64,000 bases of DNA from an uncultured Holophagales bacterium (GTDB lineage Bacteria; Acidobacteriota; Thermoanaerobaculia; Multivoradales; UBA5704): NCBI GenBank assembly GCA_963842525.1, contig CAWJGT010000001.1:640001-704000 (forward strand), in the 5' to 3' direction. The position numbers and the translations under genes were made by a program. Below the pieces are notes generated by a model. It ran no database searches, had not been told where the DNA came from, and saw nothing but the letters and a program-made list of their open reading frames with translations. Positions 1 to 64,000 of this stretch are shown one piece after another. Each line of letters begins with the position of its first letter. Positions within the stretch are counted from its first letter, which is position 1.

Positions 1-1157
1 GGCTACGACCGGGCGTTCCGCGTCCTGCCGGCTCTTCTCGGGCGGCATGCAGAACCGGCGGACCGCCAGCAGGTGGAGGCCGAGCGCGATGCGAGGGCGC
101 TCCTCGATCTGCCTCGGGAGGAGCGGATCGAGAAGGTTCGCCGCGCGAGGGTCCGTTTCCGCGGCATGGCCCTGGTCCGGCCCTCCTTGACGAGAGCCGG
201 CGGCAGATCCCCGCAGACCCGGCCGAGTCCTTTCATCTGGCGGAGCTCGCTCGCACCGTCGTCCACCATTCGCCCGCGGCGCCTGACTCTTTCGACCTGA
301 CCGCGCTCGCCGCGGCGTGCATGGGCAATGCCCGCAGGGCGGCGGGTGCTCTCCGGGAGGCCGAACGTCTTTTCGGGCATGCCCGCTATGTCATCACCCA
401 TCATGGAGTGACCGAGACCGGGGTCCTGGCCAGGATCGACGAGCTGGAAGGGTCCCTGCGGAAGGACCAGAGGATCTTTGACCGCGCCGAGGAGCTGCTG
501 ACCCGATCCGCCATGCTGTATCGGGTGATCGGCGCCACGATCGAGACCGCTCGCGTTCTTCTCAATGTGGGCGATGTCTTCTTCTACCGAGGAATGCCGG
601 ATCAAGCCATCGCGGTTCTCCGCACGGCCCTCGAGGAGATCCCAGCGGACACCCAACCGAGGCTGTTCCTGAACGGCCGGCACAATCTGGCCCTCTATTT
701 GATCGAGTCCGGCCGGTACGACGAGGCGGCCGATGCTCTCGACACGGACGAGGACCTCTATCGCCGCTTTCCGGAGCCGTGGACGCAGCTCCGGCTCGTG
801 TGGCTGCGCGGCAAGATCGCGGTGGGACGGGGAGAGGCCGAGGTGGCCGAGCGGAGCCTGCTCGAGGCCCGCGACGGCTTCCTCGGCCTGGGGATCGGCT
901 ATGACGCCGCGATGGTGTCGCTGGACCTCGCCCTCGTCTATCTCCGCCAGGAGCGGAACGCCGAGATCCTCCGCCTCGCCGAGGAGATGTTCCCGATCTT
1001 CGAGGCCCAGGACGTCCACCGGGAAGCCATCGCCGCTCTCCAGCTCTTCCAGGAGGCCGCCCGCCGGCAGGAGGTCACGGCCGAGCTGGTGCGCGATCTG
1101 GCGGTGTACTTCCGGGAGGCTCGGATGGACCCATCGCTTCGGTTTCGGGAGCCCTGA
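1..1157 (+). CDS. TPR-repeat protein (5' partial; apparent frameshift near 150-300)
   Basis: ORF 321..1157 has TPR-like helices (HNLALYLIESGRYDEA; YDAAMVSLDLALVYL). Upstream ORF 73..300 looks like the out-of-frame N-terminal part. Confidence 0.7.
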   Translation, partial: LRPGVPRPAGSSRAACRTGGPPAGGGRARCEGAPRSASGGADREGSPREGPFPRHGPGPALLDESRRQIPADPAESFHLAELARTVVHHSPAAPDSFDLTALAAACMGNARRAAGALREAERLFGHARYVITHHGVTETGVLARIDELEGSLRKDQRIFDRAEELLTRSAMLYRVIGATIETARVLLNVGDVFFYRGMPDQAIAVLRTALEEIPADTQPRLFLNGRHNLALYLIESGRYDEAADALDTDEDLYRRFPEPWTQLRLVWLRGKIAVGRGEAEVAERSLLEARDGFLGLGIGYDAAMVSLDLALVYLRQERNAEILRLAEEMFPIFEAQDVHREAIAALQLFQEAARRQEVTAELVRDLAVYFREARMDPSLRFREP

Positions 1158-1158
1158 G

Positions 1159-1216
1159 CCTCACCCCCCTGGCCCCCCTCTCCCATCGCTCTCCCCCCGA
1201 CCGGGAGAGGGGGGAA
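1159..1216. repeat. REP-like palindrome, family A copy 1
   Basis: cctcacccc..ggcccccctctccc..gggagagggg directly after a stop codon; inverted copies at 8831 and 10700. Confidence 0.8.
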
Positions 1217-1365
1217 CGTGGTTCCGCCGCGGCATGGATTGCGCACGTTCCCTACCGGCACTATCATGTGTTCGTCGGCCGTAACCGGAATCCGGAATTC
1301 GCTGTGCCACGACGAGCCGCTGGCCGGTTTTGCAGAGCGAATGGCGAAGAGCCCAAGGAGCGAAG

Positions 1366-1659
1366 GTGCTCACCGCAGTCGAGGGTATCTATAAGGACGG
1401 GGAAGTGGAGCTTTTGGAGCGGCCGGCGGGCCTGAGGGAGGCACGGGTCATCGTCACCTTCCTTCCTCCGACGCCCGCTCCGTCCTCCCAGGCAGAGGCT
1501 CGCGACCGGATGCTCAAGCGGATGCGGGAAGGAATCCCTCTGGGCGGACCGCCGTATCCCAGGCTTCTCGAGCTTGCTGGAAGTGGCCTTTGGGAAGGGG
1601 ATCTCTCGGAGATGAGGGGAGACACCCCTTCACGGCAGGAGGCTCCTCGAGATCGCTAA
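1366..1659 (+). CDS. AF2212/DUF104-like antitoxin-family protein with a VapB-like tail
   Basis: GTG start after AAGGAG; LTAVEGIYKDGEVELLERP motif; C-terminal LAGSGLWEGDLSEMR resembles a VapB C-terminus. Confidence 0.55.
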   Translation: MLTAVEGIYKDGEVELLERPAGLREARVIVTFLPPTPAPSSQAEARDRMLKRMREGIPLGGPPYPRLLELAGSGLWEGDLSEMRGDTPSRQEAPRDR

Positions 1660-1703
1660 ACTCCGCTGCGCCACACAACACGCAGGCACAAATGGCGCGG
1701 GGG

Positions 1704-1808
1704 AAGCCCGGCGATGAATCGCCGGGCTAGCAACAGCGCCCCATGAATGGGGCTTGAAGCCGGGTTCACCCGGCGCTGTTTCTAGCCCGGGCATTCATGC
1801 CCGGGCGG
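1704..1808. repeat. REP-like composite palindrome, family B copy 1
   Basis: Hairpins agcccggcgatgaatcgccgggct, gccccatgaatggggc, gccgggttcacccggc, gcccgggcattcatgcccgggc; related copy at 8060-8129. Confidence 0.8.
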
Positions 1809-1817
1809 AAGGGCGGC

Positions 1818-2030
1818 TCACTCATGCTCCTGCTCCAGCAGCAAAGCTGCTGAGGTCCCAAGGTCGGTGGCGGGCCGTCGGGAGAGGCGTTCGTGCCATT
1901 CGTAGCGAGCCATCTCGCGTTCGAGGGCCGCCAGGGCGATGTCGCTGATCGTGCGCTTGTGCTGCTGCGCATAATTCCGCAGGCGTTGATGCAGGGCGTC
2001 CGGTAGATTCTTGACTTGGAGGTTTGCCAT
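1818..2030 (-). CDS. FitA-like ribbon-helix-helix antitoxin (no adjacent PIN toxin)
   Basis: MANLQVKNLPDALHQRLR is a typical FitA/RHH N-terminus. Confidence 0.75.
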   Translation of the reverse strand: MANLQVKNLPDALHQRLRNYAQQHKRTISDIALAALEREMARYEWHERLSRRPATDLGTSAALLLEQEHE

Positions 2031-2095
2031 AGCATGATGTTGGCATGCTCGCGGCATGCAGTCCAGGTACACCGACTCACGCGCGTCCCCCAGCT

Positions 2096-2875
2096 CTAGG
2101 ATTTTCCCCGAACAGATCGGCGAAGGCGTTCGATCTGCTCTCGCAGAGGCTTCCAGTACGCCGCGTCCAAGCGCCGCTCTTCGTCTTCCTCATTGCGCAT
2201 GGCTTGGCCGAGAGCGCCGCTCGCGAGATTCTCGGAGGTCGCCAGCGCGAGGAGGGGCCTTTCCCGAACGAGCCCCGCCACGGCATCGGCGTGAGCCTGA
2301 GCCGCCTCCACCAGAAGCTCTGGAGACCGGAGCTCCCGGAGCCAGAAGAGGATCCGTTCCGGTGTCGGCTCGGCCCGATGGCTCAGGTAATTGACGTCGA
2401 CCAGCCGGCGGATCATCGGCCAGTCTTTGTCTCGTTGGGTTTTCTTGGCGGCCACGAGGTCTGGCAGAGCCATGACTTCCAGCGTCTCGTCCTCGAAGGC
2501 GAAGGTGGTCCGCCGCGCCCAGAGCTCGGGGAACGGTGCGACGCCGCGCAGATGCGTCATGACATCTATTCGCAGTCCAGCGACCTCCGGCTGTTGACAG
2601 CGAAAATGGACGGCAAGGCCCTCCGTCAGGTGTTGCAGCGCAAAGGGTGGGACGGCGATGACCGCGGCGTCCAGCTCCGCGAGGGCGGTCTCGAGGCGGC
2701 CCAGATTGGTGGGGTCCGGCAGCAGGGCCAGGTCGAGATCGCGACTAAACTCCGCTGCGCCGTACAACACGCAGGCCTGGCCGCCCATCAACAGGTGGGC
2801 GACCTGATGTCTGCGGATCGTAGAAAGGGCTTTGCGGATCGGGCTCGGGATCAAGAGAGCCTCCCATCGCGACAA
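2096..2875 (-). CDS. Nucleotidyltransferase-fold protein (TA-like)
   Basis: GGQACVLYGAAEFSRDLD (G-G...DxD NTase motif) and KKTQRDKD motif; true start may be a few codons downstream. Confidence 0.75.
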   Translation of the reverse strand: MSRWEALLIPSPIRKALSTIRRHQVAHLLMGGQACVLYGAAEFSRDLDLALLPDPTNLGRLETALAELDAAVIAVPPFALQHLTEGLAVHFRCQQPEVAGLRIDVMTHLRGVAPFPELWARRTTFAFEDETLEVMALPDLVAAKKTQRDKDWPMIRRLVDVNYLSHRAEPTPERILFWLRELRSPELLVEAAQAHADAVAGLVRERPLLALATSENLASGALGQAMRNEEDEERRLDAAYWKPLREQIERLRRSVRGKS

Positions 2876-2975
2876 AATGGTGCCAGAGCCGGGCGCTCTC
2901 TTCCCAACGCTCCCAGGGTGTCATCCGGTACCAGGCAGCCCACTCCGGCTCGCAAATGTCGTCGATCTCGACCAT
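2745..2975 (-). CDS. Small partner protein of the nucleotidyltransferase
   Basis: MVEIDDICEPEWAAWYRMTPWERWEES...GGSLDPEPDPQSPF, 76 aa, overlaps the NTase start. Confidence 0.6.
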   Translation of the reverse strand: MVEIDDICEPEWAAWYRMTPWERWEESARLWHHFVAMGGSLDPEPDPQSPFYDPQTSGRPPVDGRPGLRVVRRSGV

Positions 2976-3037
2976 CGGCGGGATGGTAGCACGGCCCCGC
3001 GGGATAGAAGTGCCACCCACCTCGTCACAAGACCTCC

Positions 3038-4549
3038 TCACTCCCGCACTGTGTACTCCATGTAGAGCTCGGTCTCGTGGAAGTCCTGCTGGAAGCGCTT
3101 CCAGGCGGCGGCGGTCATGCCGTCCGGACGCTCCTCGCGGGGGAAGGGGTCGTCGATGCGGAAGACACGGCCGGCGCACTTCTCCTTGAGGCGGTTGACG
3201 AGGGGGTCGAAGGGCATCTTGTTCCAGCGCTTCTTGACCGCCATGTCGTGGTCGACCGGAACAAGAGCGACAAGATCGGGATGGGTCATCAGCTCGAGGC
3301 CCCGCGGCTCGTCTCCCAGGCCGCGGACGGTGGCGTTGTGGCTGCCGTGGTGGCCGACCTTGTAGAGGACGGTCCGCTCCAGCAGGTCCGCGGTCTTGAC
3401 CTCCCGGGTCTGGCGGCCCTCCTTGACGGTCCAGGTGAGGTTGTCCCAGGAGAGCCAGTTGCCGACCTGGGCGTCGGCCACGAAGAGCAGCACCTTGCCC
3501 GTCCCGGTGATCTCGATGGCCATTGCCAGGCTGGTGTTGTTGGTGTAGCTGTCGAGCTGGAGCGCGATCTCTCCCGCGGTGCCCAGCCAGTCGTCGTCGA
3601 TGCGCCGCCACCTGGAAGGATGCTTCTCCTCGAAGCCGTAATGGTCCTGGAAGAACGGCATGTCCTTGGCGTCCTTGGCGGGGACCCGCAGCCGCTCGTC
3701 GAACGGGAAGCTCAGGTTCCACAGCTCCCGGTCGACGTTCGACATGGAGGTCTCGTCCTGCACAGCCATGAGGAAGGCGGTGCGGGCGGTCACCGCAACA
3801 CCTTCGGAGTAGACCTCCTTGCCCTTGACCGTCGGATTGATGCGCCGCAGGGTCCGTTCGTCGTGCGGTGGGCCGAGGATGTAGAGACGCACGCCAGGGA
3901 CCGAGCGGATCCCCTTGGCCTTGGGCAAGGGGAGCGGACCCTCTCCGGGCCGCCGGTACTCCGGCTCGGTGCCGGCAGCCTTGGCCATCTCCCGCAACGC
4001 CAGGAGCGCATCGCCGGTGCTCAGCCGGCCCGCGGCTCCAAGAGCACCGCCAAGGTCGCCTCCCCCGGCGGCGGCCAGCGCCGTCGGCGAGTCGCCGAAG
4101 AAGCCCAGGACGTTGTCGATGTGGGTCATGGCCTGGGTGTCGACCGCACGCGCGAGGGCGAGCCGCAGCCCGTCCACGTCCTTGCGGAACTGGTCGCGCA
4201 GCCGGTTGGCGAGCTCGTCCTTGGGGTCTTCGGTCCAGGCGAACCAGAGGTTGTGGATGCGGAGCTTTTCGAACACCGTCCGCGCCTGGAGGAAGCCGGA
4301 GACATGATCCCAATGCTCGTGGGTGACCGCCAGGAGGTGGACGTCGCCGCCGGTCGCCTCGCGGATATCCTCGGCGACCTCGGTCATGATCGTCCCCGGG
4401 TCCGGGGTGCCGAGGATCACGCCGCAGTCGATCAGCATATAGAAAGGTTTTCCGGTGGTCCCTGCGAAGGCCAGCAGGAAACAGTCCCCCAGGCCCTGCC
4501 GGTACATGCGGACGGTGACGCCGGATTCGGGAGCTTCCATGCGCGCCAT
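3038..4549 (-). CDS. MBL-fold metallo-hydrolase (ComEC/Rec2-like)
   Basis: QGLGDCFL, LIDCG, THEHWDH (HxHxDH), NNTS, KVGHHGSHNAT. Confidence 0.85.
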   Translation of the reverse strand: MARMEAPESGVTVRMYRQGLGDCFLLAFAGTTGKPFYMLIDCGVILGTPDPGTIMTEVAEDIREATGGDVHLLAVTHEHWDHVSGFLQARTVFEKLRIHNLWFAWTEDPKDELANRLRDQFRKDVDGLRLALARAVDTQAMTHIDNVLGFFGDSPTALAAAGGGDLGGALGAAGRLSTGDALLALREMAKAAGTEPEYRRPGEGPLPLPKAKGIRSVPGVRLYILGPPHDERTLRRINPTVKGKEVYSEGVAVTARTAFLMAVQDETSMSNVDRELWNLSFPFDERLRVPAKDAKDMPFFQDHYGFEEKHPSRWRRIDDDWLGTAGEIALQLDSYTNNTSLAMAIEITGTGKVLLFVADAQVGNWLSWDNLTWTVKEGRQTREVKTADLLERTVLYKVGHHGSHNATVRGLGDEPRGLELMTHPDLVALVPVDHDMAVKKRWNKMPFDPLVNRLKEKCAGRVFRIDDPFPREERPDGMTAAAWKRFQQDFHETELYMEYTVRE

Positions 4550-4558
4550 GGCTTCCTC

Positions 4559-6581
4559 CTATTCCACCGAGCGGTGCAGGAACGCGAACGGTTCCTTGAG
4601 CCCGCTCTGGCTCAGGCTGCCGAAATAGAGGGCGCGCAGCGACGTGTCACCTTCTCCCGTGAGGAAGGCCCGCTGCCGCTCCATCCGGCGCTCGTTGTTG
4701 ATGTCCTTGTAGATGTAGTAGCGCACCTCGAAGGACTCGGCGTCGACGATCACGGTGGCGCCGCCGCGGAACTTGAAATCGGGCGGCGGCGGAGACGCCT
4801 CCTCGCCGCGGTCGACCCGCGCCTGGAGGTTGCGGTCGAAATAACCGGGCCGCCACTGCGTCACCTCGATCACCAGGTCCACCAGCAGGTCGCCGTCGGG
4901 GCCGACCCGGCGGCAGGGGCGCAGCGAATGGATCTCGAACGTGCTGCCGTCCCCGCCGCGCATCCCCTTGAGGACCTGCGGTTTTTTGATCAGCTCGCTG
5001 CCGGGTTTGTCGAGCTGCTCCATGACTTTCCCATGGAGCAGGGCCCGCAGCTCGCCCAGCCGGTTGTAGGTCTGCTCGCGGTGGCTGTGGAGGTCCCAGC
5101 GGCGGGCGTCCTCGGGCAGCTCCTTGAGGAAGTCCAGGAAGACCGGCGTGAAGTCCTCCGACGACGGCGCCGACCAGAGCAGGCTGTCCACCGACAGGCT
5201 GCGCACGTCCCGCGGGTAGATGCCGTGGCGGCGGAAGGCTTCGACGACCGCGATGCGGTAGCCCCGGTCGTCGTCGCGCACCAGGTCGTGGTCGGCAGTG
5301 ATCAGGCCGCGCAGGTAGTCGCCGAAGGTCAGGTCGACCGGCGGGCAGTAGTCGAGGGCGCGGAGGCACATCATGAGGATGTGCTGCGCGGACTTGGCCG
5401 CCTCGGCTGCGAGACGGTCGACCAGGTCCGGATGGAGGTGCCCCTCGGGGAGGACGCCGGTGCCGCCGGTCGCGATGCGCAGCAGGTCGGCCGTGCGCGT
5501 CCGGTAGATGGAGATGAAGGCGTCGAACACCGCCGAGACCAGGAGCGCGCCGCGGGCGTGCGGCTCGGCCTCGGCGAGCCGGGCCGGGTCGGGCTGCGCG
5601 CAGCTCCCAGCGGCCGGTTTTGTCGTTGAAGCCGCCCAGGGCGTCGCGCAGCGCGCCGCGGGCGCCCATGGCCTGGCCGAACTCCTGGGCGAGCTGGCCG
5701 AGGAGGTTCTCGGTCCCCAGGTCCCCACGCGTCTTGGCGATCTGGTTGCACAGCACCTCGGGGAAGGAGAAGTGCTGGAAGAGCGCCACGATGTCGGCGA
5801 ACGCCTCGTGGAAGGCGAGCACGTCCGAGTTGCTCGGCTCGTTGAACCGCCGGTGCAGGCCGTCGAGCAGGGCGTGGGTGGTCTCGTGGGCGATGATGTC
5901 GTGCGACAGGCAGGTGAAGACCATGCCGCCGGGGAGATGGTCGCGCACGTCGGAGGTGCCGGCCGGGAAGTAGCCGAAGAGCAGCGCCTTCTTCTGCGGG
6001 CTGTAGTAGGCGTTCGCCTCGCGCAGCGCGTGCGGGTAGATCCGCAGGCGCGGCACGTACTCCTCCTGGTATTGGTCGTTCTCCTCGTAGAGCCGTGGCG
6101 CCCAGAAGACGGTGCGGCCCAGGGCCTTCTCGAAGTTGCGGATGGTCATCATGGCCACGGCGTAGACCATCTGCTGGTGGAACTGCGGGTTGCCTTCCGA
6201 GCAGGCGAGGCCGTCCTGGGCCAGCAGGTACGGGTCGTTGAGATTGACGGGCTCGTAGAAGCAGCCGCTCGCCGGATCGATGTCGACGACCTCCACGTAT
6301 TCGCCGACCGGTCCGGGCCGCGGCAGATCCTTGCCCGTCGCGGGGTCGACCTCCCAGGGGACCTTCACGGTGATCTCGTTGATCCCGTAGTACTCCAGCT
6401 TCCCCGAAAGGCTGGGGTCGAAGGCGTAGACCCGCAGCCGGCGGAAGGGCGGGCGCCGGACCGGGATCGAACGGGAGCGGGGGGGCGCCGGCGCGGTCTC
6501 CGGAGCCGGGGATGGTGGCGTCGCTGTCTCGGACATATCGGGCATGAGGTCGGCTCCTCCCACTGCGCCTCGCTTCTTCAC
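4559..6581 (-). CDS. M4/M36-like zinc metallopeptidase (one frameshift near 5600)
   Basis: REANAYY, HETTH (HExxH), HEAFAD third ligand in ORF 4647..6581; C-terminal half (EPHARGALLV) continues in ORF 4559..5728. Confidence 0.8.
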
Positions 6582-6625
6582 ATCTGTGTCCCGTGCCTTT
6601 CTATTATCCTATCTTCTGGTGCCAT

Positions 6626-7531
6626 ATGACATCAGATGAGTTGAAGCCCATCGAGCCCATCTTCGTCGCCGATCTCTTCCCCGGTCTGCACTGCGAGCTC
6701 CTGGAGCTGCTGCGGGGCCTGCAGGACGACGACTGGGCTCGCCCCACCGCGGCGCGCAGGTGGTGCGTCAAGGACGTGGCCGCCCATCTCCTGGACGTCC
6801 AGATCCGCAGGCTTTCCGGGCTCCGGGACCATCACGCACCGGCTCCGCCCGGCCCCATCGAGAGCTACGGGGACCTGGTCCGCTTCCTCGATAGCCTCAA
6901 TGGCCAATGGGTCGAGGCAGCGCGGCGCATCAGCCCGCGGCTCTTGATCGATCTCCTGGCGCTGGTCGGCCCGCAGCTCGCGGCCGTCCTGGCCTCGGTC
7001 GACCCATTCGCGCCGGCCCTCCCCGTGGCCTGGGCTGGCGAAGAGGCCTCGCCGGCCTGGTTCGACGTCGCGCGCGAATACACCGAGCACTGGCACCACC
7101 AGGCCCAGATCCGCGACGCCGTGGGCGCGCCGGGCCTCGTCTCCCGCGCGTGGCTCCACCCGATGCTCGACGTCTCCATGAGAGCCCTGCCGCACGCCTA
7201 CCGCGACACGGCCGCCGAGGAGGGAGCCGCCGTGGTCTTCGAAGTGACCGGCGAGGCGGGCGACACGTGGTCCCTGCTGCGCGAGCCGCAAGGATGGACG
7301 CTCTTCCGCGGGGAGGCTGAGGAAGCCCTCTGCCGCATCATCTTGAGCGACGACACCGCCTGGCGGCTGCTCTACAACAGCCTTGCGCCCGAGGAGGCGG
7401 AGGCGCGGGTCGAGGTGACCGGCGAGCGCGCGCTGGCGGAGCCGTTGCTGCGGACCCGCTCGGTGATGGTGGCGGTACCGGTTTGGGGGGCAGAGAGGCG
7501 ACCAGCGCTCCCTAAACGGGCCGAGCGCTGA
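6626..7531 (+). CDS. Maleylpyruvate isomerase N-terminal-domain (MDMPI/DinB-like) protein
   Basis: W.VKDVAAHL and EHWHHQAQIRDAVG motifs. Confidence 0.8.
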   Translation: MTSDELKPIEPIFVADLFPGLHCELLELLRGLQDDDWARPTAARRWCVKDVAAHLLDVQIRRLSGLRDHHAPAPPGPIESYGDLVRFLDSLNGQWVEAARRISPRLLIDLLALVGPQLAAVLASVDPFAPALPVAWAGEEASPAWFDVAREYTEHWHHQAQIRDAVGAPGLVSRAWLHPMLDVSMRALPHAYRDTAAEEGAAVVFEVTGEAGDTWSLLREPQGWTLFRGEAEEALCRIILSDDTAWRLLYNSLAPEEAEARVEVTGERALAEPLLRTRSVMVAVPVWGAERRPALPKRAER

Positions 7532-7557
7532 CACGCCAATGTGACGCGACGGCGACG

Positions 7558-7881
7558 TCAGTGACTGACGGCGGCGGGCGCGGCCTGGAGGCTTCTGATG
7601 CGCCTCAGGTCGGCGGCCTCGGCGATGCCAGCGTGATACAGATCCCAGCGAAGCTGCAGGTTCAGCCAGAACGCCGCGGAGGTGCCGAAGAACTTGGCGA
7701 GGCGGAGCGCCGTGCTCGGGGTCACTCCCCGCTTCCGGTTCACCAACTCGTTGACACGCTGGTAGGGGACGTGGATGGCTTCGGCCAGATCCCTCTGGGA
7801 CAGGGACATCGGCTTGAGAAACTCCTCGAGGAGCATCTCTCCGGGATGGGTAGGCTCGCGGTGGGTGGGAACTCGTACCAT
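7558..7881 (-). CDS. higA: HigA-family addiction module antitoxin
   Basis: PTHPGEMLLEEFL...TALRLAKFFGTSAAFWLNLQ. Confidence 0.9.
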   Translation of the reverse strand: MVRVPTHREPTHPGEMLLEEFLKPMSLSQRDLAEAIHVPYQRVNELVNRKRGVTPSTALRLAKFFGTSAAFWLNLQLRWDLYHAGIAEAADLRRIRSLQAAPAAVSH

Positions 7882-7899
7882 AGATGCCTCTTTTGCTGC

Positions 7900-8010
7900 C
7901 TAGGTTAGCTCGTCAATGTAGAGGCTCTGCGGGCAACTGCGGCGGGCCTCCTTGGTGTTTCTGCCATAGAAAATGTCCTCTGCGCCCTGCTCCTTGAACG
8001 AGCGGATCAT
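7900..8010 (-). pseudogene. higB: Truncated HigB toxin
   Basis: MIRSFKEQGAEDIFYG is a HigB N-terminus but ends after 36 aa, upstream of higA. Confidence 0.75.
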
Positions 8011-8059
8011 GGTGACATGGTAGCACGGATGGCATGCTATAGGGAGAGCGGAGGGAACC

Positions 8060-8129
8060 AGCGCCGGGTGAACCCGGCAAGCCCCATTCATGGGGCGCTG
8101 TTCCTAGCCCGGGCATTCATGCCCGGGCG
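8060..8129. repeat. REP-like palindrome, family B copy 2
   Basis: gccgggtgaacccggc, gccccattcatggggc, gcccgggcattcatgcccgggc. Confidence 0.8.
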
Positions 8130-8130
8130 A

Positions 8131-8824
8131 CTACGGCCCCCCGACCATCCGCCAGAGCTGATAGCCGATCCACATCAGCCCTGCGTCGGCGAGGCCGTGG
8201 CTGAGCCAGGGGCCGTAGAGCGAGCCGCTCCGGTGATAGGTCCAGGCCCAGATGAGGCCGGCACAGGTGACGGTCAGGGAGAGGAGCCAGGTCGCGAGGC
8301 CGTAGCCGCCGAGGAACTGGCCGACCAGGATGACGTGATGCGCGGTGAAGGCCAGGCTGGAAAGGATTGCCGCGCCGGCGACAGGGAGGTGGTGGCGGAG
8401 GCGGCCGAAGACGAACCAGCGCCAGTAGTACTCCTCCAGGAGTGAGTGGAGAAGCGCGTAGAAGATTGCGAGCAGGAAGTATTCGCCTGCCGTATCGATC
8501 CCGAAGGAGGCGATCTTCCGTGCCACCGCCGCCGGTGCCCGGTTCGAACGCCGGGCTGCTCGCGAGGAGCGGCCTCCAGGCGGCAAGCAGGAAGGCCAGC
8601 ACGGCCAATCCCGAGAGCAGGCCGATCCACAGCCCCGGCAGGGCCGGCTTTTTCAGAAACCGCAGCGGCCGGCGCTCGATCCCGAGGATCCAGAGGAGTG
8701 GAAAGGCGAACTGGACGAGCTTGCAGGCCGCGAAGAGCGGCGTCGTCCATGGCGTGCCGGACAACGCCACGAAATAGAGCCAGGTTGCCAGCGTGGGGAA
8801 CAGGCACGCGAAGGCGAGCGCCAT
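8131..8824 (-). CDS. CPBP/CAAX-family intramembrane metalloprotease (frameshift near 8540)
   Basis: HSLLEEYYWR, FTAHH, SHGLAD motifs; hydrophobic N-terminal half in another frame. Confidence 0.85.
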
Positions 8825-8830
8825 GCCTTC

Positions 8831-8885
8831 TCCCCCTCTCCCGGGGGCAGGTGGGGCGATGGGAGAGGGGGCCGAAGGGTGAGGG
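8831..8885. repeat. REP-like palindrome, family A copy 2
   Basis: ccccctctcccgg..gatgggagagggggccgaagggtgaggg. Confidence 0.75.
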
Positions 8886-8912
8886 TTCGCGAGCGGCTCC
8901 AGCGGATTTCCC

Positions 8913-10079
8913 TCAGGAGAGGAACATGGGCAAACCCATCACGCCCACGATCTTGGGACGGTATTCGTCCCGGTCGTAGAACTTCTCGACGTCGACCTGC
9001 TTCTTCCCTTCGCCGGTGACCTCGATGGGCTGTGTGCTGTAGCGGCCCGCATTGATGGACACCAGCCTTCCGGTCTTGCCCGCCAGGATCAGGTCGGCTG
9101 CGAGAGTGGCGAAGTTGTTGGCCACCAGCCGGTCGAGGGAGTCCGGCGGCCCCGAACGCATCAGGTATCCGAGGCGCTGGTAGATGACGCGGTCCCCGGT
9201 CGTCCCCTGCAGGGCCTCGCGCAGGTGGCGGCCGACGCCGCCGAGCTCGCGGTGGCCCACGGCGTCGGCCTCGCCCGCCTCGAACGGCTGCATGCCGATA
9301 GGGTGGGCCCCTTCCGAGATGGCGGCGACGGCGTAGTTGCTGGGGTTCGAACGCTTGTCCTCGGACAACATCCGGGCCACCGCCTCGGTGTCGAAGGGGA
9401 CCTCGGCGATCAGCGCCCGGTCGACGCCCGCCAGGTAGGAGGCGAGCAGGCAGGTCTCGCCCGAGTAGCGGCCGAAGAGCTCGACGACCAGGTAGCGCTC
9501 GTGCGAGCCGGCTGCGGTACGCAGGTCGTTGATGAAGTTCACGGCGCGGGTGACAGCGGTCGAGAAGCCGATGCAGTAGTCGGTGCCGAAGACGTCGTTG
9601 TCCATGGTCTTCGGCAGGCCGATGATCTTGACACCTTCTGTATGAAGACGCCGCGCGAAGGAGAGCGTGCCGTCGCCGCCGATGGCGACCAGGGCGTCCA
9701 GGCGCAGGTGCTCGAGGGTCTCCAGAGCGGCGGCGGTGAGGTCGATCAGGCCGTTCGGACCCGGCGGCGGGGCCTTGCTCCGCAGGTGCGCGGGGACCGC
9801 TTCCGGCCGAGTGAGGGCCGGATTGATCCGCGAGGTGTGGAGGATGGTCCCGCCGCTGCGGTCGATGGTGCGCGTGTTGCCCCGTGTCAACGGCAGGGTC
9901 CACTCGTCGTTGCCCGGAGCGTCGCGGAACGGGACCATGTGGAGCAGGGCCGCCCAGCCGCGGCGCAGCCCCACCACCTCGTAACCGGCATCGCGCATCC
10001 GCCAGACGAACGTCTTGATCGCCGCGTTGAGGCCGGGGACGTCGCCGCCTCCGGTCAGGATGCCGACGCGGCGGGTCAT
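8913..10079 (-). CDS. pfkA: 6-phosphofructokinase
   Basis: ILTGGGDVPGLNA, GGTILHTSR, IGGDGT, PKTMDND. Confidence 0.92.
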   Translation of the reverse strand: MTRRVGILTGGGDVPGLNAAIKTFVWRMRDAGYEVVGLRRGWAALLHMVPFRDAPGNDEWTLPLTRGNTRTIDRSGGTILHTSRINPALTRPEAVPAHLRSKAPPPGPNGLIDLTAAALETLEHLRLDALVAIGGDGTLSFARRLHTEGVKIIGLPKTMDNDVFGTDYCIGFSTAVTRAVNFINDLRTAAGSHERYLVVELFGRYSGETCLLASYLAGVDRALIAEVPFDTEAVARMLSEDKRSNPSNYAVAAISEGAHPIGMQPFEAGEADAVGHRELGGVGRHLREALQGTTGDRVIYQRLGYLMRSGPPDSLDRLVANNFATLAADLILAGKTGRLVSINAGRYSTQPIEVTGEGKKQVDVEKFYDRDEYRPKIVGVMGLPMFLS

Positions 10080-10157
10080 GGACGACCCTCCGGCAGTAAC
10101 GCTACCTTTGTAGCGATACAATGGCGCGGGGCCGGAGCATGCCCGGAGGTGAGCCCA

Positions 10158-10487
10158 ATGGAAGAACAACGGCTTTTGGAGCGAATCACAGTAAATCCCG
10201 CGATCTTCGGCGGCAAGCCCATCCTCCGTGGCCGGCGCCTCGCGGTCGAGCACGTCCTCGGGATGCTGGCCGCCGGGGACTCGCCAGAGATCATCCTGGA
10301 GGGATATTCCTGGCTTGAGCCGGAGGACATCCAGGCCTGCCTCGTATACGCTGACGAGCGCATCGAGCCTCTTGCCGCGGCGTGGGCGGGTGCGTTCGGC
10401 CTCGGCGGCGGCATAGTCCGCGCGGAGCGGATCCGGGAGATGAGGAGATCCTGGAGCGGGAGTACAGCGAAGCCAGGGTCCTCGTGA
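10158..10487 (+). CDS. DUF433 antitoxin-like protein (native stop apparently lost)
   Basis: ERITVNPAIFGGKPILRGRRLAVEHVLGMLAAG..LEPEDIQACLVYA. Confidence 0.8.
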   Translation: MEEQRLLERITVNPAIFGGKPILRGRRLAVEHVLGMLAAGDSPEIILEGYSWLEPEDIQACLVYADERIEPLAAAWAGAFGLGGGIVRAERIREMRRSWSGSTAKPGSS

Positions 10488-10685
10488 CCCTGGACAAAGA
10501 CTTCGGAGAGCTGGCGATCGCTCAGGGAAAACCTCACTGCGGAATTCTCCGCCTCGTCAACCTCTCGGCTCTACGGCAGGCTCCAATCTGCATTCACGTG
10601 CTCACGATCCACGGCGAAAATCTGGCGGCTGGCGCCCTCATCACTGCGGAGCCCGGCCGCCTGCGAATCCGGCTTCCCCGGTGGA
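10425..10685 (+). pseudogene. DUF5615 PIN-like toxin lacking its N-terminus
   Basis: DPGDEEIL..RVLVTLDKDFGEL..HCGILRL present; no N-terminal acidic strand or start. Confidence 0.7.
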
Positions 10686-10699
10686 AGTGTTCTTCTTCC

Positions 10700-10756
10700 T
10701 CCCCCTCTCCCGGTGGGCCGGGAGTGCGGATGGGAGAGGGGGCCGGGGGGTGAGGG
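10700..10756. repeat. REP-like palindrome, family A copy 3
   Basis: ccccctctcccgg..gatgggagagggggccggggggtgaggg abutting the gap stop. Confidence 0.8.
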
Positions 10757-10757
10757 C

Positions 10758-11768
10758 TCACATCCCTCCCACCGCGGCCATGCGATCGATCAGATCGACC
10801 ACCCGGTTCGAATAGCCCCATTCGTTGTCGTACCAGGCGATGACCTTGGCATAGCCGTCGCCTGCGGCGCTGGTCGAGAGGGCGTCGAAGACTGACGAAT
10901 GCGGGTTGCCGATGATGTCGGTCGACACGTACGGGACCTCGCTGTACTCGATGATCCTGGCGAGCGGCCCCTCGGCGGCTTCACGGATGGCGGCATTGAT
11001 CGCCGCGGCGTCGGGTTTCTCGCGCAGCCGGCAGACCAGGTCGACGATCGAGCCGTCGGGCACGGGCACGCGCATCGCCATGCCGTCGAGCTTTCCTTTC
11101 AGCTCCGGCAGGACCTTGCCCACGGCGCGGGCCGCGCCCGTGGTCGTCGGGATGATGTTTTCGGCCGCCGCCCGGCTGCGCCGCAGGTCCTTGTGCGGCA
11201 CGTCGGCCAGCCGCTGGTCGTTGGTGTAGGCGTGGACGGTGGTGACGAAGCCCTCCTCGATGCCGAACTTCTCGTGCAGGACCTTGGCGATCGGCGCCAG
11301 GCAGTTGGTCGTGCAGGAGGCGTTCGAGACCAGCTTGTGCTCGGGCTTGAGCTCGTCGTCGTTGACCCCCATCACGATCATGGCGTCGATCTCGTCCTTG
11401 GGCGGCACGGTCAGGATCACTTTCTTGGCGCCGCCCTCCAGGTGCTTGGCGATCGCCTCGCGCTTGGTATGGACGCCGGTCGATTCGATCACGATGTCGG
11501 CCCCGAGCTGGCCCCAGGGGATCTTCGCCGGGTCCTTCTCGGCCGTCATGGCGATCTTCTTGCCGCCGACGTACATGAAGTCGTCGTCGCTCGTCACTTC
11601 CTTTTCGAAGACCCCCATCACGGTGTCGTACTTGAGGAGATAGACGAGCTGCTCGTTCTCGTAGAGGTCGTTGATGCACACGACCTCGATGTCGTCGCGC
11701 TCGGACAGGATGCGGTAGACGCTCCGCCCGATCCGTCCGAACCCGTTGATGCCGACCCGGATCGCCAT
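10758..11768 (-). CDS. gap: Type I glyceraldehyde-3-phosphate dehydrogenase
   Basis: GINGFGRIGR, SNASCTTNCLAP, TTVHAYT, WYDNEWGYS. Confidence 0.97.
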   Translation of the reverse strand: MAIRVGINGFGRIGRSVYRILSERDDIEVVCINDLYENEQLVYLLKYDTVMGVFEKEVTSDDDFMYVGGKKIAMTAEKDPAKIPWGQLGADIVIESTGVHTKREAIAKHLEGGAKKVILTVPPKDEIDAMIVMGVNDDELKPEHKLVSNASCTTNCLAPIAKVLHEKFGIEEGFVTTVHAYTNDQRLADVPHKDLRRSRAAAENIIPTTTGAARAVGKVLPELKGKLDGMAMRVPVPDGSIVDLVCRLREKPDAAAINAAIREAAEGPLARIIEYSEVPYVSTDIIGNPHSSVFDALSTSAAGDGYAKVIAWYDNEWGYSNRVVDLIDRMAAVGGM

Positions 11769-12802
11769 TACGCCACCTCCTTTTTCTGCGCGGCGTGGTC
11801 GATCCCCTCGAGCTTCCGAATGAGGTCCACCAGCCGGTGGGCGTAGCCCCAGCCGTTGTCGAACCAGGACAGGGTCTTCGAGACCTTCTCGCCCAGCACC
11901 ATGGTGGCCAGGCTGTCGAAGGTGCTCGACGCCACGCTGCGGATGATGTCCGACGAGACGATCGGGTCGTCCTCGTACTCGACGATCCCTTTCCAGCGGC
12001 TGCTGGCCGCGGCGGTCCGCACCACCTCGTTGATCGACTCGACGGTCACCGGCCGGTCGTGCCAGCAGACCAGGTCGACCACCGAGCCGTTGGCCACCGG
12101 CACGTTCATGGCGAGGCCGGTGAGCTTGCCGCGGAGCTGCGGCAGCAGGCCCATGACGACCTCGGCCGAGTTGGTCTCCTGCGGGATGATGTTCTCCGCC
12201 GCCGCCCGGCCGCGCCGCGGGTCCTCGGCGGGCACGTCGGCCAGCCGCTGCTGGTTGGTGTAGGCGTGGACGGTCGTCAGGTAGCCGCGGTGGATGCCGA
12301 AGGCGTCGTCGAGGATCTTGAGCACCGGCGCCGCGCAGTGGGCCGTGTTCGAGGCGTTCGAGATGATCCGGTGCTCGGGCCGGAGCTGGTCGTCGTTGAC
12401 CCCCATGACCACGGTGATGTCCGGCGGATCCACGGGCTGCGAGCAGAGGATGACCCGCTTGGCCCCGGCCGCCAGGTGCTTTTCGAGCTCGGCGCGGGTG
12501 CGGAACCGCGAGGTCGCCTCGATCACCGTGTCCACCCCCAGCTCGCCCCAGGGCACGTCGCCCGGCTTTTCGCCCGACAGCATCTTGATCTGGCGCCCTG
12601 CCACGTAGAGGTGGCCGTCGCGCAGGCTCAGCTCGTCCGGGAACCGGCCGAGGATCGTGTCGAAGCGGAGCAGGTAGGCCAGCGCGGCATGGTCTGCGAT
12701 GTCGCTGATCGCCTCGATCCGCGGGTCGCTGCTGTTGTAGAGGATGCGGAAGATGTTCCTCCCCACCCGTCCCAGGCCCATCAGTCCGATATGTGTGGGC
12801 AT
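11768..12802 (-). CDS. GAPDH paralog with catalytic Cys replaced by Asn
   Basis: GLMGLGRVGR, SNASNTAHCAAP, WFDNGWGY; stop overlaps gap start (TAATG). Confidence 0.9.
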   Translation of the reverse strand: MPTHIGLMGLGRVGRNIFRILYNSSDPRIEAISDIADHAALAYLLRFDTILGRFPDELSLRDGHLYVAGRQIKMLSGEKPGDVPWGELGVDTVIEATSRFRTRAELEKHLAAGAKRVILCSQPVDPPDITVVMGVNDDQLRPEHRIISNASNTAHCAAPVLKILDDAFGIHRGYLTTVHAYTNQQRLADVPAEDPRRGRAAAENIIPQETNSAEVVMGLLPQLRGKLTGLAMNVPVANGSVVDLVCWHDRPVTVESINEVVRTAAASSRWKGIVEYEDDPIVSSDIIRSVASSTFDSLATMVLGEKVSKTLSWFDNGWGYAHRLVDLIRKLEGIDHAAQKKEVA

Positions 12803-12930
12803 ATACGGCACCTCCTTCCGACTCGGCGCGGGCTGCCCGTTGCCCCGCAGGAGTCCCAGGCTCAAAGTAACACGATCCGTGCCATGGGGCTCAACCCTGG
12901 TCCGGGCGGGCGCCCCCTGGTGACGCGGGA

Positions 12931-12961
12931 TGACATGGCAGTGCTGCTGGGTGTAGACTCC
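12931..12961 (+). repeat. 31-bp direct repeat, promoter-like (second copy 14041-14071)
   Basis: tgacatggcag.g.tgc.gggtgtagactcc, 3 mismatches between copies; (a/g)TGACA...TAGACT. Confidence 0.65.
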
Positions 12962-12972
12962 AATAGAGACCA

Positions 12973-13392
12973 ATGAATCAAGCGATAGGGCTGGTCACGG
13001 TGGTCGTCCGCGAGTACGACGAGGCTCTTGACTTCTACGTCAAGACGCTTGGGTTCACTCTCGTGGAAGACTCTTTCGTCCCAGAGCAGAACAAGAGGTG
13101 GGTCGTCGTTGCGCCTCCTGGCTCAACGGGAGCCGGGCTGGTTCTCGGGCGCGCCGTTGGGGAGGACCAGGCGTCGCGGATTGGCAGACAGACCGGTGGT
13201 CGAGTCTTCCTGTTCCTCTACACCGACGACTTCTGGCGCGATTTCAATACCTATCGATCCCGGGGCGTCCGCTTCGTCAGGGACCCGGCAGAGCAACCGT
13301 ACGGAACAGTGGCTGTGTTCGAGGATCTATATGGCAATCTCTGGGATCTCGTTCAGTTGCGGAATGGTCAGCCGAGCCGTGGTGGCGCCTAA
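12973..13392 (+). CDS. VOC/glyoxalase family protein
   Basis: YDEALDFYVKTLGF..PYGTVAVFEDLYGNLWDL. Confidence 0.9.
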   Translation: MNQAIGLVTVVVREYDEALDFYVKTLGFTLVEDSFVPEQNKRWVVVAPPGSTGAGLVLGRAVGEDQASRIGRQTGGRVFLFLYTDDFWRDFNTYRSRGVRFVRDPAEQPYGTVAVFEDLYGNLWDLVQLRNGQPSRGGA

Positions 13393-13443
13393 CCATTCGT
13401 TCGAGCGGACGCTCCCAATTCGCGGCGGCGGCGCCCGGTACAC

Positions 13444-14043
13444 ATGAAGTCTCCACTAGGCTTGGCGGCGGCTATCGTCTTCCTCTCGGCACTCCCGATC
13501 GCGGCGCTTTGCGAAGGGATGGTGGAGGGCCGAGGCGGCGAGATCGCAATTCATCTGATGCTCGCATTGGGAGCGGCACTCATGGTACCCGCAGCGTTCG
13601 ATTTTCGGACGCCCCGATGGATCGCCTGGACAGGATCCACGTCCGCGGTGTTCCTGGCCGTCACCTTCCTGCTGCAGGGTGTGAGTCTATGGACGCAAAA
13701 TGATGCGCTGATTCATCTGGCGTATCAAGTCCTGGGCCAACGGATGGAGTCGTTGGCGGGCGATCTGTTTCTCGTATGGTGTATCGCGGTGCTGCTCATG
13801 GTGAGCCGTGGACCGATAAGGGTTGTGGGCGCCGTCGCGCTCGCTCTGGCCGTCGGCATGAGAGTCTACGCGTACTACCTGTCCTCGCTGGGCAGCTCGC
13901 TCAGCGCGAAGGCGCCGGCGCTGCAAGTGCTGGCGCTGTTGCCATTCGTTTGGCTAATGCTGGAAGCGAAGAAGGCAGCCCCTGCTTCCTCCTCGTCTCC
14001 CCCCGGGCCGGCCCGGGATGCCGCCGCCGCGCCCTCGGGGTGA
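13444..14043 (+). CDS. Hypothetical multi-pass membrane protein
   Basis: 199-aa ORF with several hydrophobic segments. Confidence 0.65.
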   Translation: MKSPLGLAAAIVFLSALPIAALCEGMVEGRGGEIAIHLMLALGAALMVPAAFDFRTPRWIAWTGSTSAVFLAVTFLLQGVSLWTQNDALIHLAYQVLGQRMESLAGDLFLVWCIAVLLMVSRGPIRVVGAVALALAVGMRVYAYYLSSLGSSLSAKAPALQVLALLPFVWLMLEAKKAAPASSSSPPGPARDAAAAPSG

Positions 14044-14144
14044 CATGGCAGGGTTGCCGGGTGTAGACTCCCACCGAGGCTGGCGCTGCCGTTCAACTCC
14101 AAGAGCCGTAGGGGTCTCCCGGACGCGACGTGTAGAATGCGCCA

Positions 14145-14435
14145 ATGAGATTCGAATGGGACCCAGAGAAGGCGAGAGAGAACGATCGCAAGCACGGCGT
14201 GTCGTTCGAAGAGGCGGTCTCGGTCTTTTACGACTCTTTAGCCACCACTTTCCCGGATCCGGATCATTCTGTCGGAGAGCTTCGTCTCATCACTTTTGGT
14301 TACTCCGCGCACGACAGACTCCTCGTTGTAGCTCATGCCGAGTGTAAAGGGACAGCTCGAATCATCAGTGCACGACACGCAACCGCACATGAGAGAAAGC
14401 GCTATGAAACCCACAACCCCCGCAGAAGACGATGA
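14145..14435 (+). CDS. brnT: BrnT-family toxin
   Basis: MRFEWDPEKARENDRKHGVSFEEA..RIISARHAT. Confidence 0.9.
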   Translation: MRFEWDPEKARENDRKHGVSFEEAVSVFYDSLATTFPDPDHSVGELRLITFGYSAHDRLLVVAHAECKGTARIISARHATAHERKRYETHNPRRRR

Positions 14436-14667
14436 CCTGCGTCCCGAGTATGACTTCGACTTTTCAAAGGGTGAAAGAGGTCGCTATTTCAAACGCCTCC
14501 TGAAGGAGGGTAGCAACATCGCTGTCCTCGAGCCAGACATCGCCAAGGCCTTTCCGGACTCGGCTTCGGTGAACAAGGCTCTGCGCTCTCTTCTTGAAGT
14601 GGCACGCGCGGCCGCAGGCCCTTCCCGGCGCTCAACGAAAGCGGCTCGCGAGCGGGCCGCCGGTTAG
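14404..14667 (+). CDS. BrnA-like antitoxin
   Basis: DDLRPEYDFDFSKGERGRY..LEPDIAKAFPDSASVNKALR; overlaps brnT. Confidence 0.8.
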   Translation: MKPTTPAEDDDLRPEYDFDFSKGERGRYFKRLLKEGSNIAVLEPDIAKAFPDSASVNKALRSLLEVARAAAGPSRRSTKAARERAAG

Positions 14668-14712
14668 CCTGGCCCAACCGTGGTTTGCGGCGCGCTGAGA
14701 GGGGGACACGTC

Positions 14713-15825
<1,113 letters not shown>

Positions 15826-15868
15826 GCCGCTCCTCTCAATCGGACACCGGAGTGTTAGGCTTGGCGGC

Positions 15869-17978
<2,110 letters not shown>

Positions 17979-18086
17979 TTCAGCGTCCCGGACACCGGCC
18001 CAGCATGGCTGCGGTGTAACATTCGGAATCTTCGCCGCGCCTTAAATGAAGCTGAGGGGTAATCCAGGCGAGGCGCCGCGCAGCCC

Positions 18087-19580
18087 TCAGTTCACCAGAT
18101 CGTCGGCGCGGAGCGCGAAGGACAGATCCTTTGTTTTCGCGAGACAGCTCGCATCCAGACCTTCCAGGCCGCCGGCGGTGACGAAGGCCTGGATGATCTC
18201 CGAGACGCACGGGTCCGTATCGTTGTGTCCCCGGTTGGGCAGGACGAGATGGCGCGCGTTGGTCAGGGACTGCGCCACTCTCTCACCATAGCGCGGCGGG
18301 GTCACATGATCCAGGGCTCCAGACAGGATCAAGGCAGGAGCTTTGGACTGGACCGGCGCTCGGAAGTCTTTCGGCAGCCAGCCGCGCGTCCACTCCCCGC
18401 AAGCGAGGACCTCCCGGCCGAGACGGAATTCGCCCATGAAAGTACCAGCCGTTGCCGCCGGCAGATCGGCCGCGTCAAATTGCGGGATCTCCTCGCTGCA
18501 AACGATCGAGAGATAGATGCCTTTCGGAATCCCGCTCTCTCCACTGGGCGTCAACCTGCGGGCGAGCGATGGATACTCGCCTGCATGGGCGAGGTGGATC
18601 AGCAGGGGCAGGTCGCGGATTCTCTCCGCTGAATACAACGTACTGAAAGCAAAGCCGCGCAGAATCTCGGCATCGATCGGAACCTCCACCTCCAGGCTGG
18701 TCTCCGGCTTGCTCACTTTGACCTTGACCGGCTTCTCGGCGAGGCGTTTCAGAAGCGTGCCGAATTCCTGGGCGAGGTTCGGAAAGGCGTCGTGGCAACG
18801 CGGCTGCCGGGCGCAAGCGGCGAAGGCCTGGTCCAGCGCCTGCTGCGAGGACCGGGGAATCTCGAGCCACGTCGGCACGTCGAAGGGGAGCACGCCCTGC
18901 AGGACGACGGACCGGACGCGTTCCGGATCCTGGCGCAGGTAGACCATCGCCGCCTGGGTCCCATACGACGCGCCGTAGAGATTGAGCCGCGGATAGCCGA
19001 GCCAGTCGCGGACCTCGTCCAGGTCGTCCATCGCCACAGGAGTCGTGTAGTAGCGCAGGTCGGCCTTGCGCTCCAGCTCCTTGCGGCAACGGCGGACCGC
19101 CTCCAGGAAGCGGGCCTCGTCCCGATACTCCGCATTCGCGGGATCCGTAGGCAGCTCGCAGTCCAACGGATTGGAATCCCCGCTCCCCCGCTGATCGATC
19201 AGCAGGATGTCACGGCGCAGCCGCAGATCGGGAAACGCTTGGCTGAAGTAACGGGCGTACCGGGTGGCCGGCGCGACGCCGCCGCCGGCGAGAAAGACCA
19301 GCGGATCGGGCGCCGCATCCGGTGTCTTCGCCGGCAGAACCACAATCTTGAGACCGATCTTCCTTCCCGTTCCGGCGGCGCGATTCTCATAGGCCTCATA
19401 CCGGCCGCACAGGACCTCCTCGTCCACGTCCGGCACGCGGCAGGGCGTCAGCTTGTCGGTCAGGCCGCGCCGCACCTTGGGGTCCGAAGTTGCCGTGGAG
19501 CATCCGACGATGAGCAGTCCGAAGACTGCAAGCGCTCTTCTCACGCGAGCCTCCTCATGCCAGGCAACCCATGCGTTCAC
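18087..19580 (-). CDS. Exported alpha/beta hydrolase (TAP-like peptidase)
   Basis: DQRGSG, GASYG nucleophile elbow, D.VTP, GH; N-terminal signal/lipobox (LLIVGC). Confidence 0.85.
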   Translation of the reverse strand: MNAWVAWHEEARVRRALAVFGLLIVGCSTATSDPKVRRGLTDKLTPCRVPDVDEEVLCGRYEAYENRAAGTGRKIGLKIVVLPAKTPDAAPDPLVFLAGGGVAPATRYARYFSQAFPDLRLRRDILLIDQRGSGDSNPLDCELPTDPANAEYRDEARFLEAVRRCRKELERKADLRYYTTPVAMDDLDEVRDWLGYPRLNLYGASYGTQAAMVYLRQDPERVRSVVLQGVLPFDVPTWLEIPRSSQQALDQAFAACARQPRCHDAFPNLAQEFGTLLKRLAEKPVKVKVSKPETSLEVEVPIDAEILRGFAFSTLYSAERIRDLPLLIHLAHAGEYPSLARRLTPSGESGIPKGIYLSIVCSEEIPQFDAADLPAATAGTFMGEFRLGREVLACGEWTRGWLPKDFRAPVQSKAPALILSGALDHVTPPRYGERVAQSLTNARHLVLPNRGHNDTDPCVSEIIQAFVTAGGLEGLDASCLAKTKDLSFALRADDLVN

Positions 19581-19662
19581 TACGGCCTGATCCCGTTCCG
19601 GGTTACAGGCTTCGGCAAGTGGCCTCGATGAGGACCGGTGAGCCTACCGGTCGGCGGTTAAG

Positions 19663-19823
19663 TGTGCCTGGCGGCGCCCCTTCCCGACCAGCACACGGAG
19701 CTCGCGCGGCTCCTGGCGATCGAGGGCAAGGCCTGGAACCATCCTGTGCTGGTCGGCGACCTCCTGATGGTTCGCAACGGCGAGGAGATGGCCGCATTCC
19801 GGCTGTCCCTTGCGGGCGACTGA
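19663..19823 (+). pseudogene. C-terminal remnant of a PQQ-like beta-propeller protein
   Basis: Hand translation ELARLLAIEGKAWNHPVLVGDLLMVRNGEEMAAFRL, with no upstream ORF. Confidence 0.6.
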
Positions 19824-19882
19824 GGCGCCTTGGACCGAAGAAATGAGGCGAGAGGTCAACCCGGGTATTATGCTCTTGCTGC

Positions 19883-22800
19883 ATGGTCCACTTCATCCGG
19901 TGTCTGATAGCGCTCCTGGCAGGCCTCATACCGCTCGCCGGCTGTGGCCGCAATGAGGCCGACGAGCTTCAGTGGGTACGCGAGGAGATCCGGCGATTAG
20001 GTTATATTCGTCCGATTGAGCCGCGGCTTATCCTCGAAACCGGATGGGCACCCTGTGCTACCGAGCCTCGGAAAGCGGCCGCTGGCGCTGGATGCTCATA
20101 CGAAGCGCTCATCCGTACCGAGCTTCCAACTCGGCGCTGCTCGCCGCTTCCGTCTCAAGCGTCCTCCGGATACCGCCAGCTCGTTAATCTCGCCCGCCGC
20201 CTCGATAGAAGGCCATTGCAGGAACGTAGCGCCGCCTTGGCTGCGCTTCCTCTGTTCATCGAAGCAGATGAGAGCAACACGACGGCTACGATCCTAGCGC
20301 TCAAGGCCTTTGGAAGGCAGCAGGACGCGCTTACCGATCTCTCCGCCGTCTACCTGCACCTCGCCGGCGTTTCCAATCGACCGCATCTTCTCCTAGAGAG
20401 CCTTGAAGCTTCTTCGGAAGTTCTCGTGGGTCGTCCCGATGATCCCCGCGCGCTTTTCAATTGGGCGCTGGGCCTGTCGCAGCTTAACCTCGTCACCACC
20501 GCCCACCACGCCTGGACCACCTATCTAAAGACAAGCTCCTGCGGATGGCTGGGCAATGGACGCGCGGGATCATCTTTCGCGAGTCACGAGCGGCACCTAC
20601 CAGCAAAGGTGGGTCTCGGAGGCAGAGGAGATTCGTAAAGCCGCCCGCGCCGGGGAGAGCTCGAAACTGAAGGCAATCGTCGCGCGTCACCGTCAACGCA
20701 GCCGCGAATGGGCGGAGTACGATCTGCTCACAGAATGGGCCACCAAGGACGGAGAGGCTGCCGGCATGGCGCTGAGGATTGCGGGCTTGGTCGGGACCAC
20801 CCTGACTGAGATCAACGGCGACCGGATGCTCACCGAGGGGATTGCAGCCATCACTGACGCTAAAGATACTCCGAGGCGGCTTGCACTCCTACGAGCCGGT
20901 CACAGCGCTCTGGCGACCGGGTTTGAGGATCTGTACCGTCATTGGCAACTCGAGCGAGCCCGCTATCACTTTCGGCAAGCGCGCGGGACTCTTTCCGACA
21001 GTCCTTACTCGCTGTGGGCGGACTTCTATCTAGCCCTGATCGCTTATTACCAGGGTGACTATAGCCGCGCATCGGCTTCACTTAAAACTTTGGGGGAGCG
21101 TATCGATCGAGAGCATTATCCGGTGCTGGCCGGAAGGGTGCTCTGGGTTAAGGGACTGATAGCCGCCGTTTCCACACATAGCCTGGAAGATTCGGACAAG
21201 CTCTACCGGCAGGCACTGGAAATTTTTTGTGCCAGCGGCGAGGATGAAAACCTTGCGGCCACGCACGCTCTACTTAGCGAGGTCTTGAACAAGCTGGGAC
21301 GTTATGAGGAGAGCTGGCAACATCTTTACAACGCCCTCGCGAAAGTCAATCGGATTTTCGATCCGGTCAAGCACCATATAGTACTCGAAGTAGCAATTCT
21401 CAACGCGCGCCGTCAGGGTCTGAACCGCGTAGGGCTTGCCTTCGCCGAGGAACACCTCCACGTCGCCCACCGCACTGAGAGCGCCCAGATTCTTCATTAC
21501 GCATTCATGCACCGCGCTAGCCTGCGGTATGCCCTGGGCGATCTGCAAGGAGCCCAGGCCGACCTCGAACAGGCGCGTCGCGCGGCAAAAGATCTTGATG
21601 ATCCGAACCTGCGAAAGCGTTCCGCCGCGGACCTCAACCTCGTCAAGGCCGAGATCCACGTCGAATCCGATCCTCGCCGTGCGATCTCCCTGCTGGATCA
21701 AACGATCGGCCAGTACAAGCTGACTAAGTACTCCTACCTCCTTCCTCAGGCATATGGATCCCGCGCCCGGGCCTTTCTCCGTCTCGGCGAGCTGAAGCTT
21801 GCAGAACGGGACCTCAGTCGTCAGATCCACATCTACGAGGAGTCCGCCGATGAGATCCTCCAGGACGTCTTCCGCCTTTCCCTCCTCGACCAGGCAGCGT
21901 CGGCCTTTGACAAGATGATTGAGCTCCAGGCCGCCCAGCCCGGCCGGCAGATTCTTGCCCTGGAGTACTGCGAGAGGGGGCGCTATCGCGCGCTCCTGGA
22001 CGCCTGGACGAGAACCTCGCTGGAGTTGTCCTTCAAGCTTGGAATTGCGCCGGGGACTGGCTTCGATCCCCGCACTCTTCAGGGAAGACTGCCGCAGGAC
22101 GTCGCGATTCTGGAGTTTGCTCTTCTCGACGACCATTTACTGTCGTGGGTTATCACTCGAGCCGACATCACGATGGTGGCGCAGAGGGTGAAGCGTCGAG
22201 ACATGGCCGATCTGATTCTCGAGCTCGACCGCGGCCTCAACAGAGAGCGTAACTCCTCTGTCAGCCGCGAACTGTACGACCTTCTGGTGCGACCCGTTAC
22301 GAAGGAGCTCCGCGGCATTTCACATCTAGTCGTGGTCCCTGACAAAGAACTCTTTCGAGTTCCCTTCGAGGCACTCGTCGATCGGCAGACGGGACGCTTT
22401 CTCATTCAGGGCCGGATGGTCTCCTACGCGCCAAGTGCCTCACTCCACGTTCGCCTGCGGGAGAAGCTGAGCCGCGACCGGAAGGCTCCCCTCGCGCTCA
22501 CCCTCGCCGCGACAGGTGCCGAGAACGGCGGCAACCGGTACGTGTCTCTGCCTGGGGCGGTTGCGGAGGCCCACTCGATCGCGGCTGCCTATCCTCGCGG
22601 GAGTTTGCTTGCGAACCCGAGTAAGGAGGAGTTCCTTGCGGCGTTGAGCCGTAACCAGGTCCTTCACTTCTCGGGGCACGCCGTGCCAGATGTAGAGCGA
22701 CCCTTCGCGTCCAAGCTGGTACTGGCTGACACGCCAGCTGAACACACCGAGGTCTACGCCTACGAGCTCTATGATCGGACGTTTCCCGATCTGAAGCTGG

Positions 22801-23090
22801 TAGTGCTCTCGGCCTGCGGCACGGCAGAGCCCACCAATCCGGCGCTCGGAACGGCGGCGACCCTCGCAGGTCCCTTCCTGGCGGCCGGCGTACTTCAGGT
22901 CATCGGGAGCCAATGGCGGGTCGATGACGCCGCAACCCGCCTCTTCTTTGCCGCCTTCCATCGCCGCGTTGCCAAAGGGGCGGACGCCACAACCGCTCTC
23001 CACGCTACTAAGCTCGAGTTCTTGCACAACGGCAATGCCGACCTCGCGTCTCCGCGTGTGTGGGGCGCCTTCGTGCTCGTGGGCGGATAG
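19883..23090 (+). CDS. Lipoprotein TPR-CHAT (caspase-like) protease (frameshift near 20540)
   Basis: Lipobox LAGC; TPR region; CHAT motifs LVVVPD, HFSGHA, VVLSACGT, SQWRVDD, WGAFVLVG. Confidence 0.85.
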
Positions 23091-23229
23091 GAATCCGGCT
23101 GCGAATTCTCGCCTCAGGTCCGTCCAAGTCTAGCGAAGGACGAGATGTCAGCGTTAAGAGCTGAGGCCGGCCTTTGGCTCCGGCCTGACTTGAACGAACC
23201 GTTCACGACCGTTTGAAAGGAGGCTCGCC

Positions 23230-24215
23230 TTGAGCGAAATCCCGCCTTACAAATTCCACCTGATCTTCAAAGGTCTATTCCGTTGCGTGCCGGACAGACA
23301 GAACAAGCGCTTGAGTGTTCTGCTGGTGGACGCACGCTCCCCGCGAAGGAGCAGCACTGGAGAGCCCCTCCGCGATCATCGCGCGGCGATCGAGTTCCGA
23401 CTCAAAGACTGGCGCAACACTACCATTGAGCGTCTCCGGAATTTTGTCACGGTCAACAAGCGCAACAAAGACGAAGTCGGCATCTTTCTGCTGGAGCGGC
23501 ACGATATCAAGATCGGGCTCAACGACGGTATCTTTTCTCCTGGATTGACTTTCAACGAAAGGGCCGATTCTCCGAAAAGCTTCCTTAAACTCCCAAGAAT
23601 GGAAGATATCTCGCCGGGCTCAGCCCGGATTCACCCCGATGCAATAGCATTCGGTACCAACTGCATCGCCCGCGTGCTTGATCTCGCACATGGCGAGGTG
23701 GGGTCCGAGCGTCCGAGCAAGCGCGGAGAAACCACACTCTCCTGGGCGTTCTCACTCCCGCGGGAGCGCTCGATCCTGCAGGTGCTCAGGACTACGGAGA
23801 GTCCCGAGAAAGATCTTTTGAGCCAAAACTCGCCCGGAACGGGAAGCCGATCAATCTCGATCTCAGAGTCACCTTCGATGTGCCTGGCAGCGCGTCGGTG
23901 ATGATCGATCCAACTAACTTTCCCAACGACCTCCCAAGAGTCAACCCTCCTGCCTTCATATTACGTCCTTTGGACGGAAAGGACCTGGAAGTCTGGGTCA
24001 AGAACCGGGAACTCGATATGATCCTGACCGAATCGGACAAAGAGGGAGACGAGGAGGGCTGTCAGAGCGAGAACGTCGACTTCGACTGGGACCTCCAGTA
24101 CAATCTCAGTGCCGAGACACCAGACAGGCGGATCCCTTACCGAAGCGATGCGCTCAATGGCGATGTAACCGCTGGCGGCTGTGCCTGCGGTGGCTGTTCC
24201 GGTGGCGGACCCTAA
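23230..24215 (+). CDS. Hypothetical protein with Gly/Cys-rich C-terminal tail (frameshift near 23820)
   Basis: TTG start after AGGAGG; ORFs 23230..23901 and 23880..24215 join; ends GDVTAGGCACGGCSGGGP. Confidence 0.65.
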
Positions 24216-24231
24216 TTCAAGCGAGGCTTCT

Positions 24232-24945
24232 ATGAAAAGAGAGAGATTCTGGGTGGTCGCTGTAGCGATGGCGTTGGCAGCGCGTAGCGAGCCGGCGTTC
24301 AGTATCGTTAATGGAGGATCGGCCGTGTTGGCGGACTTCCCGGCGATTGGCTCTTTCGGATCAGGGAACGGCGAGTCTTGCACTTCAGTGCTGGTAGGCC
24401 CTCAAGCTCTGCTTACGGCGGCTCACTGTGTGGACTCCTGCGGGAAGGGAATTGCGCGGTTTACCAGCACGGCGGGCCAAGCAGCGCGTGAGGCATTCTG
24501 TACCGTTGCGCTCGACCTCGACCTTGCCGTCTGCCTCTTGAATTCAAAAATCGAGAATATACTGGCTGAACGCCTCAACAGTAAGAACGCTCCAAGTGTT
24601 GGCGGCCAACTGCTCTTGGCAGGTTTCGGTTGTGATGGCTCTCCTGGGAGTAGTGGCCCCTTCCGCACGGGAGCCACTAAGATCATATCCTTTGCCGACG
24701 ACGACATCAGAATCGGCCAAGGAGCTTTCCTCTGCGGAGGAGATAGCGGTGGCCCGGCGTATCTCCTTCAGTCTGCGACAGACCCTACTGGTCCGCGTGT
24801 CGTGGCGGGTATCAATGACAACGACTTGGATGTAACGAATGTCACCATGACCGCGGCCAGGGACTTCTTGCGCGGTTGGACAGAGAAGCATCCGGAAGCC
24901 ACAATCTGCGGGTTCACTCCAGGCGCCCAAGGCTGCCGGGACTGA
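24232..24945 (+). CDS. Secreted trypsin-like (S1) serine protease
   Basis: Signal peptide then IVNG; LTAAHC, DLA, GDSGGP catalytic triad. Confidence 0.9.
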
Positions 24946-25151
24946 GCGCGTGCCATGAGCTTGCATGAAGTATAGGAGGCCGGCCGCTCGTTCTTCCAAG
25001 CCACTTGGCGAAGGCCCGCGTGGTTCTCGCCCACTCCCGGCGCAGAGGAAGATCTTGAAGGGGAGGCCAGCGGCACCTCGTGCCGGTGCCCCGGACGCGG
25101 AGGCCCTGTTCCTCGGCTTCGGCGGGCGGCTCGGCTTTCGGTTGGCGGGCC

Positions 25152-25511
25152 AGGGCCGGGCCGGGGCCTGCTGCGAGCAGGGAATACGGGTTGAGAGTGC
25201 CGCCCGACGGCGGGTAGATGCCGTAGTGGAAGTGAGGCAACGTGGTTGCGCATTGCCGGAGTTTCCGACGTAGCCGATCACCGTGCCGGCCTCGACCCAC
25301 TGCCCTTGGCGCACATCACCCCAGCGTTCCAGGTGCGCGTAGTAGTGCCGCCATCCGGCCGGCCCGGACGCCCATACCGTGATGCCCCCCAGCCCATTCG
25401 TCCCCAGGCCGGAGACATACCCTTCCGTCGCCGACAGGACCGGCGTGTTCTACTTCGCGAAGATGTCGATCCCCTCATGCTGCCGCCCGCCGCTGCGCGG
25501 ATCTCCGTAGC
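25152..25511 (-). pseudogene. M23 peptidase fragment, copy 1
   Basis: HEGIDIFAK followed by an in-frame stop; [10 protein letters not shown]; PHFHYG; direct repeat of 26509-26872. Confidence 0.75.
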
Positions 25512-25590
25512 CCAACGGTGGCGTGCTCAGGGACCAGGGCTTGATGCAGACTCCTGTAATTTTCCAAGAATGTAGGCATTTGGGAGACAC

Positions 25591-26460
25591 GTGACGCTGA
25601 TCATCCCTGAGCAGCTTGCCGCCACGTGCCGCCGAACGCCTGAGCGCCGCACCTGGCTCGAACTGCTGCCTAACACCATCCGCGAGCTGCAAGACAGGTG
25701 GTCGTTGTCGCTGGGCGCCCCTTTCGACGGTAACGAGGTGAGCTGCGCTTGGGTCGCGCCCGCCGTGCGCAGAGACGGGACCCGCGCCGTTCTCAAGCTT
25801 GGAATGCCGCACATGGAAGGAGAGCACGAGATCCAGGCCCTGCGTTTCTGGGAAGCTGGTCCAACGGTGCGCCTGCTCGAAGCCGATGACGATCTCAACG
25901 CGATGCTGCTCGAGCGTTGCGAGCCTGGAACGGCGCTCCGCCATCTGCCGGAGCCTGAACAGGATGTGATCCTTGCGGGTCTCCTCCGCCGTCTCTGGCG
26001 CATGCCGGCAGCGCCATACCCCTTCCGTCCTCTCTCTGCCATGATCGCTCACTGGGCGAACGAGACGATCGCGGACTTTGCCAGATGGCCAGATGCGGGG
26101 CTGGTCCAGGAAGGCCTCCGCCTCTTCGAGGAGCTGCCGCGTACGTCACCCGACGACGTGTTGCTTGCCACCGATCTGCACGCGGGCAACGTCCTGCAAG
26201 CGCAGCGAGAGCCATGGCTCGTCATCGACCCCAAACCTTTCGTTGGGGTATCTGCGTATGACGCAACCCAACATCTCCTCAACTGCGAAGCGCGGATGCG
26301 CGCAGATCCGGCTGCAACGATACGCCGCTTCGCCGACCTCCTCGAAGTCGACGACGAGCGCATCCGGCTGTGGCTGTTCGCACGCTCAGCCGCGGAGCCC
26401 CGTGACACCTGGGACGACGACTCACTCGCCCTGGCGAGGAGGCTCGAAACCGTGAGCACC
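25591..26460 (+). CDS. APH(6)/hydroxyurea-resistance-like kinase (native stop lost; ORF reads to 26871)
   Basis: AVLKL, MLLER, DLHAGNVL, WLVIDPKP. Confidence 0.8.
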
Positions 26461-26508
26461 GGGCATGTACGTTCGTGGGGTGTTACATCTAGGACCCTGC
26501 AGCCGAAG

Positions 26509-27048
26509 AGGGCCGGGCCGGACCTGCTGCGAGCAAGGGATACGGGTTCAGAGTGCCGCCCGACGGCGGGTAGATGCCGTAGTGGAGGTGCGGCGACGGC
26601 GGGCTGCGGCATTGCCGGAGTTTCCGACGTAGCCGATCACCGTGCCGGCCTCGACCCACTGCCCTTGGCGCACATCACCCCAACTTTCCAGGTGTGCGAA
26701 GCAGTGCTGCCATCCGGCTGGCCCGTTGACCGTATCCGCCACGTTCTCCGGAACCCGTTCGTTCCCAGGCCGGAGATATACCCTTCCGTCGCCGACAGGA
26801 CCGGCGCGTTCCGCTTCGCTAACATGTTGATTCCCTCATGCTGCCGCCCGCCGTTGCGCGGATCGCCGTAGCTGTCCCACAACCGTCCCTTGGCCACACC
26901 CACCACCGGGATTGGTAGCGACTCTGGCGGCGGCTGCGAGAGCAGCTCGTAATAGCGCGGGTCGAGGAGGGGGCATCGTCACGCAGGCTCCGGCGAGGAC
27001 GAGCAGAGGGAGGAAAGCGAGGGCGGCGGAGTGCTTCAGACGTCTCAT
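26509..27048 (-). pseudogene. M23 peptidase lipoprotein, copy 2, frameshifted
   Basis: Signal with LAGAC; HEGINMLA; [10 protein letters not shown]; PHLHYG in different frames. Confidence 0.75.
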
Positions 27049-27151
27049 GGCAGCCTGAATAACAGTCCTTCCGCCGAAGCTCTTCCCAACGGCTGGGCTC
27101 AACCCTCTCTCTTTTCTGGGCGGGCGCAGAGATTGCCCTGACAGGCCTCGA

Positions 27152-28996
27152 TCAAGCCGGCGATCTCGCGCGGCGCGAGCTGCGCGAAGTCATAACTGGC
27201 CTCCCCTGCCGCTGCCACGTCGATGTCCTGCGCCAGGTACGAGGCGAGGGCGCTGCACCTCGTCGCGTACCGCCACGGCCACCCTTTGCTGGCCGGGGGA
27301 AAAGGCGCAAGGTCAGGTCGTAGAGGAAGTACTGCCCGTAGGCGATGAGCATCTTCTGGCGTGGCACCGTCACCGGCACTTCGACCTGCCGCACCGGCGA
27401 CGGCTCACCCCCTGCGGGGCTGGTCACCACCAGCAGCCGCAGCTTGCCGGCGAAAGCCTCGCCGCTGGGCACCAGGGAGAGGCGGAAGAGCGGGATGTGC
27501 AGGTGCAGACTGCATGGCGACCATGCCGTCGCCAGCGTCGGTGCCATCGCCGGACTCGAGGCCGACGTCCAACGGGTTGTCGGCGAAGCCGTGCATCAGC
27601 GCCGCCAGCGTGCGGTCGATCGTCTGCTCGATCGGCGGCTTGTCGCGGTAGTTGCGACGGTAGTCGAGCCGCGCGCCGGGGCGCGACAGCCGCACCTCGA
27701 TGCGGTGCTCCTTGCCGTCGCCCTGGTGCGTGGGGGCAAAGCCGAGGCTGTAGTAGGTCGCGAGCTCCTCCCTGGCGCATGCGGACGAGGTCGGCGCTGT
27801 AGTCGTTGCCGTCGAGCAGCGCGCGGCCGCCTGTTTCGCTGGCGAGGAAGACCAGCGGTTGCTTCAGGTTGCTGGCGAGCGTCGAGCTCACCGCCTGCAG
27901 CTCCAGCAGCCGCTCGTCAGGCCCCAGGCTGGCGCCGCCGCCCGCCTGCAGGCCGCTCGCCTGCAGGGTATAGAGGCTGACCCCCTGAGCGTTGGCGTGG
28001 GCCGCCAAGCGCCGCAGTTCCTCCGTCGATCGAATAGGACTGCACGTCGAGGGCAACGTCGTTGACGTTGCCGGGCTTGGAGTAGCCCAGCGAGTCGACA
28101 GGAGAGAGCTGGTCGCGGATGTACACGCCTTCCCGCGCCGCGCCGCCGCCGCACAGCCCAAAAAAGGCCTGGGCCAGCTCTTCGCCCGGGTTGAGGGGAA
28201 TCCCATCGGTGACGAGGAGCAGGGCCTTGCGTCCGGTCACGCCGGCGAGCGAGTTGACGACGAAGCGGAGCCGGCCGAGGGTCCGCAGCGCGTCGGCGCG
28301 CATCGCCTTGGCGTAGTCGCGCACGTGCGCCGCCACGCTGGAACCGCAGTAGCCGCCCTGCTTTGCGTGGACCTCCTGCTCGTTCATCATGGACTCGAAC
28401 GCGCTGCGGCGGGCGGTCTCGGCGTCCAGCGCCTGCCGCCGGCGTCGCTTCGATCTCCGCCAGCACCCGCCCGAGGGCCGCACGGTCGGTGGAGAACGGC
28501 AGCCGCAGCTTCAACCCGAGATCGTCGGACACCACCGAAACGCGGTCGGCGGGCAGCGCAGCAGATGGGCGTTGGCGAAATCGCCCACCTGGCGCAGCAC
28601 GCGGGCGCGGTGCGCCGGCCGGGAGGTGCTGGTCGTCGACGTAGACGAGGAGATGGGTGCCCCCTTCGGCCGGCGTGGAGAAGGCGGCGCGACCGCCTCG
28701 CGGGGAGCGGCCGGGGCAGCGGGAGCCGGCGAGTTGGCCGCCGCCGGCTCGATCGACGCAAAGTGGGTGATCTCGACGGGCTTGCCGTCCTCGAAGAACT
28801 GGAAATCGCGGCGGTCGAGGCCGGCGATCGGCTGGCCGGTGCGGTCGGTCGCCCTCACCTCGATGGTGATCAGGTTGACCTCGACCACTTCGCCAAAGGG
28901 AGGCGGAGCAGGGTCCGCGGGCGGCTTGGCGGCGACGGCCGGCGTCGACGAGGCCAGCAGCAACGGCAGCAGGGTGCAGGAGAGCAGGGTTTTCAC
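27152..28996 (-). pseudogene. Acidobacterial VWFA-related domain protein, many frameshifts
   Basis: FGEVVEVNLITIEVRATDRTGQPI.GL..DF..FEDG, GRKALLLVTDG, LASETGGRA spread over at least 5 frames. Confidence 0.75.
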
Positions 28997-29163
28997 GATC
29001 AGATCCCTCCCAAAGTAAAAGATTCGACTTGTTCCAGACCCTCCATGCAAGGAGGAAACCATACGCTCTCCAGAAGGGATATGCTCCACGGACCGTCCTC
29101 CAGAGCTGACGGCGCGGTCTCTCAGCGGGGACGGCGAGAGACCGCTGCTGCCAGGCGTTTTCG

Positions 29164-29570
29164 CTAGAGCTGTCGCGCCGCGAGATGCGCGGACATGGCG
29201 CGGCGTCCGGCTTCGATCAACGCTTCGAGCCTCTGGCCCTGCATGTCGAACTCGGTCGTGCCATAACCTTTTGCCGGGACCCGGCAGATCTCCTTCTCGT
29301 GGTCCTGGATCAGCATGTTGTCCTGGGACTTGGTCATCGTGTCGACCAGGCGGGAGACGCGCTGGATGGTGGGAGATTCCCTACCGACACCGGCGGCTGA
29401 GGCTGGTTCGGGGCTCCGGGAACCGGCAGGTTCTCGTCGATCAGGAGCCCGAGGTTGCCGGCTCCGGCCGGGTCCGTGCTGCTGCCCATGATTTCCTTCG
29501 TAAAAGCGTCGCTCGTCGCGATCAGCCGGATAGGAAAATTCGAGAGCACGCCGCCGCCGTCCTCGACCGC
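29164..29570 (-). pseudogene. C-terminal remnant of a patatin-like phospholipase
   Basis: DGGGVLSNFP motif and KGYGTTEFD; N-terminus absent. Confidence 0.65.
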
Positions 29571-29593
29571 CTCCTCCGCACGCAGGCGATCCG

Positions 29594-30555
29594 GTGCGCG
29601 ACATGGCTCGCACCATCCAAAGCCGGGGTGTCCACTGGGTCCTGATCGCCGCCCGCGGCAGCTCCGACAACGCGGCCCTGTACGCCAAATACCTGTGGGG
29701 CTCGCGCAACGGTCTCCCGGTCGCACTGGCTGCCCCCTCGCTGTTCACCCTTTATGGCACGCCGCCAAAGCTCCAGGGAGCGCTGGTGGTCGGCATCTCG
29801 CAATCGGGCCAGTCCCCGGACATCGTCAGCGTCCTGGCCGAAGGGTACCGCCAGGGCGTTCCGACCCTGGCGATCACCAACGATCCGTCCTCGCCCCTGG
29901 CCCAGGAAGCGGACCTGGTCCTCGACGCCTGCTCCGGTCCCGAGCAAGCGATCGCCGCCACCAAGACCTACACCACCCAACTCCTCTCGATTGCCCTCCT
30001 GTCCGTGGCGCTGAGAGGTGAGAAGACCGAAGCCATCGAGCGAGTGCCGGAGCTGGTCCAGCAGGCGTTGGCCCTCAACAGCTTCATCGAGCAGGCGACG
30101 CAACAATACCGGCACATGACGCAGTGCTTGGTCCTTGGCCGCGGCTTCAACTATGCGACGGCCTCCGAGTGGTCGCTGAAGCTCAAAAGAGACTCGCCGG
30201 CGTCCTCGCCGAGCCGTACTCCTCCGCCGACCTGCAACATGGTCCGGTAGTCCTCATCACCCAAGGTTTTCCCATCCTCGCCGTCGTGCCCGGCGGGGCG
30301 GTGTTCGAGAACCTCCTGGCGCTGCTCGCATCCCTGGTCGAAAACCGCGGCGCCGAGCTGATCGCCATCTCCGACCAGGACAAGGCGCTGGCCCTGGCAC
30401 GTACCCCGCTGCGCCTGCCCCCCGACCTGCCCGAGTGGCTCAGCCCTGTGGCTGGCATCGTCCCCGCCCAGCTCTTCTGCTACCACCTCACCCGAGCCAT
30501 GGGCCGGGATCCGGAGGCGCCGCGAGGTTTGAGCAAGGTCACACGGACGTGGTGA
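29594..30555 (+). CDS. SIS-domain sugar isomerase (GlmS C-terminal-like), 5'-truncated, frameshift near 30190
   Basis: ARGSSDNA, ISQSGQSPD, AATKTYT, PRGLSKVTRT. Confidence 0.8.
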
Positions 30556-30659
30556 GAGGCCGGGGTCCACGACGGCGCCCGCTCTTCCTGGCGTCCTCTA
30601 TAATGCCGACGGACCTCCGGTAGACCCCAAAGTGAGGCCTCCCGGCGACAGGGGACGGA

Positions 30660-32656
30660 ATGGAACAGGCTCAGCTCAACTGGATCGCCAACTTCATCTG
30701 GGGCATCGCCGACGACGTCCTGCGCGACCTCTACGTGCGCGGCAAGTACCGCGACGTCATCCTGCCGATGACCGTCCTGCGCCGGCTCGACGCCGTGCTC
30801 GAGCCGACCAAGCAGGCCGTGCTCGACATGAAGGCGTCGCTCGACAAGGCCGGGATCGTCAACCAGGACCAGGCCCTGCGACAGGCGGCCGGCCAGGCGT
30901 TCTACAACACCTCGAAGTTCACGCTGCGCGATCTCAAGGCCCGCGCCAGCCAGCAGCAGCTCCAGGCCGACTTCGAGGCCTACCTCGACGGCTTCTCGCC
31001 CAACGTCCAGGACATCCTCGAGAACTTCGAGTTCCGCAACCAGATCCCGCGCCTGTCGAAGGCCGACGCGCTCGGCACGCTGATCGAGAAGTTCCTCTCG
31101 CCGGACATCAACCTCAGCCCGAACCCTGTCCTGCAACGGCGACGGCTCGGTGAAGCACCCCGGCCTCGACAACCACGCCATGGGCACGATCTTCGAGGAG
31201 CTGGTCCGCCGCTTCAACGAGGAGAACAACGAGGAGGCCGGCGAGCACTGGACGCCGCGCGACGCCGTCAAGCTGATGGCGAACCTGATCTTCCTGCCGA
31301 TCGCCGACGAGATCGAGTCCGGCACCTACCTGCTCTACGACGGCGCCTGCGGCACCGGCGGCATGCTGACCGTCGCCGAGGAGACGCTCAAGGAGCTCGC
31401 GCCAGCAGCACGGCAAGCAGGTCGCCACCCACCTCTACGGCCAGGAGATCAACGCCGAGACCTACGCCATCTGCAAGGCCGACCTGCTGCTCAAGGGCGA
31501 AGGCGAGCAGCCGACAACATCGTCGGCGGCCCGGAGCATTCGACGCTCTCGAACGACGCCTTCCCGTCGCGCGAGTTCGACTTCATGCTCTCCAACCCGC
31601 CCTACGGCAAGAGCTGGAAGAGCGACCTCGAGCGCATGGGCGGCAAGGACGGCATCAAGGACCCGCGCTTCGTCATCGAGCACGCCGGCGACGCCGAGTA
31701 CTCGCTCGTCACCCGCTCCAGCGACGGCCAGATGCTGTTCCTGGCCAACATGCTCTCCAAGATGAAGCACGGCACGACGCTCGGCAGCCGCATCGCCGAG
31801 GTGCACAACGGCTCGTCGCTCTTCACCGGCGACGCCGGCCAGGGCGAGAGCAACATCCGCCGCTGGATCATCGAGAACGACTGGCTCGAGGCCATCGTCG
31901 CCCTGCCGCTCAACATGTTCTACAACACCGGCATCGCCACCTACATCTGGGTGCTCACCAACCGCAAGCCCGCGCACCGCCAGGGCAAGGTGCAGCTCAT
32001 CGACGCCACGCAGTGGTTCAAGCCGCTGCGCAAGAACCTCGGCAAGAAGAACTGCGAGCTGTCCGACGAGGACATCCAGCGCATCTGCGACACGTTCCTC
32101 GCCTTCGAGGAGACCGAGCAGTCGAAGATCTTCCCCAACGCCGCCTTCGGCTACTGGAAGGTGACGGTCGAGCGCCCGCTGCGCCGCCGCGGGCATCGAC
32201 CCGGACCGCGCCTACACGCCGAAGGAGATCAAGGCGCTCAAGGAGAGCTGCCGAGCGCGACGAGGCCGCGCCGCCGGTGATCCGGAAGATCCACAAGAAG
32301 GGCGCCGAGGCCGATCCGCTGCGCGGCCTGTTCGCGGTCACGATCGACGGCAAGCCGGCCGTCGTCGAGTACGAGCCGGACCCCGACCTGCGCGACACCG
32401 AGCAGGTGCCGCTGCTCGAGGAGGGCGGCATCGAGGCCTTCCTCCGCCGCGAGGTGCTGCCGCACGCGCCCGACGCCTGGTATCGACCCGGACGAGCGTC
32501 AAGACCGGCTACGAGATCAGCTTCACCCGCTACTTCTACAAGCCGCAGCCGCTGCGCACGCTGGAGGAGATCCGCGCCGACATCCTGGCGCTGGAGAAGG
32601 AGACCGAGGGGCTGCTGGCGGAGATCGTCGGGAGTGGGGGACGGGCGGCCGTATGA
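30660..32656 (+). CDS. hsdM: Type I R-M N6-adenine methyltransferase, several frameshifts
   Basis: NFIWGIADDVLR, GEHWTPRD, YDGACGTGG, SNPPYG, GYEISFTRYFY. Confidence 0.9.
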
Positions 32657-33068
32657 CCGAACTACGCCCATGGGCAGGCTTCGACAGCCTTGTGGACGGG
32701 CTTGTGCAGTTGCAGGTGCAGGCGGGGGCCGCGGCGGCCCGCTCGATCGACGAGATCCTTACGCTGCGCAACTGGTTCATCGGGGCGTGGATCGTCGCCT
32801 ACGAGCAGGAAGGCACCGACAGGGCCCGCTATGGCGAGGGGCTCATTGATGCCTTGGCTGCGGCATTCAAGGCCCGTGGCATTGAAGGGCTCTCGGGGAG
32901 GAACCTCCGGAATTACCGTCAAATCGCCTTGGTCTGGCCGCGGCTGGCGACTCGCCAGATGCCATCGGGCGAGCTTGGCGCACCCGGCCAGATTTGGCAG
33001 ACGTTGTCTGCCGAATCCATGCCCGCCTTACCCACCGGTGGCGAGCTTTTGCCGTGGCAGGACGACGC
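32653..33068 (+). pseudogene. DUF1016/YhcG N-terminal fragment
   Basis: RNWFIGAWIVAYEQEGTDRARYG..GLSGRNLR; ATGA overlap with hsdM; truncated. Confidence 0.75.
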
Positions 33069-35477
33069 CTGCATTTCGCCGTGGACGAGCACGAGGTGCG
33101 GTTCTGCACTCATCTCAAGGGGAAGGAGTCATGGTTCCTCCCCTTCAACCAGGGTTGGAACGACGGCGCAGGCAATCCGCCGAACCCTTACGGATTGAAA
33201 ACCGATTATCTCTGGAAGCGCATCCTCACCCTCGAGGGCCTCACCGACATTCTCGAGAACTACGCCCAGATCGTCGAGACCAAGGACGAGAAAACCGGCA
33301 GGAAAAAGGCGGTGCAGATCTGGCCGCGCTACCATCAGCTCGACGTGGTACGCCAGCTCCTGGCCGATGTCGCGTGGAACGGTGCGGGCAAGCGCTACCT
33401 GATCCAGCACTCGGCAGGGAGCGGCAAATCCAACTCCATTGCCTGGCTCGCCCACCAGCTCATCGGTTTGCGCAAGGACGATGCGGAGGTCTTCGATTCT
33501 ATCCTGGTCGTCACCGATCGGCGCATCCTCGACCAGCAGATTCGGGACACGATCAAGCAGTTCGCCCAAGTGAGCGCTACGGTGGGCCATGCGGAACACT
33601 CGGGAGACCTGCGCCGGCTCATCCAGAGCGGCAAGAAGATCATCATCACCACGGTGCAGAAGTTTCCCTTCGTTCTCGAGGAGATCAGCAAGGAGCGCGA
33701 GCACCGCGGGCGACATTTTGCGATCGTCATTGACGAGGCCCATTCGAGCCAGGGGGGCCGGGCTTCGGCGGCGGTCAGCATGGCGCTCTCGCAAGCCGGC
33801 GCCGAAGAGGACGACGAGACGGCCGAGGACACGATCAACCGGATCATGGAGTCGCGCAAGCTCCTGCCGAACGCGAGCTACTTCGCCTTCACCGCGACGC
33901 CCAAGCCAAAGACGCTCGAGATCTTCGGTGAGCCCTATGAGGCCGAGGGAAAGATCAAGCACAAGCCCTTCCACCCCTACTCAATGAAACAGGCGATCCA
34001 GGAGGGCTTCATTCTCGACGTGCTGCAAAGCTATACGCCGATCGAGAGCTACTACAAGCTGGTCAAGAAGATCGAGGGGGATCCCGAGTTCGACACCAAG
34101 CGGGCGAAGAAAAAACTGCGCCGCTACGTCGAGGGGCACGACCATGCGATCCGGCTCAAGGCCGAGATCATGGTCGACCACTTCCACGAGCAGGTGCTTG
34201 CCCTCAACAGGATCGGCGGCCAGGCGCGGGCAATGGTGGTTACCAGCGGCATCGAGCGGGCCATCCAATACTTCCTCGCCATCCGCGGCTACCTGGTCGA
34301 GCGGAAGAGCCAGCACCGGGCGATTGTCGCCTTTTCCGGCGAGTATGGAGACGAGAAGCTCACCGAGGCCAGCCTCAACGGTTTTCCCAGTAGAGCGATC
34401 CCGGATCGTTTTCGCGAGGACCCGTACCGCTTTCTCGTCTGCGCCGACAAGTTCCAGACCGGCTACGACGAGCCGCTGTTGCACACTATGTATGTGGACA
34501 AGCCCCTGGCCGGGATCAAGGCGGTCCAGACCCTGTCACGGCTGAACCGGGCACATCCCAAGAAGCACGACGTCTTCGTGCTCGATTTCATGAACGATGT
34601 CGACACCATCCAGATGGCGTTCGCCGACTACTATCGGACGACGGTCCTCAGCGAGGAGACCGACCCCGACAAGCTGCACGACCTCCAGGCCGCGCTCGAC
34701 GGCGAACAGGTCTATGCGCAGGACGAGATCGACACCTTGGTCGAGCTCTACCTGGGCGGCGCTGGCCGCGAGCTGCTCGACCCCATCCTGGATTCCTGTG
34801 TCGCCGTCTACCGGGAGCGGCTCGACGAGGACGGGCAGGTCCGATTCAAGGGCGACGCCAAGGCTTTCCTGCGCACCTACGGTTTTCTCGCCTCGATCCT
34901 GCCGTACACCAACGCCGGTTGGGAGAAGCTGTCGATTTTCCTGAGCTTCCTCGTGCCCAAGCTGCCAGCGCCCAAGGAGGACGACCTTTCCAAGGGCATC
35001 CTCGAAGCGATCGACATGGACAGCTACCGGGTCGAAAAGCAGGCCGCGATGCGGATCCAGCTACCGGACACGGACGCCGAGATCGCGCTGGCGCCGACGA
35101 CCGGCGGCGGCCGTAAGCCGGAGCCCGAGCTCGATCGCCTGTCAAACATCCTCAGGGTCTTCAACGATCAGTTCGGCAATATCCCGTGGACCGATGCCGA
35201 CCGCGTGCAGCGTCTGATCACCGAAGACATCCCGGCGCGAGTCGCGGCCGATGCGGCGTATCAGAATGCGAAGCAGAACTCGGACCCGCAGAACGCCCGC
35301 ATCGAGCACGACAAGGCGCTTGCCCGCGTCATGACAGCCGTGCTCAAGGACGACACCGAGCTCTTCAAACAGTTCAGCGACAATGAGTCTTTCCGGCGGT
35401 GGCTGACCGACACAGTGTTCGGAATCACCTACGACCGCCCCGCGGAGGCGGGCCTGGAGCCTCCGCCTGCTCGATAG
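33069..35477 (+). pseudogene. hsdR: Type I R-M restriction subunit lacking most of the N-terminal nuclease domain
   Basis: Begins abruptly at HFAVD; QHSAGSGKS, DEAH, FTATP, KFQTGYD. Confidence 0.85.
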
Positions 35478-35504
35478 CGTTTCTGGCTATGCGCCGGCAC
35501 CAAT

Positions 35505-36172
35505 CTATGCACCCACAACCTCCGCAGCCCGCGGCCGTGGGCGGTACGCGGGCTCGGGGATCTCGGCCAGGCGTGAAGAGTGCACCTGCGGGCCCAAGGC
35601 GTAAAACTGACAGAAGCTCATGACGAGCGGACGCCACGCATCCGGATCGATGCGGTTCTCGTGTCCTGCGAGCAGCAGATGTTCTTCGATGTGGACGCGC
35701 ACAATGCGGACTTCGAGGGCGATCAGATTTCCCTTGCGCGCGGGATCGTTCTCCGCGATCGGATGAGCCTTTTCCAGCACGGCTTCGAGCTGCACCGGGC
35801 ATTCACGAATCCGCGGTGGTGCGACGATCTCTGACTCGTCGGACGTCAGCCCCGCCACGCCGAGCTTGTCCGGTTCGTACTGATATCCCATCGCCACCTT
35901 GTGGGGTGGCACCGGGTTCGATCCGGTGAGCCGGGCCAGCCGATCGACGGCTGCAACCTGATCGACCGACGGCAGGTTCAGCACGCACTCTCCCGTCCGC
36001 AGGATGTTCGCCGGCGTCTTCGATCGCGCTCCGAATCCCAGCAGGCAGCTCCACCCGAGCCACCACGCAGAAGACATCGGCGCCACGTTGGGTGATCCAT
36101 CCTCGTTGAGCGAGCTCACCAGCACCACCGGTGTGCCGAAGTAGAGGATCGCCGGTTCGATCCCCCCGGCAT
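35505..36172 (-). CDS. Flavin reductase (DIM6/NTAB) family protein
   Basis: IEPAILYFGTPVVLVSS, NVAPMSS, RIRECPVQLE; start ATG offset by a homopolymer indel. Confidence 0.85.
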
Positions 36173-36173
36173 C

Positions 36174-36545
36174 TCAGGATGAATAGGGAGCGGCGGTCTC
36201 GTCCAGCGTGTCGAAGATCACCTCGCTTGGCGGGCCCAGGGGTTGGACGTTGGGGTCGACGCCGGTCAGGTTGCGGACCTGGTCCTTGAACCACAGATCG
36301 AAGGGCCGGATGGAATCGGCATATGCCTGGGCTTTGGCGCTGGGATCCTCGTCGATCTCGGTGACGCCGATCACCATGGGGCCGTGCGGCGTCTCCTGGT
36401 AGTGCCAACTTTCGCGGACGACGCCGAAGCTCTCGTAGAACTCCTTCGCCTCCTGGCGGCGTGGGCCGGCCATCTCGGCGGCGAGCTTGCGGATGTCCTC
36501 TTCCTTGCCTGGGAGCACGGGGTACACGCGGACGATGAGCGGCAT
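36174..36545 (-). CDS. Hypothetical protein (DUF6176-like)
   Basis: 123 aa, strong RBS GGAGG, ends abutting the flavin reductase start. Confidence 0.65.
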   Translation of the reverse strand: MPLIVRVYPVLPGKEEDIRKLAAEMAGPRRQEAKEFYESFGVVRESWHYQETPHGPMVIGVTEIDEDPSAKAQAYADSIRPFDLWFKDQVRNLTGVDPNVQPLGPPSEVIFDTLDETAAPYSS

Positions 36546-36588
36546 GAAGATCCCTCCTTCGTGATTGACAGGATTCTAGCAGCAGAAG

Positions 36589-37101
36589 TCACACAGGCGA
36601 CGGTCTGGGCGCTTGCGCGTAGAGCGCCTCGATGTGGCCCTTGCCCTCGCGGAGGAGGTGGATGCGGCCGGCGGCGGCGAAGCGGCGGAGGGCGGAGGAG
36701 ACGGTTCGCGAGCCGGCGAGGCCTTTGAGCCGGGTGCGGAAGCGCTGATTGACCTCGCGCGCCAGGCCGTTCGGACCAAAGGTCTCTTCCGGTGCCTTGC
36801 CCTCAATCAGGTACGCCACGAAATCGCTCACCGTGGTGAGCCTGCCGGTCGCCGCCTCTTCGTCGACTTTGGGAGGCTTGGCGGCCGCTCGCCGGCGCTC
36901 GACCAGCTCGTTCGCCGCCAGGGTGGCCTGCTCGAAGGCCGCCAGACGCTCCTGGGCGACCTGGAGAGATTCGGCGTGGAGAGCCCGTTGCTCGCGGTGG
37001 AAGACCTCCTGCTGAGCGTGCAACGTCTCCTGGGCGCGGTGGTGCTCGACCTCCGCTTTCAGCTCCGCGAGGAACTGGTCGACGGACAGCTTGGTGCTCA
37101 A
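36589..37101 (-). CDS. Hypothetical coiled-coil plus putative winged-helix protein
   Basis: TTG start after AAGGAGG; helical N-terminus; C-terminal VSSALRRFAAAGRIHLLREG. Confidence 0.6.
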   Translation of the reverse strand: MSTKLSVDQFLAELKAEVEHHRAQETLHAQQEVFHREQRALHAESLQVAQERLAAFEQATLAANELVERRRAAAKPPKVDEEAATGRLTTVSDFVAYLIEGKAPEETFGPNGLAREVNQRFRTRLKGLAGSRTVSSALRRFAAAGRIHLLREGKGHIEALYAQAPRPSPV

Positions 37102-37239
37102 GGTGACCTCCTTGGCCGCTTCAGAGTCGCAAAGGCCCAGAGCCGTGTCGCAATCGGTTCTGCGGGTGGCGCACAGCGTCGAGCTCTCCGCCAAAGCTAG
37201 CGCAAAGCGGGACCTCTGTCCAGGCTCACATCAGTGATA

Positions 37240-37710
37240 AGCGTTCAGTGCGACGTTGCCCGCCTTCCTCAGGACGAGGAACGCGACAGATCGCTGTCGG
37301 TTCGGTTGCGAGAGGCGCAAAATCGACGCAGTGCGACGAGACGGATATCTATTGCGCCTTTTCGCGCGCACAGCACGACGCCGCATTCGCCTATTGCGCC
37401 TCAATGGAGGATTTTTGCGCCCGCTTGCGCTTATTTTGCGCTCGCTTACGTGCTCAGCGCGACTCTGGATCGGTTGACCGTCGCAAACACGTGAAGCTTC
37501 TCGACACATCGACCCTCCTTTGCGCCGAGAGTTCCGCATGGTGTCGCAAGGATCCCCTGGGGGCCTTTGGCACAGTCCGTACCCAGCCGGCGAAGTGGAT
37601 TCATCGTCGCAAAGTACGCGTTCAGTGCGACTCGATATCGATGCAGCGCGACTCTGAACGCATGCAGCGTCGCGATGAATCGATACAGCGCGACTCTTTG
37701 CGCGCTGAGG
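37240..37710. repeat. Degenerate 21-bp-periodic repeats
   Basis: cag(t/c)gcgactc units every 21 nt at about 37620-37700; (a/t)ttgcgc units at 21/42-nt spacing at about 37350-37440. Confidence 0.55.
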
Positions 37711-37857
37711 AGCATGAGAAGGCTCGTTTTTGCGCCGTGAAAAGCCGTTTGCGTCATGAAGGGGCCGTTGGGCCCAGAAGCCGAAGGATTTGAGGCGGGC
37801 ACGCATCCAAGAGCGGCAGGGCATCCCATCGCCTACCCCTCGGAAGGAGGGATCGAC

Positions 37858-39165
37858 ATGACCAGGTGGTTCTACGGGCTCTCTGCTGTGGCGCTCCTCG
37901 CCGGGATCGCCGTCTCCGCCGCCGGGCAGGAACAGCCCGTCACGTTCGAGTTCAGCTTTTCGAACCCCGGGGCCCGGAGCATGGGATTGGGCGGCGCCTT
38001 CGCGGCCCTGGCGGACGACGCCACGGCGGCGTTCGCCAATCCGGCGGGGCTCGTCCAACTGATCGAGCCGGAGCTCTCCGCCGAGGGGCGCTCCTCTTCG
38101 CGCCGAACTGAGTTCGTCCAGGGTGGGCGCGTGTCGGGCGAACCGAGCGGGCTCGGCATCGATACGGCCGGCGGATTGCGCCACGGAGTCGCCAAGACGG
38201 ACCAGACCGATGTCCCTTTCTCATCGCTCGTCTACCCGGTCAGGAGGTGGTCCTTCGCCCTCTATCGCCACACCTGGGCCGATTTCGACTTTGCGAGCCG
38301 GATCGATGGCCTTTTCGGTGTAGAGGAAGGAGAGGACTCGCGCGCCGGGGATATTCTCGCGCAGACTCGGGTCCAGGTCGTCAACAGCGGCCTGGCAGGT
38401 GCCTTCGAGATCACGGAGCGGTGGAGTGTCGGTCTCGGGATCGTGTACTACGAGGCGGAGATGAGCTCGTTCGCGGCGGAGTTCGCGCAGGATGAGGAAG
38501 CCCTTTACGAGCGCAGCACGTTTCCGGCCGAGCTTCTCGACACCACGTACTCGCACCAGGCGAAGGGCACGGACGTGAGCCTCCATGCGGGCTTCCTCTG
38601 GCGCGCTTCGCCGCAGTGGTCGGTGGGAGGCTACTTTCGTGAAGGGCCGCGCATGAAGCTCCGCGTGATCGAGACCGCGGGCCCGGCCGAAGGCGACGTG
38701 CCGGAGGGCACGATCGTGCTGGACGAGAGCAGCCCGCTCGATCTGCCGGACGTTTATGGTCTCGGAGTCGCTTTCCGTTCCAAGAATGGCGCCTGGGCCG
38801 TGGCCTCCGAGTGGTCGCGAATACATTATTCCTCGATCACGCGGGGCCTCGACGTCGACGTTTTGGATCCGCAGCAGATCCGGCTCCGTGACGGAGACGA
38901 GCTCCATCTGGGTCTGGAGTACGTTTTCGTCCGCTCGCAGCCGATTGTCGGCCTGCGGCTTGGTGCCTGGCGGGATCCCGCTCACCAGGTCATCGCCGGG
39001 CCGGACGCGGACATCTTCGAGAAAGCGGTCTTTCAGGCCGGCAAGGATGAGATCCACTTCACCGGCGGCATCGGCCTGGTCCTCGGGAAGTTCCAGGTCG
39101 ACCTGGGGATCGATCATTCGGATCTGGCCGACCTCTCCTCGCTGTCGCTCGTCTATCGGTTCTGA
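37858..39165 (+). CDS. FadL/OmpP1-like outer-membrane beta-barrel
   Basis: Signal peptide; NPGARSMGLGGAFAALADDATAAFANPAGL; C-terminal YRF. Confidence 0.85.
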   Translation: MTRWFYGLSAVALLAGIAVSAAGQEQPVTFEFSFSNPGARSMGLGGAFAALADDATAAFANPAGLVQLIEPELSAEGRSSSRRTEFVQGGRVSGEPSGLGIDTAGGLRHGVAKTDQTDVPFSSLVYPVRRWSFALYRHTWADFDFASRIDGLFGVEEGEDSRAGDILAQTRVQVVNSGLAGAFEITERWSVGLGIVYYEAEMSSFAAEFAQDEEALYERSTFPAELLDTTYSHQAKGTDVSLHAGFLWRASPQWSVGGYFREGPRMKLRVIETAGPAEGDVPEGTIVLDESSPLDLPDVYGLGVAFRSKNGAWAVASEWSRIHYSSITRGLDVDVLDPQQIRLRDGDELHLGLEYVFVRSQPIVGLRLGAWRDPAHQVIAGPDADIFEKAVFQAGKDEIHFTGGIGLVLGKFQVDLGIDHSDLADLSSLSLVYRF

Positions 39166-39175
39166 GGTGTCGCCG

Positions 39176-41418
39176 GTGAAATCGCTGTGCCTTGCCTTGG
39201 CCCTGGCTCTGCTCCTCGCACCGCCGGCCCATGCACAGACCTGGTACGAGTCCTACCACAAGGCCGAGGAGGCGCTGGACGACAAGAAGTGGAGCGAGGC
39301 TGTTCATCACCTCAACGCCGCGTTGGAGCAGAAGCCGAGCTCGAGCGCGAACAGCCGCACCTATGGGATGCGGTTCATCCAGTACTTCCCGTATCTCAAG
39401 CTCGGCATCGCCTACTACCACCTCGGACAGGCCGACGCCGCTCTGCAAGCGTTCGAAACGGAGCAGCGGCAGGGGGCGATCGACCAGTCTGGAGACGGCC
39501 GCGCCCTGTTGCAGACCTACCGCGACCGGATCCAGAGAGAGCAGTCGGCGGAAGCGGCCACGCGGCAGCGCCGCGCGCAAGATGTCGTCGCCGAGAACCT
39601 GGCGCTGGCGCACAGGCTCGAGGAGCAGGGCCGGCTCGAAGATGCTCTCGCTGCTGTCACCAAGGCTCTTGCCGTGGCTCCGGACCATTCCGAGGCCCAG
39701 GATGCGCGGCGGCGGCTCCTGGCTGCGCTGGCTTCGTTGGCCGAAAAGCAGCGGCAGCAGGAGGAAGAGGAGCGGCTCACGAGGCTGCGCCGCCAGTCCC
39801 AGGAGCATCTCCGCGCTGAAGTCGGGGGCCGGCAGGACAAGCCGGAGCGGCAACGTTTCATCGCCCAGAGCCTCCGCCGCGCGACCGAGCTCGAACGCGC
39901 GGGGAGCTCGCGAAATCCCTGGCCGAGCTGCAGGCGGTCCTCGTCCTGGACCCGCGGAACGCGGAGGCCCGAACGATCCAGGAGCGGATCCTGCGTGCGC
40001 AGGCGGCGGCCGCGGAGTCCGGGGCGGTTCGCCAGCTCCTGACCGAAGCCGAGCGACTGTTGCAAGCGGGCGACTACGAGCAGGCCCTGCGAACCGCCAA
40101 CCGCGTGCTGGTGCTGGAACCGGCGAATGACGCGGTGCTCCGGTATATCACCCAGGCGTATGCACGGCTCAGCGATGACTTGCTCGCCTCCGACGACGCA
40201 CCCCCCGCCATCCTCCTCGACGACGGCCCGCCGGTGGTTCCCTCTCCCGAGCTCGTCCTCAGCGGGACGGTCTACGACGACGCACCGGTCAAGATCCAGT
40301 TCCTCGACAAGGACCGGCCGGTAGGCCGGGGAACCGTCCAGGCCCGAGAGCTCCACGGCATCTGGGTCACCAACTTCAGATGGCAGCACCGCGTCCCGGC
40401 CGGGGTCTCGACCCTCGACGTCGTCGCGGTCGACGAGGGAGGGAACCGGACGACGGTCCCGTACAGGGTCGAGTACGTCGTCCCGTTCGTCCGCTCGCTG
40501 TGGTTCCCGGCCTCGATCACCGCCGGCCTCGCCTCCGTGGGCCTCGGCCTCGTGGCCGTGAAGGCGCGGCGCCGGCGCAAGCGGCTGCGGGACCGGTTCA
40601 ACCCGTACATCGCCGGTGCGCCGATCCTGGAGCACGCGCGGTTCTTCGGCCGCCAGCAGTTGCTCGACTATGTGCTGCGGCGGATCTGCAACAACAGCGT
40701 CATGCTCTATGGAGAAAGACGGATCGGCAAGACCTCGTTCCAACACCAGCTCAAGAAGTGTCTTGCCACCCTCGAGGATCCCGACCACGTGCTCTATCCG
40801 GTCTACATCGACCTCCAGGGCACGCCGCAGGACAAATTCTTCGCGACGCTGGCGGCCGAGGTCTTCCATGAGCTCGCGCCGAAGCTGGAAGGCCTGCAGC
40901 CCTCCGCGGCCCCGGTCCAGGAATCCTACGGGTACCGCGACTTCGTCCGGGACGTCCAGCGGGTCCTGAAGGCTTTGAAAAGCCGCACGACCAAAAAGGT
41001 CAAGCTCGTGCTGCTCATCGACGAGGTCGACGAGCTGAATGATTACGACCCGCGGATCAACCAGAGGCTGCGCAGCCTGTTCATGCGGGAGTTTGCCGAC
41101 AACCTGGTTTCGGTCGTCTCCGGCGTGGGGATCAAAAAGGATTGGGACCGTGAAGGGAGCCCCTGGTACAACTTCTTCCAGGAAATCGAGGTCAAGCCCC
41201 TCGATCAGGAGGAGGCCAGATCGCTTATCGAGGCTCCGGTGCGGGGCGTCTTTGCGTTCGAAGAGGGCGTGGCGGACGAGATCATCCGGCGGACCGGCAG
41301 CAAGCCCTACCTGATTCAACGGCTCTGCTCCGGTCTGGTCGATCGGATGCACGAGGAGCGGCGCCGGAGGATCACTCTGGCCGACGTCGAATCCGCGTGC
41401 CGGATCGAGGGGCTCTAG
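39176..41418 (+). CDS. Signal peptide-TPR-TM-P-loop ATPase (frameshift near 39910)
   Basis: AHA signal cleavage, TPRs, TM followed by RRRRKR, NPYIAG, GERRIGKTS, LLIDEVD. Confidence 0.8.
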
Positions 41419-41433
41419 CGAGGATTCGAGACC

Positions 41434-43374
41434 ATGCCGGTCACTCCCTACGTCGTCGGTCAGTGGGTTCGCGAAGAGCGGTTCTACGGCCGCAGCGCGC
41501 TCATTACAGAGATTCTGGAAGGCAACCGGAACTGCCTGTGGATCCTCGGCACGCGCAGGATCGGCAAGACGTCGATCCTCAAGCAGCTCGAGCACCTGAC
41601 CTCGACCGCGCCGAAACCTCGCTATGTCCCGCTGTACTGGGACTTCCAGGGCTCGGAAGAGGCGGAGGATCTTCACCAGGGCTTCCGCGATGCGCTGTTC
41701 AACGCGAGCGACAGGCTGGAGGCGCTCGGCATCCCGCTCGCGGACGTCGACAGCGACGACCTGTTCACCGCGATGAGCCGCCTGCGCCGGGAGCTGCGCG
41801 CGCGCGACCTGGTCCTCTTGCTGCTGGGCGACGAGGTCGAGGAGCTGGTCACGATCCACGAAAGAGCGCCGGGATTCCTCCGCCGGCTGCGCCGCGCGTT
41901 GCAATCGCCCGAGAACATTCGAACGGTTTTCGCGTCGACGATCCGATTGTGGAATCTCGCTGCCGAGGAATCGACGACCTCGCCCTTCCTGCACGGCTTC
42001 ACGCCGCCTCTCCCGATCCGGGGCTTGACCGACGACGAGGCACGCTGCCTCGTTCGCCAGTCGCAGCTTCCGCCCGCTTCGCGGCCGCAGCTCGACGAGC
42101 CGACGATCGAGGTGATGCGGGCCCGCTGCAACAATCACCCTTATCTTCTCCAGCTCCTCGGCGAGCGCTATCTCGAACGCGGGGACCTGGATCAGGCGAT
42201 CGAGGAGATCGCCACCGACGAGATGGTCAGCTTCTTCTTCAGCGCCGACCTGGCGATGCTGACGGAGGCCGAGCGCCACATCCTCGACATCATCGACGAA
42301 CAGAAGGAGCCGACGAGCAAATCCATCCGCGAAAGGCTCGCCCTCGAATCGACGTCGCTCCGTGGTGGCCTGCAACGGCTCGAGCACCTCGGCTTCATCC
42401 ACCGCTCGCCCCAGGGCGAATATTCCCTGGCGAGCTCGTTTTTCAGGAGATGGTTCGCCGAGCTGGCAGAGAGGCGCCGGGGACGGCCCGACATCGAAAA
42501 GCGGCCGACGGTCCTGGCGCCGCGCCGCGCCGCGGCCGGCGTTTCCTCACCGGTGCCACCACTGCGGCGGATCGACAACCGCTACGAGCTTCTCGTCCGC
42601 CTCGGGAACGGCTCCAGCGGCGAGGTCTACAAGGCGCACGACACTCTGTTGCGCACGGTGGTTGCGGTCAAGATCCTGAAGCGCGAGCACTGCGTCGACG
42701 AGGAGGCCGTGGAACGGCTGCGCCGCGAGGTGGTCCTGGCCCGGGACCTGTCGCATCCGAACATCCTCAAGATCTATCACCTCGGCGATGACCAGGGGCA
42801 GAGATACATCACCATGCAATACGTGGACGGCCCGGATCTGTCCAAGGTCATCGCGAAGGAAGCGCCCCTGGACACCGACCGGGCCGTCGTCGTCGCCGGC
42901 AAGCTCGCGGCGGCATTGGCCGCTCTCCACCGGTGCCATGTCCTGCACCGCGACATCAAACCGTCCAACGTCCTGATCGACGAGGCAGGAGAGCCGCGCA
43001 TCACCGACTTCGGCCTGGCGCGCCTCGACTGGGGGCCGGCCGTCACGCGGGACGGGTTCTTCCTGGGCACCCCGGAGTACGCGTCCCCGGAGCAGGCTTC
43101 GGGCGAGCACCTGGACGAACGATCGGACCTCTACGCCCTGGGGATCGTGATCTTCGAGATGGTCACAGGCCGTCGTCCATTCACCGCCGAATCCGCCAAC
43201 GAGATGCTGTTCAAACAGATCCGGCAACCGCCGCCCGCCCCGCGGGACCTCATGCCGGCGATCCCTGCGCCGCTCTCGGACCTGATCCTGCGCTGCCTGG
43301 CCAAGGATCGGGCACACCGCTTCCAGAGCGCCAACGAGCTCCACGCCGCGCTCGGCGCGTTGCGGCAGCCCTGA
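41434..43374 (+). CDS. P-loop ATPase fused to Ser/Thr protein kinase
   Basis: PYVVG, GTRRIGKTS, LLGDEVE; VAVK, HRDIKPSN, DFG, GTPEYASPE. Confidence 0.92.
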   Translation: MPVTPYVVGQWVREERFYGRSALITEILEGNRNCLWILGTRRIGKTSILKQLEHLTSTAPKPRYVPLYWDFQGSEEAEDLHQGFRDALFNASDRLEALGIPLADVDSDDLFTAMSRLRRELRARDLVLLLLGDEVEELVTIHERAPGFLRRLRRALQSPENIRTVFASTIRLWNLAAEESTTSPFLHGFTPPLPIRGLTDDEARCLVRQSQLPPASRPQLDEPTIEVMRARCNNHPYLLQLLGERYLERGDLDQAIEEIATDEMVSFFFSADLAMLTEAERHILDIIDEQKEPTSKSIRERLALESTSLRGGLQRLEHLGFIHRSPQGEYSLASSFFRRWFAELAERRRGRPDIEKRPTVLAPRRAAAGVSSPVPPLRRIDNRYELLVRLGNGSSGEVYKAHDTLLRTVVAVKILKREHCVDEEAVERLRREVVLARDLSHPNILKIYHLGDDQGQRYITMQYVDGPDLSKVIAKEAPLDTDRAVVVAGKLAAALAALHRCHVLHRDIKPSNVLIDEAGEPRITDFGLARLDWGPAVTRDGFFLGTPEYASPEQASGEHLDERSDLYALGIVIFEMVTGRRPFTAESANEMLFKQIRQPPPAPRDLMPAIPAPLSDLILRCLAKDRAHRFQSANELHAALGALRQP

Positions 43375-43615
43375 GAGGGTGTTTGGAAAGTCCTCACCAG
43401 CGAACACGATCGGCCGGCTGATGATCCGGGTCCGTCGTATCATCCTGAGCGTAGCGAAAGATCTGGGCGGTGGTAACGGCTCAGAATCCAAGACCGGAGC
43501 GGGCTCGCGGCCTCCCTTCCCCCAGATCCTTCGCTACGCTCAGGATGACACGACGGGGCTGGGTGCCCAAGACGGACCTTACCAGCTCGCTTGCGGCCCC
43601 TTTCCAAACACCCTC
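43375..43615. mobile_element. MITE with IS5-like ends carrying a REP pair
   Basis: Perfect 16-bp TIR gagggtgtttggaaag/ctttccaaacaccctc; TGA on both flanks; internal catcctgagcgtagcgaa..gatct inverted pair. Confidence 0.75.
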
Positions 43616-43679
43616 TGAAGCGGTCATCAGAGTAGAACCAGGAACGAGACCACGACGGCACCGTCCCGCAGGAAGCGGA

Positions 43680-44537
43680 TCACGGCCCGCCCGCAAGCTC
43701 CACGCCGAGGGCCTTCAGTCGCTGGCCCAGGGCCTCGAAGGTGCTCTCAATCGCTCCTTCAAATCGAATCGGCAACAGCCCTCCCAAGTCTGACGGGAGC
43801 TGCCCCTGCTGTTCTTTGGAAGTTCCCCATTTCTGCAGCACGATGAGCCTCTGGAGGCCTCGCGAGAGTCCCATCGCGATCCCGATCTCGAGCAGCACGT
43901 TGAGACGCGGGTACGAGCTCCCGTCCGGAGCCCGATCATCGGGTGTGCAGACCGCAACGAAGGCGCCGCACTCGTTCATCCGGGAGACCAGCCCCTGCCC
44001 GATCTCCGTGGCAAGGGTCGCCCCTGAGATAGTTTCCGCCACCAAGCCGTTCTCTGTCAGGAACTCCTTGACCCTCCCAGTGGCGCCATCGGCGTGCCGG
44101 TCGTGGCCGTAGATCAGGAAGACCTTCCGGCGGTTCACATAGACCCCGCGCTGCGCCAGCTCCTGCCGGATCTCTCCGGCCATCCATCCAGGATGGGTCG
44201 ACTTCGACTTGGGTATGACGTTGGGAGGGAGGTCGCCGATCTTGAGGCGATCGTAGAAGTTGGTGATCATGAAGATCGGGAGGGAACGCCCGGCATGGGC
44301 CTGCTCCGTGATCTTGCGCGAGAGGTCGAGCCCGACACGGTCCTCGTCGCCGAGAGCCTGTTTATCGGCTTCAATCAGGTCGACGATAATGAAATCCCAG
44401 GTTCCGCCAGAGAACCGGTCGATGAAGTCCTTTACCTTGTCCGCAATCTCCAAGTCGATGTTGTAATGGCGCCGTAGAGACTCCTGGAGCATGCGCATGT
44501 AGTCTTCGGGTTTGTCATCCCAAGCCAGGGCCCGCAT
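43680..44537 (-). CDS. Response-regulator receiver fused to CAP12/Pycsar-type TIR domain
   Basis: REC: WDD, FIIVD, MIT, K. TIR: KVFLIYGHD, TPDD, RLNVLLEIG, LPSDLGG. Confidence 0.85.
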   Translation of the reverse strand: MRALAWDDKPEDYMRMLQESLRRHYNIDLEIADKVKDFIDRFSGGTWDFIIVDLIEADKQALGDEDRVGLDLSRKITEQAHAGRSLPIFMITNFYDRLKIGDLPPNVIPKSKSTHPGWMAGEIRQELAQRGVYVNRRKVFLIYGHDRHADGATGRVKEFLTENGLVAETISGATLATEIGQGLVSRMNECGAFVAVCTPDDRAPDGSSYPRLNVLLEIGIAMGLSRGLQRLIVLQKWGTSKEQQGQLPSDLGGLLPIRFEGAIESTFEALGQRLKALGVELAGGP

Positions 44538-47348
44538 TTGCGTCCTCCTCAGTCCCTCGGCGCATTGCGTGCCAGCAGGGTAAGAATGGCGACGGTGCCT
44601 CGTTCCTCGCTTTTTTTACCGATCTCCAGCGAGCCTCCATAACTCAGGATGTCCCGCCGGTGTTGCCTAAGCGTGTCCTGCGAGCTGAAGCCGCCGAACG
44701 TGCCGCAATCGGAGATCACGGTCAGCCGGGAATAATCGCGCAGTTCCGTTTCTTCCGGCGGCGGTGCGGAGGCCTCGATCTTCTCGAGATCCGTCGACAC
44801 GAGGTCCGCCCAGCTCTCACCCTCGGCGAGCACCCAGCCAGCGAAGGAGTGTCGAGCGTTGGTGAAAAGGTTACGAAGTGTCTCGCGGAGTAGGTGCGGC
44901 TCGCACAAGACGAAGCACTCTGTCTCCATGGCCCGGTACTTTGCCAGCTCGCGGTCCCAGACGTTGCTGTAGCCATGGACGGTGAGCACCTGGTTGGCGT
45001 TCTCCAGTGCCGCCACGATGAGTTCGCGGAACGGTACGATGTAGCGGTGCAGCAGCGTCCTCAGGTACGAGCCGGGCTCCCAGAGAGCATAGAAGATCCG
45101 GGTGCGCAGGCGAACGATGGTACTGAAGTCGCTCTTGGCGACGATATTATTGATCCGGATGTTCTGAAAGATGTTGCCGAGAAGCACAGTGTCCTGAGAG
45201 AACCCTGGCAGCTCGGGCTCGTTTGAGAACTGCTGGGCCTCGGCACGGCTGGTCTGGGCGAAGAAGAGGAGTTGGCGAACGGCGCTGGCAATCTCCTCCA
45301 GGATTCCGGCTGTGTACACGGCGTCCTCAAGGAGCTTCTTGGTTTCCACCTTATCAATGCGGACACGCTGAACTTCTTCCTTCGGGTCGGCGGACTCTCG
45401 GAGGCTCACGAGCCCTTCCAACTCCAGCAAGGCCGCGTCGAGGCTCGAATAGATGGGATTGTGCCCCTTCTTGGGCGTCGTGACTTTGCTGTGGAGGTAG
45501 CGGATGACTTGATGCTTGGCCTTGAGCTCGTGCGCTCCAAGCTCGGTCAGGAGCAGGTTCAAGTTGGCTTTGACCCGGTTCTTCCGGCTGCGGGCCTCTC
45601 CCTCGCTGTCTTGTGGCAGGTTCTGCTCAAAAAAATTGATGAAGCGGGTGGCGGCCTTCTTCATCCGGTTCTTAAGCTCGACGGCAACTTCGGGCTGATG
45701 GAACTTGTGATGCGAGAAGTGCATCAGCATGGAAAGGTTCCAAGCGACGCGCTCATCGCCGAAATACTGGAACAGGTTTTCGGGATATGCGACCCACTCT
45801 TCGGGCTCGCGGCCGCAGGTCAGGACCTCGTGAATGAACTGATCGTAGTCGAACTCGTGATCGAGGAAGGAGAAGACAGAGACACCGAACAGCAGGTGGG
45901 TCTCCGTGTCGACAATCTTCTCGATCTCCGTGATCCGCCGCCGGCCCTCTAGCTCAAACCGCCGCTCGCGGAGGCTCTGGATACGCTCGATCAAGGTGCT
46001 GCGGAGATAACGGAACTTGCCCGTCATCTTGAGGTAGCTGAGGTCCGAAAGGAGAATCCCGAAGAGCTTGTAGAGAGTCTCCTTGTCGGAAAGGTTGGCG
46101 ATCTCCTGGATGAAAGGAGCATAGTCCCGAGATTCCACAACGTTGCGGCAGAGGAGCGCGAGCTTGCCCTCCTGGGAAGCAACTGTGATCGAAACGCGTC
46201 CTATTTCCAAGGTGTAGTCGGCCGGCAAGGGCTGTGAGGTGGGCTCTTCGAAGTCCCGAGAGGTCAGACTGTGGGAACGGAAGTACTTCTGGTCCTGGTT
46301 CATCCAGCGGCGGAAGCTGGGGACCCGCGTTTCGGCCGAGTAATATTGGAACAGCGCACCAATCGTCTGCTGCATCCTCGTGATGTCGTCGCTGTGAATA
46401 TCTGGGAGGTTGTACAGCGAAATGAAGGTGAAGCCCGCGTCGCCGACTGGTACGCCGTTTCCGATGCCGCGCAGGAGCCGCTTGATGCGGGCTACGAAGT
46501 TGCTGGTGTGCAGCCCCATCCGGTTGAGCAGGCAGATGGCGGTGATGCTCTGCACCGACTGGGAGGCGAGCAGGGAGACAAGGTTCCGTAGTTTCTCCGA
46601 AGTATGAAGGGAAAAGAGCAACAGGAGGATATGACCGTTTTGGATTTTCTCGATGCTGGGAGGGAGCAGGAAGTAGCTGCTGGAGGTTTCGAGCGAATGG
46701 ACGAACACGCACGGCTTCGGTTCCTTGTTCTGGGTCAGCCGGCGGTCCTCAACGAACTCCTTGAAGCGTACATCCTCGCGGTTGAAGGTGGTCACGATGG
46801 CCGAGCCTCGATCGACCGCCTCTTCGATGGCGGCCCAGATCTTGTCTCCGTGCTCACTAAGCAGACATTCCACCCGGATCGCCGTCGTGAACCGCCGGAG
46901 ATCCATCTGATAGAAATTGAAGTCGATGGCTTGTGCGGACTCAAGGTGATCGAACAACTCGATGTCGCTAAAGTGGGGCCGGAAACCGTTGGGTAGCAGC
47001 AGCTTCTCTTCCGGCAGTACCGTGACTGGATTGATCTTGAAGATCTTGTCGGCGGCAATGTCGGCGGATTCGACGAAAGGGATCGGACGCGTGGTCATCG
47101 CGTGGATGCGCAGAGGCGGAGACTGGTCGTTGAAGACGAGACGTGGATCGGCGATGAGGTACTCTCCGGTCACTACTACGCAGAGCACGCCGACCGGAGC
47201 CCCGCCGACCTCCTTGACGATCTCCGCCATCCTTCCGACCAGAGTCCCCGTGGCCATGACATCGGTGACGATGAGGACCTGCTCCCCTTTGAAGTCAAGA
47301 AGCCCGCGGTTCTCGAAGTTCAGGAATGGATAATGGCCAAGGTAGTGG

Positions 47349-49006
47349 GTATCTGTTTACCGTCAGCGGCACTTTTGGGGAAGGTTTTCCCTGGACACAC
47401 GTCCGCGCTGGCCAGGCGACCTGACGAGGGCGAGCGGCTACCGACCTGGAGCCACGGATAACTCGTGGCGAGAACTGTTACGGTGGCTGTGACGCAGGAA
47501 GTATTGCCTCAAGCTTCGGTAGCTGGGGGCTGCGCAGAAGCTGGGGCAAGATCTCGAGTGTCCCGACTTGGTGTTGCTGAAATGTGCGCAGGGCACTCAT
47601 CAAGACCGCTTGCGCCTGGGACCCCTCGGCCGTCCGATTTCCCCCAGATGTCTTGCGGTTGATGACCGCCGGGCGAATCCCTTGTTCGGCCGGCCAATTG
47701 GTCGCCTCCACATCCGTGCGTTCCAGGAAGACAAACAGCTGCTCCTGGTGACGTATCAAATGCTGAGCCAGACGCTGGTTGTCGGGGTTCGTGAACTGCC
47801 CCGACAGACGCCTTTCCATCTGGAGCTCCAAGTCCTGCTTGACCTTCTCCAGCGCCTCGCCGCTGAGCTTGCCCGCGTCCCGCTGATCTCGCGCCTCCAA
47901 GGCGGCCTGCAGGATCTCTTTCACCGCCCGAGGAAAGCGCACCGCACCCCCTGTCGCCTTCTCCAGCAGCTCCTCGCAACGGCGCAACAGATGCGCCAGA
48001 CAGGTCTGATGAGTCGCTTCTTCAAATTTCTGATAGGGAGCCCAACCATCAGCCACCAGCACGCCGACAAAGCCCTCCCCCAGGACCTCAGAGGCCTCGG
48101 CATAGCCACGACCCGGCTGGATGCTGTAGACCGTCTCGCTGCGATTGGTGAACACCCACAACCACACGCTATAGCCCCCCTCCCGCCAGCCCGTCTCGTC
48201 CGGGTACACCACAGGAGAAGCTCCGGATCTTCGCCTTCAGCTCCTCGTACAAGGGCTCCAGCTTCTTACTCATGCGAAGCAGCGCGCGGCACAGGGCCGA
48301 GCGCGACACAGACAGTCCAGCCAGCTCCTTCAGCAACGCGGCGATCTTGCCGTAGCTCAAGCCTCCGACCTTGTTGAGCCAGGCGGCGAGCCCCAACACG
48401 TTTGGACCGAGTTGCACGTTGCCGACCCGGAACGCCTGGGAAGTCTGGCGCGGGTGACGCCCCACAGCTTCCCGGCCACATGCCGAGCACTTCCCATAAT
48501 GGAGGATGAACTCCGTCGTCACCGGCCGAATCGGCGGCAGATCGGTCTGATACTGGCGAGCTTCGCCCTGCGGAATGACCTGACCCCCACAGTGCTCACA
48601 ATACAGCGGGCACTCCACCACGATGGTTTCGTCGACGTGATCGGGCACAGCTCGAGTCGCTTGCTGACCATATTGATCCCCGGCTTTGCGCCCTGGAGAC
48701 TTGGGATCCTCGCTCGGATCTCCCTTCGAGAAGGGGGCAGCCTGGCGTTTGCCCCGGCGCCGTAGCTCCTCGACAAGTTTCTCCAGATCGACGATTCGGC
48801 GCTTCAGGTGCGCAATCTGGCGCTCCTGCTCCTCCACCCGCTGGCGAAGCTCACCGTTGTCTTGGCGAAGCTCAGAGTTCTCTTGAAGGAGTTCCTCGTA
48901 AGTCGGCATGCCTGAAAGACATTAGACCATGCCGAGAAGAGAACTTCAAGCCCTTGCGGACGTGCCACCGCTCGGGGAAGGCGGCACTAGGGCGGTAAAC
49001 AGATAC
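47349..49006 (-). mobile_element. IS66-family insertion sequence (single-ORF, ISBst12-like)
   Basis: 14-bp TIR gtatctgtttaccg; 8-bp TSD ggtagtgg at 47341-47348 and 49007-49014. Confidence 0.93.
47478..48909 (-). CDS. IS66 transposase (frameshift near 48210)
   Basis: Leucine zipper, CEHCG zinc ribbon, DETGW, ADG, QTCLAHLLR, TNWPAEQGIRP. Confidence 0.9.
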
Positions 49007-49556
49007 GGTAGTGGATCGTCACCTTGTCGCGTTCGTCTTCGATCGAGGCGTGGACGTGCTCGACGATGTGCTTCGAGGTCGCGGTCGAGGTCACGAGCGC
49101 CGAAAATGGAGTCTTGCGGCGGATCTCCCGGATCTTGGCGGCGAGCATTGCAATGAACTCGTTGAAGTCCCCCCGCTGGTCGAAAAGCTCCCATAGAGTG
49201 ATGAACTTCTCCTGAAATCTTCCCGAAGTGAGCTCGAACGCCGCCCGACCCTCGTGCCCATTGCCCATCTGCTGCTTCCAGACGTTCGCGTCGAGGAGCA
49301 TGCCGCTCTTCGGGTTTTCGATCAGTTCCCGGAGTTTGGGCGCGTATTCGATAAGGGCAGATTCGTTGGTTGCATCAAGAATATCAGGCATGGCGTACAC
49401 TTATCCGGCAGAAATCGACGTTGTGGACGCAGAGTCTTTTCGTGCTATGGCGAACAGATCTTCAAGATATCATTAGCGTCGTCCACCGTTTCTGTGACAA
49501 TCCCGTGACAGAGAAGGATTGAAACTTCCCGATCTTCGCCGCGAGGAACCCTCTAT

Positions 49557-51245
49557 ATGTCCGAGCATATCATAGTCTGCGGAATGGGCGACATCGGTTA
49601 CCGCGTCGTCATCCTGCTGCACCGGCTCGGGGAGAGGCTCGTGGCGGTCACGGATCGGGTGCGGGATGAGCGGCGCATGGTGGCTGAGGGGCTCGGGGTG
49701 AAGGTCCTCCTGGGGGACGCGCGCAACGAGCGGCTGCTGATCGAGGCAGGCCTGTCTTCGGCGCGCGTAATCATCGCGGCCACCGACAACGACCTGGCCA
49801 ACATCGAGATCGCTCTCGACGCGCGGCGGATCCGGCCAGACATCCCGGTGGTGGTCCGCCTGTTCGACCAGGACCTCGCCCGCCAGCTCGAGGCCGCCCT
49901 GCATCTGCACAGGGCGCTCGGCATGTCGGCGCTTGCGGCGCCCAGCTTTGCAGCCGCCGCGATGGGGGATTCCATTCTCGCCGGCTTCACGGTCGGCGAC
50001 GTGCCCTATGTGGTGGGGCGGCAGATGGCCTGCACAGGCCCTCTTGCCGACTGCGCGAACGTGGGAGAGGTCGCCCGGCTCCACCGGCTTCAGACGATGG
50101 TCCTGGAACGCCCGGGGCAGGAATGTGTGGCACTGCCGCCTCCTGGTGAGGTACCTCGGCCGGGAGACCGGCTGTCCCTCTTCGGCCGCAAGGAGGACTG
50201 GGACGGTCTGTTCGCCGTCCCTGACCGCGCAGCTCCGATCGGGAGAAAGGCTTCCCGGCGCGGCCTGCGCCGGGTGCTGGGCCGCGCCCTCGGCATCTGG
50301 CGCGACGAGCCCATCGCGCTTCGCGCCGTGTTTCTGAGCCTCTGCGTCCTGATCCCCGTGACGGTCTTTCTGTTCCGTCAGTTCCTGAACCTCTCGTTGA
50401 CGGACGCAATCTTCTTCACGATCACGAACCTGCATGGCGAGATCGGGCTGACGGGCGCGGGACCGGAGATCAAGCTCTGGGAGATCCTGGTCATGGTCCT
50501 CGGCTCGATAACCATAGCTACTCTGTACTCGATGCTCACTGACTACGTGGTGGGCGCCCGGCTGCGCAAGCTCCTCGGCGGCCGGCCCATGCCCAAGAAA
50601 GGTCACGTCGTGGTGGTGGGGATGGGCCAGATCGGCTACCGGGTGACCCTTGCGCTCCGGGAGGTCGGGGTTCCGCTGGTGGCCGTGGACTCCGATCCCG
50701 ACGCGCCGTTCCTCGCGACGGTCCGTACCCTGGCGCCGGTCGTGATCGGGGACGCCCGTCTCCCCGAGACCCTGGAGCGCGCCGGCCTTGGGCGCGCCCG
50801 GGCCGTCGTGGCGGCCACCAGCGACGATGCCGTCAACCTGGGGATCGGACTGGCGGCCCGCAGGGAGAGCCCGAGCGTCCGCACCGTCGTGCGTCTGTTC
50901 GACGCCGACTTCGCCCGCAAGGTCGAGAGTGCCTTGGGGATCGACGCAGCGCTCGGCGCCTCGCGGATCGCAGCGCCGACCTTCGCCGCATCAGCCCTGT
51001 ATCCCGACGTGGCGAAGGCGTTCATCGTGCAGGACCGGCTTCTCATTCTGCGGCTCTGTCGGGCCGGGGCGGACTGGTCCCGGAAGAAACCGACCGACCT
51101 CGAGGCCGACGAGGGCAGCCCGGTTCGTATCTTGATGCGCAATGGCGAGCTGCCCCAGCCGGGGGGCGCCGAGAGGCCTCTCGCCGAAGGTGAGGAGGTG
51201 CTTGCCGCCCTCTGGCGGAAGCTGGAGCCGGCGCCCCATGAATAG
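49557..51245 (+). CDS. TrkA-N (RCK) domain potassium-channel-like protein
   Basis: Two GMG.IG Rossmann motifs flanking TM helices. Confidence 0.85.
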   Translation: MSEHIIVCGMGDIGYRVVILLHRLGERLVAVTDRVRDERRMVAEGLGVKVLLGDARNERLLIEAGLSSARVIIAATDNDLANIEIALDARRIRPDIPVVVRLFDQDLARQLEAALHLHRALGMSALAAPSFAAAAMGDSILAGFTVGDVPYVVGRQMACTGPLADCANVGEVARLHRLQTMVLERPGQECVALPPPGEVPRPGDRLSLFGRKEDWDGLFAVPDRAAPIGRKASRRGLRRVLGRALGIWRDEPIALRAVFLSLCVLIPVTVFLFRQFLNLSLTDAIFFTITNLHGEIGLTGAGPEIKLWEILVMVLGSITIATLYSMLTDYVVGARLRKLLGGRPMPKKGHVVVVGMGQIGYRVTLALREVGVPLVAVDSDPDAPFLATVRTLAPVVIGDARLPETLERAGLGRARAVVAATSDDAVNLGIGLAARRESPSVRTVVRLFDADFARKVESALGIDAALGASRIAAPTFAASALYPDVAKAFIVQDRLLILRLCRAGADWSRKKPTDLEADEGSPVRILMRNGELPQPGGAERPLAEGEEVLAALWRKLEPAPHE

Positions 51246-51260
51246 CACGTCGCGGGCGAG

Positions 51261-52133
51261 CTACCGCAGGCCGAACAGATACAGGAGCGCCGCGTAGCCG
51301 CTGGGTAGAGACCGGGGCGGCTCGTGCAGATCTGCATAGCGCACGGCCATTTCGAGGAAGAACCGGGCGTGGAAAAACGCCTCCAGAATTGGCCGGGTCA
51401 CCTCGGTCCAGTTTTTGTTGTCCTCGGGCTTGAAGACCTTCCCGGTTCCCGACTCGATGATCTCGACGAACCAGGGGTTGAGCGGCAGGTCGGGGGCGAG
51501 TGCCTGCAGCCTGCGGACGATCGACTGGGTCTGGTGCTGCAACCCATAGACCTTGAAGCTTTGATGGTAGAAGCGGTAGACCGGGTCTTCATAGCCCCAG
51601 TGATTGCTGCTCTCTTCGAGCAGCTTTTCGAGCTCAGCCCGGTCGCGCCGCAGGCTCAGGAGCAGAGCCTGCTCGGCATCCGGTGCGGCGGCTTCCCTGG
51701 TGTCAACAGGAGGAGCAACTGGAGGGGTGGGATCATCCGAGGGCTTCGCCTCGATCTCGACATTTTCTGACGGCGCCGGAAACCTGTCCCAGTCCAAGTC
51801 CGGAGAGACAAAGCCGGGATCCTGGCGGACCTCCTCCCAAGGCCGGATCCACTCGACACAGCCATGGGTGAAACGGACCGCGTACTCCACCCACCCAGAG
51901 TCTTCAGAAGTATCCCGAAGGGAGGTGTAGATCCGGAGGTCACCATGAATCGGCCACTCGATGTCGCGATCCGGCCCGCGCCCGCCGCGCCACGGATGCC
52001 GGATCAAGCGGCCGTTACGGGTGATCGTGTACCTGCCGAGAGCGCACTCCAGGTCCTTCGTCTGGAATTCCAGATTCTGATGCCGTGCATCCGGCAGCGG
52101 ATACTCGCAACGGACAGTGTCGAAGAGACCCAT
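51261..52133 (-). CDS. Hypothetical two-domain protein
   Basis: N-domain MGLFDTVRCEYPLP..FQTKDL; Pro-rich linker; C-domain YEDPVYRFYHQSFKVY..EAFFHARFFL. Confidence 0.7.
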   Translation of the reverse strand: MGLFDTVRCEYPLPDARHQNLEFQTKDLECALGRYTITRNGRLIRHPWRGGRGPDRDIEWPIHGDLRIYTSLRDTSEDSGWVEYAVRFTHGCVEWIRPWEEVRQDPGFVSPDLDWDRFPAPSENVEIEAKPSDDPTPPVAPPVDTREAAAPDAEQALLLSLRRDRAELEKLLEESSNHWGYEDPVYRFYHQSFKVYGLQHQTQSIVRRLQALAPDLPLNPWFVEIIESGTGKVFKPEDNKNWTEVTRPILEAFFHARFFLEMAVRYADLHEPPRSLPSGYAALLYLFGLR

Positions 52134-52168
52134 GGCTGACGCCTACACGTGGCAGGCTGTGAATGTGG

Positions 52169-52195
52169 AGCGGGGCGTGCTGGGCACGCCCCGCT
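52169..52195. terminator. GC-rich hairpin downstream of the CHRD gene
   Basis: agcggggcgtgc-tgg-gcacgccccgct perfect 12-bp stem; no clear U-tract. Confidence 0.4.
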
Positions 52196-52209
52196 TTCAG
52201 CTCCGGCTG

Positions 52210-52749
52210 CTACGGCGTCGGCGTGAACCTCACTTGGCCGCGGATCTCGCCGCCTGGGAACTTGGTGCTGTGGACGTTGACGTAGGTCGCTCCAGAGCGC
52301 ATGGCTCGCAGCAGGGCCTTGATCTGTTGTGCCCCGATGCCCTGGTTCGCGGCGCCGGCTCCGACGTTGGCGGCGGTGAAGGTGCCCGTGAGATGGGCGG
52401 GCGGCGCCGGGCAGGCCGGCGTCCCGGCCGGCGGGTTGGGGAGGTTGGAGCAGAAGAAGATGACGATCGCGCCGTTGACGTGCTGCTCGGCGAAGTGGAT
52501 GTGCGCCTGCGTGACGGGGGCGGACAGGTGGTCGAATGTAAGGTCCCACTCGATCGACGTGCCGGCCGCGTTCACCGTGGCCTCGAAGCGGCCGCCGCCA
52601 AAGGTGAAGATGGCGGGCACCTCGTTGAAGCCGGACAGGTCCGTGACCGCCGTGCCCCCGAAGTCAAGCGGCTGTGCGGCTGCCGGGAGGGCACCGGCCA
52701 GGGCGAGCAACGCGATGCAGGCGAGAGGGGCGAGGGAGAAGCGCTTCAT
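52210..52749 (-). CDS. Secreted CHRD-domain protein
   Basis: Signal peptide; LSGFNEVP, QAHIH, YVNVHSTKFPGGEIRGQ. Confidence 0.92.
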   Translation of the reverse strand: MKRFSLAPLACIALLALAGALPAAAQPLDFGGTAVTDLSGFNEVPAIFTFGGGRFEATVNAAGTSIEWDLTFDHLSAPVTQAHIHFAEQHVNGAIVIFFCSNLPNPPAGTPACPAPPAHLTGTFTAANVGAGAANQGIGAQQIKALLRAMRSGATYVNVHSTKFPGGEIRGQVRFTPTP

Positions 52750-52959
52750 GACAGTCCTCCTTTCCGATTGTGAAACCACCTTCGAAACGGGGCGCCAAGG
52801 GGCGAACAGCGCGAGACCAGGAGAGTATCTCCATCTATGGTTTGTCGCAAGATTTCAGCGCATGGTTCAATCAGAGCACGGAAATGCCCCCGGAGCGGTG
52901 TTCGAACCACCCCGGGGGCTATATAGAACGGGGGGTCAGATACCCCGGATCCAGTCGGC

Positions 52960-55900
52960 TCAGGCGGCTGCGGCGGGCTCTTCCTCCGGGGCCGCCGGGC
53001 GGCGGCGGCCGAAGAGGCGGGCGATACGTGCGAAGGGCCGCCACTCCACAATGTCATCGAACAAGCTATATGCGACCGGCGTGCCAAGCAGGGTGAGCAG
53101 CAGCGCCATGGTCTGGCCGCCCATGATCACCGAGCCGATGGCCCGGTTGGTGCCCGCGCCGGTGCCCGAGGAGGCGACCAGCGGGATCATGCCGGCCACA
53201 AAGGCCAGCGTAGTCATGAGGATCGGCCGCAACCTGTCGCGGTTGGCCAGCCGGATCGCCTCCGCCCGCGGCAGGCCCTTGGCCCGCAGGCCGATGGTGT
53301 GGTCGATCTGCAGGATGCTGTTCTTCTTTACAATCCCGAAGAGCACCAGGATGCCCAGCGACGAGAAGATGTTCACCGACTGGTCGAGCAGCACCAGCGA
53401 CAGGAGAGCGAACGGCACCGTCATGGGCAGCGCCAGCAGGATGGTGACCGGGTGGAGCCAGCTCTCGAACTGGGCGGCCAGGATCAGGTACATGAAGACG
53501 ATCGACAGCAGGAAGGCGATCATGAAGTTCCGCGCCGCCTTACCCTGCTCGCGCGACCGGCCGGTGAAGCCGTAGGAGTAGGCGGACGGCATCTTGAGGT
53601 CCTGCGCCTCCTGCATGAGGGCGTCGAGCACGGTCTGCGACGAATTGCCCGGCAGCATGTTGGCGTAGAGCATGACCTGCCGCCGCCGCGAGATGCGGTT
53701 GACCAGCGACGGGCCCTCGCCCTCTTCCATCGTCACCACGTCGCGGACGTTGACGGTGCCGCCGCGCATCGTCGGGATCTCGGCCTGTGCAATCCCCTGC
53801 GCGTCGCTCCGGTCGCTCTCCTCGGCCCGCACGTGCACCTCGTACTGCTCGCCGCCCTCCATGTAGCTGGTGATCTCCTGGCCGCCGACGAGGACGTTGA
53901 GGGTGGAGGCAATATCCTGCACGTTGACGCCCAGGTCCGCGGCCTTGGCGCGGTCGATGCGCACCCCGAGCTCGGGCTTGCCGACGATGAGGTTGGTATC
54001 GGGGTCGACCACGCCGGGCGTGGACTTGAGCCGGGCCATGAGCTTCTGGGAGTAGACCGTGAGCTGGTCGAGGTCCGGGCCGCCGATCCAGAACATGATC
54101 TCGGTGTTGATGCCGCCGCCGAAGGCGTTGACCTGCGACACCAGGGTGCGCAGGTTCAGGGCCGCGTACTGCGGCAGGATCTCCTTGCGGACCTTGTCCT
54201 GGATGTCGAACTGCGTGCTCTCGCGCTCTTTGACCGGCACGAGGCCGACATAGATGACCGCCAGGTTCTTGGTCTGCTGCGGGTCGTCGCCGATGGTGAG
54301 GACGGTCCGGTCGACGCCCGGGATCTTGCGGATCCGCGAGGCGATCGAGTTGCCGATCTTCTCCGTGGACTCCAGGCTCGACCCTTCCGGCACGCGCACC
54401 TGGACCTCGAACTGCGATTCGTCGTCGACCGGCAGGAAGGTCTTGTCCACGATCTTGAACAGCGGGCCCATGGAGAAGAATACGCCCAGCATGAGCAGGA
54501 CGATGACCCAGCGGTGGGCCATGGACCAGTCGAGGAGCGCCAGGTAGCCGCGCTCGACGAGGGCGTAGGGGCCGCGGCGGCTGCCCGCCTCCACGGCGTG
54601 CTCCCGTTCGGCATGGCTTTCGTCCTCGTCCTCCTTCTTTTCGACCGGGCGCAGCCAGCGCGAGCACATCATCGGCGTCAGGGTGAAGCTGACCAGCAGC
54701 GACACGGCCACGGCAGCCGCCATGGTGACGCCGAACGAGTTCATGAAGCGGCCGACGATGCCGCCCATGAAGGCCACGGGCAGGAAGACCGCGATCAGGG
54801 ACAGCGAGGTGGCGAGGACCGCGAGCGCGATCTCGCCGGTGCCGTGGAGGGCGGCCTCCCGTGGCGTCATCTTCTTCTCTTCGAGGAAGCGGAAGATGTT
54901 TTCCAGCACCACCACGGCGTCGTCGATCACGATGCCCACCACCAGGGCGAGCGCCAGCAGGGTGATGACGTTGAGCGTGAAATCCATGTACTGCATCACG
55001 CCGAAGGTGGCGATGAGCGAGGTGGGGATCGCCACGGCCGAGATGATGGTCAGGCGGAACTTCTTGAGGAAGAGGAGCACGATCAGCGAGGCGAGCAGGG
55101 CGCCCAGGACCAGATGCTCCTGCACCGCGGCGACCGCGGCATGGATGTACTCCGACTGGTCGCGGACGACGGTCATGTCCCAGCCTTTGGGGAGCTGGCT
55201 GCGGAGCAACTCGATGCGCTCCTTGACGCGCTCGATGACCTCGGCCGTGTTGGTGCCTGACTGCTTGCGGACCTGGAGCACCACCGCGGGCCTGCCGTCC
55301 ACCCGGGCAATGGTCGCCGGCTCGGCGATGCTGTCCTCGACGCGGGCGACGTCGCGCACCTTGACGGGGTAGCCGTTGCGGGGCGCGATCGCGATGTCGC
55401 CGAATTCCGCCGGGTTGGCGACGCGGCCGTAGGTGCGCAGGGTCAGGTCGCGCAGCCCCTGCTCCACCTGGCCGCCGGGGATCTGGACGTTCTGCGCCTG
55501 GAGAGCGCGGACGAGGTCGGCCACGGTCAGCCCCATGGCGGCGAGCTTGTTGGTGTCAGCAACGATATTGATCTGCCGCGGCTGGCCGCCGATGATGCGT
55601 ACCTGGCCGACGCCCAAAGTCGATTCAATCTGGCGCTTCAAGACCTTGTCCGCCAGCTCGGTGACCTCGCGGGTCGGGGCCGGGCCGGCCAAGGCGATCG
55701 AAAGGACCGGCGAGGCGTCGGCGTCGATCTTCGAAATGACCGGCGGATCGGCCTGGCGCGGCAGCTCTGCGAGGATGGTGTTGACCTTGTCCCGGACCTC
55801 CTGGGCCGCCACGTCGCCGTCTTTCTCCAGGTCGAACTGGATGTTGACGATCGAGATGCCCTCCGAGGAGGTGGACATGAGCTGGTCGATGCCGCTGATG

Positions 55901-56121
55901 GTGTTGACCGCCTCCTCGATCTTGTCGGTGACGTCGGTCTCCATCTCCTCCGGTCCGGCTCCGATCAGCCGCGTGGTGACCGTGACCATCGGGAAGTCGA
56001 CCTTGGGGAAGCGGTCCACGCCCAGGCTGAAGTAGGCGACCATGCCCACCACGACCAGGGCGAGGATGAGCACCGTCGCGAAGACCGGACGGCGGATGCA
56101 GATCTCGGCGAGCTTTTTCAT
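52960..56121 (-). CDS. RND efflux permease (AcrB/HAE1 family)
   Basis: [28 protein letters not shown]. Confidence 0.95.
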
Positions 56122-56139
56122 CTCACGTCTCCTCGCGGC

Positions 56140-57102
56140 TCACCCGCGGCCCGCGGCGCTGGGCTCCCGCCGGGAATCGAGATCGATCTCGACCTTGGCG
56201 AAGAGGCCCGGCGACAGACGGCCGTCACGGTTGGAAAACTCGGTCTCGACCGCGACGGTGCGGGTCGAGGAGTCGACGACGCCGCCCACCAGGGTCACCC
56301 GGCCGGTGAAGGTCTCGCCCGGATACGGATCGACCGTGGCGGTCACCTTCTGACCCTCGCGCACCTGCGAGAGGTAGCGCTCGGGCAGCCGGAACCGCAG
56401 CTTGATCGGCGCGGTCTGGACGATCACGAAGGCGACGGTGGCTTCGCCCAGGCGCTCGCCGACGTCGGTCCGCTTCTCGGCCACCACGCCGGTCAGGGGC
56501 GAATGGAGCGTGGAGTCGGCGAGCCGCTGGCGCGCCAGGTCGCGGGCGGCCTCGGCAGCCTCGACCCCGGCCTGGGCGGTCTGGTAGCTGCTCTGCGAGC
56601 GGTCGTAGGCGGCGCGGGAGACCGAGTCCTTGGCGACCAGCTCCTCCTTGCGGTGGAAGTCGCGCTCCGCCTCGGCCGCGGCGGCCTTGGCCTGGGCCAC
56701 CTCGGCGTCGGCCCGCTTGAGGTCGAGGGACAGGTATTGGGTCTCGATCTGGAGCAGCGGCTGGCCCCTGCGGACCCGCGAGCCTTCGTCGACGAACATC
56801 CGTCCGACCCGGCCGGGCACGCGCACGGCGACCTCGGAGCTCACCGGCGCCACGAGCTCGCCGGTGGCCGACACCAAGCCTCCGTCTCCCTCCTCCACGA
56901 CCGGCGCGCCGGCAGCGTTCCCGTTCTGCGGCCGGGCGAGGCCGGCCACGTCCTTCACGTCATCCGGCAGAGGCGGCGGGGTCGTCTCCACGGCGGCATT
57001 CGGGGTCTCGGGCGCGCCCTCCGAGGCGTCCGAGCCGCACGCCGTCAGCCCTGCGACGGGCAATAACAACAACAACGATATCGAGAGAAGCTGACGCTTC
57101 AT
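56140..57102 (-). CDS. RND periplasmic adaptor (MFP) lipoprotein
   Basis: Lipobox LTAC; VDEGSRVRRGQPL; SPLTGVV; LSPGLF. Confidence 0.92.
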   Translation of the reverse strand: MKRQLLSISLLLLLPVAGLTACGSDASEGAPETPNAAVETTPPPLPDDVKDVAGLARPQNGNAAGAPVVEEGDGGLVSATGELVAPVSSEVAVRVPGRVGRMFVDEGSRVRRGQPLLQIETQYLSLDLKRADAEVAQAKAAAAEAERDFHRKEELVAKDSVSRAAYDRSQSSYQTAQAGVEAAEAARDLARQRLADSTLHSPLTGVVAEKRTDVGERLGEATVAFVIVQTAPIKLRFRLPERYLSQVREGQKVTATVDPYPGETFTGRVTLVGGVVDSSTRTVAVETEFSNRDGRLSPGLFAKVEIDLDSRREPSAAGRG

Positions 57103-58418
57103 TGCAAACCCTCCGGGGAAAAAGTCTTTTTCAACAGCCCGGCAGCGGCCCAGACCTGCAGCTCCGCCAGGTTGCGGTCGAGCTGGCTCGTGGCCACGGC
57201 ACGGCGGGCTTCCGCGAGAGATGTTTCGGCGGCCTCGGCCTCCAGGGAGGTCAGCTCCTGGGCGCGGTACAGCTCATTGGCCTGGGCGTATTCGGCCTCG
57301 GCGGCGGCGAGCTCCTCGCGGGCGAGCTGCAGGCTGGCTGCGGAGGTCTCGAGCGCCACCAGGGCCTGGCGCACCTCCTCGCGCACGGCCTGCTCCGCCT
57401 GCTGCACCTGGAACCCGGCCTGCCGTTCGCGCTCCTGGGCGGTGATCACCCGCCCCTTGATCTCGCCGCTGGAGAAGATCGGAACGTTCACGCGCAGCGA
57501 GAGCTGCCCGTACTGATCGGACGGGAAGGCCGAACGCTGGCTGATCCATGCGCCGTCCGCCGTGACCAGCGGCAGGTAGGCCCCCTTCTGCTTGCCGATT
57601 TCCAGGTGGGCGATCTCCTGGGCGGTCCGGGCCTGGACCACCTCGGGACGGATCTGCGCCGCCGAGGCCAGCAGCTCCGGTTCGGAGGGAAGCGGCGGAA
57701 AGACGTCCCCGGGGTCGGTCACCTGGAGCGGCGCGTCGAGCGCAAGATCGAGCCGCAGCCGGCCGACCGCGGCCTCGCGGGACTGCCGGGCCGCGGCCAA
57801 GCGCCGCTCGGCGCCCTTGATATCGGCCTCGGCGCGCAGGACGTCCACCCGCGTGGACTCGCCGGCCTCGAAGAAGATCTGCGCCTGATCGCGCCGGCGG
57901 CGGGCCAGATCGACGTTCATCTGCTCGACGGAGAGCAGCTCTTCGGCTTCCAGGATGGCGAGGTAGTTGGCGACCACGCTGGCGATCACCTGGTCCTCGG
58001 CGTCGGAGAGCCCCTGGCGGGCGCTCTCGATGCCGAGCCGGGCCTGCTGGATCGCCTTGCGCTCGCGGTTGCCGGCGTAGACCGGCTGCGAAACGACCAG
58101 GCGGTAGCTCCAGTCGTTCTCGGGAAGGATCGTGCGCGCGTCCTCTCCTGACCCGAAGGCGACCTCCTGGTCATTGCGGGTGACGTTCCCTTGGAGGTTG
58201 ATCTTCGGGAGGATGGCCGAGAAGGTCACGCGTTCCTGGGCCTGGAGCGCCGACACCTCGGACCGCGTCCGGCCCAGGAACGGGTTCTCGGTCAGGGCCC
58301 GGCGCAGGGCCTCGGGCAGCGTCAGAGTCACAGGCGATGCCGGGGTCGTGGGCGGGGAGACCTGCGCCGCCACCGTGGACGGCAACAATAAAAGGAACAA
58401 CAAGGCTCCGGATTTCAA
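57099..58418 (-). CDS. TolC-family outer-membrane efflux protein
   Basis: Signal peptide, LTLPEALRRALTENP, helical OEP repeats; overlaps the MFP start. Confidence 0.9.
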   Translation of the reverse strand: MKSGALLFLLLLPSTVAAQVSPPTTPASPVTLTLPEALRRALTENPFLGRTRSEVSALQAQERVTFSAILPKINLQGNVTRNDQEVAFGSGEDARTILPENDWSYRLVVSQPVYAGNRERKAIQQARLGIESARQGLSDAEDQVIASVVANYLAILEAEELLSVEQMNVDLARRRRDQAQIFFEAGESTRVDVLRAEADIKGAERRLAAARQSREAAVGRLRLDLALDAPLQVTDPGDVFPPLPSEPELLASAAQIRPEVVQARTAQEIAHLEIGKQKGAYLPLVTADGAWISQRSAFPSDQYGQLSLRVNVPIFSSGEIKGRVITAQERERQAGFQVQQAEQAVREEVRQALVALETSAASLQLAREELAAAEAEYAQANELYRAQELTSLEAEAAETSLAEARRAVATSQLDRNLAELQVWAAAGLLKKTFSPEGLQ

Positions 58419-58443
58419 GTGGAAGATCTCCTTGGACAGGGGC

Positions 58444-59097
58444 CTAGGGCGCGGCAGGCGCCCGCAGGCCCGCAGAGAGAAACGGAATCAAATAGCCGAG
58501 GGCCTCATCCGGGTCCGCCGCCTGGCAGAGCCCTCTGGAGTACTGCTCCAGCAGATTGCCGCAGCCGACCGTGTGAACCATGGCGCCGGCCACGAAGTGA
58601 AAGCGCCAGAGCACCTCGGGCTCGGACAGGTGCGGCAGGATGTGCTGGAGAGCGGCGGAGAAGCGGCGGATCATCTCGCCGAACTCCTCCATCACCACCG
58701 CCTGCACCTCCTCCGACGGCTCGGCGAAGGCGCGGCCCATCAACCGGGCGAAGCTGCACGTCCGGCCGTGTCCCTCGCGGGCCCTCCTGCGCAGCAAGGG
58801 CGCAAGAAAGGCGCTCAGAACCTGCTCCACGGCATCCTCCGCCTCCAGGCCGCAGGCGTCGAGCAAGCGCAGCCGCTCCTCGTTGAGGGGCTTGATCCGG
58901 CGCGAGAACACGGCGCGGACCAGCCCCTCTTTGGATCCGAAGTGATAGTGGACCGCCGCCAGGTTGGCGCCGGCCCGCTGGGTGATCATCCGCAACGAAG
59001 CCGCCTGGATGCCGTGCTCGGCGAACAGGCCCTCGGCCGCGTCGAGCAGACTCTCGCGGGTATCAACAGGCTCGGTTTGCGTCTCAGTGCTGATCAT
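58444..59097 (-). CDS. TetR-family regulator (PsrA-like)
   Basis: TRESLLDAAEGLFAEHG..NLAAVHYHFGSKEGL. Confidence 0.92.
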   Translation of the reverse strand: MISTETQTEPVDTRESLLDAAEGLFAEHGIQAASLRMITQRAGANLAAVHYHFGSKEGLVRAVFSRRIKPLNEERLRLLDACGLEAEDAVEQVLSAFLAPLLRRRAREGHGRTCSFARLMGRAFAEPSEEVQAVVMEEFGEMIRRFSAALQHILPHLSEPEVLWRFHFVAGAMVHTVGCGNLLEQYSRGLCQAADPDEALGYLIPFLSAGLRAPAAP

Positions 59098-59100
59098 TGG

Positions 59101-59159
59101 TTCAAACGTCCGTTTCAAACGAACGTTTGAACTATGGCGGGGATTCCCGCGGCTGTCAA
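59101..59159 (-). promoter_or_regulatory. Sigma70 promoter with overlapping TetR operator palindromes
   Basis: TTGACA-17-CATAGT on the minus strand; TTCAAACG-AA-CGTTTGAA at 59114-59131 plus a near copy at 59101-59118. Confidence 0.8.
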
Positions 59160-59335
59160 GCCCTCTCGTGGATCACCACCCGGACCGTCCCCAGCCCGAC
59201 GCGCCCATACTATCCGCATGAAGTGCAAAGAAGCCGCGGAATCCTCTTGACACTCGCTGGAGGGTAGTTCATCATCCTGACATAGTCGTTGGATGCTTCA
59301 CCCGGATCATTCGCTATTCGTTGAAGGAGAAGGAC

Positions 59336-59734
59336 ATGGCTGAACATACCTATGTAGGGAAGCTGGGCGTTCTGGCGCGATTCATCGCCGCGCTGGTCGC
59401 CAGCGCTGCCAACGTCCTCCACCTGGACGGTCTTCGCGTCCGGATCGAGACGATCCTGGCCGAAGCGCAGGGAGTCGCGCGGGAGCAGGCCGCCCTCGTC
59501 GCCAGCAAGCAGGAGGCGAGCTGGCGCATCCGGACGCTGCTCACCGAAGGCGAAAGGCTGGCGACCGCGGCAGGCAAGATCCTCCAGAAGGACTACGGCC
59601 TGCGGTCGGAGAAGCTGGCGAAATTCCACCTGCAACCGTTCCGTGCCCGCAACCGCCCCAGCAAATCCAGGACGGCGCTCCAACCCCCGCCCAGCCCCAC
59701 CACTCTCGCGGCACTCGCGGTCGCCCTGCTGTAG
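59336..59734 (+). CDS. Hypothetical helical protein next to a repeat array
   Basis: RBS AAGGA; amphipathic helices; YGLRSEKL..F.LQPFR; basic/Pro tail. Confidence 0.7.
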   Translation: MAEHTYVGKLGVLARFIAALVASAANVLHLDGLRVRIETILAEAQGVAREQAALVASKQEASWRIRTLLTEGERLATAAGKILQKDYGLRSEKLAKFHLQPFRARNRPSKSRTALQPPPSPTTLAALAVALL

Positions 59735-59788
59735 CGTCCACTCATCTCTCCCTTTTGTTCCGCTCCCTCTCCGAAGGCGCCCCTCGCT

Positions 59789-60283
59789 GTATAAGCGTAC
59801 CCACCGCAGAGATCGGTATCCACGCCAGCGTAAGCTTATCCACCGCAGATAAGCGTATCCGAGCCAGCGTAAGCTTATCTGGCGTAGATAACACTATCCG
59901 GCGCAGATAAGCTTATCCACGCCAGTGTAAGCTTATCCAGCGCAGATAAGCTTATCTGGCGCAGATAACGTTATCCAGCACGGATAAGCTTATCCGCCGC
60001 AGATAACACTATCCGCCGCGGATAAGCGTATCCAGGCCAGTGTAAGCTTATCTGGCGCGGATAACGCTTATCCGCCGCGGATAACGTTATCTGGCGTGGA
60101 TAAGCTTATCCGGCGTAGATAACACTATCCGCCGCGGATAAGCTTATCCAGGCCAGTGTAAGCTTATCTGGCATGGATAACAGTATCTGCCGCGGATAAC
60201 GTTATCTGCGCTGGATAAGCTTATCTGCCGCAGATACGCCTATCCAGGACGTCGTATGCTTATCTGGAGCGGATGGCGGTATC
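59789..60283. repeat. Tandem array of about 25 palindromic GATAAGCTTATC-like cores with 7-9 nt spacers
   Basis: 19-20 bp period; 11 exact AAGCTT; no ORF of 60 aa or more across most of it. Confidence 0.92.
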
Positions 60284-60478
60284 CCCAGCCGATATCTTCC
60301 AACGCATAAATACGCGCCCAAGGACGACGGCAGCTCTACTTCGCCAGTTACATGGAACCGCAAGTAGGATGTGTAGACCCGTATTCGCTGGGCTGGGAGG
60401 TCGGCGCGGGGTTCGGCGGCCTTTGCTTAGGCAACTTGCGAACTCTTGTTCTACAAGTGACGCGATCTGGCCGGGTCA

Positions 60479-61057
60479 TCAGCCGACATTGCCACAAGAA
60501 ACCCAAGGCCCATCATACCTTGAATAATGATACAGCGCGTACGCTGTTCTGCGCCAACTTCTTTGCTTGCACGTCTCTTCCGCAAAGCTCTGGGCCGCCC
60601 TTTGCTCCTGCCGAATCGCTTCTGCGATCACTCCAATGGCCCCGCCCTTCTCGACCTGTGCGAACCTTAGTTCCTTCCCCGAGTGCCTCAAAGTTCCCCA
60701 GAACTGGAGAGGTGGTTCACGTTGTATTTGGAACTCGAAAATTTCATCTGGCTTGGTGTCCTGGCGAGGTATCTCAATTAGGACTGTTGGTCGCGAAACG
60801 TCGATAAGTCTCCAGCTTCCCTTTAGGCCGTCGAACAAGACGACATTGTCATCGTAAAGGCTAAATGAAATCTGCCGTGGCTCACGGACTCCCGCATTGC
60901 TGTCTAGATTTATGGTCGCTTCCCAGCGGCCGACCAGGAACGGCTCCAAAATAGGACCAATGCTCTTGCTGGTACACAGAACAATTCCCAGAACGGCAAG
61001 GACGACGGCACCCGACTTGGTACCAGCCAGAGCTTTCTTTACAGCTTCGTGTATCAC
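60479..61057 (-). CDS. Hypothetical membrane-anchored protein, cassette-like paralog 2
   Basis: Lower GC; homologous to 61165..61827. Confidence 0.75.
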   Translation of the reverse strand: MIHEAVKKALAGTKSGAVVLAVLGIVLCTSKSIGPILEPFLVGRWEATINLDSNAGVREPRQISFSLYDDNVVLFDGLKGSWRLIDVSRPTVLIEIPRQDTKPDEIFEFQIQREPPLQFWGTLRHSGKELRFAQVEKGGAIGVIAEAIRQEQRAAQSFAEETCKQRSWRRTAYALYHYSRYDGPWVSCGNVG

Positions 61058-61095
61058 GGTAGTCCCCTTCCTCCCAAACAGGGTTTACTCTTGTC

Positions 61096-61170
61096 GCCGA
61101 ACGATATGTCGATGAGCGGCGGAACCGCACGATAGGGCGGTTTCCGTCCGCTCGATCGGCGGGGTTAGGC
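61096..61170 (-). mobile_element. Integron attC-like site
   Basis: GCCTAAC (contains upstream stop) ... GTTCGGC with imperfect inner palindrome bearing extrahelical bases. Confidence 0.75.
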
Positions 61171-61827
61171 GGCATCCCTCCGTTTCTTCGGGCGTTGGGC
61201 CAGCAATAGCGAGTCACCTTTGGCTTCACGCGCTTGGGTCTTGTCGCTTGACTCTCCACCGCAAGAAATCCAGCCTTCATTCGTAAAGGACCAATGCCAA
61301 GCAGCGTATACAGTTCTGCGCCAGCCTGTTTGTTGGCATATCTTAACTACAAATTCTTTGTTCTGCCTCTGTTCCTCGCGAATGGCTTCCGCGATTACCC
61401 CAACGGCTCCACCCCTCTCGACCAGTCTAAATTTCAGTACGTTCCCCGAGTGCTTCATGGTGCCCGATAACTGGAGAAGTTCCTTCCGATAGATTTGCAG
61501 CTCGTAAAAGTCGTGTGGCTGGGCCTTATCTTGGCGAGGTGTCTCAATCAAAACTACTGACCGTGAGACGTCGGCGAATTTCCAGCTTTCTTTTATACCT
61601 TCAAACAAGGCGACATTGTCGTCATAGAGACTGAGTGAGATGTACCTTGACTCACGGTGCCCGGCGTTGCTATCCAGAGTCATGGTTGCTTCCCAGCGGC
61701 CTACCAGGAACGGCTCCAACATGGGGCCGATGCTTTTGCTGCTGCATAGAAATACGCCCAGGACAGCAATAACTATTGCCCCGTCCTTAGAACCAGCCAG
61801 TGCTTTCTTTGCAGCCTCGTATATCAC
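61165..61827 (-). CDS. Hypothetical membrane-anchored protein, cassette-like paralog 1
   Basis: Shares SKSIGP.LEPFLVGRWEAT..LDSNAG and GGA.GVIAEAIR.EQR with the neighbour. Confidence 0.75.
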   Translation of the reverse strand: MIYEAAKKALAGSKDGAIVIAVLGVFLCSSKSIGPMLEPFLVGRWEATMTLDSNAGHRESRYISLSLYDDNVALFEGIKESWKFADVSRSVVLIETPRQDKAQPHDFYELQIYRKELLQLSGTMKHSGNVLKFRLVERGGAVGVIAEAIREEQRQNKEFVVKICQQTGWRRTVYAAWHWSFTNEGWISCGGESSDKTQAREAKGDSLLLAQRPKKRRDAA

Positions 61828-62083
61828 TTAGTTCCCCCTTCCTTCTGGGCAGGGTTTGTGCCTGCCGCCGAACCTTTTCCTCACAGATTCGCCGACACCC
61901 CGCCCACAGGCATATACGACACCACCTGCGGGTTGACTCTACGGCCATTCCACGGTGTCGAGCGTGCACGGTGCTCATCCTCTTCGACTTAGCGTACTCT
62001 AACTCTCTTCCGTACCTGCGTCAAGACCGCCGGGGAAAACCCGGCAAGAGGCTATTGCATGGCGTGCTGTACCCGGATCCTCA

Positions 62084-62464
62084 TCAGACCTTCTCCACTA
62101 TGACGTCGTATGCGTATTGAGCGAGGGCGCCGAGATCGCCAGGGTCCGAGGTGAGCACCGTTCCGCCTGATTCGGCCAAGGCGACTACGAGCGCATCGAC
62201 TGCGGAGCCTCGCCGTGCCAGCCTCCGCAACTGCGCAGCTCGCCGTGCCAGCGGCTCGCCGATCTCCTCCACGATGTCGCACGTCTTCAGAAAGCTGTTT
62301 GAGAGAGCGTCGCGGCCCGGATGCCCGTGCAAACACTCTACGAGCACGATGGAGGGAACAAGGGGCGGCCACAGATCCTCTTCGCGAAACGCCAAGATCA
62401 GCGCTGCCACCTGCCGAGACCGCTCGGCCAGCCGGCTCACTCCGCCCGAATCGAGGACCAGCAC
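62084..62464 (-). CDS. vapC: VapC-like PIN toxin
   Basis: VLDSG, VLVEC, SAVDALVV, LTSDPGDL. Confidence 0.85.
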   Translation of the reverse strand: MLVLDSGGVSRLAERSRQVAALILAFREEDLWPPLVPSIVLVECLHGHPGRDALSNSFLKTCDIVEEIGEPLARRAAQLRRLARRGSAVDALVVALAESGGTVLTSDPGDLGALAQYAYDVIVEKV

Positions 62465-62469
62465 GACGG

Positions 62470-62724
62470 TCAGCCCACCTGACGGGTGGGTCGTTGCCGT
62501 CGCGCAAGCCGCCGCGCGACGGTGACGGCGCGTGTGCGCTGAGCTGCGGCAGGTGGCCCCACCTCGGCGACCAGATCCGCAATGTAGCGGTCGGTTTCGG
62601 TGAGCAATTCCAGCCGACGAAGCTCCGCACGCACAGCTTTCTGAAGCAGCTCCGAGGCCGGTAGACCGCGGGCCTTCACCAGTTCGTACAAGTCGTCGGG
62701 GAGGTAAACTTGCATGCGGGCCAT
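62470..62724 (-). CDS. RHH antitoxin (CcdA/VapB-like)
   Basis: MARMQVYLPDDLY..SELLQKAVRAEL upstream of the PIN gene. Confidence 0.8.
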   Translation of the reverse strand: MARMQVYLPDDLYELVKARGLPASELLQKAVRAELRRLELLTETDRYIADLVAEVGPPAAAQRTRAVTVARRLARRQRPTRQVG

Positions 62725-62814
62725 ACGCCTAAGTATACACCCTCAACGCCTACATGCACGCCTGCGATTCGCGTGCGCCGCGATAGACTCCGGTACGACC
62801 GAATGGAGGAAGAA

Positions 62815-63114
62815 ATGGCCACAGAGATCGTGCATGTAATCGCCCTGTTCGTCGCCGCGCCGGGGAAGGAGGAGGAGCTCGAGCAGGTCCTCACGACGCT
62901 GGTGGAGCCGACCCGAAAGGAGGCGGGGTGCATCCGCTACGACCTGCTGCGCGGCTTCGGCAGCTCCGCCGCATTCGCCTTCATCGAGGAGTGGGAGAGC
63001 GCCGAGACGCTGGACGCCCACTCCAAGTCCGCCCACCTGAAGGAGGCGGGAACGAAGATCCCTGCCCTCGTCGGCGCCCCGGTGAGCGTCGAGCGCTACC
63101 GGCAGATCCGGTAG
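62815..63114 (+). CDS. Putative quinol monooxygenase (ABM domain)
   Basis: TRKEAGCIRYDL, FIEEWESAETLDAH. Confidence 0.88.
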   Translation: MATEIVHVIALFVAAPGKEEELEQVLTTLVEPTRKEAGCIRYDLLRGFGSSAAFAFIEEWESAETLDAHSKSAHLKEAGTKIPALVGAPVSVERYRQIR

Positions 63115-63293
63115 GGAGGGGCCTCGCCGGTCGGGTCAAGGGGAAAGTGCCTGCGCTCGTAGGCTTCTACCAGTGTAACCAGCACGTCGAGGCGCTCCCC
63201 CTCGGCAGAGCCGGGCTCGGCCGTCATGAGCGACTCGATCTCCTGGAGGGTCGCCCGATAGTCTTCGTCGGTCTTGATCGTCTTGATGTCCAT
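63096..63293 (-). pseudogene. Truncated HigA-type antitoxin lacking the HTH
   Basis: IKTIKTDEDYRATL..ERLDVLVTLVEAYERRHFP then ends. Confidence 0.7.
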
Positions 63294-63374
63294 TCTCTTC
63301 CTCAAAACCCTCGAGGTCGGGCCGGTCCCTTCGCTGCGAGGCCATTACGCCCTTGCCGCAGTCCCACTATCTCT

Positions 63375-63671
63375 CTATGCAGGTCCCGGCTTCAGCTCGC
63401 TGCGGATAAAGCCAAGACCTTTCTCGAAGCTGACGATGAGCTTGCAACCGAGACTGGCCAGCTCGTCGTACACGCTCGGATTCGCGAAGCCCTTTGAGTC
63501 GCGGTTGAGGAAGCACTTTGGCCCCACAGGTGCGTCTTCGAGGTGAGACATTACAGACGCATAGACCACCGCGTCGGAAGGAGAGAGCGACAAGCGAAGC
63601 TCTTCCTGGCGCGCACGGGCAGCAATGGCGGCGGTTTCCAGCAAGAAGTTCGTTTCGGCGTAGACGATCAC
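63375..63671 (-). pseudogene. PIN-domain protein with internal deletion
   Basis: IVYAETNFLLE joined directly to LSPSDAVVYAS..FLNRDSKGF. Confidence 0.6.
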
Positions 63672-64000
63672 GCAGCCATCTGCGCCTTGACCGTGCCGTT
63701 CCGGATGGAATCGAGAAGGCCCGAGTCCTCGAGCCACTTCGCGGCCCCTGGCTCAGGTTCGGCACCCGCAACCAATTCCGTCAACCAAGCGTAGACCAGC
63801 AGCTCGAAACCGTGCTCGCTCATCGTTTCGAGAAGGTTTGGGACCACACGAAGATAGGGCGCAAGAATGGCTGCCGTGTCACCCTCGAAATCGGGGGGTC
63901 TTTGCCCCTCAGGATCGGGTCTGCGCCATAGGTACAGGTGATCGCGCAGTGCGAGCAGGAAGTACTCGCTGCGCGGGATGGCCGCGTGGATGAAGAGGTT
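63668..64000 (-). CDS. Hypothetical protein, 3' part (runs off window), coupled to the PIN gene
   Basis: Open frame from the edge (..YFLLALRDHLYLW..WLEDSGLLDSIRNG..) with GTGA overlap. Confidence 0.55.
   Translation of the reverse strand, partial: NLFIHAAIPRSEYFLLALRDHLYLWRRPDPEGQRPPDFEGDTAAILAPYLRVVPNLLETMSEHGFELLVYAWLTELVAGAEPEPGAAKWLEDSGLLDSIRNGTVKAQMAA

Follow-up and report, generated by a model that had tools for sequence, protein, structure and literature searches.

The window (the whole 64,000-nt stretch analysed here, from an uncultured Holophagales bacterium) contains a gene for a large sensor-like protein that is split by an insertion sequence (IS) of the IS66 family, followed by an intact gene that encodes a receiver domain fused to a TIR domain (Table 1). 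Sensor, IS and receiver-TIR gene are all located on the minus strand. The IS interrupts the 1058-codon sensor gene after codon 128. Removal of the element together with one copy of its target-site duplication gives 128 + 930 = 1058 codons that start from the ATG at 49391, and the junction VTIHY|LGHYPF is rejoined in frame, as the first-pass annotation had proposed. All 8 intact homologues inspected (1057-1205 aa) are continuous at this point, where the motif [VIP][HYQ]YLG[HDP]YP[FY] spans the IS junction. The open frame across the 3' fragment is 935 aa long with zero stops and covers the PRPP loop, the second PRTase-like domain, the helical region and the GHKL domain, and the profile A2 matched the 5' fragment at C1:689008-689352 (E 1.6e-49). 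The rejoined sensor carries all motifs that were listed for it before (FELTSGR, VLIVTDVMATG, LRNLFTNARH, SDCG and GGSLEI..GT). A crude Kyte-Doolittle scan of the sensor gave no TM-like hydrophobic 19-mer, with the maxima in PRTase beta-strands, which agrees with the earlier statement that no TM segment is evident. The sensor stop (TGA, 44549-44551) is followed after 11 nt by the receiver-TIR start codon at 44537; this spacing and the ribosome binding site had been reported correctly, as had the low GC content of the locus (0.55-0.62 over 44000-49500, against 0.63-0.71 in the flanks).

Table 1. Features of the sensor/receiver-TIR locus and of the inserted element (positions in the window).
Feature	Position	Strand	Remarks
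Sensor 5' fragment	49007-49391	minus	codons 1-128 + first base of codon 129; FELTSGR; ends VTIHY at IS
Target-site duplication copy 1, 8 bp, GGTAGTGG (+ strand)	49007-49014		
IS66-family insertion sequence	47349-49006	minus	1658 bp; perfect 14-nt terminal inverted repeats
IS66 transposase, one gene, here split into two overlapping ORFs	48169-48909 + 47478-48212	minus	
Target-site duplication copy 2, 8 bp, GGTAGTGG (+ strand)	47341-47348		
Sensor 3' fragment	44549-47340	minus	930 codons + stop, open throughout
PRTase-like domain 1, PRPP-binding loop VLIVTDVMATG	47246-47278	minus	Pfam Pribosyltran E 2e-4
Second, degenerate PRTase-like domain	46088-46870 (approximate bounds)	minus	loop ILLLLFSLHTSEKLR in place of acidic PRPP loop
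Invariant His codon (His629 of C-terminal fragment, motif GHNPI)	45461-45463	minus	candidate phospho-acceptor
GHKL (Bergerat-fold) catalytic-ATP-binding-like domain, histidine-kinase/PDK class	44561-45055	minus	N-box 44852-44872
Shine-Dalgarno-like GAGGAGG	44544-44550	minus	overlaps sensor stop; 6 nt 5' of receiver-TIR ATG
Receiver-TIR gene, 285 aa, intact	43680-44537	minus	PF10137 E 1.1e-13
Receiver domain	about 44148-44537	minus	Asp53 codon 44379-44381
TIR domain	about 43758-44126	minus	Glu217 codon 43887-43889

The ORFs of the IS matched the Pfam families zf-IS66 (E 9.2e-6) and DDE_Tnp_IS66 (E 1e-29). The same genome contains 15 full-length, near-identical copies of the element, ten of which are flanked by perfect 8-bp duplications and six of which have an intact transposase ORF of 466-476 aa.

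The product of the downstream gene matched CAP12-PCTIR_TIR (PF10137) with 51.6 bits (cut-off 24.7), while its match to Response_reg was weak (E 0.11, 13.1 bits, under the Pfam cut-off of 30.2). Profile matches in the PDB comprised PycTIR (8jsj, E 2.5e-6), Cap12 (7un8, E 7.5e-5) and a receiver (3a0r_B, E 8e-4). In the structure model (pLDDT 79.5) the N-terminal domain aligned with the receivers 3grc and 6lgq_D at an rmsd of 3.4-3.6 over 129 columns (Foldseek). Among 89 homologues, the receiver residues D7, D8, D53 and K112 are present in 88, 86, 88 and 89, respectively, and T92 in 82 with Ser in six more. The TIR residues E217 and R211 are kept in 88 and 89 homologues, and the catalytic Glu aligns with the Glu of PRDNVVFEFG in 7un8. 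The PF10137 match, the structural matches and the conserved quintet and Glu bear out the earlier description of an intact receiver fused to a TIR of the Cap12/PycTIR family. For TIR domains of this family, NAD+ hydrolysis is expected upon assembly.

At its C-terminus the sensor is supported to have a divergent, non-canonical GHKL domain of the histidine kinase (HK)/PDK type. Comparison by hhalign with 58 HK catalytic (CA) domains of the same genome gave Prob 97.8 (E 9.7e-13, 99 columns). The CA profile had 20 non-self matches at E <= 10 among the 39,680 ORFs of the genome, 19 of them in ORFs that overlap Pfam HATPase_c (background 227/39,680). The AF2 model of the last 373 aa (pLDDT 93.5, pTM 0.87) had HKs (LvrB, YF1-type, CpxA, 6lgq_C) and PDK/BCKDK as best Foldseek matches; VIA-align gave Z 14.3 for the CA domain of LvrB (rmsd 3.2, 145 aa) and Z 13.2 for HK853 (rmsd 2.7, 135 aa), and among the 50 VIA-align matches listed all were HKs or PDK/BCKDK. 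The N-box residues N826 and N830 are each kept in 97 of 98 sensor homologues, T892 in 95 and R832 in 81. A Bergerat-fold CA domain, N-box Asn residues and a preceding helical domain are shared with orthodox HKs (HisKA + HATPase_c) and mitochondrial PDK/BCKDK, but unlike these the sensor lacks the G1 Asp and the G2/ATP lid, shows no detectable HisKA/HisKA_3 H-box and scores under all Pfam thresholds. The G1 Asp contacts adenine in GHKL ATPases; its position is taken by Ser (46), Thr (18) or Val (13) in 77 of 98 homologues, and the profile alignment shows a deletion of the G2/ATP-lid segment. Pfam HATPase_c, HisKA and HisKin-conflict matched neither the window sensor nor any family member (0/40), and whole-genome scans did not match the sensor either. 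The earlier prediction of a HATPase-like C-terminus holds for the GHKL fold, on which hhalign, AF2, Foldseek and VIA-align agree; the kinase module is not a canonical one.

The candidate phospho-acceptor His629 is a His in 89/89 homologues with a residue at this column. The N-box follows this His at a distance of about 200 residues. In the AF2 model the His is placed at the start of a helix and not mid-helix, and its surroundings show no HisKA or HisKA_3 profile similarity (Prob < 1%). Since G1 Asp, G2 lid and a HisKA-like H-box are missing, transfer from His629 to Asp by the sensor is plausible, but no firmer than that. The same module could also function without a His-Asp phosphorelay, if the GHKL domain were a Ser/Thr kinase of the PDK/BCKDK or anti-sigma type or a nucleotide-driven conformational switch. 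The receiver-TIR protein would then be controlled by Ser/Thr phosphorylation or by binding, and the invariant His would have a structural role or a different catalytic one. PDK1-4 and BCKDK match the model equally well as HKs (Z 13.0-13.7, with alignments of up to 219 residues that take in the helical part), and the missing HisKA/HisKA_3 similarity, the loss of G1 Asp and G2 lid and the position of the His point in the same direction. However, the partner keeps the full receiver quintet (82-89 of 89 homologues), which makes Asp phosphorylation hard to dispense with, the His is absolute, and the sub-threshold matches of the CA profile are HATPase_c ORFs, mostly multi-domain sensor kinases, and not of the HATPase_c_2 anti-sigma type. 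It seems unlikely, but deserves serious consideration, that the module works without a phosphorelay.

The N-terminal part of the sensor contains the tandem PRTase-like domains that had been predicted, and Pfam, profile, hhalign and ComF/GntX matches agree on them. Domain 1 is an OPRT/APRT-like PRTase, with a profile match to APRT (6fsp, E 2.2e-4) and hhalign Prob 91.9 against PRTases of its own genome; 24 of 40 sensor family members matched Pribosyltran (best E 5.3e-12). Domain 2 aligned with domain 1 by hhalign (Prob 89.5, E 2e-6, 82 columns; control Prob 0.4). It also has weak HPRT/UPRT matches, and ComF/GntX matches in the homologue P0006 (E 8e-5 to 2e-4). A third PRTase copy occurs in some family members. 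We consider it rather improbable that the PRTase domain, instead of being a sensor, is an enzyme that produces or degrades a signal (a phosphoribosyl compound or nucleotide) bound by the receiver-like or TIR domain, or a nucleotide-pool-poisoning effector like ShosT. Domain 1 does keep the OPRT-like FELTSG, most of the PRPP loop and its Asp (D149), which is invariant across the sensor family, but the first acidic loop residue is Thr in the window sensor and Thr, Ser or Ala across the family. The third copy of P0037 scores well (Pribosyltran E 5.3e-12) and its loops weakly resemble those of ShosT/PsyrT. The partner, on the other hand, conserves T92 and K112, which characterise phosphorylation-switch receivers. 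For receiver-like domains in conflict systems, a role as kinase-independent, nucleotide-responsive switches was proposed (PMC8195603 and PMC9503650, in the available text of both). Such cRec domains are said never to accompany a histidine kinase (available text of PMC9503650), whereas the receiver described here always adjoins a GHKL protein.

Sensor and receiver-TIR genes co-occur strictly, as had been expected from the window: the receiver-TIR gene directly follows the sensor in 5/5 fetched loci whose sequence continues beyond the sensor stop, and in 6/6 with the window. Four more pairs were inferred as contig-mates from contigs identical in size, and these six loci plus four inferred ones form the usable gene context out of 243 family representatives. 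Sensor and partner co-diverge (Mantel r 0.90, p 2e-4, 10 pairs) and in P0084 both genes are joined by a deletion. Effector swapping, which the first-pass annotation had suggested as a check, was not found among the paired loci; only sensor variants with a fused N-terminal TIR_2 or EAD7 occur. The pair was found in 0/40 relatives and in 0/400 searched genomes of the phylum, and the search gave no copy on a plasmid or viral contig. The module is rare, horizontally acquired and consists of two genes. In the window it neighbours an nSTAND1 NTPase, a STAND-MarR-Ser/Thr kinase and type I R-M genes (HsdM/HsdR); at locus L005 the neighbours encode a Pkinase-TIR_2 protein and an nSTAND3-like ATPase, L003 has an upstream integrase fragment, and L002 has metabolic neighbours (radical SAM, glyoxalase, GH47).

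PurR and PyrR use a PRTase fold to sense metabolites, and PyrR models are among the weak NCBIfam matches. Together with the neighbours of L002 and the missing phage or plasmid linkage, this could imply that the pair does not serve immunity but regulates metabolism, adjusting NAD+/nucleotide homeostasis or a stress response (e.g. dormancy) to PRPP/nucleotide levels. We judge this improbable, slightly more so than an enzymatic PRTase, as the distribution is sporadic, the inactivation by the IS is tolerated, and the TIR is a member of the Cap12/PycTIR effector family and resembles the PADLOC candidate PDC-S35. Low GC content, sporadic spread, STAND and R-M neighbours, along with TIR genes, and TIR_2/EAD7 variants speak for a conflict context.

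No match of the architecture was found in PADLOC, NCBIfam or the literature, in line with the first-pass annotation, which did not recognise it as described, and no PADLOC model matched the sensor. PDC-S35 has the TIR domain in common (E 2.3e-11), but its models leave the receiver part uncovered; PDC-M60C weakly matched the receiver N-terminus (E 0.0037). Pfam HisKin-conflict (PF22561), a lead from the ESM Atlas, shares the idea that histidine kinases take part in conflict systems and is unmatched in the window protein, the 40 family members and the genome. Cap12 (TIR-STING) of CBASS and PycTIR of Pycsar share the TIR family PF10137 with the window protein, but there a cyclic-nucleotide-binding domain switches the TIR, and here the regulatory domain is a receiver in which all phospho-acceptor residues are present. 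Detocs (DtcA/DtcB/DtcC) likewise has a sensor kinase gene beside a response-regulator-like protein with metabolite-depleting output, and shares the predicted logic of His-to-Asp activation leading to abortive infection (bioRxiv 10.1101/2023.01.24.525353, as far as its available text describes the system). According to the same text, Detocs comprises three genes including the stand-alone receiver buffer DtcB, DtcA combines a TPR input with a canonical kinase, and the effector is a PNP (80%) or a nuclease/TM protein; the window module, in contrast, has two genes, tandem PRTase folds, a non-canonical kinase and a TIR. In the window and the five loci, neither a third gene nor a stand-alone receiver was detected. 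A type I PRTase fold with PRPP loop is common to the sensor, PurR/PyrR, ShosT, PsyrT, retron type III and Ophion OpnC. PRTase domains are recurrent in defence systems (bioRxiv 10.1101/2025.09.30.679545, available text), and in the accounts available those of ShosT, PsyrT, retron type III and OpnC are effectors or toxins of other architectures, whereas here two folds occupy the N-terminus of a kinase-like protein, and the PRPP loop has lost its first acidic residue. The architecture inferred in the first-pass annotation survives each computational test that had been proposed; the interpretation as a whole is partly supported: domain architecture, pairing and the lack of a match to a described system stand, the kinase is not canonical, effector swapping was not seen, and PRPP/nucleotide sensing, TIR oligomerisation and a role in defence are putative.

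The module resembles a phage-defence system of two-component style that has not been described so far. The 1058-aa cytoplasmic protein would be the sensor-transmitter of a two-gene, two-component-like conflict unit, probably anti-phage and acting by abortive infection. Its tandem PRTase folds may form the input that binds a ligand, either a phosphoribosyl compound or a nucleotide; one fold is degenerate, while the other has kept its ribose-5-phosphate/PRPP loop largely intact. The divergent HK/PDK-type GHKL domain with the helical region bearing the invariant His would be the transmitter. Activation would pass a phosphoryl group from the His to Asp53 of the downstream protein. Judging from the TIR family, the phosphorylated receiver would then cause self-association of the fused Cap12/PycTIR-type TIR, and the assembled TIR would hydrolyse NAD+ and arrest the cell. 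Against this reading we counted that the Ser kinases PDK/BCKDK match the sensor model as well as HKs, the metabolic neighbourhood of L002, the absence of a plasmid or viral copy and the sub-cut-off Response_reg match.

The reverse, toxin-antitoxin-like logic, in which constitutive phosphorylation keeps the TIR off and loss of the kinase during infection (e.g. by ATP/PRPP collapse or a phage inhibitor) frees the NADase, appears very improbable. Guard-type logic is common in defence systems, and the degenerate nucleotide pocket could make the activity sensitive to the nucleotide pool. However, the disrupted sensor lies beside an intact, conserved receiver-TIR ORF, where toxicity would be expected if the IS did not silence the downstream gene as well. 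Since the broken sensor is tolerated beside the intact TIR gene, it fits an activator and not an antitoxin. Detocs His and Asp mutants also lose defence without turning toxic (bioRxiv 10.1101/2023.01.24.525353, available text). We propose, at about an even chance, that the locus is a new Detocs-like phosphorelay defence pair, inactivated in this genome, where an active IS66-family element would recently have disabled the module; both remaining frames are still intact.

The sensor gene of the window is interrupted by an IS66-family element, and removal of this element together with one copy of the flanking duplication joins 128 + 930 = 1058 codons into a single frame, with the junction between VTIHY and LGHYPF. 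The junction is read straight across by eight homologues that are intact, with 1057-1205 aa and 29-51% identity, which confirms the first-pass annotation of an IS-split sensor gene followed by a receiver-TIR gene. The TGA of the sensor, overlapped by GAGGAGG, lies 11 nt ahead of the ATG of the 285-aa receiver-TIR gene. The 3' fragment of the sensor is still open for 932 codons and retains every family-conserved residue, so the insertion is recent. The sensor-TIR locus is inactivated by the IS element in this genome.

The element possesses a DDE_Tnp_IS66 transposase, terminal inverted repeats and an 8-bp duplication, all features of the IS66 family, and zf-IS66 and DDE_Tnp_IS66 are matched by its two overlapping ORFs. 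It lacks the canonical tnpA-tnpB-tnpC three-gene layout, as it is only 1658 bp long with one transposase gene, and resembles the single-ORF subgroup. The genome (9.95 Mb in 34 contigs) contains 15 full-length, near-identical copies, of which ten have perfect 8-bp duplications and six an uninterrupted transposase ORF of 466-476 aa; in the window copy and the others this ORF is split. These counts indicate that the element is currently or recently active, and the locus illustrates turnover of putative defence genes through a currently active IS in this genome. Between the window copy and the 14 other genome sites, the element varies by 1-10 nt in size (1648-1660 bp). Such small differences could be genuine or could stem from homopolymer sequencing errors, and in the latter case frameshift calls elsewhere in the assembly need to be treated with caution.

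Features of the sensor-TIR locus and its surroundings (positions in the window)
Feature	Position	Strand	Remarks
APH(6)/hydroxyurea-kinase-family gene	25591-26871	+	flanks the region
Type I R-M genes, HsdM_N and HsdR with SWI2_SNF2/ResIII/T1R_D3	30660-35477	+	8-13 kb from the locus
nSTAND1 NTPase gene	40060-41418	+	
STAND-MarR-Ser/Thr-kinase gene	41434-43374	+	MarR-like wHTH fused; Pkinase E 3.6e-53
Receiver-TIR gene	43680-44537	-	285 aa
IS66-family element, 1658 bp	47349-49006	-	14-nt perfect terminal inverted repeats, flanking 8-bp direct duplication
Sensor gene, 5' part	ATG at 49391 to 49007	-	interrupted by the IS element
RND efflux operon (AcrB-like pump, HlyD-like adaptor, outer-membrane factor)	52960-58418	-	flanks the region

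The two genes belong together well beyond this genome. Pattern scans recovered one genome locus (a Pirellulaceae MAG) and five metagenome loci; one of these (L006) ends within the sensor gene and is uninformative for the partner, which leaves five fetched loci and the window to be counted. In all five usable loci, the gene immediately downstream of the sensor, in the same orientation, encodes a receiver-TIR of 277-290 aa that is 37-56% identical to that of the window. The expected co-occurrence of the two genes therefore held in 6/6 loci with usable context, the window included. The effector swapping that the first-pass annotation had suggested looking for was not seen among these six loci, where every partner is a receiver-TIR. 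For four further sensor/partner pairs the longest contigs are equal in size, which suggests that each pair shares a contig. Over ten pairs the identity matrices of both proteins are correlated (Mantel r 0.90, permutation p 2e-4), which demonstrates joint inheritance of the pair rather than contact between the proteins. A single metagenome match, P0084 (739 aa), was considered as a functional Rosetta-stone fusion and rejected, since a deletion joins its sensor part, past the His-bearing helical region, to receiver profile position 74, so that the CA domain, the first 73 receiver positions and the phospho-Asp are missing. It is read as a decayed locus, a second and independent kind of module decay, or as an assembly artefact or chimera.

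An exhaustive profile search yielded 243 sensor representatives, clustered at 50% identity, at E <= 1e-3, 148 of them at E <= 1e-30. The sensor family is small but real. The sensor is single-copy in this genome. Searches of 40 relatives did not find it (one of them gave only a 34-residue match to the PRPP loop), nor did a search of a sample of 400 genomes of the phylum. Tblastn gave no sensor match on plasmids, and on viral contigs no sensor relative was found, none of 33 pattern matches being confirmed. Domain composition varies within the family: P0077 and P0080 carry an N-terminal TIR_2, P0082 carries EAD7, and P0017 and P0037 have a third PRTase copy that is better preserved. The most divergent sensor variants have no recognisable CA domain; none was detectable in P0082 and P0094, and in P0080 the N-box is matched just weakly (E 0.013).

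The 285-aa partner matches the CAP12-PCTIR_TIR family (PF10137) with E 1.1e-13 and 51.6 bits against a cut-off of 24.7. Precomputed annotation assigns this family to 92/94 homologues, and P0200, one of the remaining two, has the entry '-'. A six-sequence profile searched against the PDB retrieved PycTIR (8jsj, 2.5e-6), Cap12/TIR-STING (7un8, 7.5e-5) and a receiver (3a0r_B, 8e-4). Response_reg (PF00072) stayed under its cut-off on the window protein (13.1 vs 30.2 bits, E 0.11) and is precomputed for 2/94 homologues. In the AF2 model (pLDDT 79.5) the protein folds into two flavodoxin-like domains, of which the N-terminal one superposes on receivers: residues 1-130 adopt the (beta-alpha)5 receiver fold, with Foldseek matches to 3grc_A and 6lgq_D at rmsd 3.4-3.6 over 129 columns. 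From the 94 homologue clusters, 89 with lengths of 260-310 aa were used and five were dropped for length. Among these 89, the receiver quintet is retained almost throughout (D7 in 88, D8 in 86, D53 in 88, T92 in 82 with Ser in six more, and K112 in 89), as is the TIR glutamate E217 (88/89), which corresponds in the alignment to the VVFEFG Glu of 7un8 and which we take to be the catalytic residue of the TIR. The window protein holds the full quintet and the TIR Glu. Both proteins are clearly under purifying selection at their putative catalytic residues.

For the PRTase region of the sensor, sequence searches detect only the PRPP loop. Pribosyltran (PF00156) matches the window protein under its cut-off (E 2e-4, 21.1 vs 26.3 bits) and is matched by 24/40 sampled family members (E <= 0.01); the sensor profile retrieves APRT, OPRT and HGPRT chains from the PDB, and NCBIfam gives APRT/PyrE models. 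Domain 1 has the PRPP loop, but its first acidic residue is Thr (VLIVTDVMATGT), and this residue is replaced by Thr, Ser or Ala across the family. Aligned with PRTases of the same genome, domain 1 reached hhalign Prob 91.9 (E 7e-7), and the region around ILLLLFSLHTSEKLR aligned with domain 1 at Prob 89.5 (E 2e-6, 82 columns; control region Prob 0.4), these E-values being pairwise and without database correction. Region 2 of the homologue P0006 has ComF/GntX matches as well. From these comparisons, a tandem of PRTase folds is predicted for the sensor, with the acidic loop lost from the second. Loss of the first acidic residue in domain 1 would fit ligand binding more than robust catalysis.

The C-terminal domain escapes family models. 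Pfam HATPase_c has no match in the window protein (E <= 1), HATPase_c and HisKA are matched by 0/40 sampled members (E <= 0.01 for HATPase_c), and none of the 90 HATPase_c matches of the genome falls at the sensor gene. Neither the helical region nor the kinase end drew a match in single-sequence scans with Pfam, NCBIfam and PADLOC, and an eight-sequence sensor profile found PRTases only among PDB sequences. A CA profile was built from the last ~135 residues of 98 sequences. Among all 39,680 six-frame ORFs of this genome, it had 20 non-self matches at E <= 10; 19 of these lie in ORFs overlapping one of the 90 HATPase_c matches, and 18 of them fall on the domain, against a background of 227/39,680 ORFs. 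A link to the anti-sigma-type HATPase_c_2 was rejected, since the HATPase_c_2 matches of the genome omit the small ORF that is the best sub-threshold match of the CA profile. Aligned with 58 CA domains of the same genome, the profile reached hhalign Prob 97.8 (E 9.7e-13, 99 columns). The AF2 model of the last 373 residues of the window sensor (pLDDT 93.5, pTM 0.87) has histidine kinases and PDK/BCKDK as best Foldseek matches, and all 50 VIA-align rows listed are likewise histidine kinases or PDK/BCKDK. Model residues ~206-370 superpose on the CA domain of LvrB (Z 14.3, rmsd 3.2, 145 aa), with similar values for HK853 (Z 13.2, rmsd 2.7, 135 aa) and PDK4 (Z 13.7); over LvrB, HK853, VanS and WalK the range is Z 13-14.3 and rmsd 2.6-3.2 for 133-146 residues. 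The Bergerat/GHKL alpha-beta sandwich proposed for this end is therefore borne out by profile, hhalign, AF2, Foldseek and VIA-align results.

The kinase module is nevertheless not orthodox. The N-box asparagines of the Mg-nucleotide site are conserved (N826 and N830 each in 97/98), followed by R832 in 81/98. The DxGxG of the G1 box is lost, with Ser (46), Thr (18) or Val (13) in the Asp column of 77/98 sequences, and only its Gly is retained (76/85). The G2 box and ATP lid (GxGLGL) fall within an 11-column deletion in the profile alignment, and a conserved Thr (T892, 95/98) and a Gln/His occupy their place. An invariant His (His629, 89/89) in the motif G-H-N/S-P-I stands ~200 residues ahead of the N-box, at a helix start in the AF2 model. 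Compared by hhalign with HisKA and HisKA_3 of the same genome, the His stretch and the following helices gave Prob < 1%; HisKA_2 is not represented in this genome. In VIA-align, the helical part showed a loose match to the helical domain of PDK over up to 219 residues, with rmsd 8.5-10.5. An ESM-Atlas feature search suggested HisKin-conflict (PF22561) as a candidate family. Its HMM gave no match in the window protein (E <= 1), in any of 40 members or anywhere in the genome (E <= 10).

The sensor-TIR locus is low in GC and has several candidate conflict genes nearby. The two STAND-type NTPase genes, which lie next to each other, may constitute a conflict system of their own beside the pair. Only HsdM_N was matched, at the threshold used, in the 729-aa HsdM ORF of the type I R-M genes, and a TrkA-like protein is also among the neighbours. 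The APH(6)-family gene and the RND operon are ordinary chromosomal genes. Between the convergent STAND-kinase and receiver-TIR genes lies a nested palindromic element (43374-43616) with outer arms of 30 nt (80% complementary) and inner arms of 36 nt (94%). When <= 5 substitutions are allowed, the genome has 29 copies of the 36-nt arm, which makes the palindrome a REP/MITE-like dispersed repeat; it may act as a bidirectional terminator too. At the other loci, the surroundings differ: an nSTAND3-like ATPase and a Pkinase-TIR_2 protein are near the pair in L005, the neighbours in L002 are metabolic genes, and in the metagenome locus L003 a phage-integrase-family fragment (L003:64-726) directly upstream of the sensor gene hints that the sensor is carried on a mobile element.

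The nearest known system in logic is Detocs; the pair departs from it in the number of genes, the input domain, the effector and the sequence. The Detocs operon has three genes with a stand-alone receiver, DtcB, whereas the window holds no third co-oriented gene; neither a stand-alone receiver nor a third conserved gene was found at the examined loci, and ORFs flanking the pair in five loci had no Response_reg match. The models in the PADLOC release used gave no match for the window sensor fragments, P0006 or P0012, and on P0037 and P0077 they found only ShosT/PsyrT PRPP loops and a ThsB-like TIR and no kinase model. The literature compared included PMC9503650, PMC7159879, PMC8195603, PMC13092281 and two preprints (bioRxiv 10.1101/2023.01.24.525353; bioRxiv 10.1101/2025.09.30.679545). 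Detocs showed that a phosphorelay can by itself act as an immune system, and a figure legend mentions predicted HATPase + REC systems (PMC13092281). No description of the domain combination emerged from the literature searches, which covered text passages of these sources and search listings for others. The sensor-TIR architecture is real and conserved, and apparently undescribed.

That the pair is a phosphorelay-to-TIR defence system has, in our judgement, an even chance of being correct, and the chief uncertainty concerns the divergent GHKL/His module, which may or may not be a genuine histidine kinase. Tentatively, and with more doubt than confidence, we consider a new class of immune two-component system that combines metabolite reading by PRTase folds, a new transmitter and a TIR NADase switched on by receiver phosphorylation. 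The tandem PRTase module would then read PRPP, a nucleotide, or a phage-made or NAD-derived ribosyl compound, and a structurally new transmitter, with its His outside any known DHp family, would activate the TIR NADase via phosphorylation of the receiver. With Ser/Thr for the universal adenine-binding Asp and no ATP lid, the GHKL pocket might use a donor other than ATP.

If this reading is true, the pair would provide the first TIR gated by phosphorylation as well as the first immune sensor built on a PRTase fold. The pair would widen the Detocs idea by another effector class, a receiver-controlled TIR NADase, whose activation would be distinct from cyclic-nucleotide or filament-seeded activation, and by another input, as PRTase folds point to metabolite rather than protein sensing. 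A third extension would be a kinase module so divergent that current HMM libraries miss it, and similar cryptic kinases may therefore escape notice in other candidate systems.
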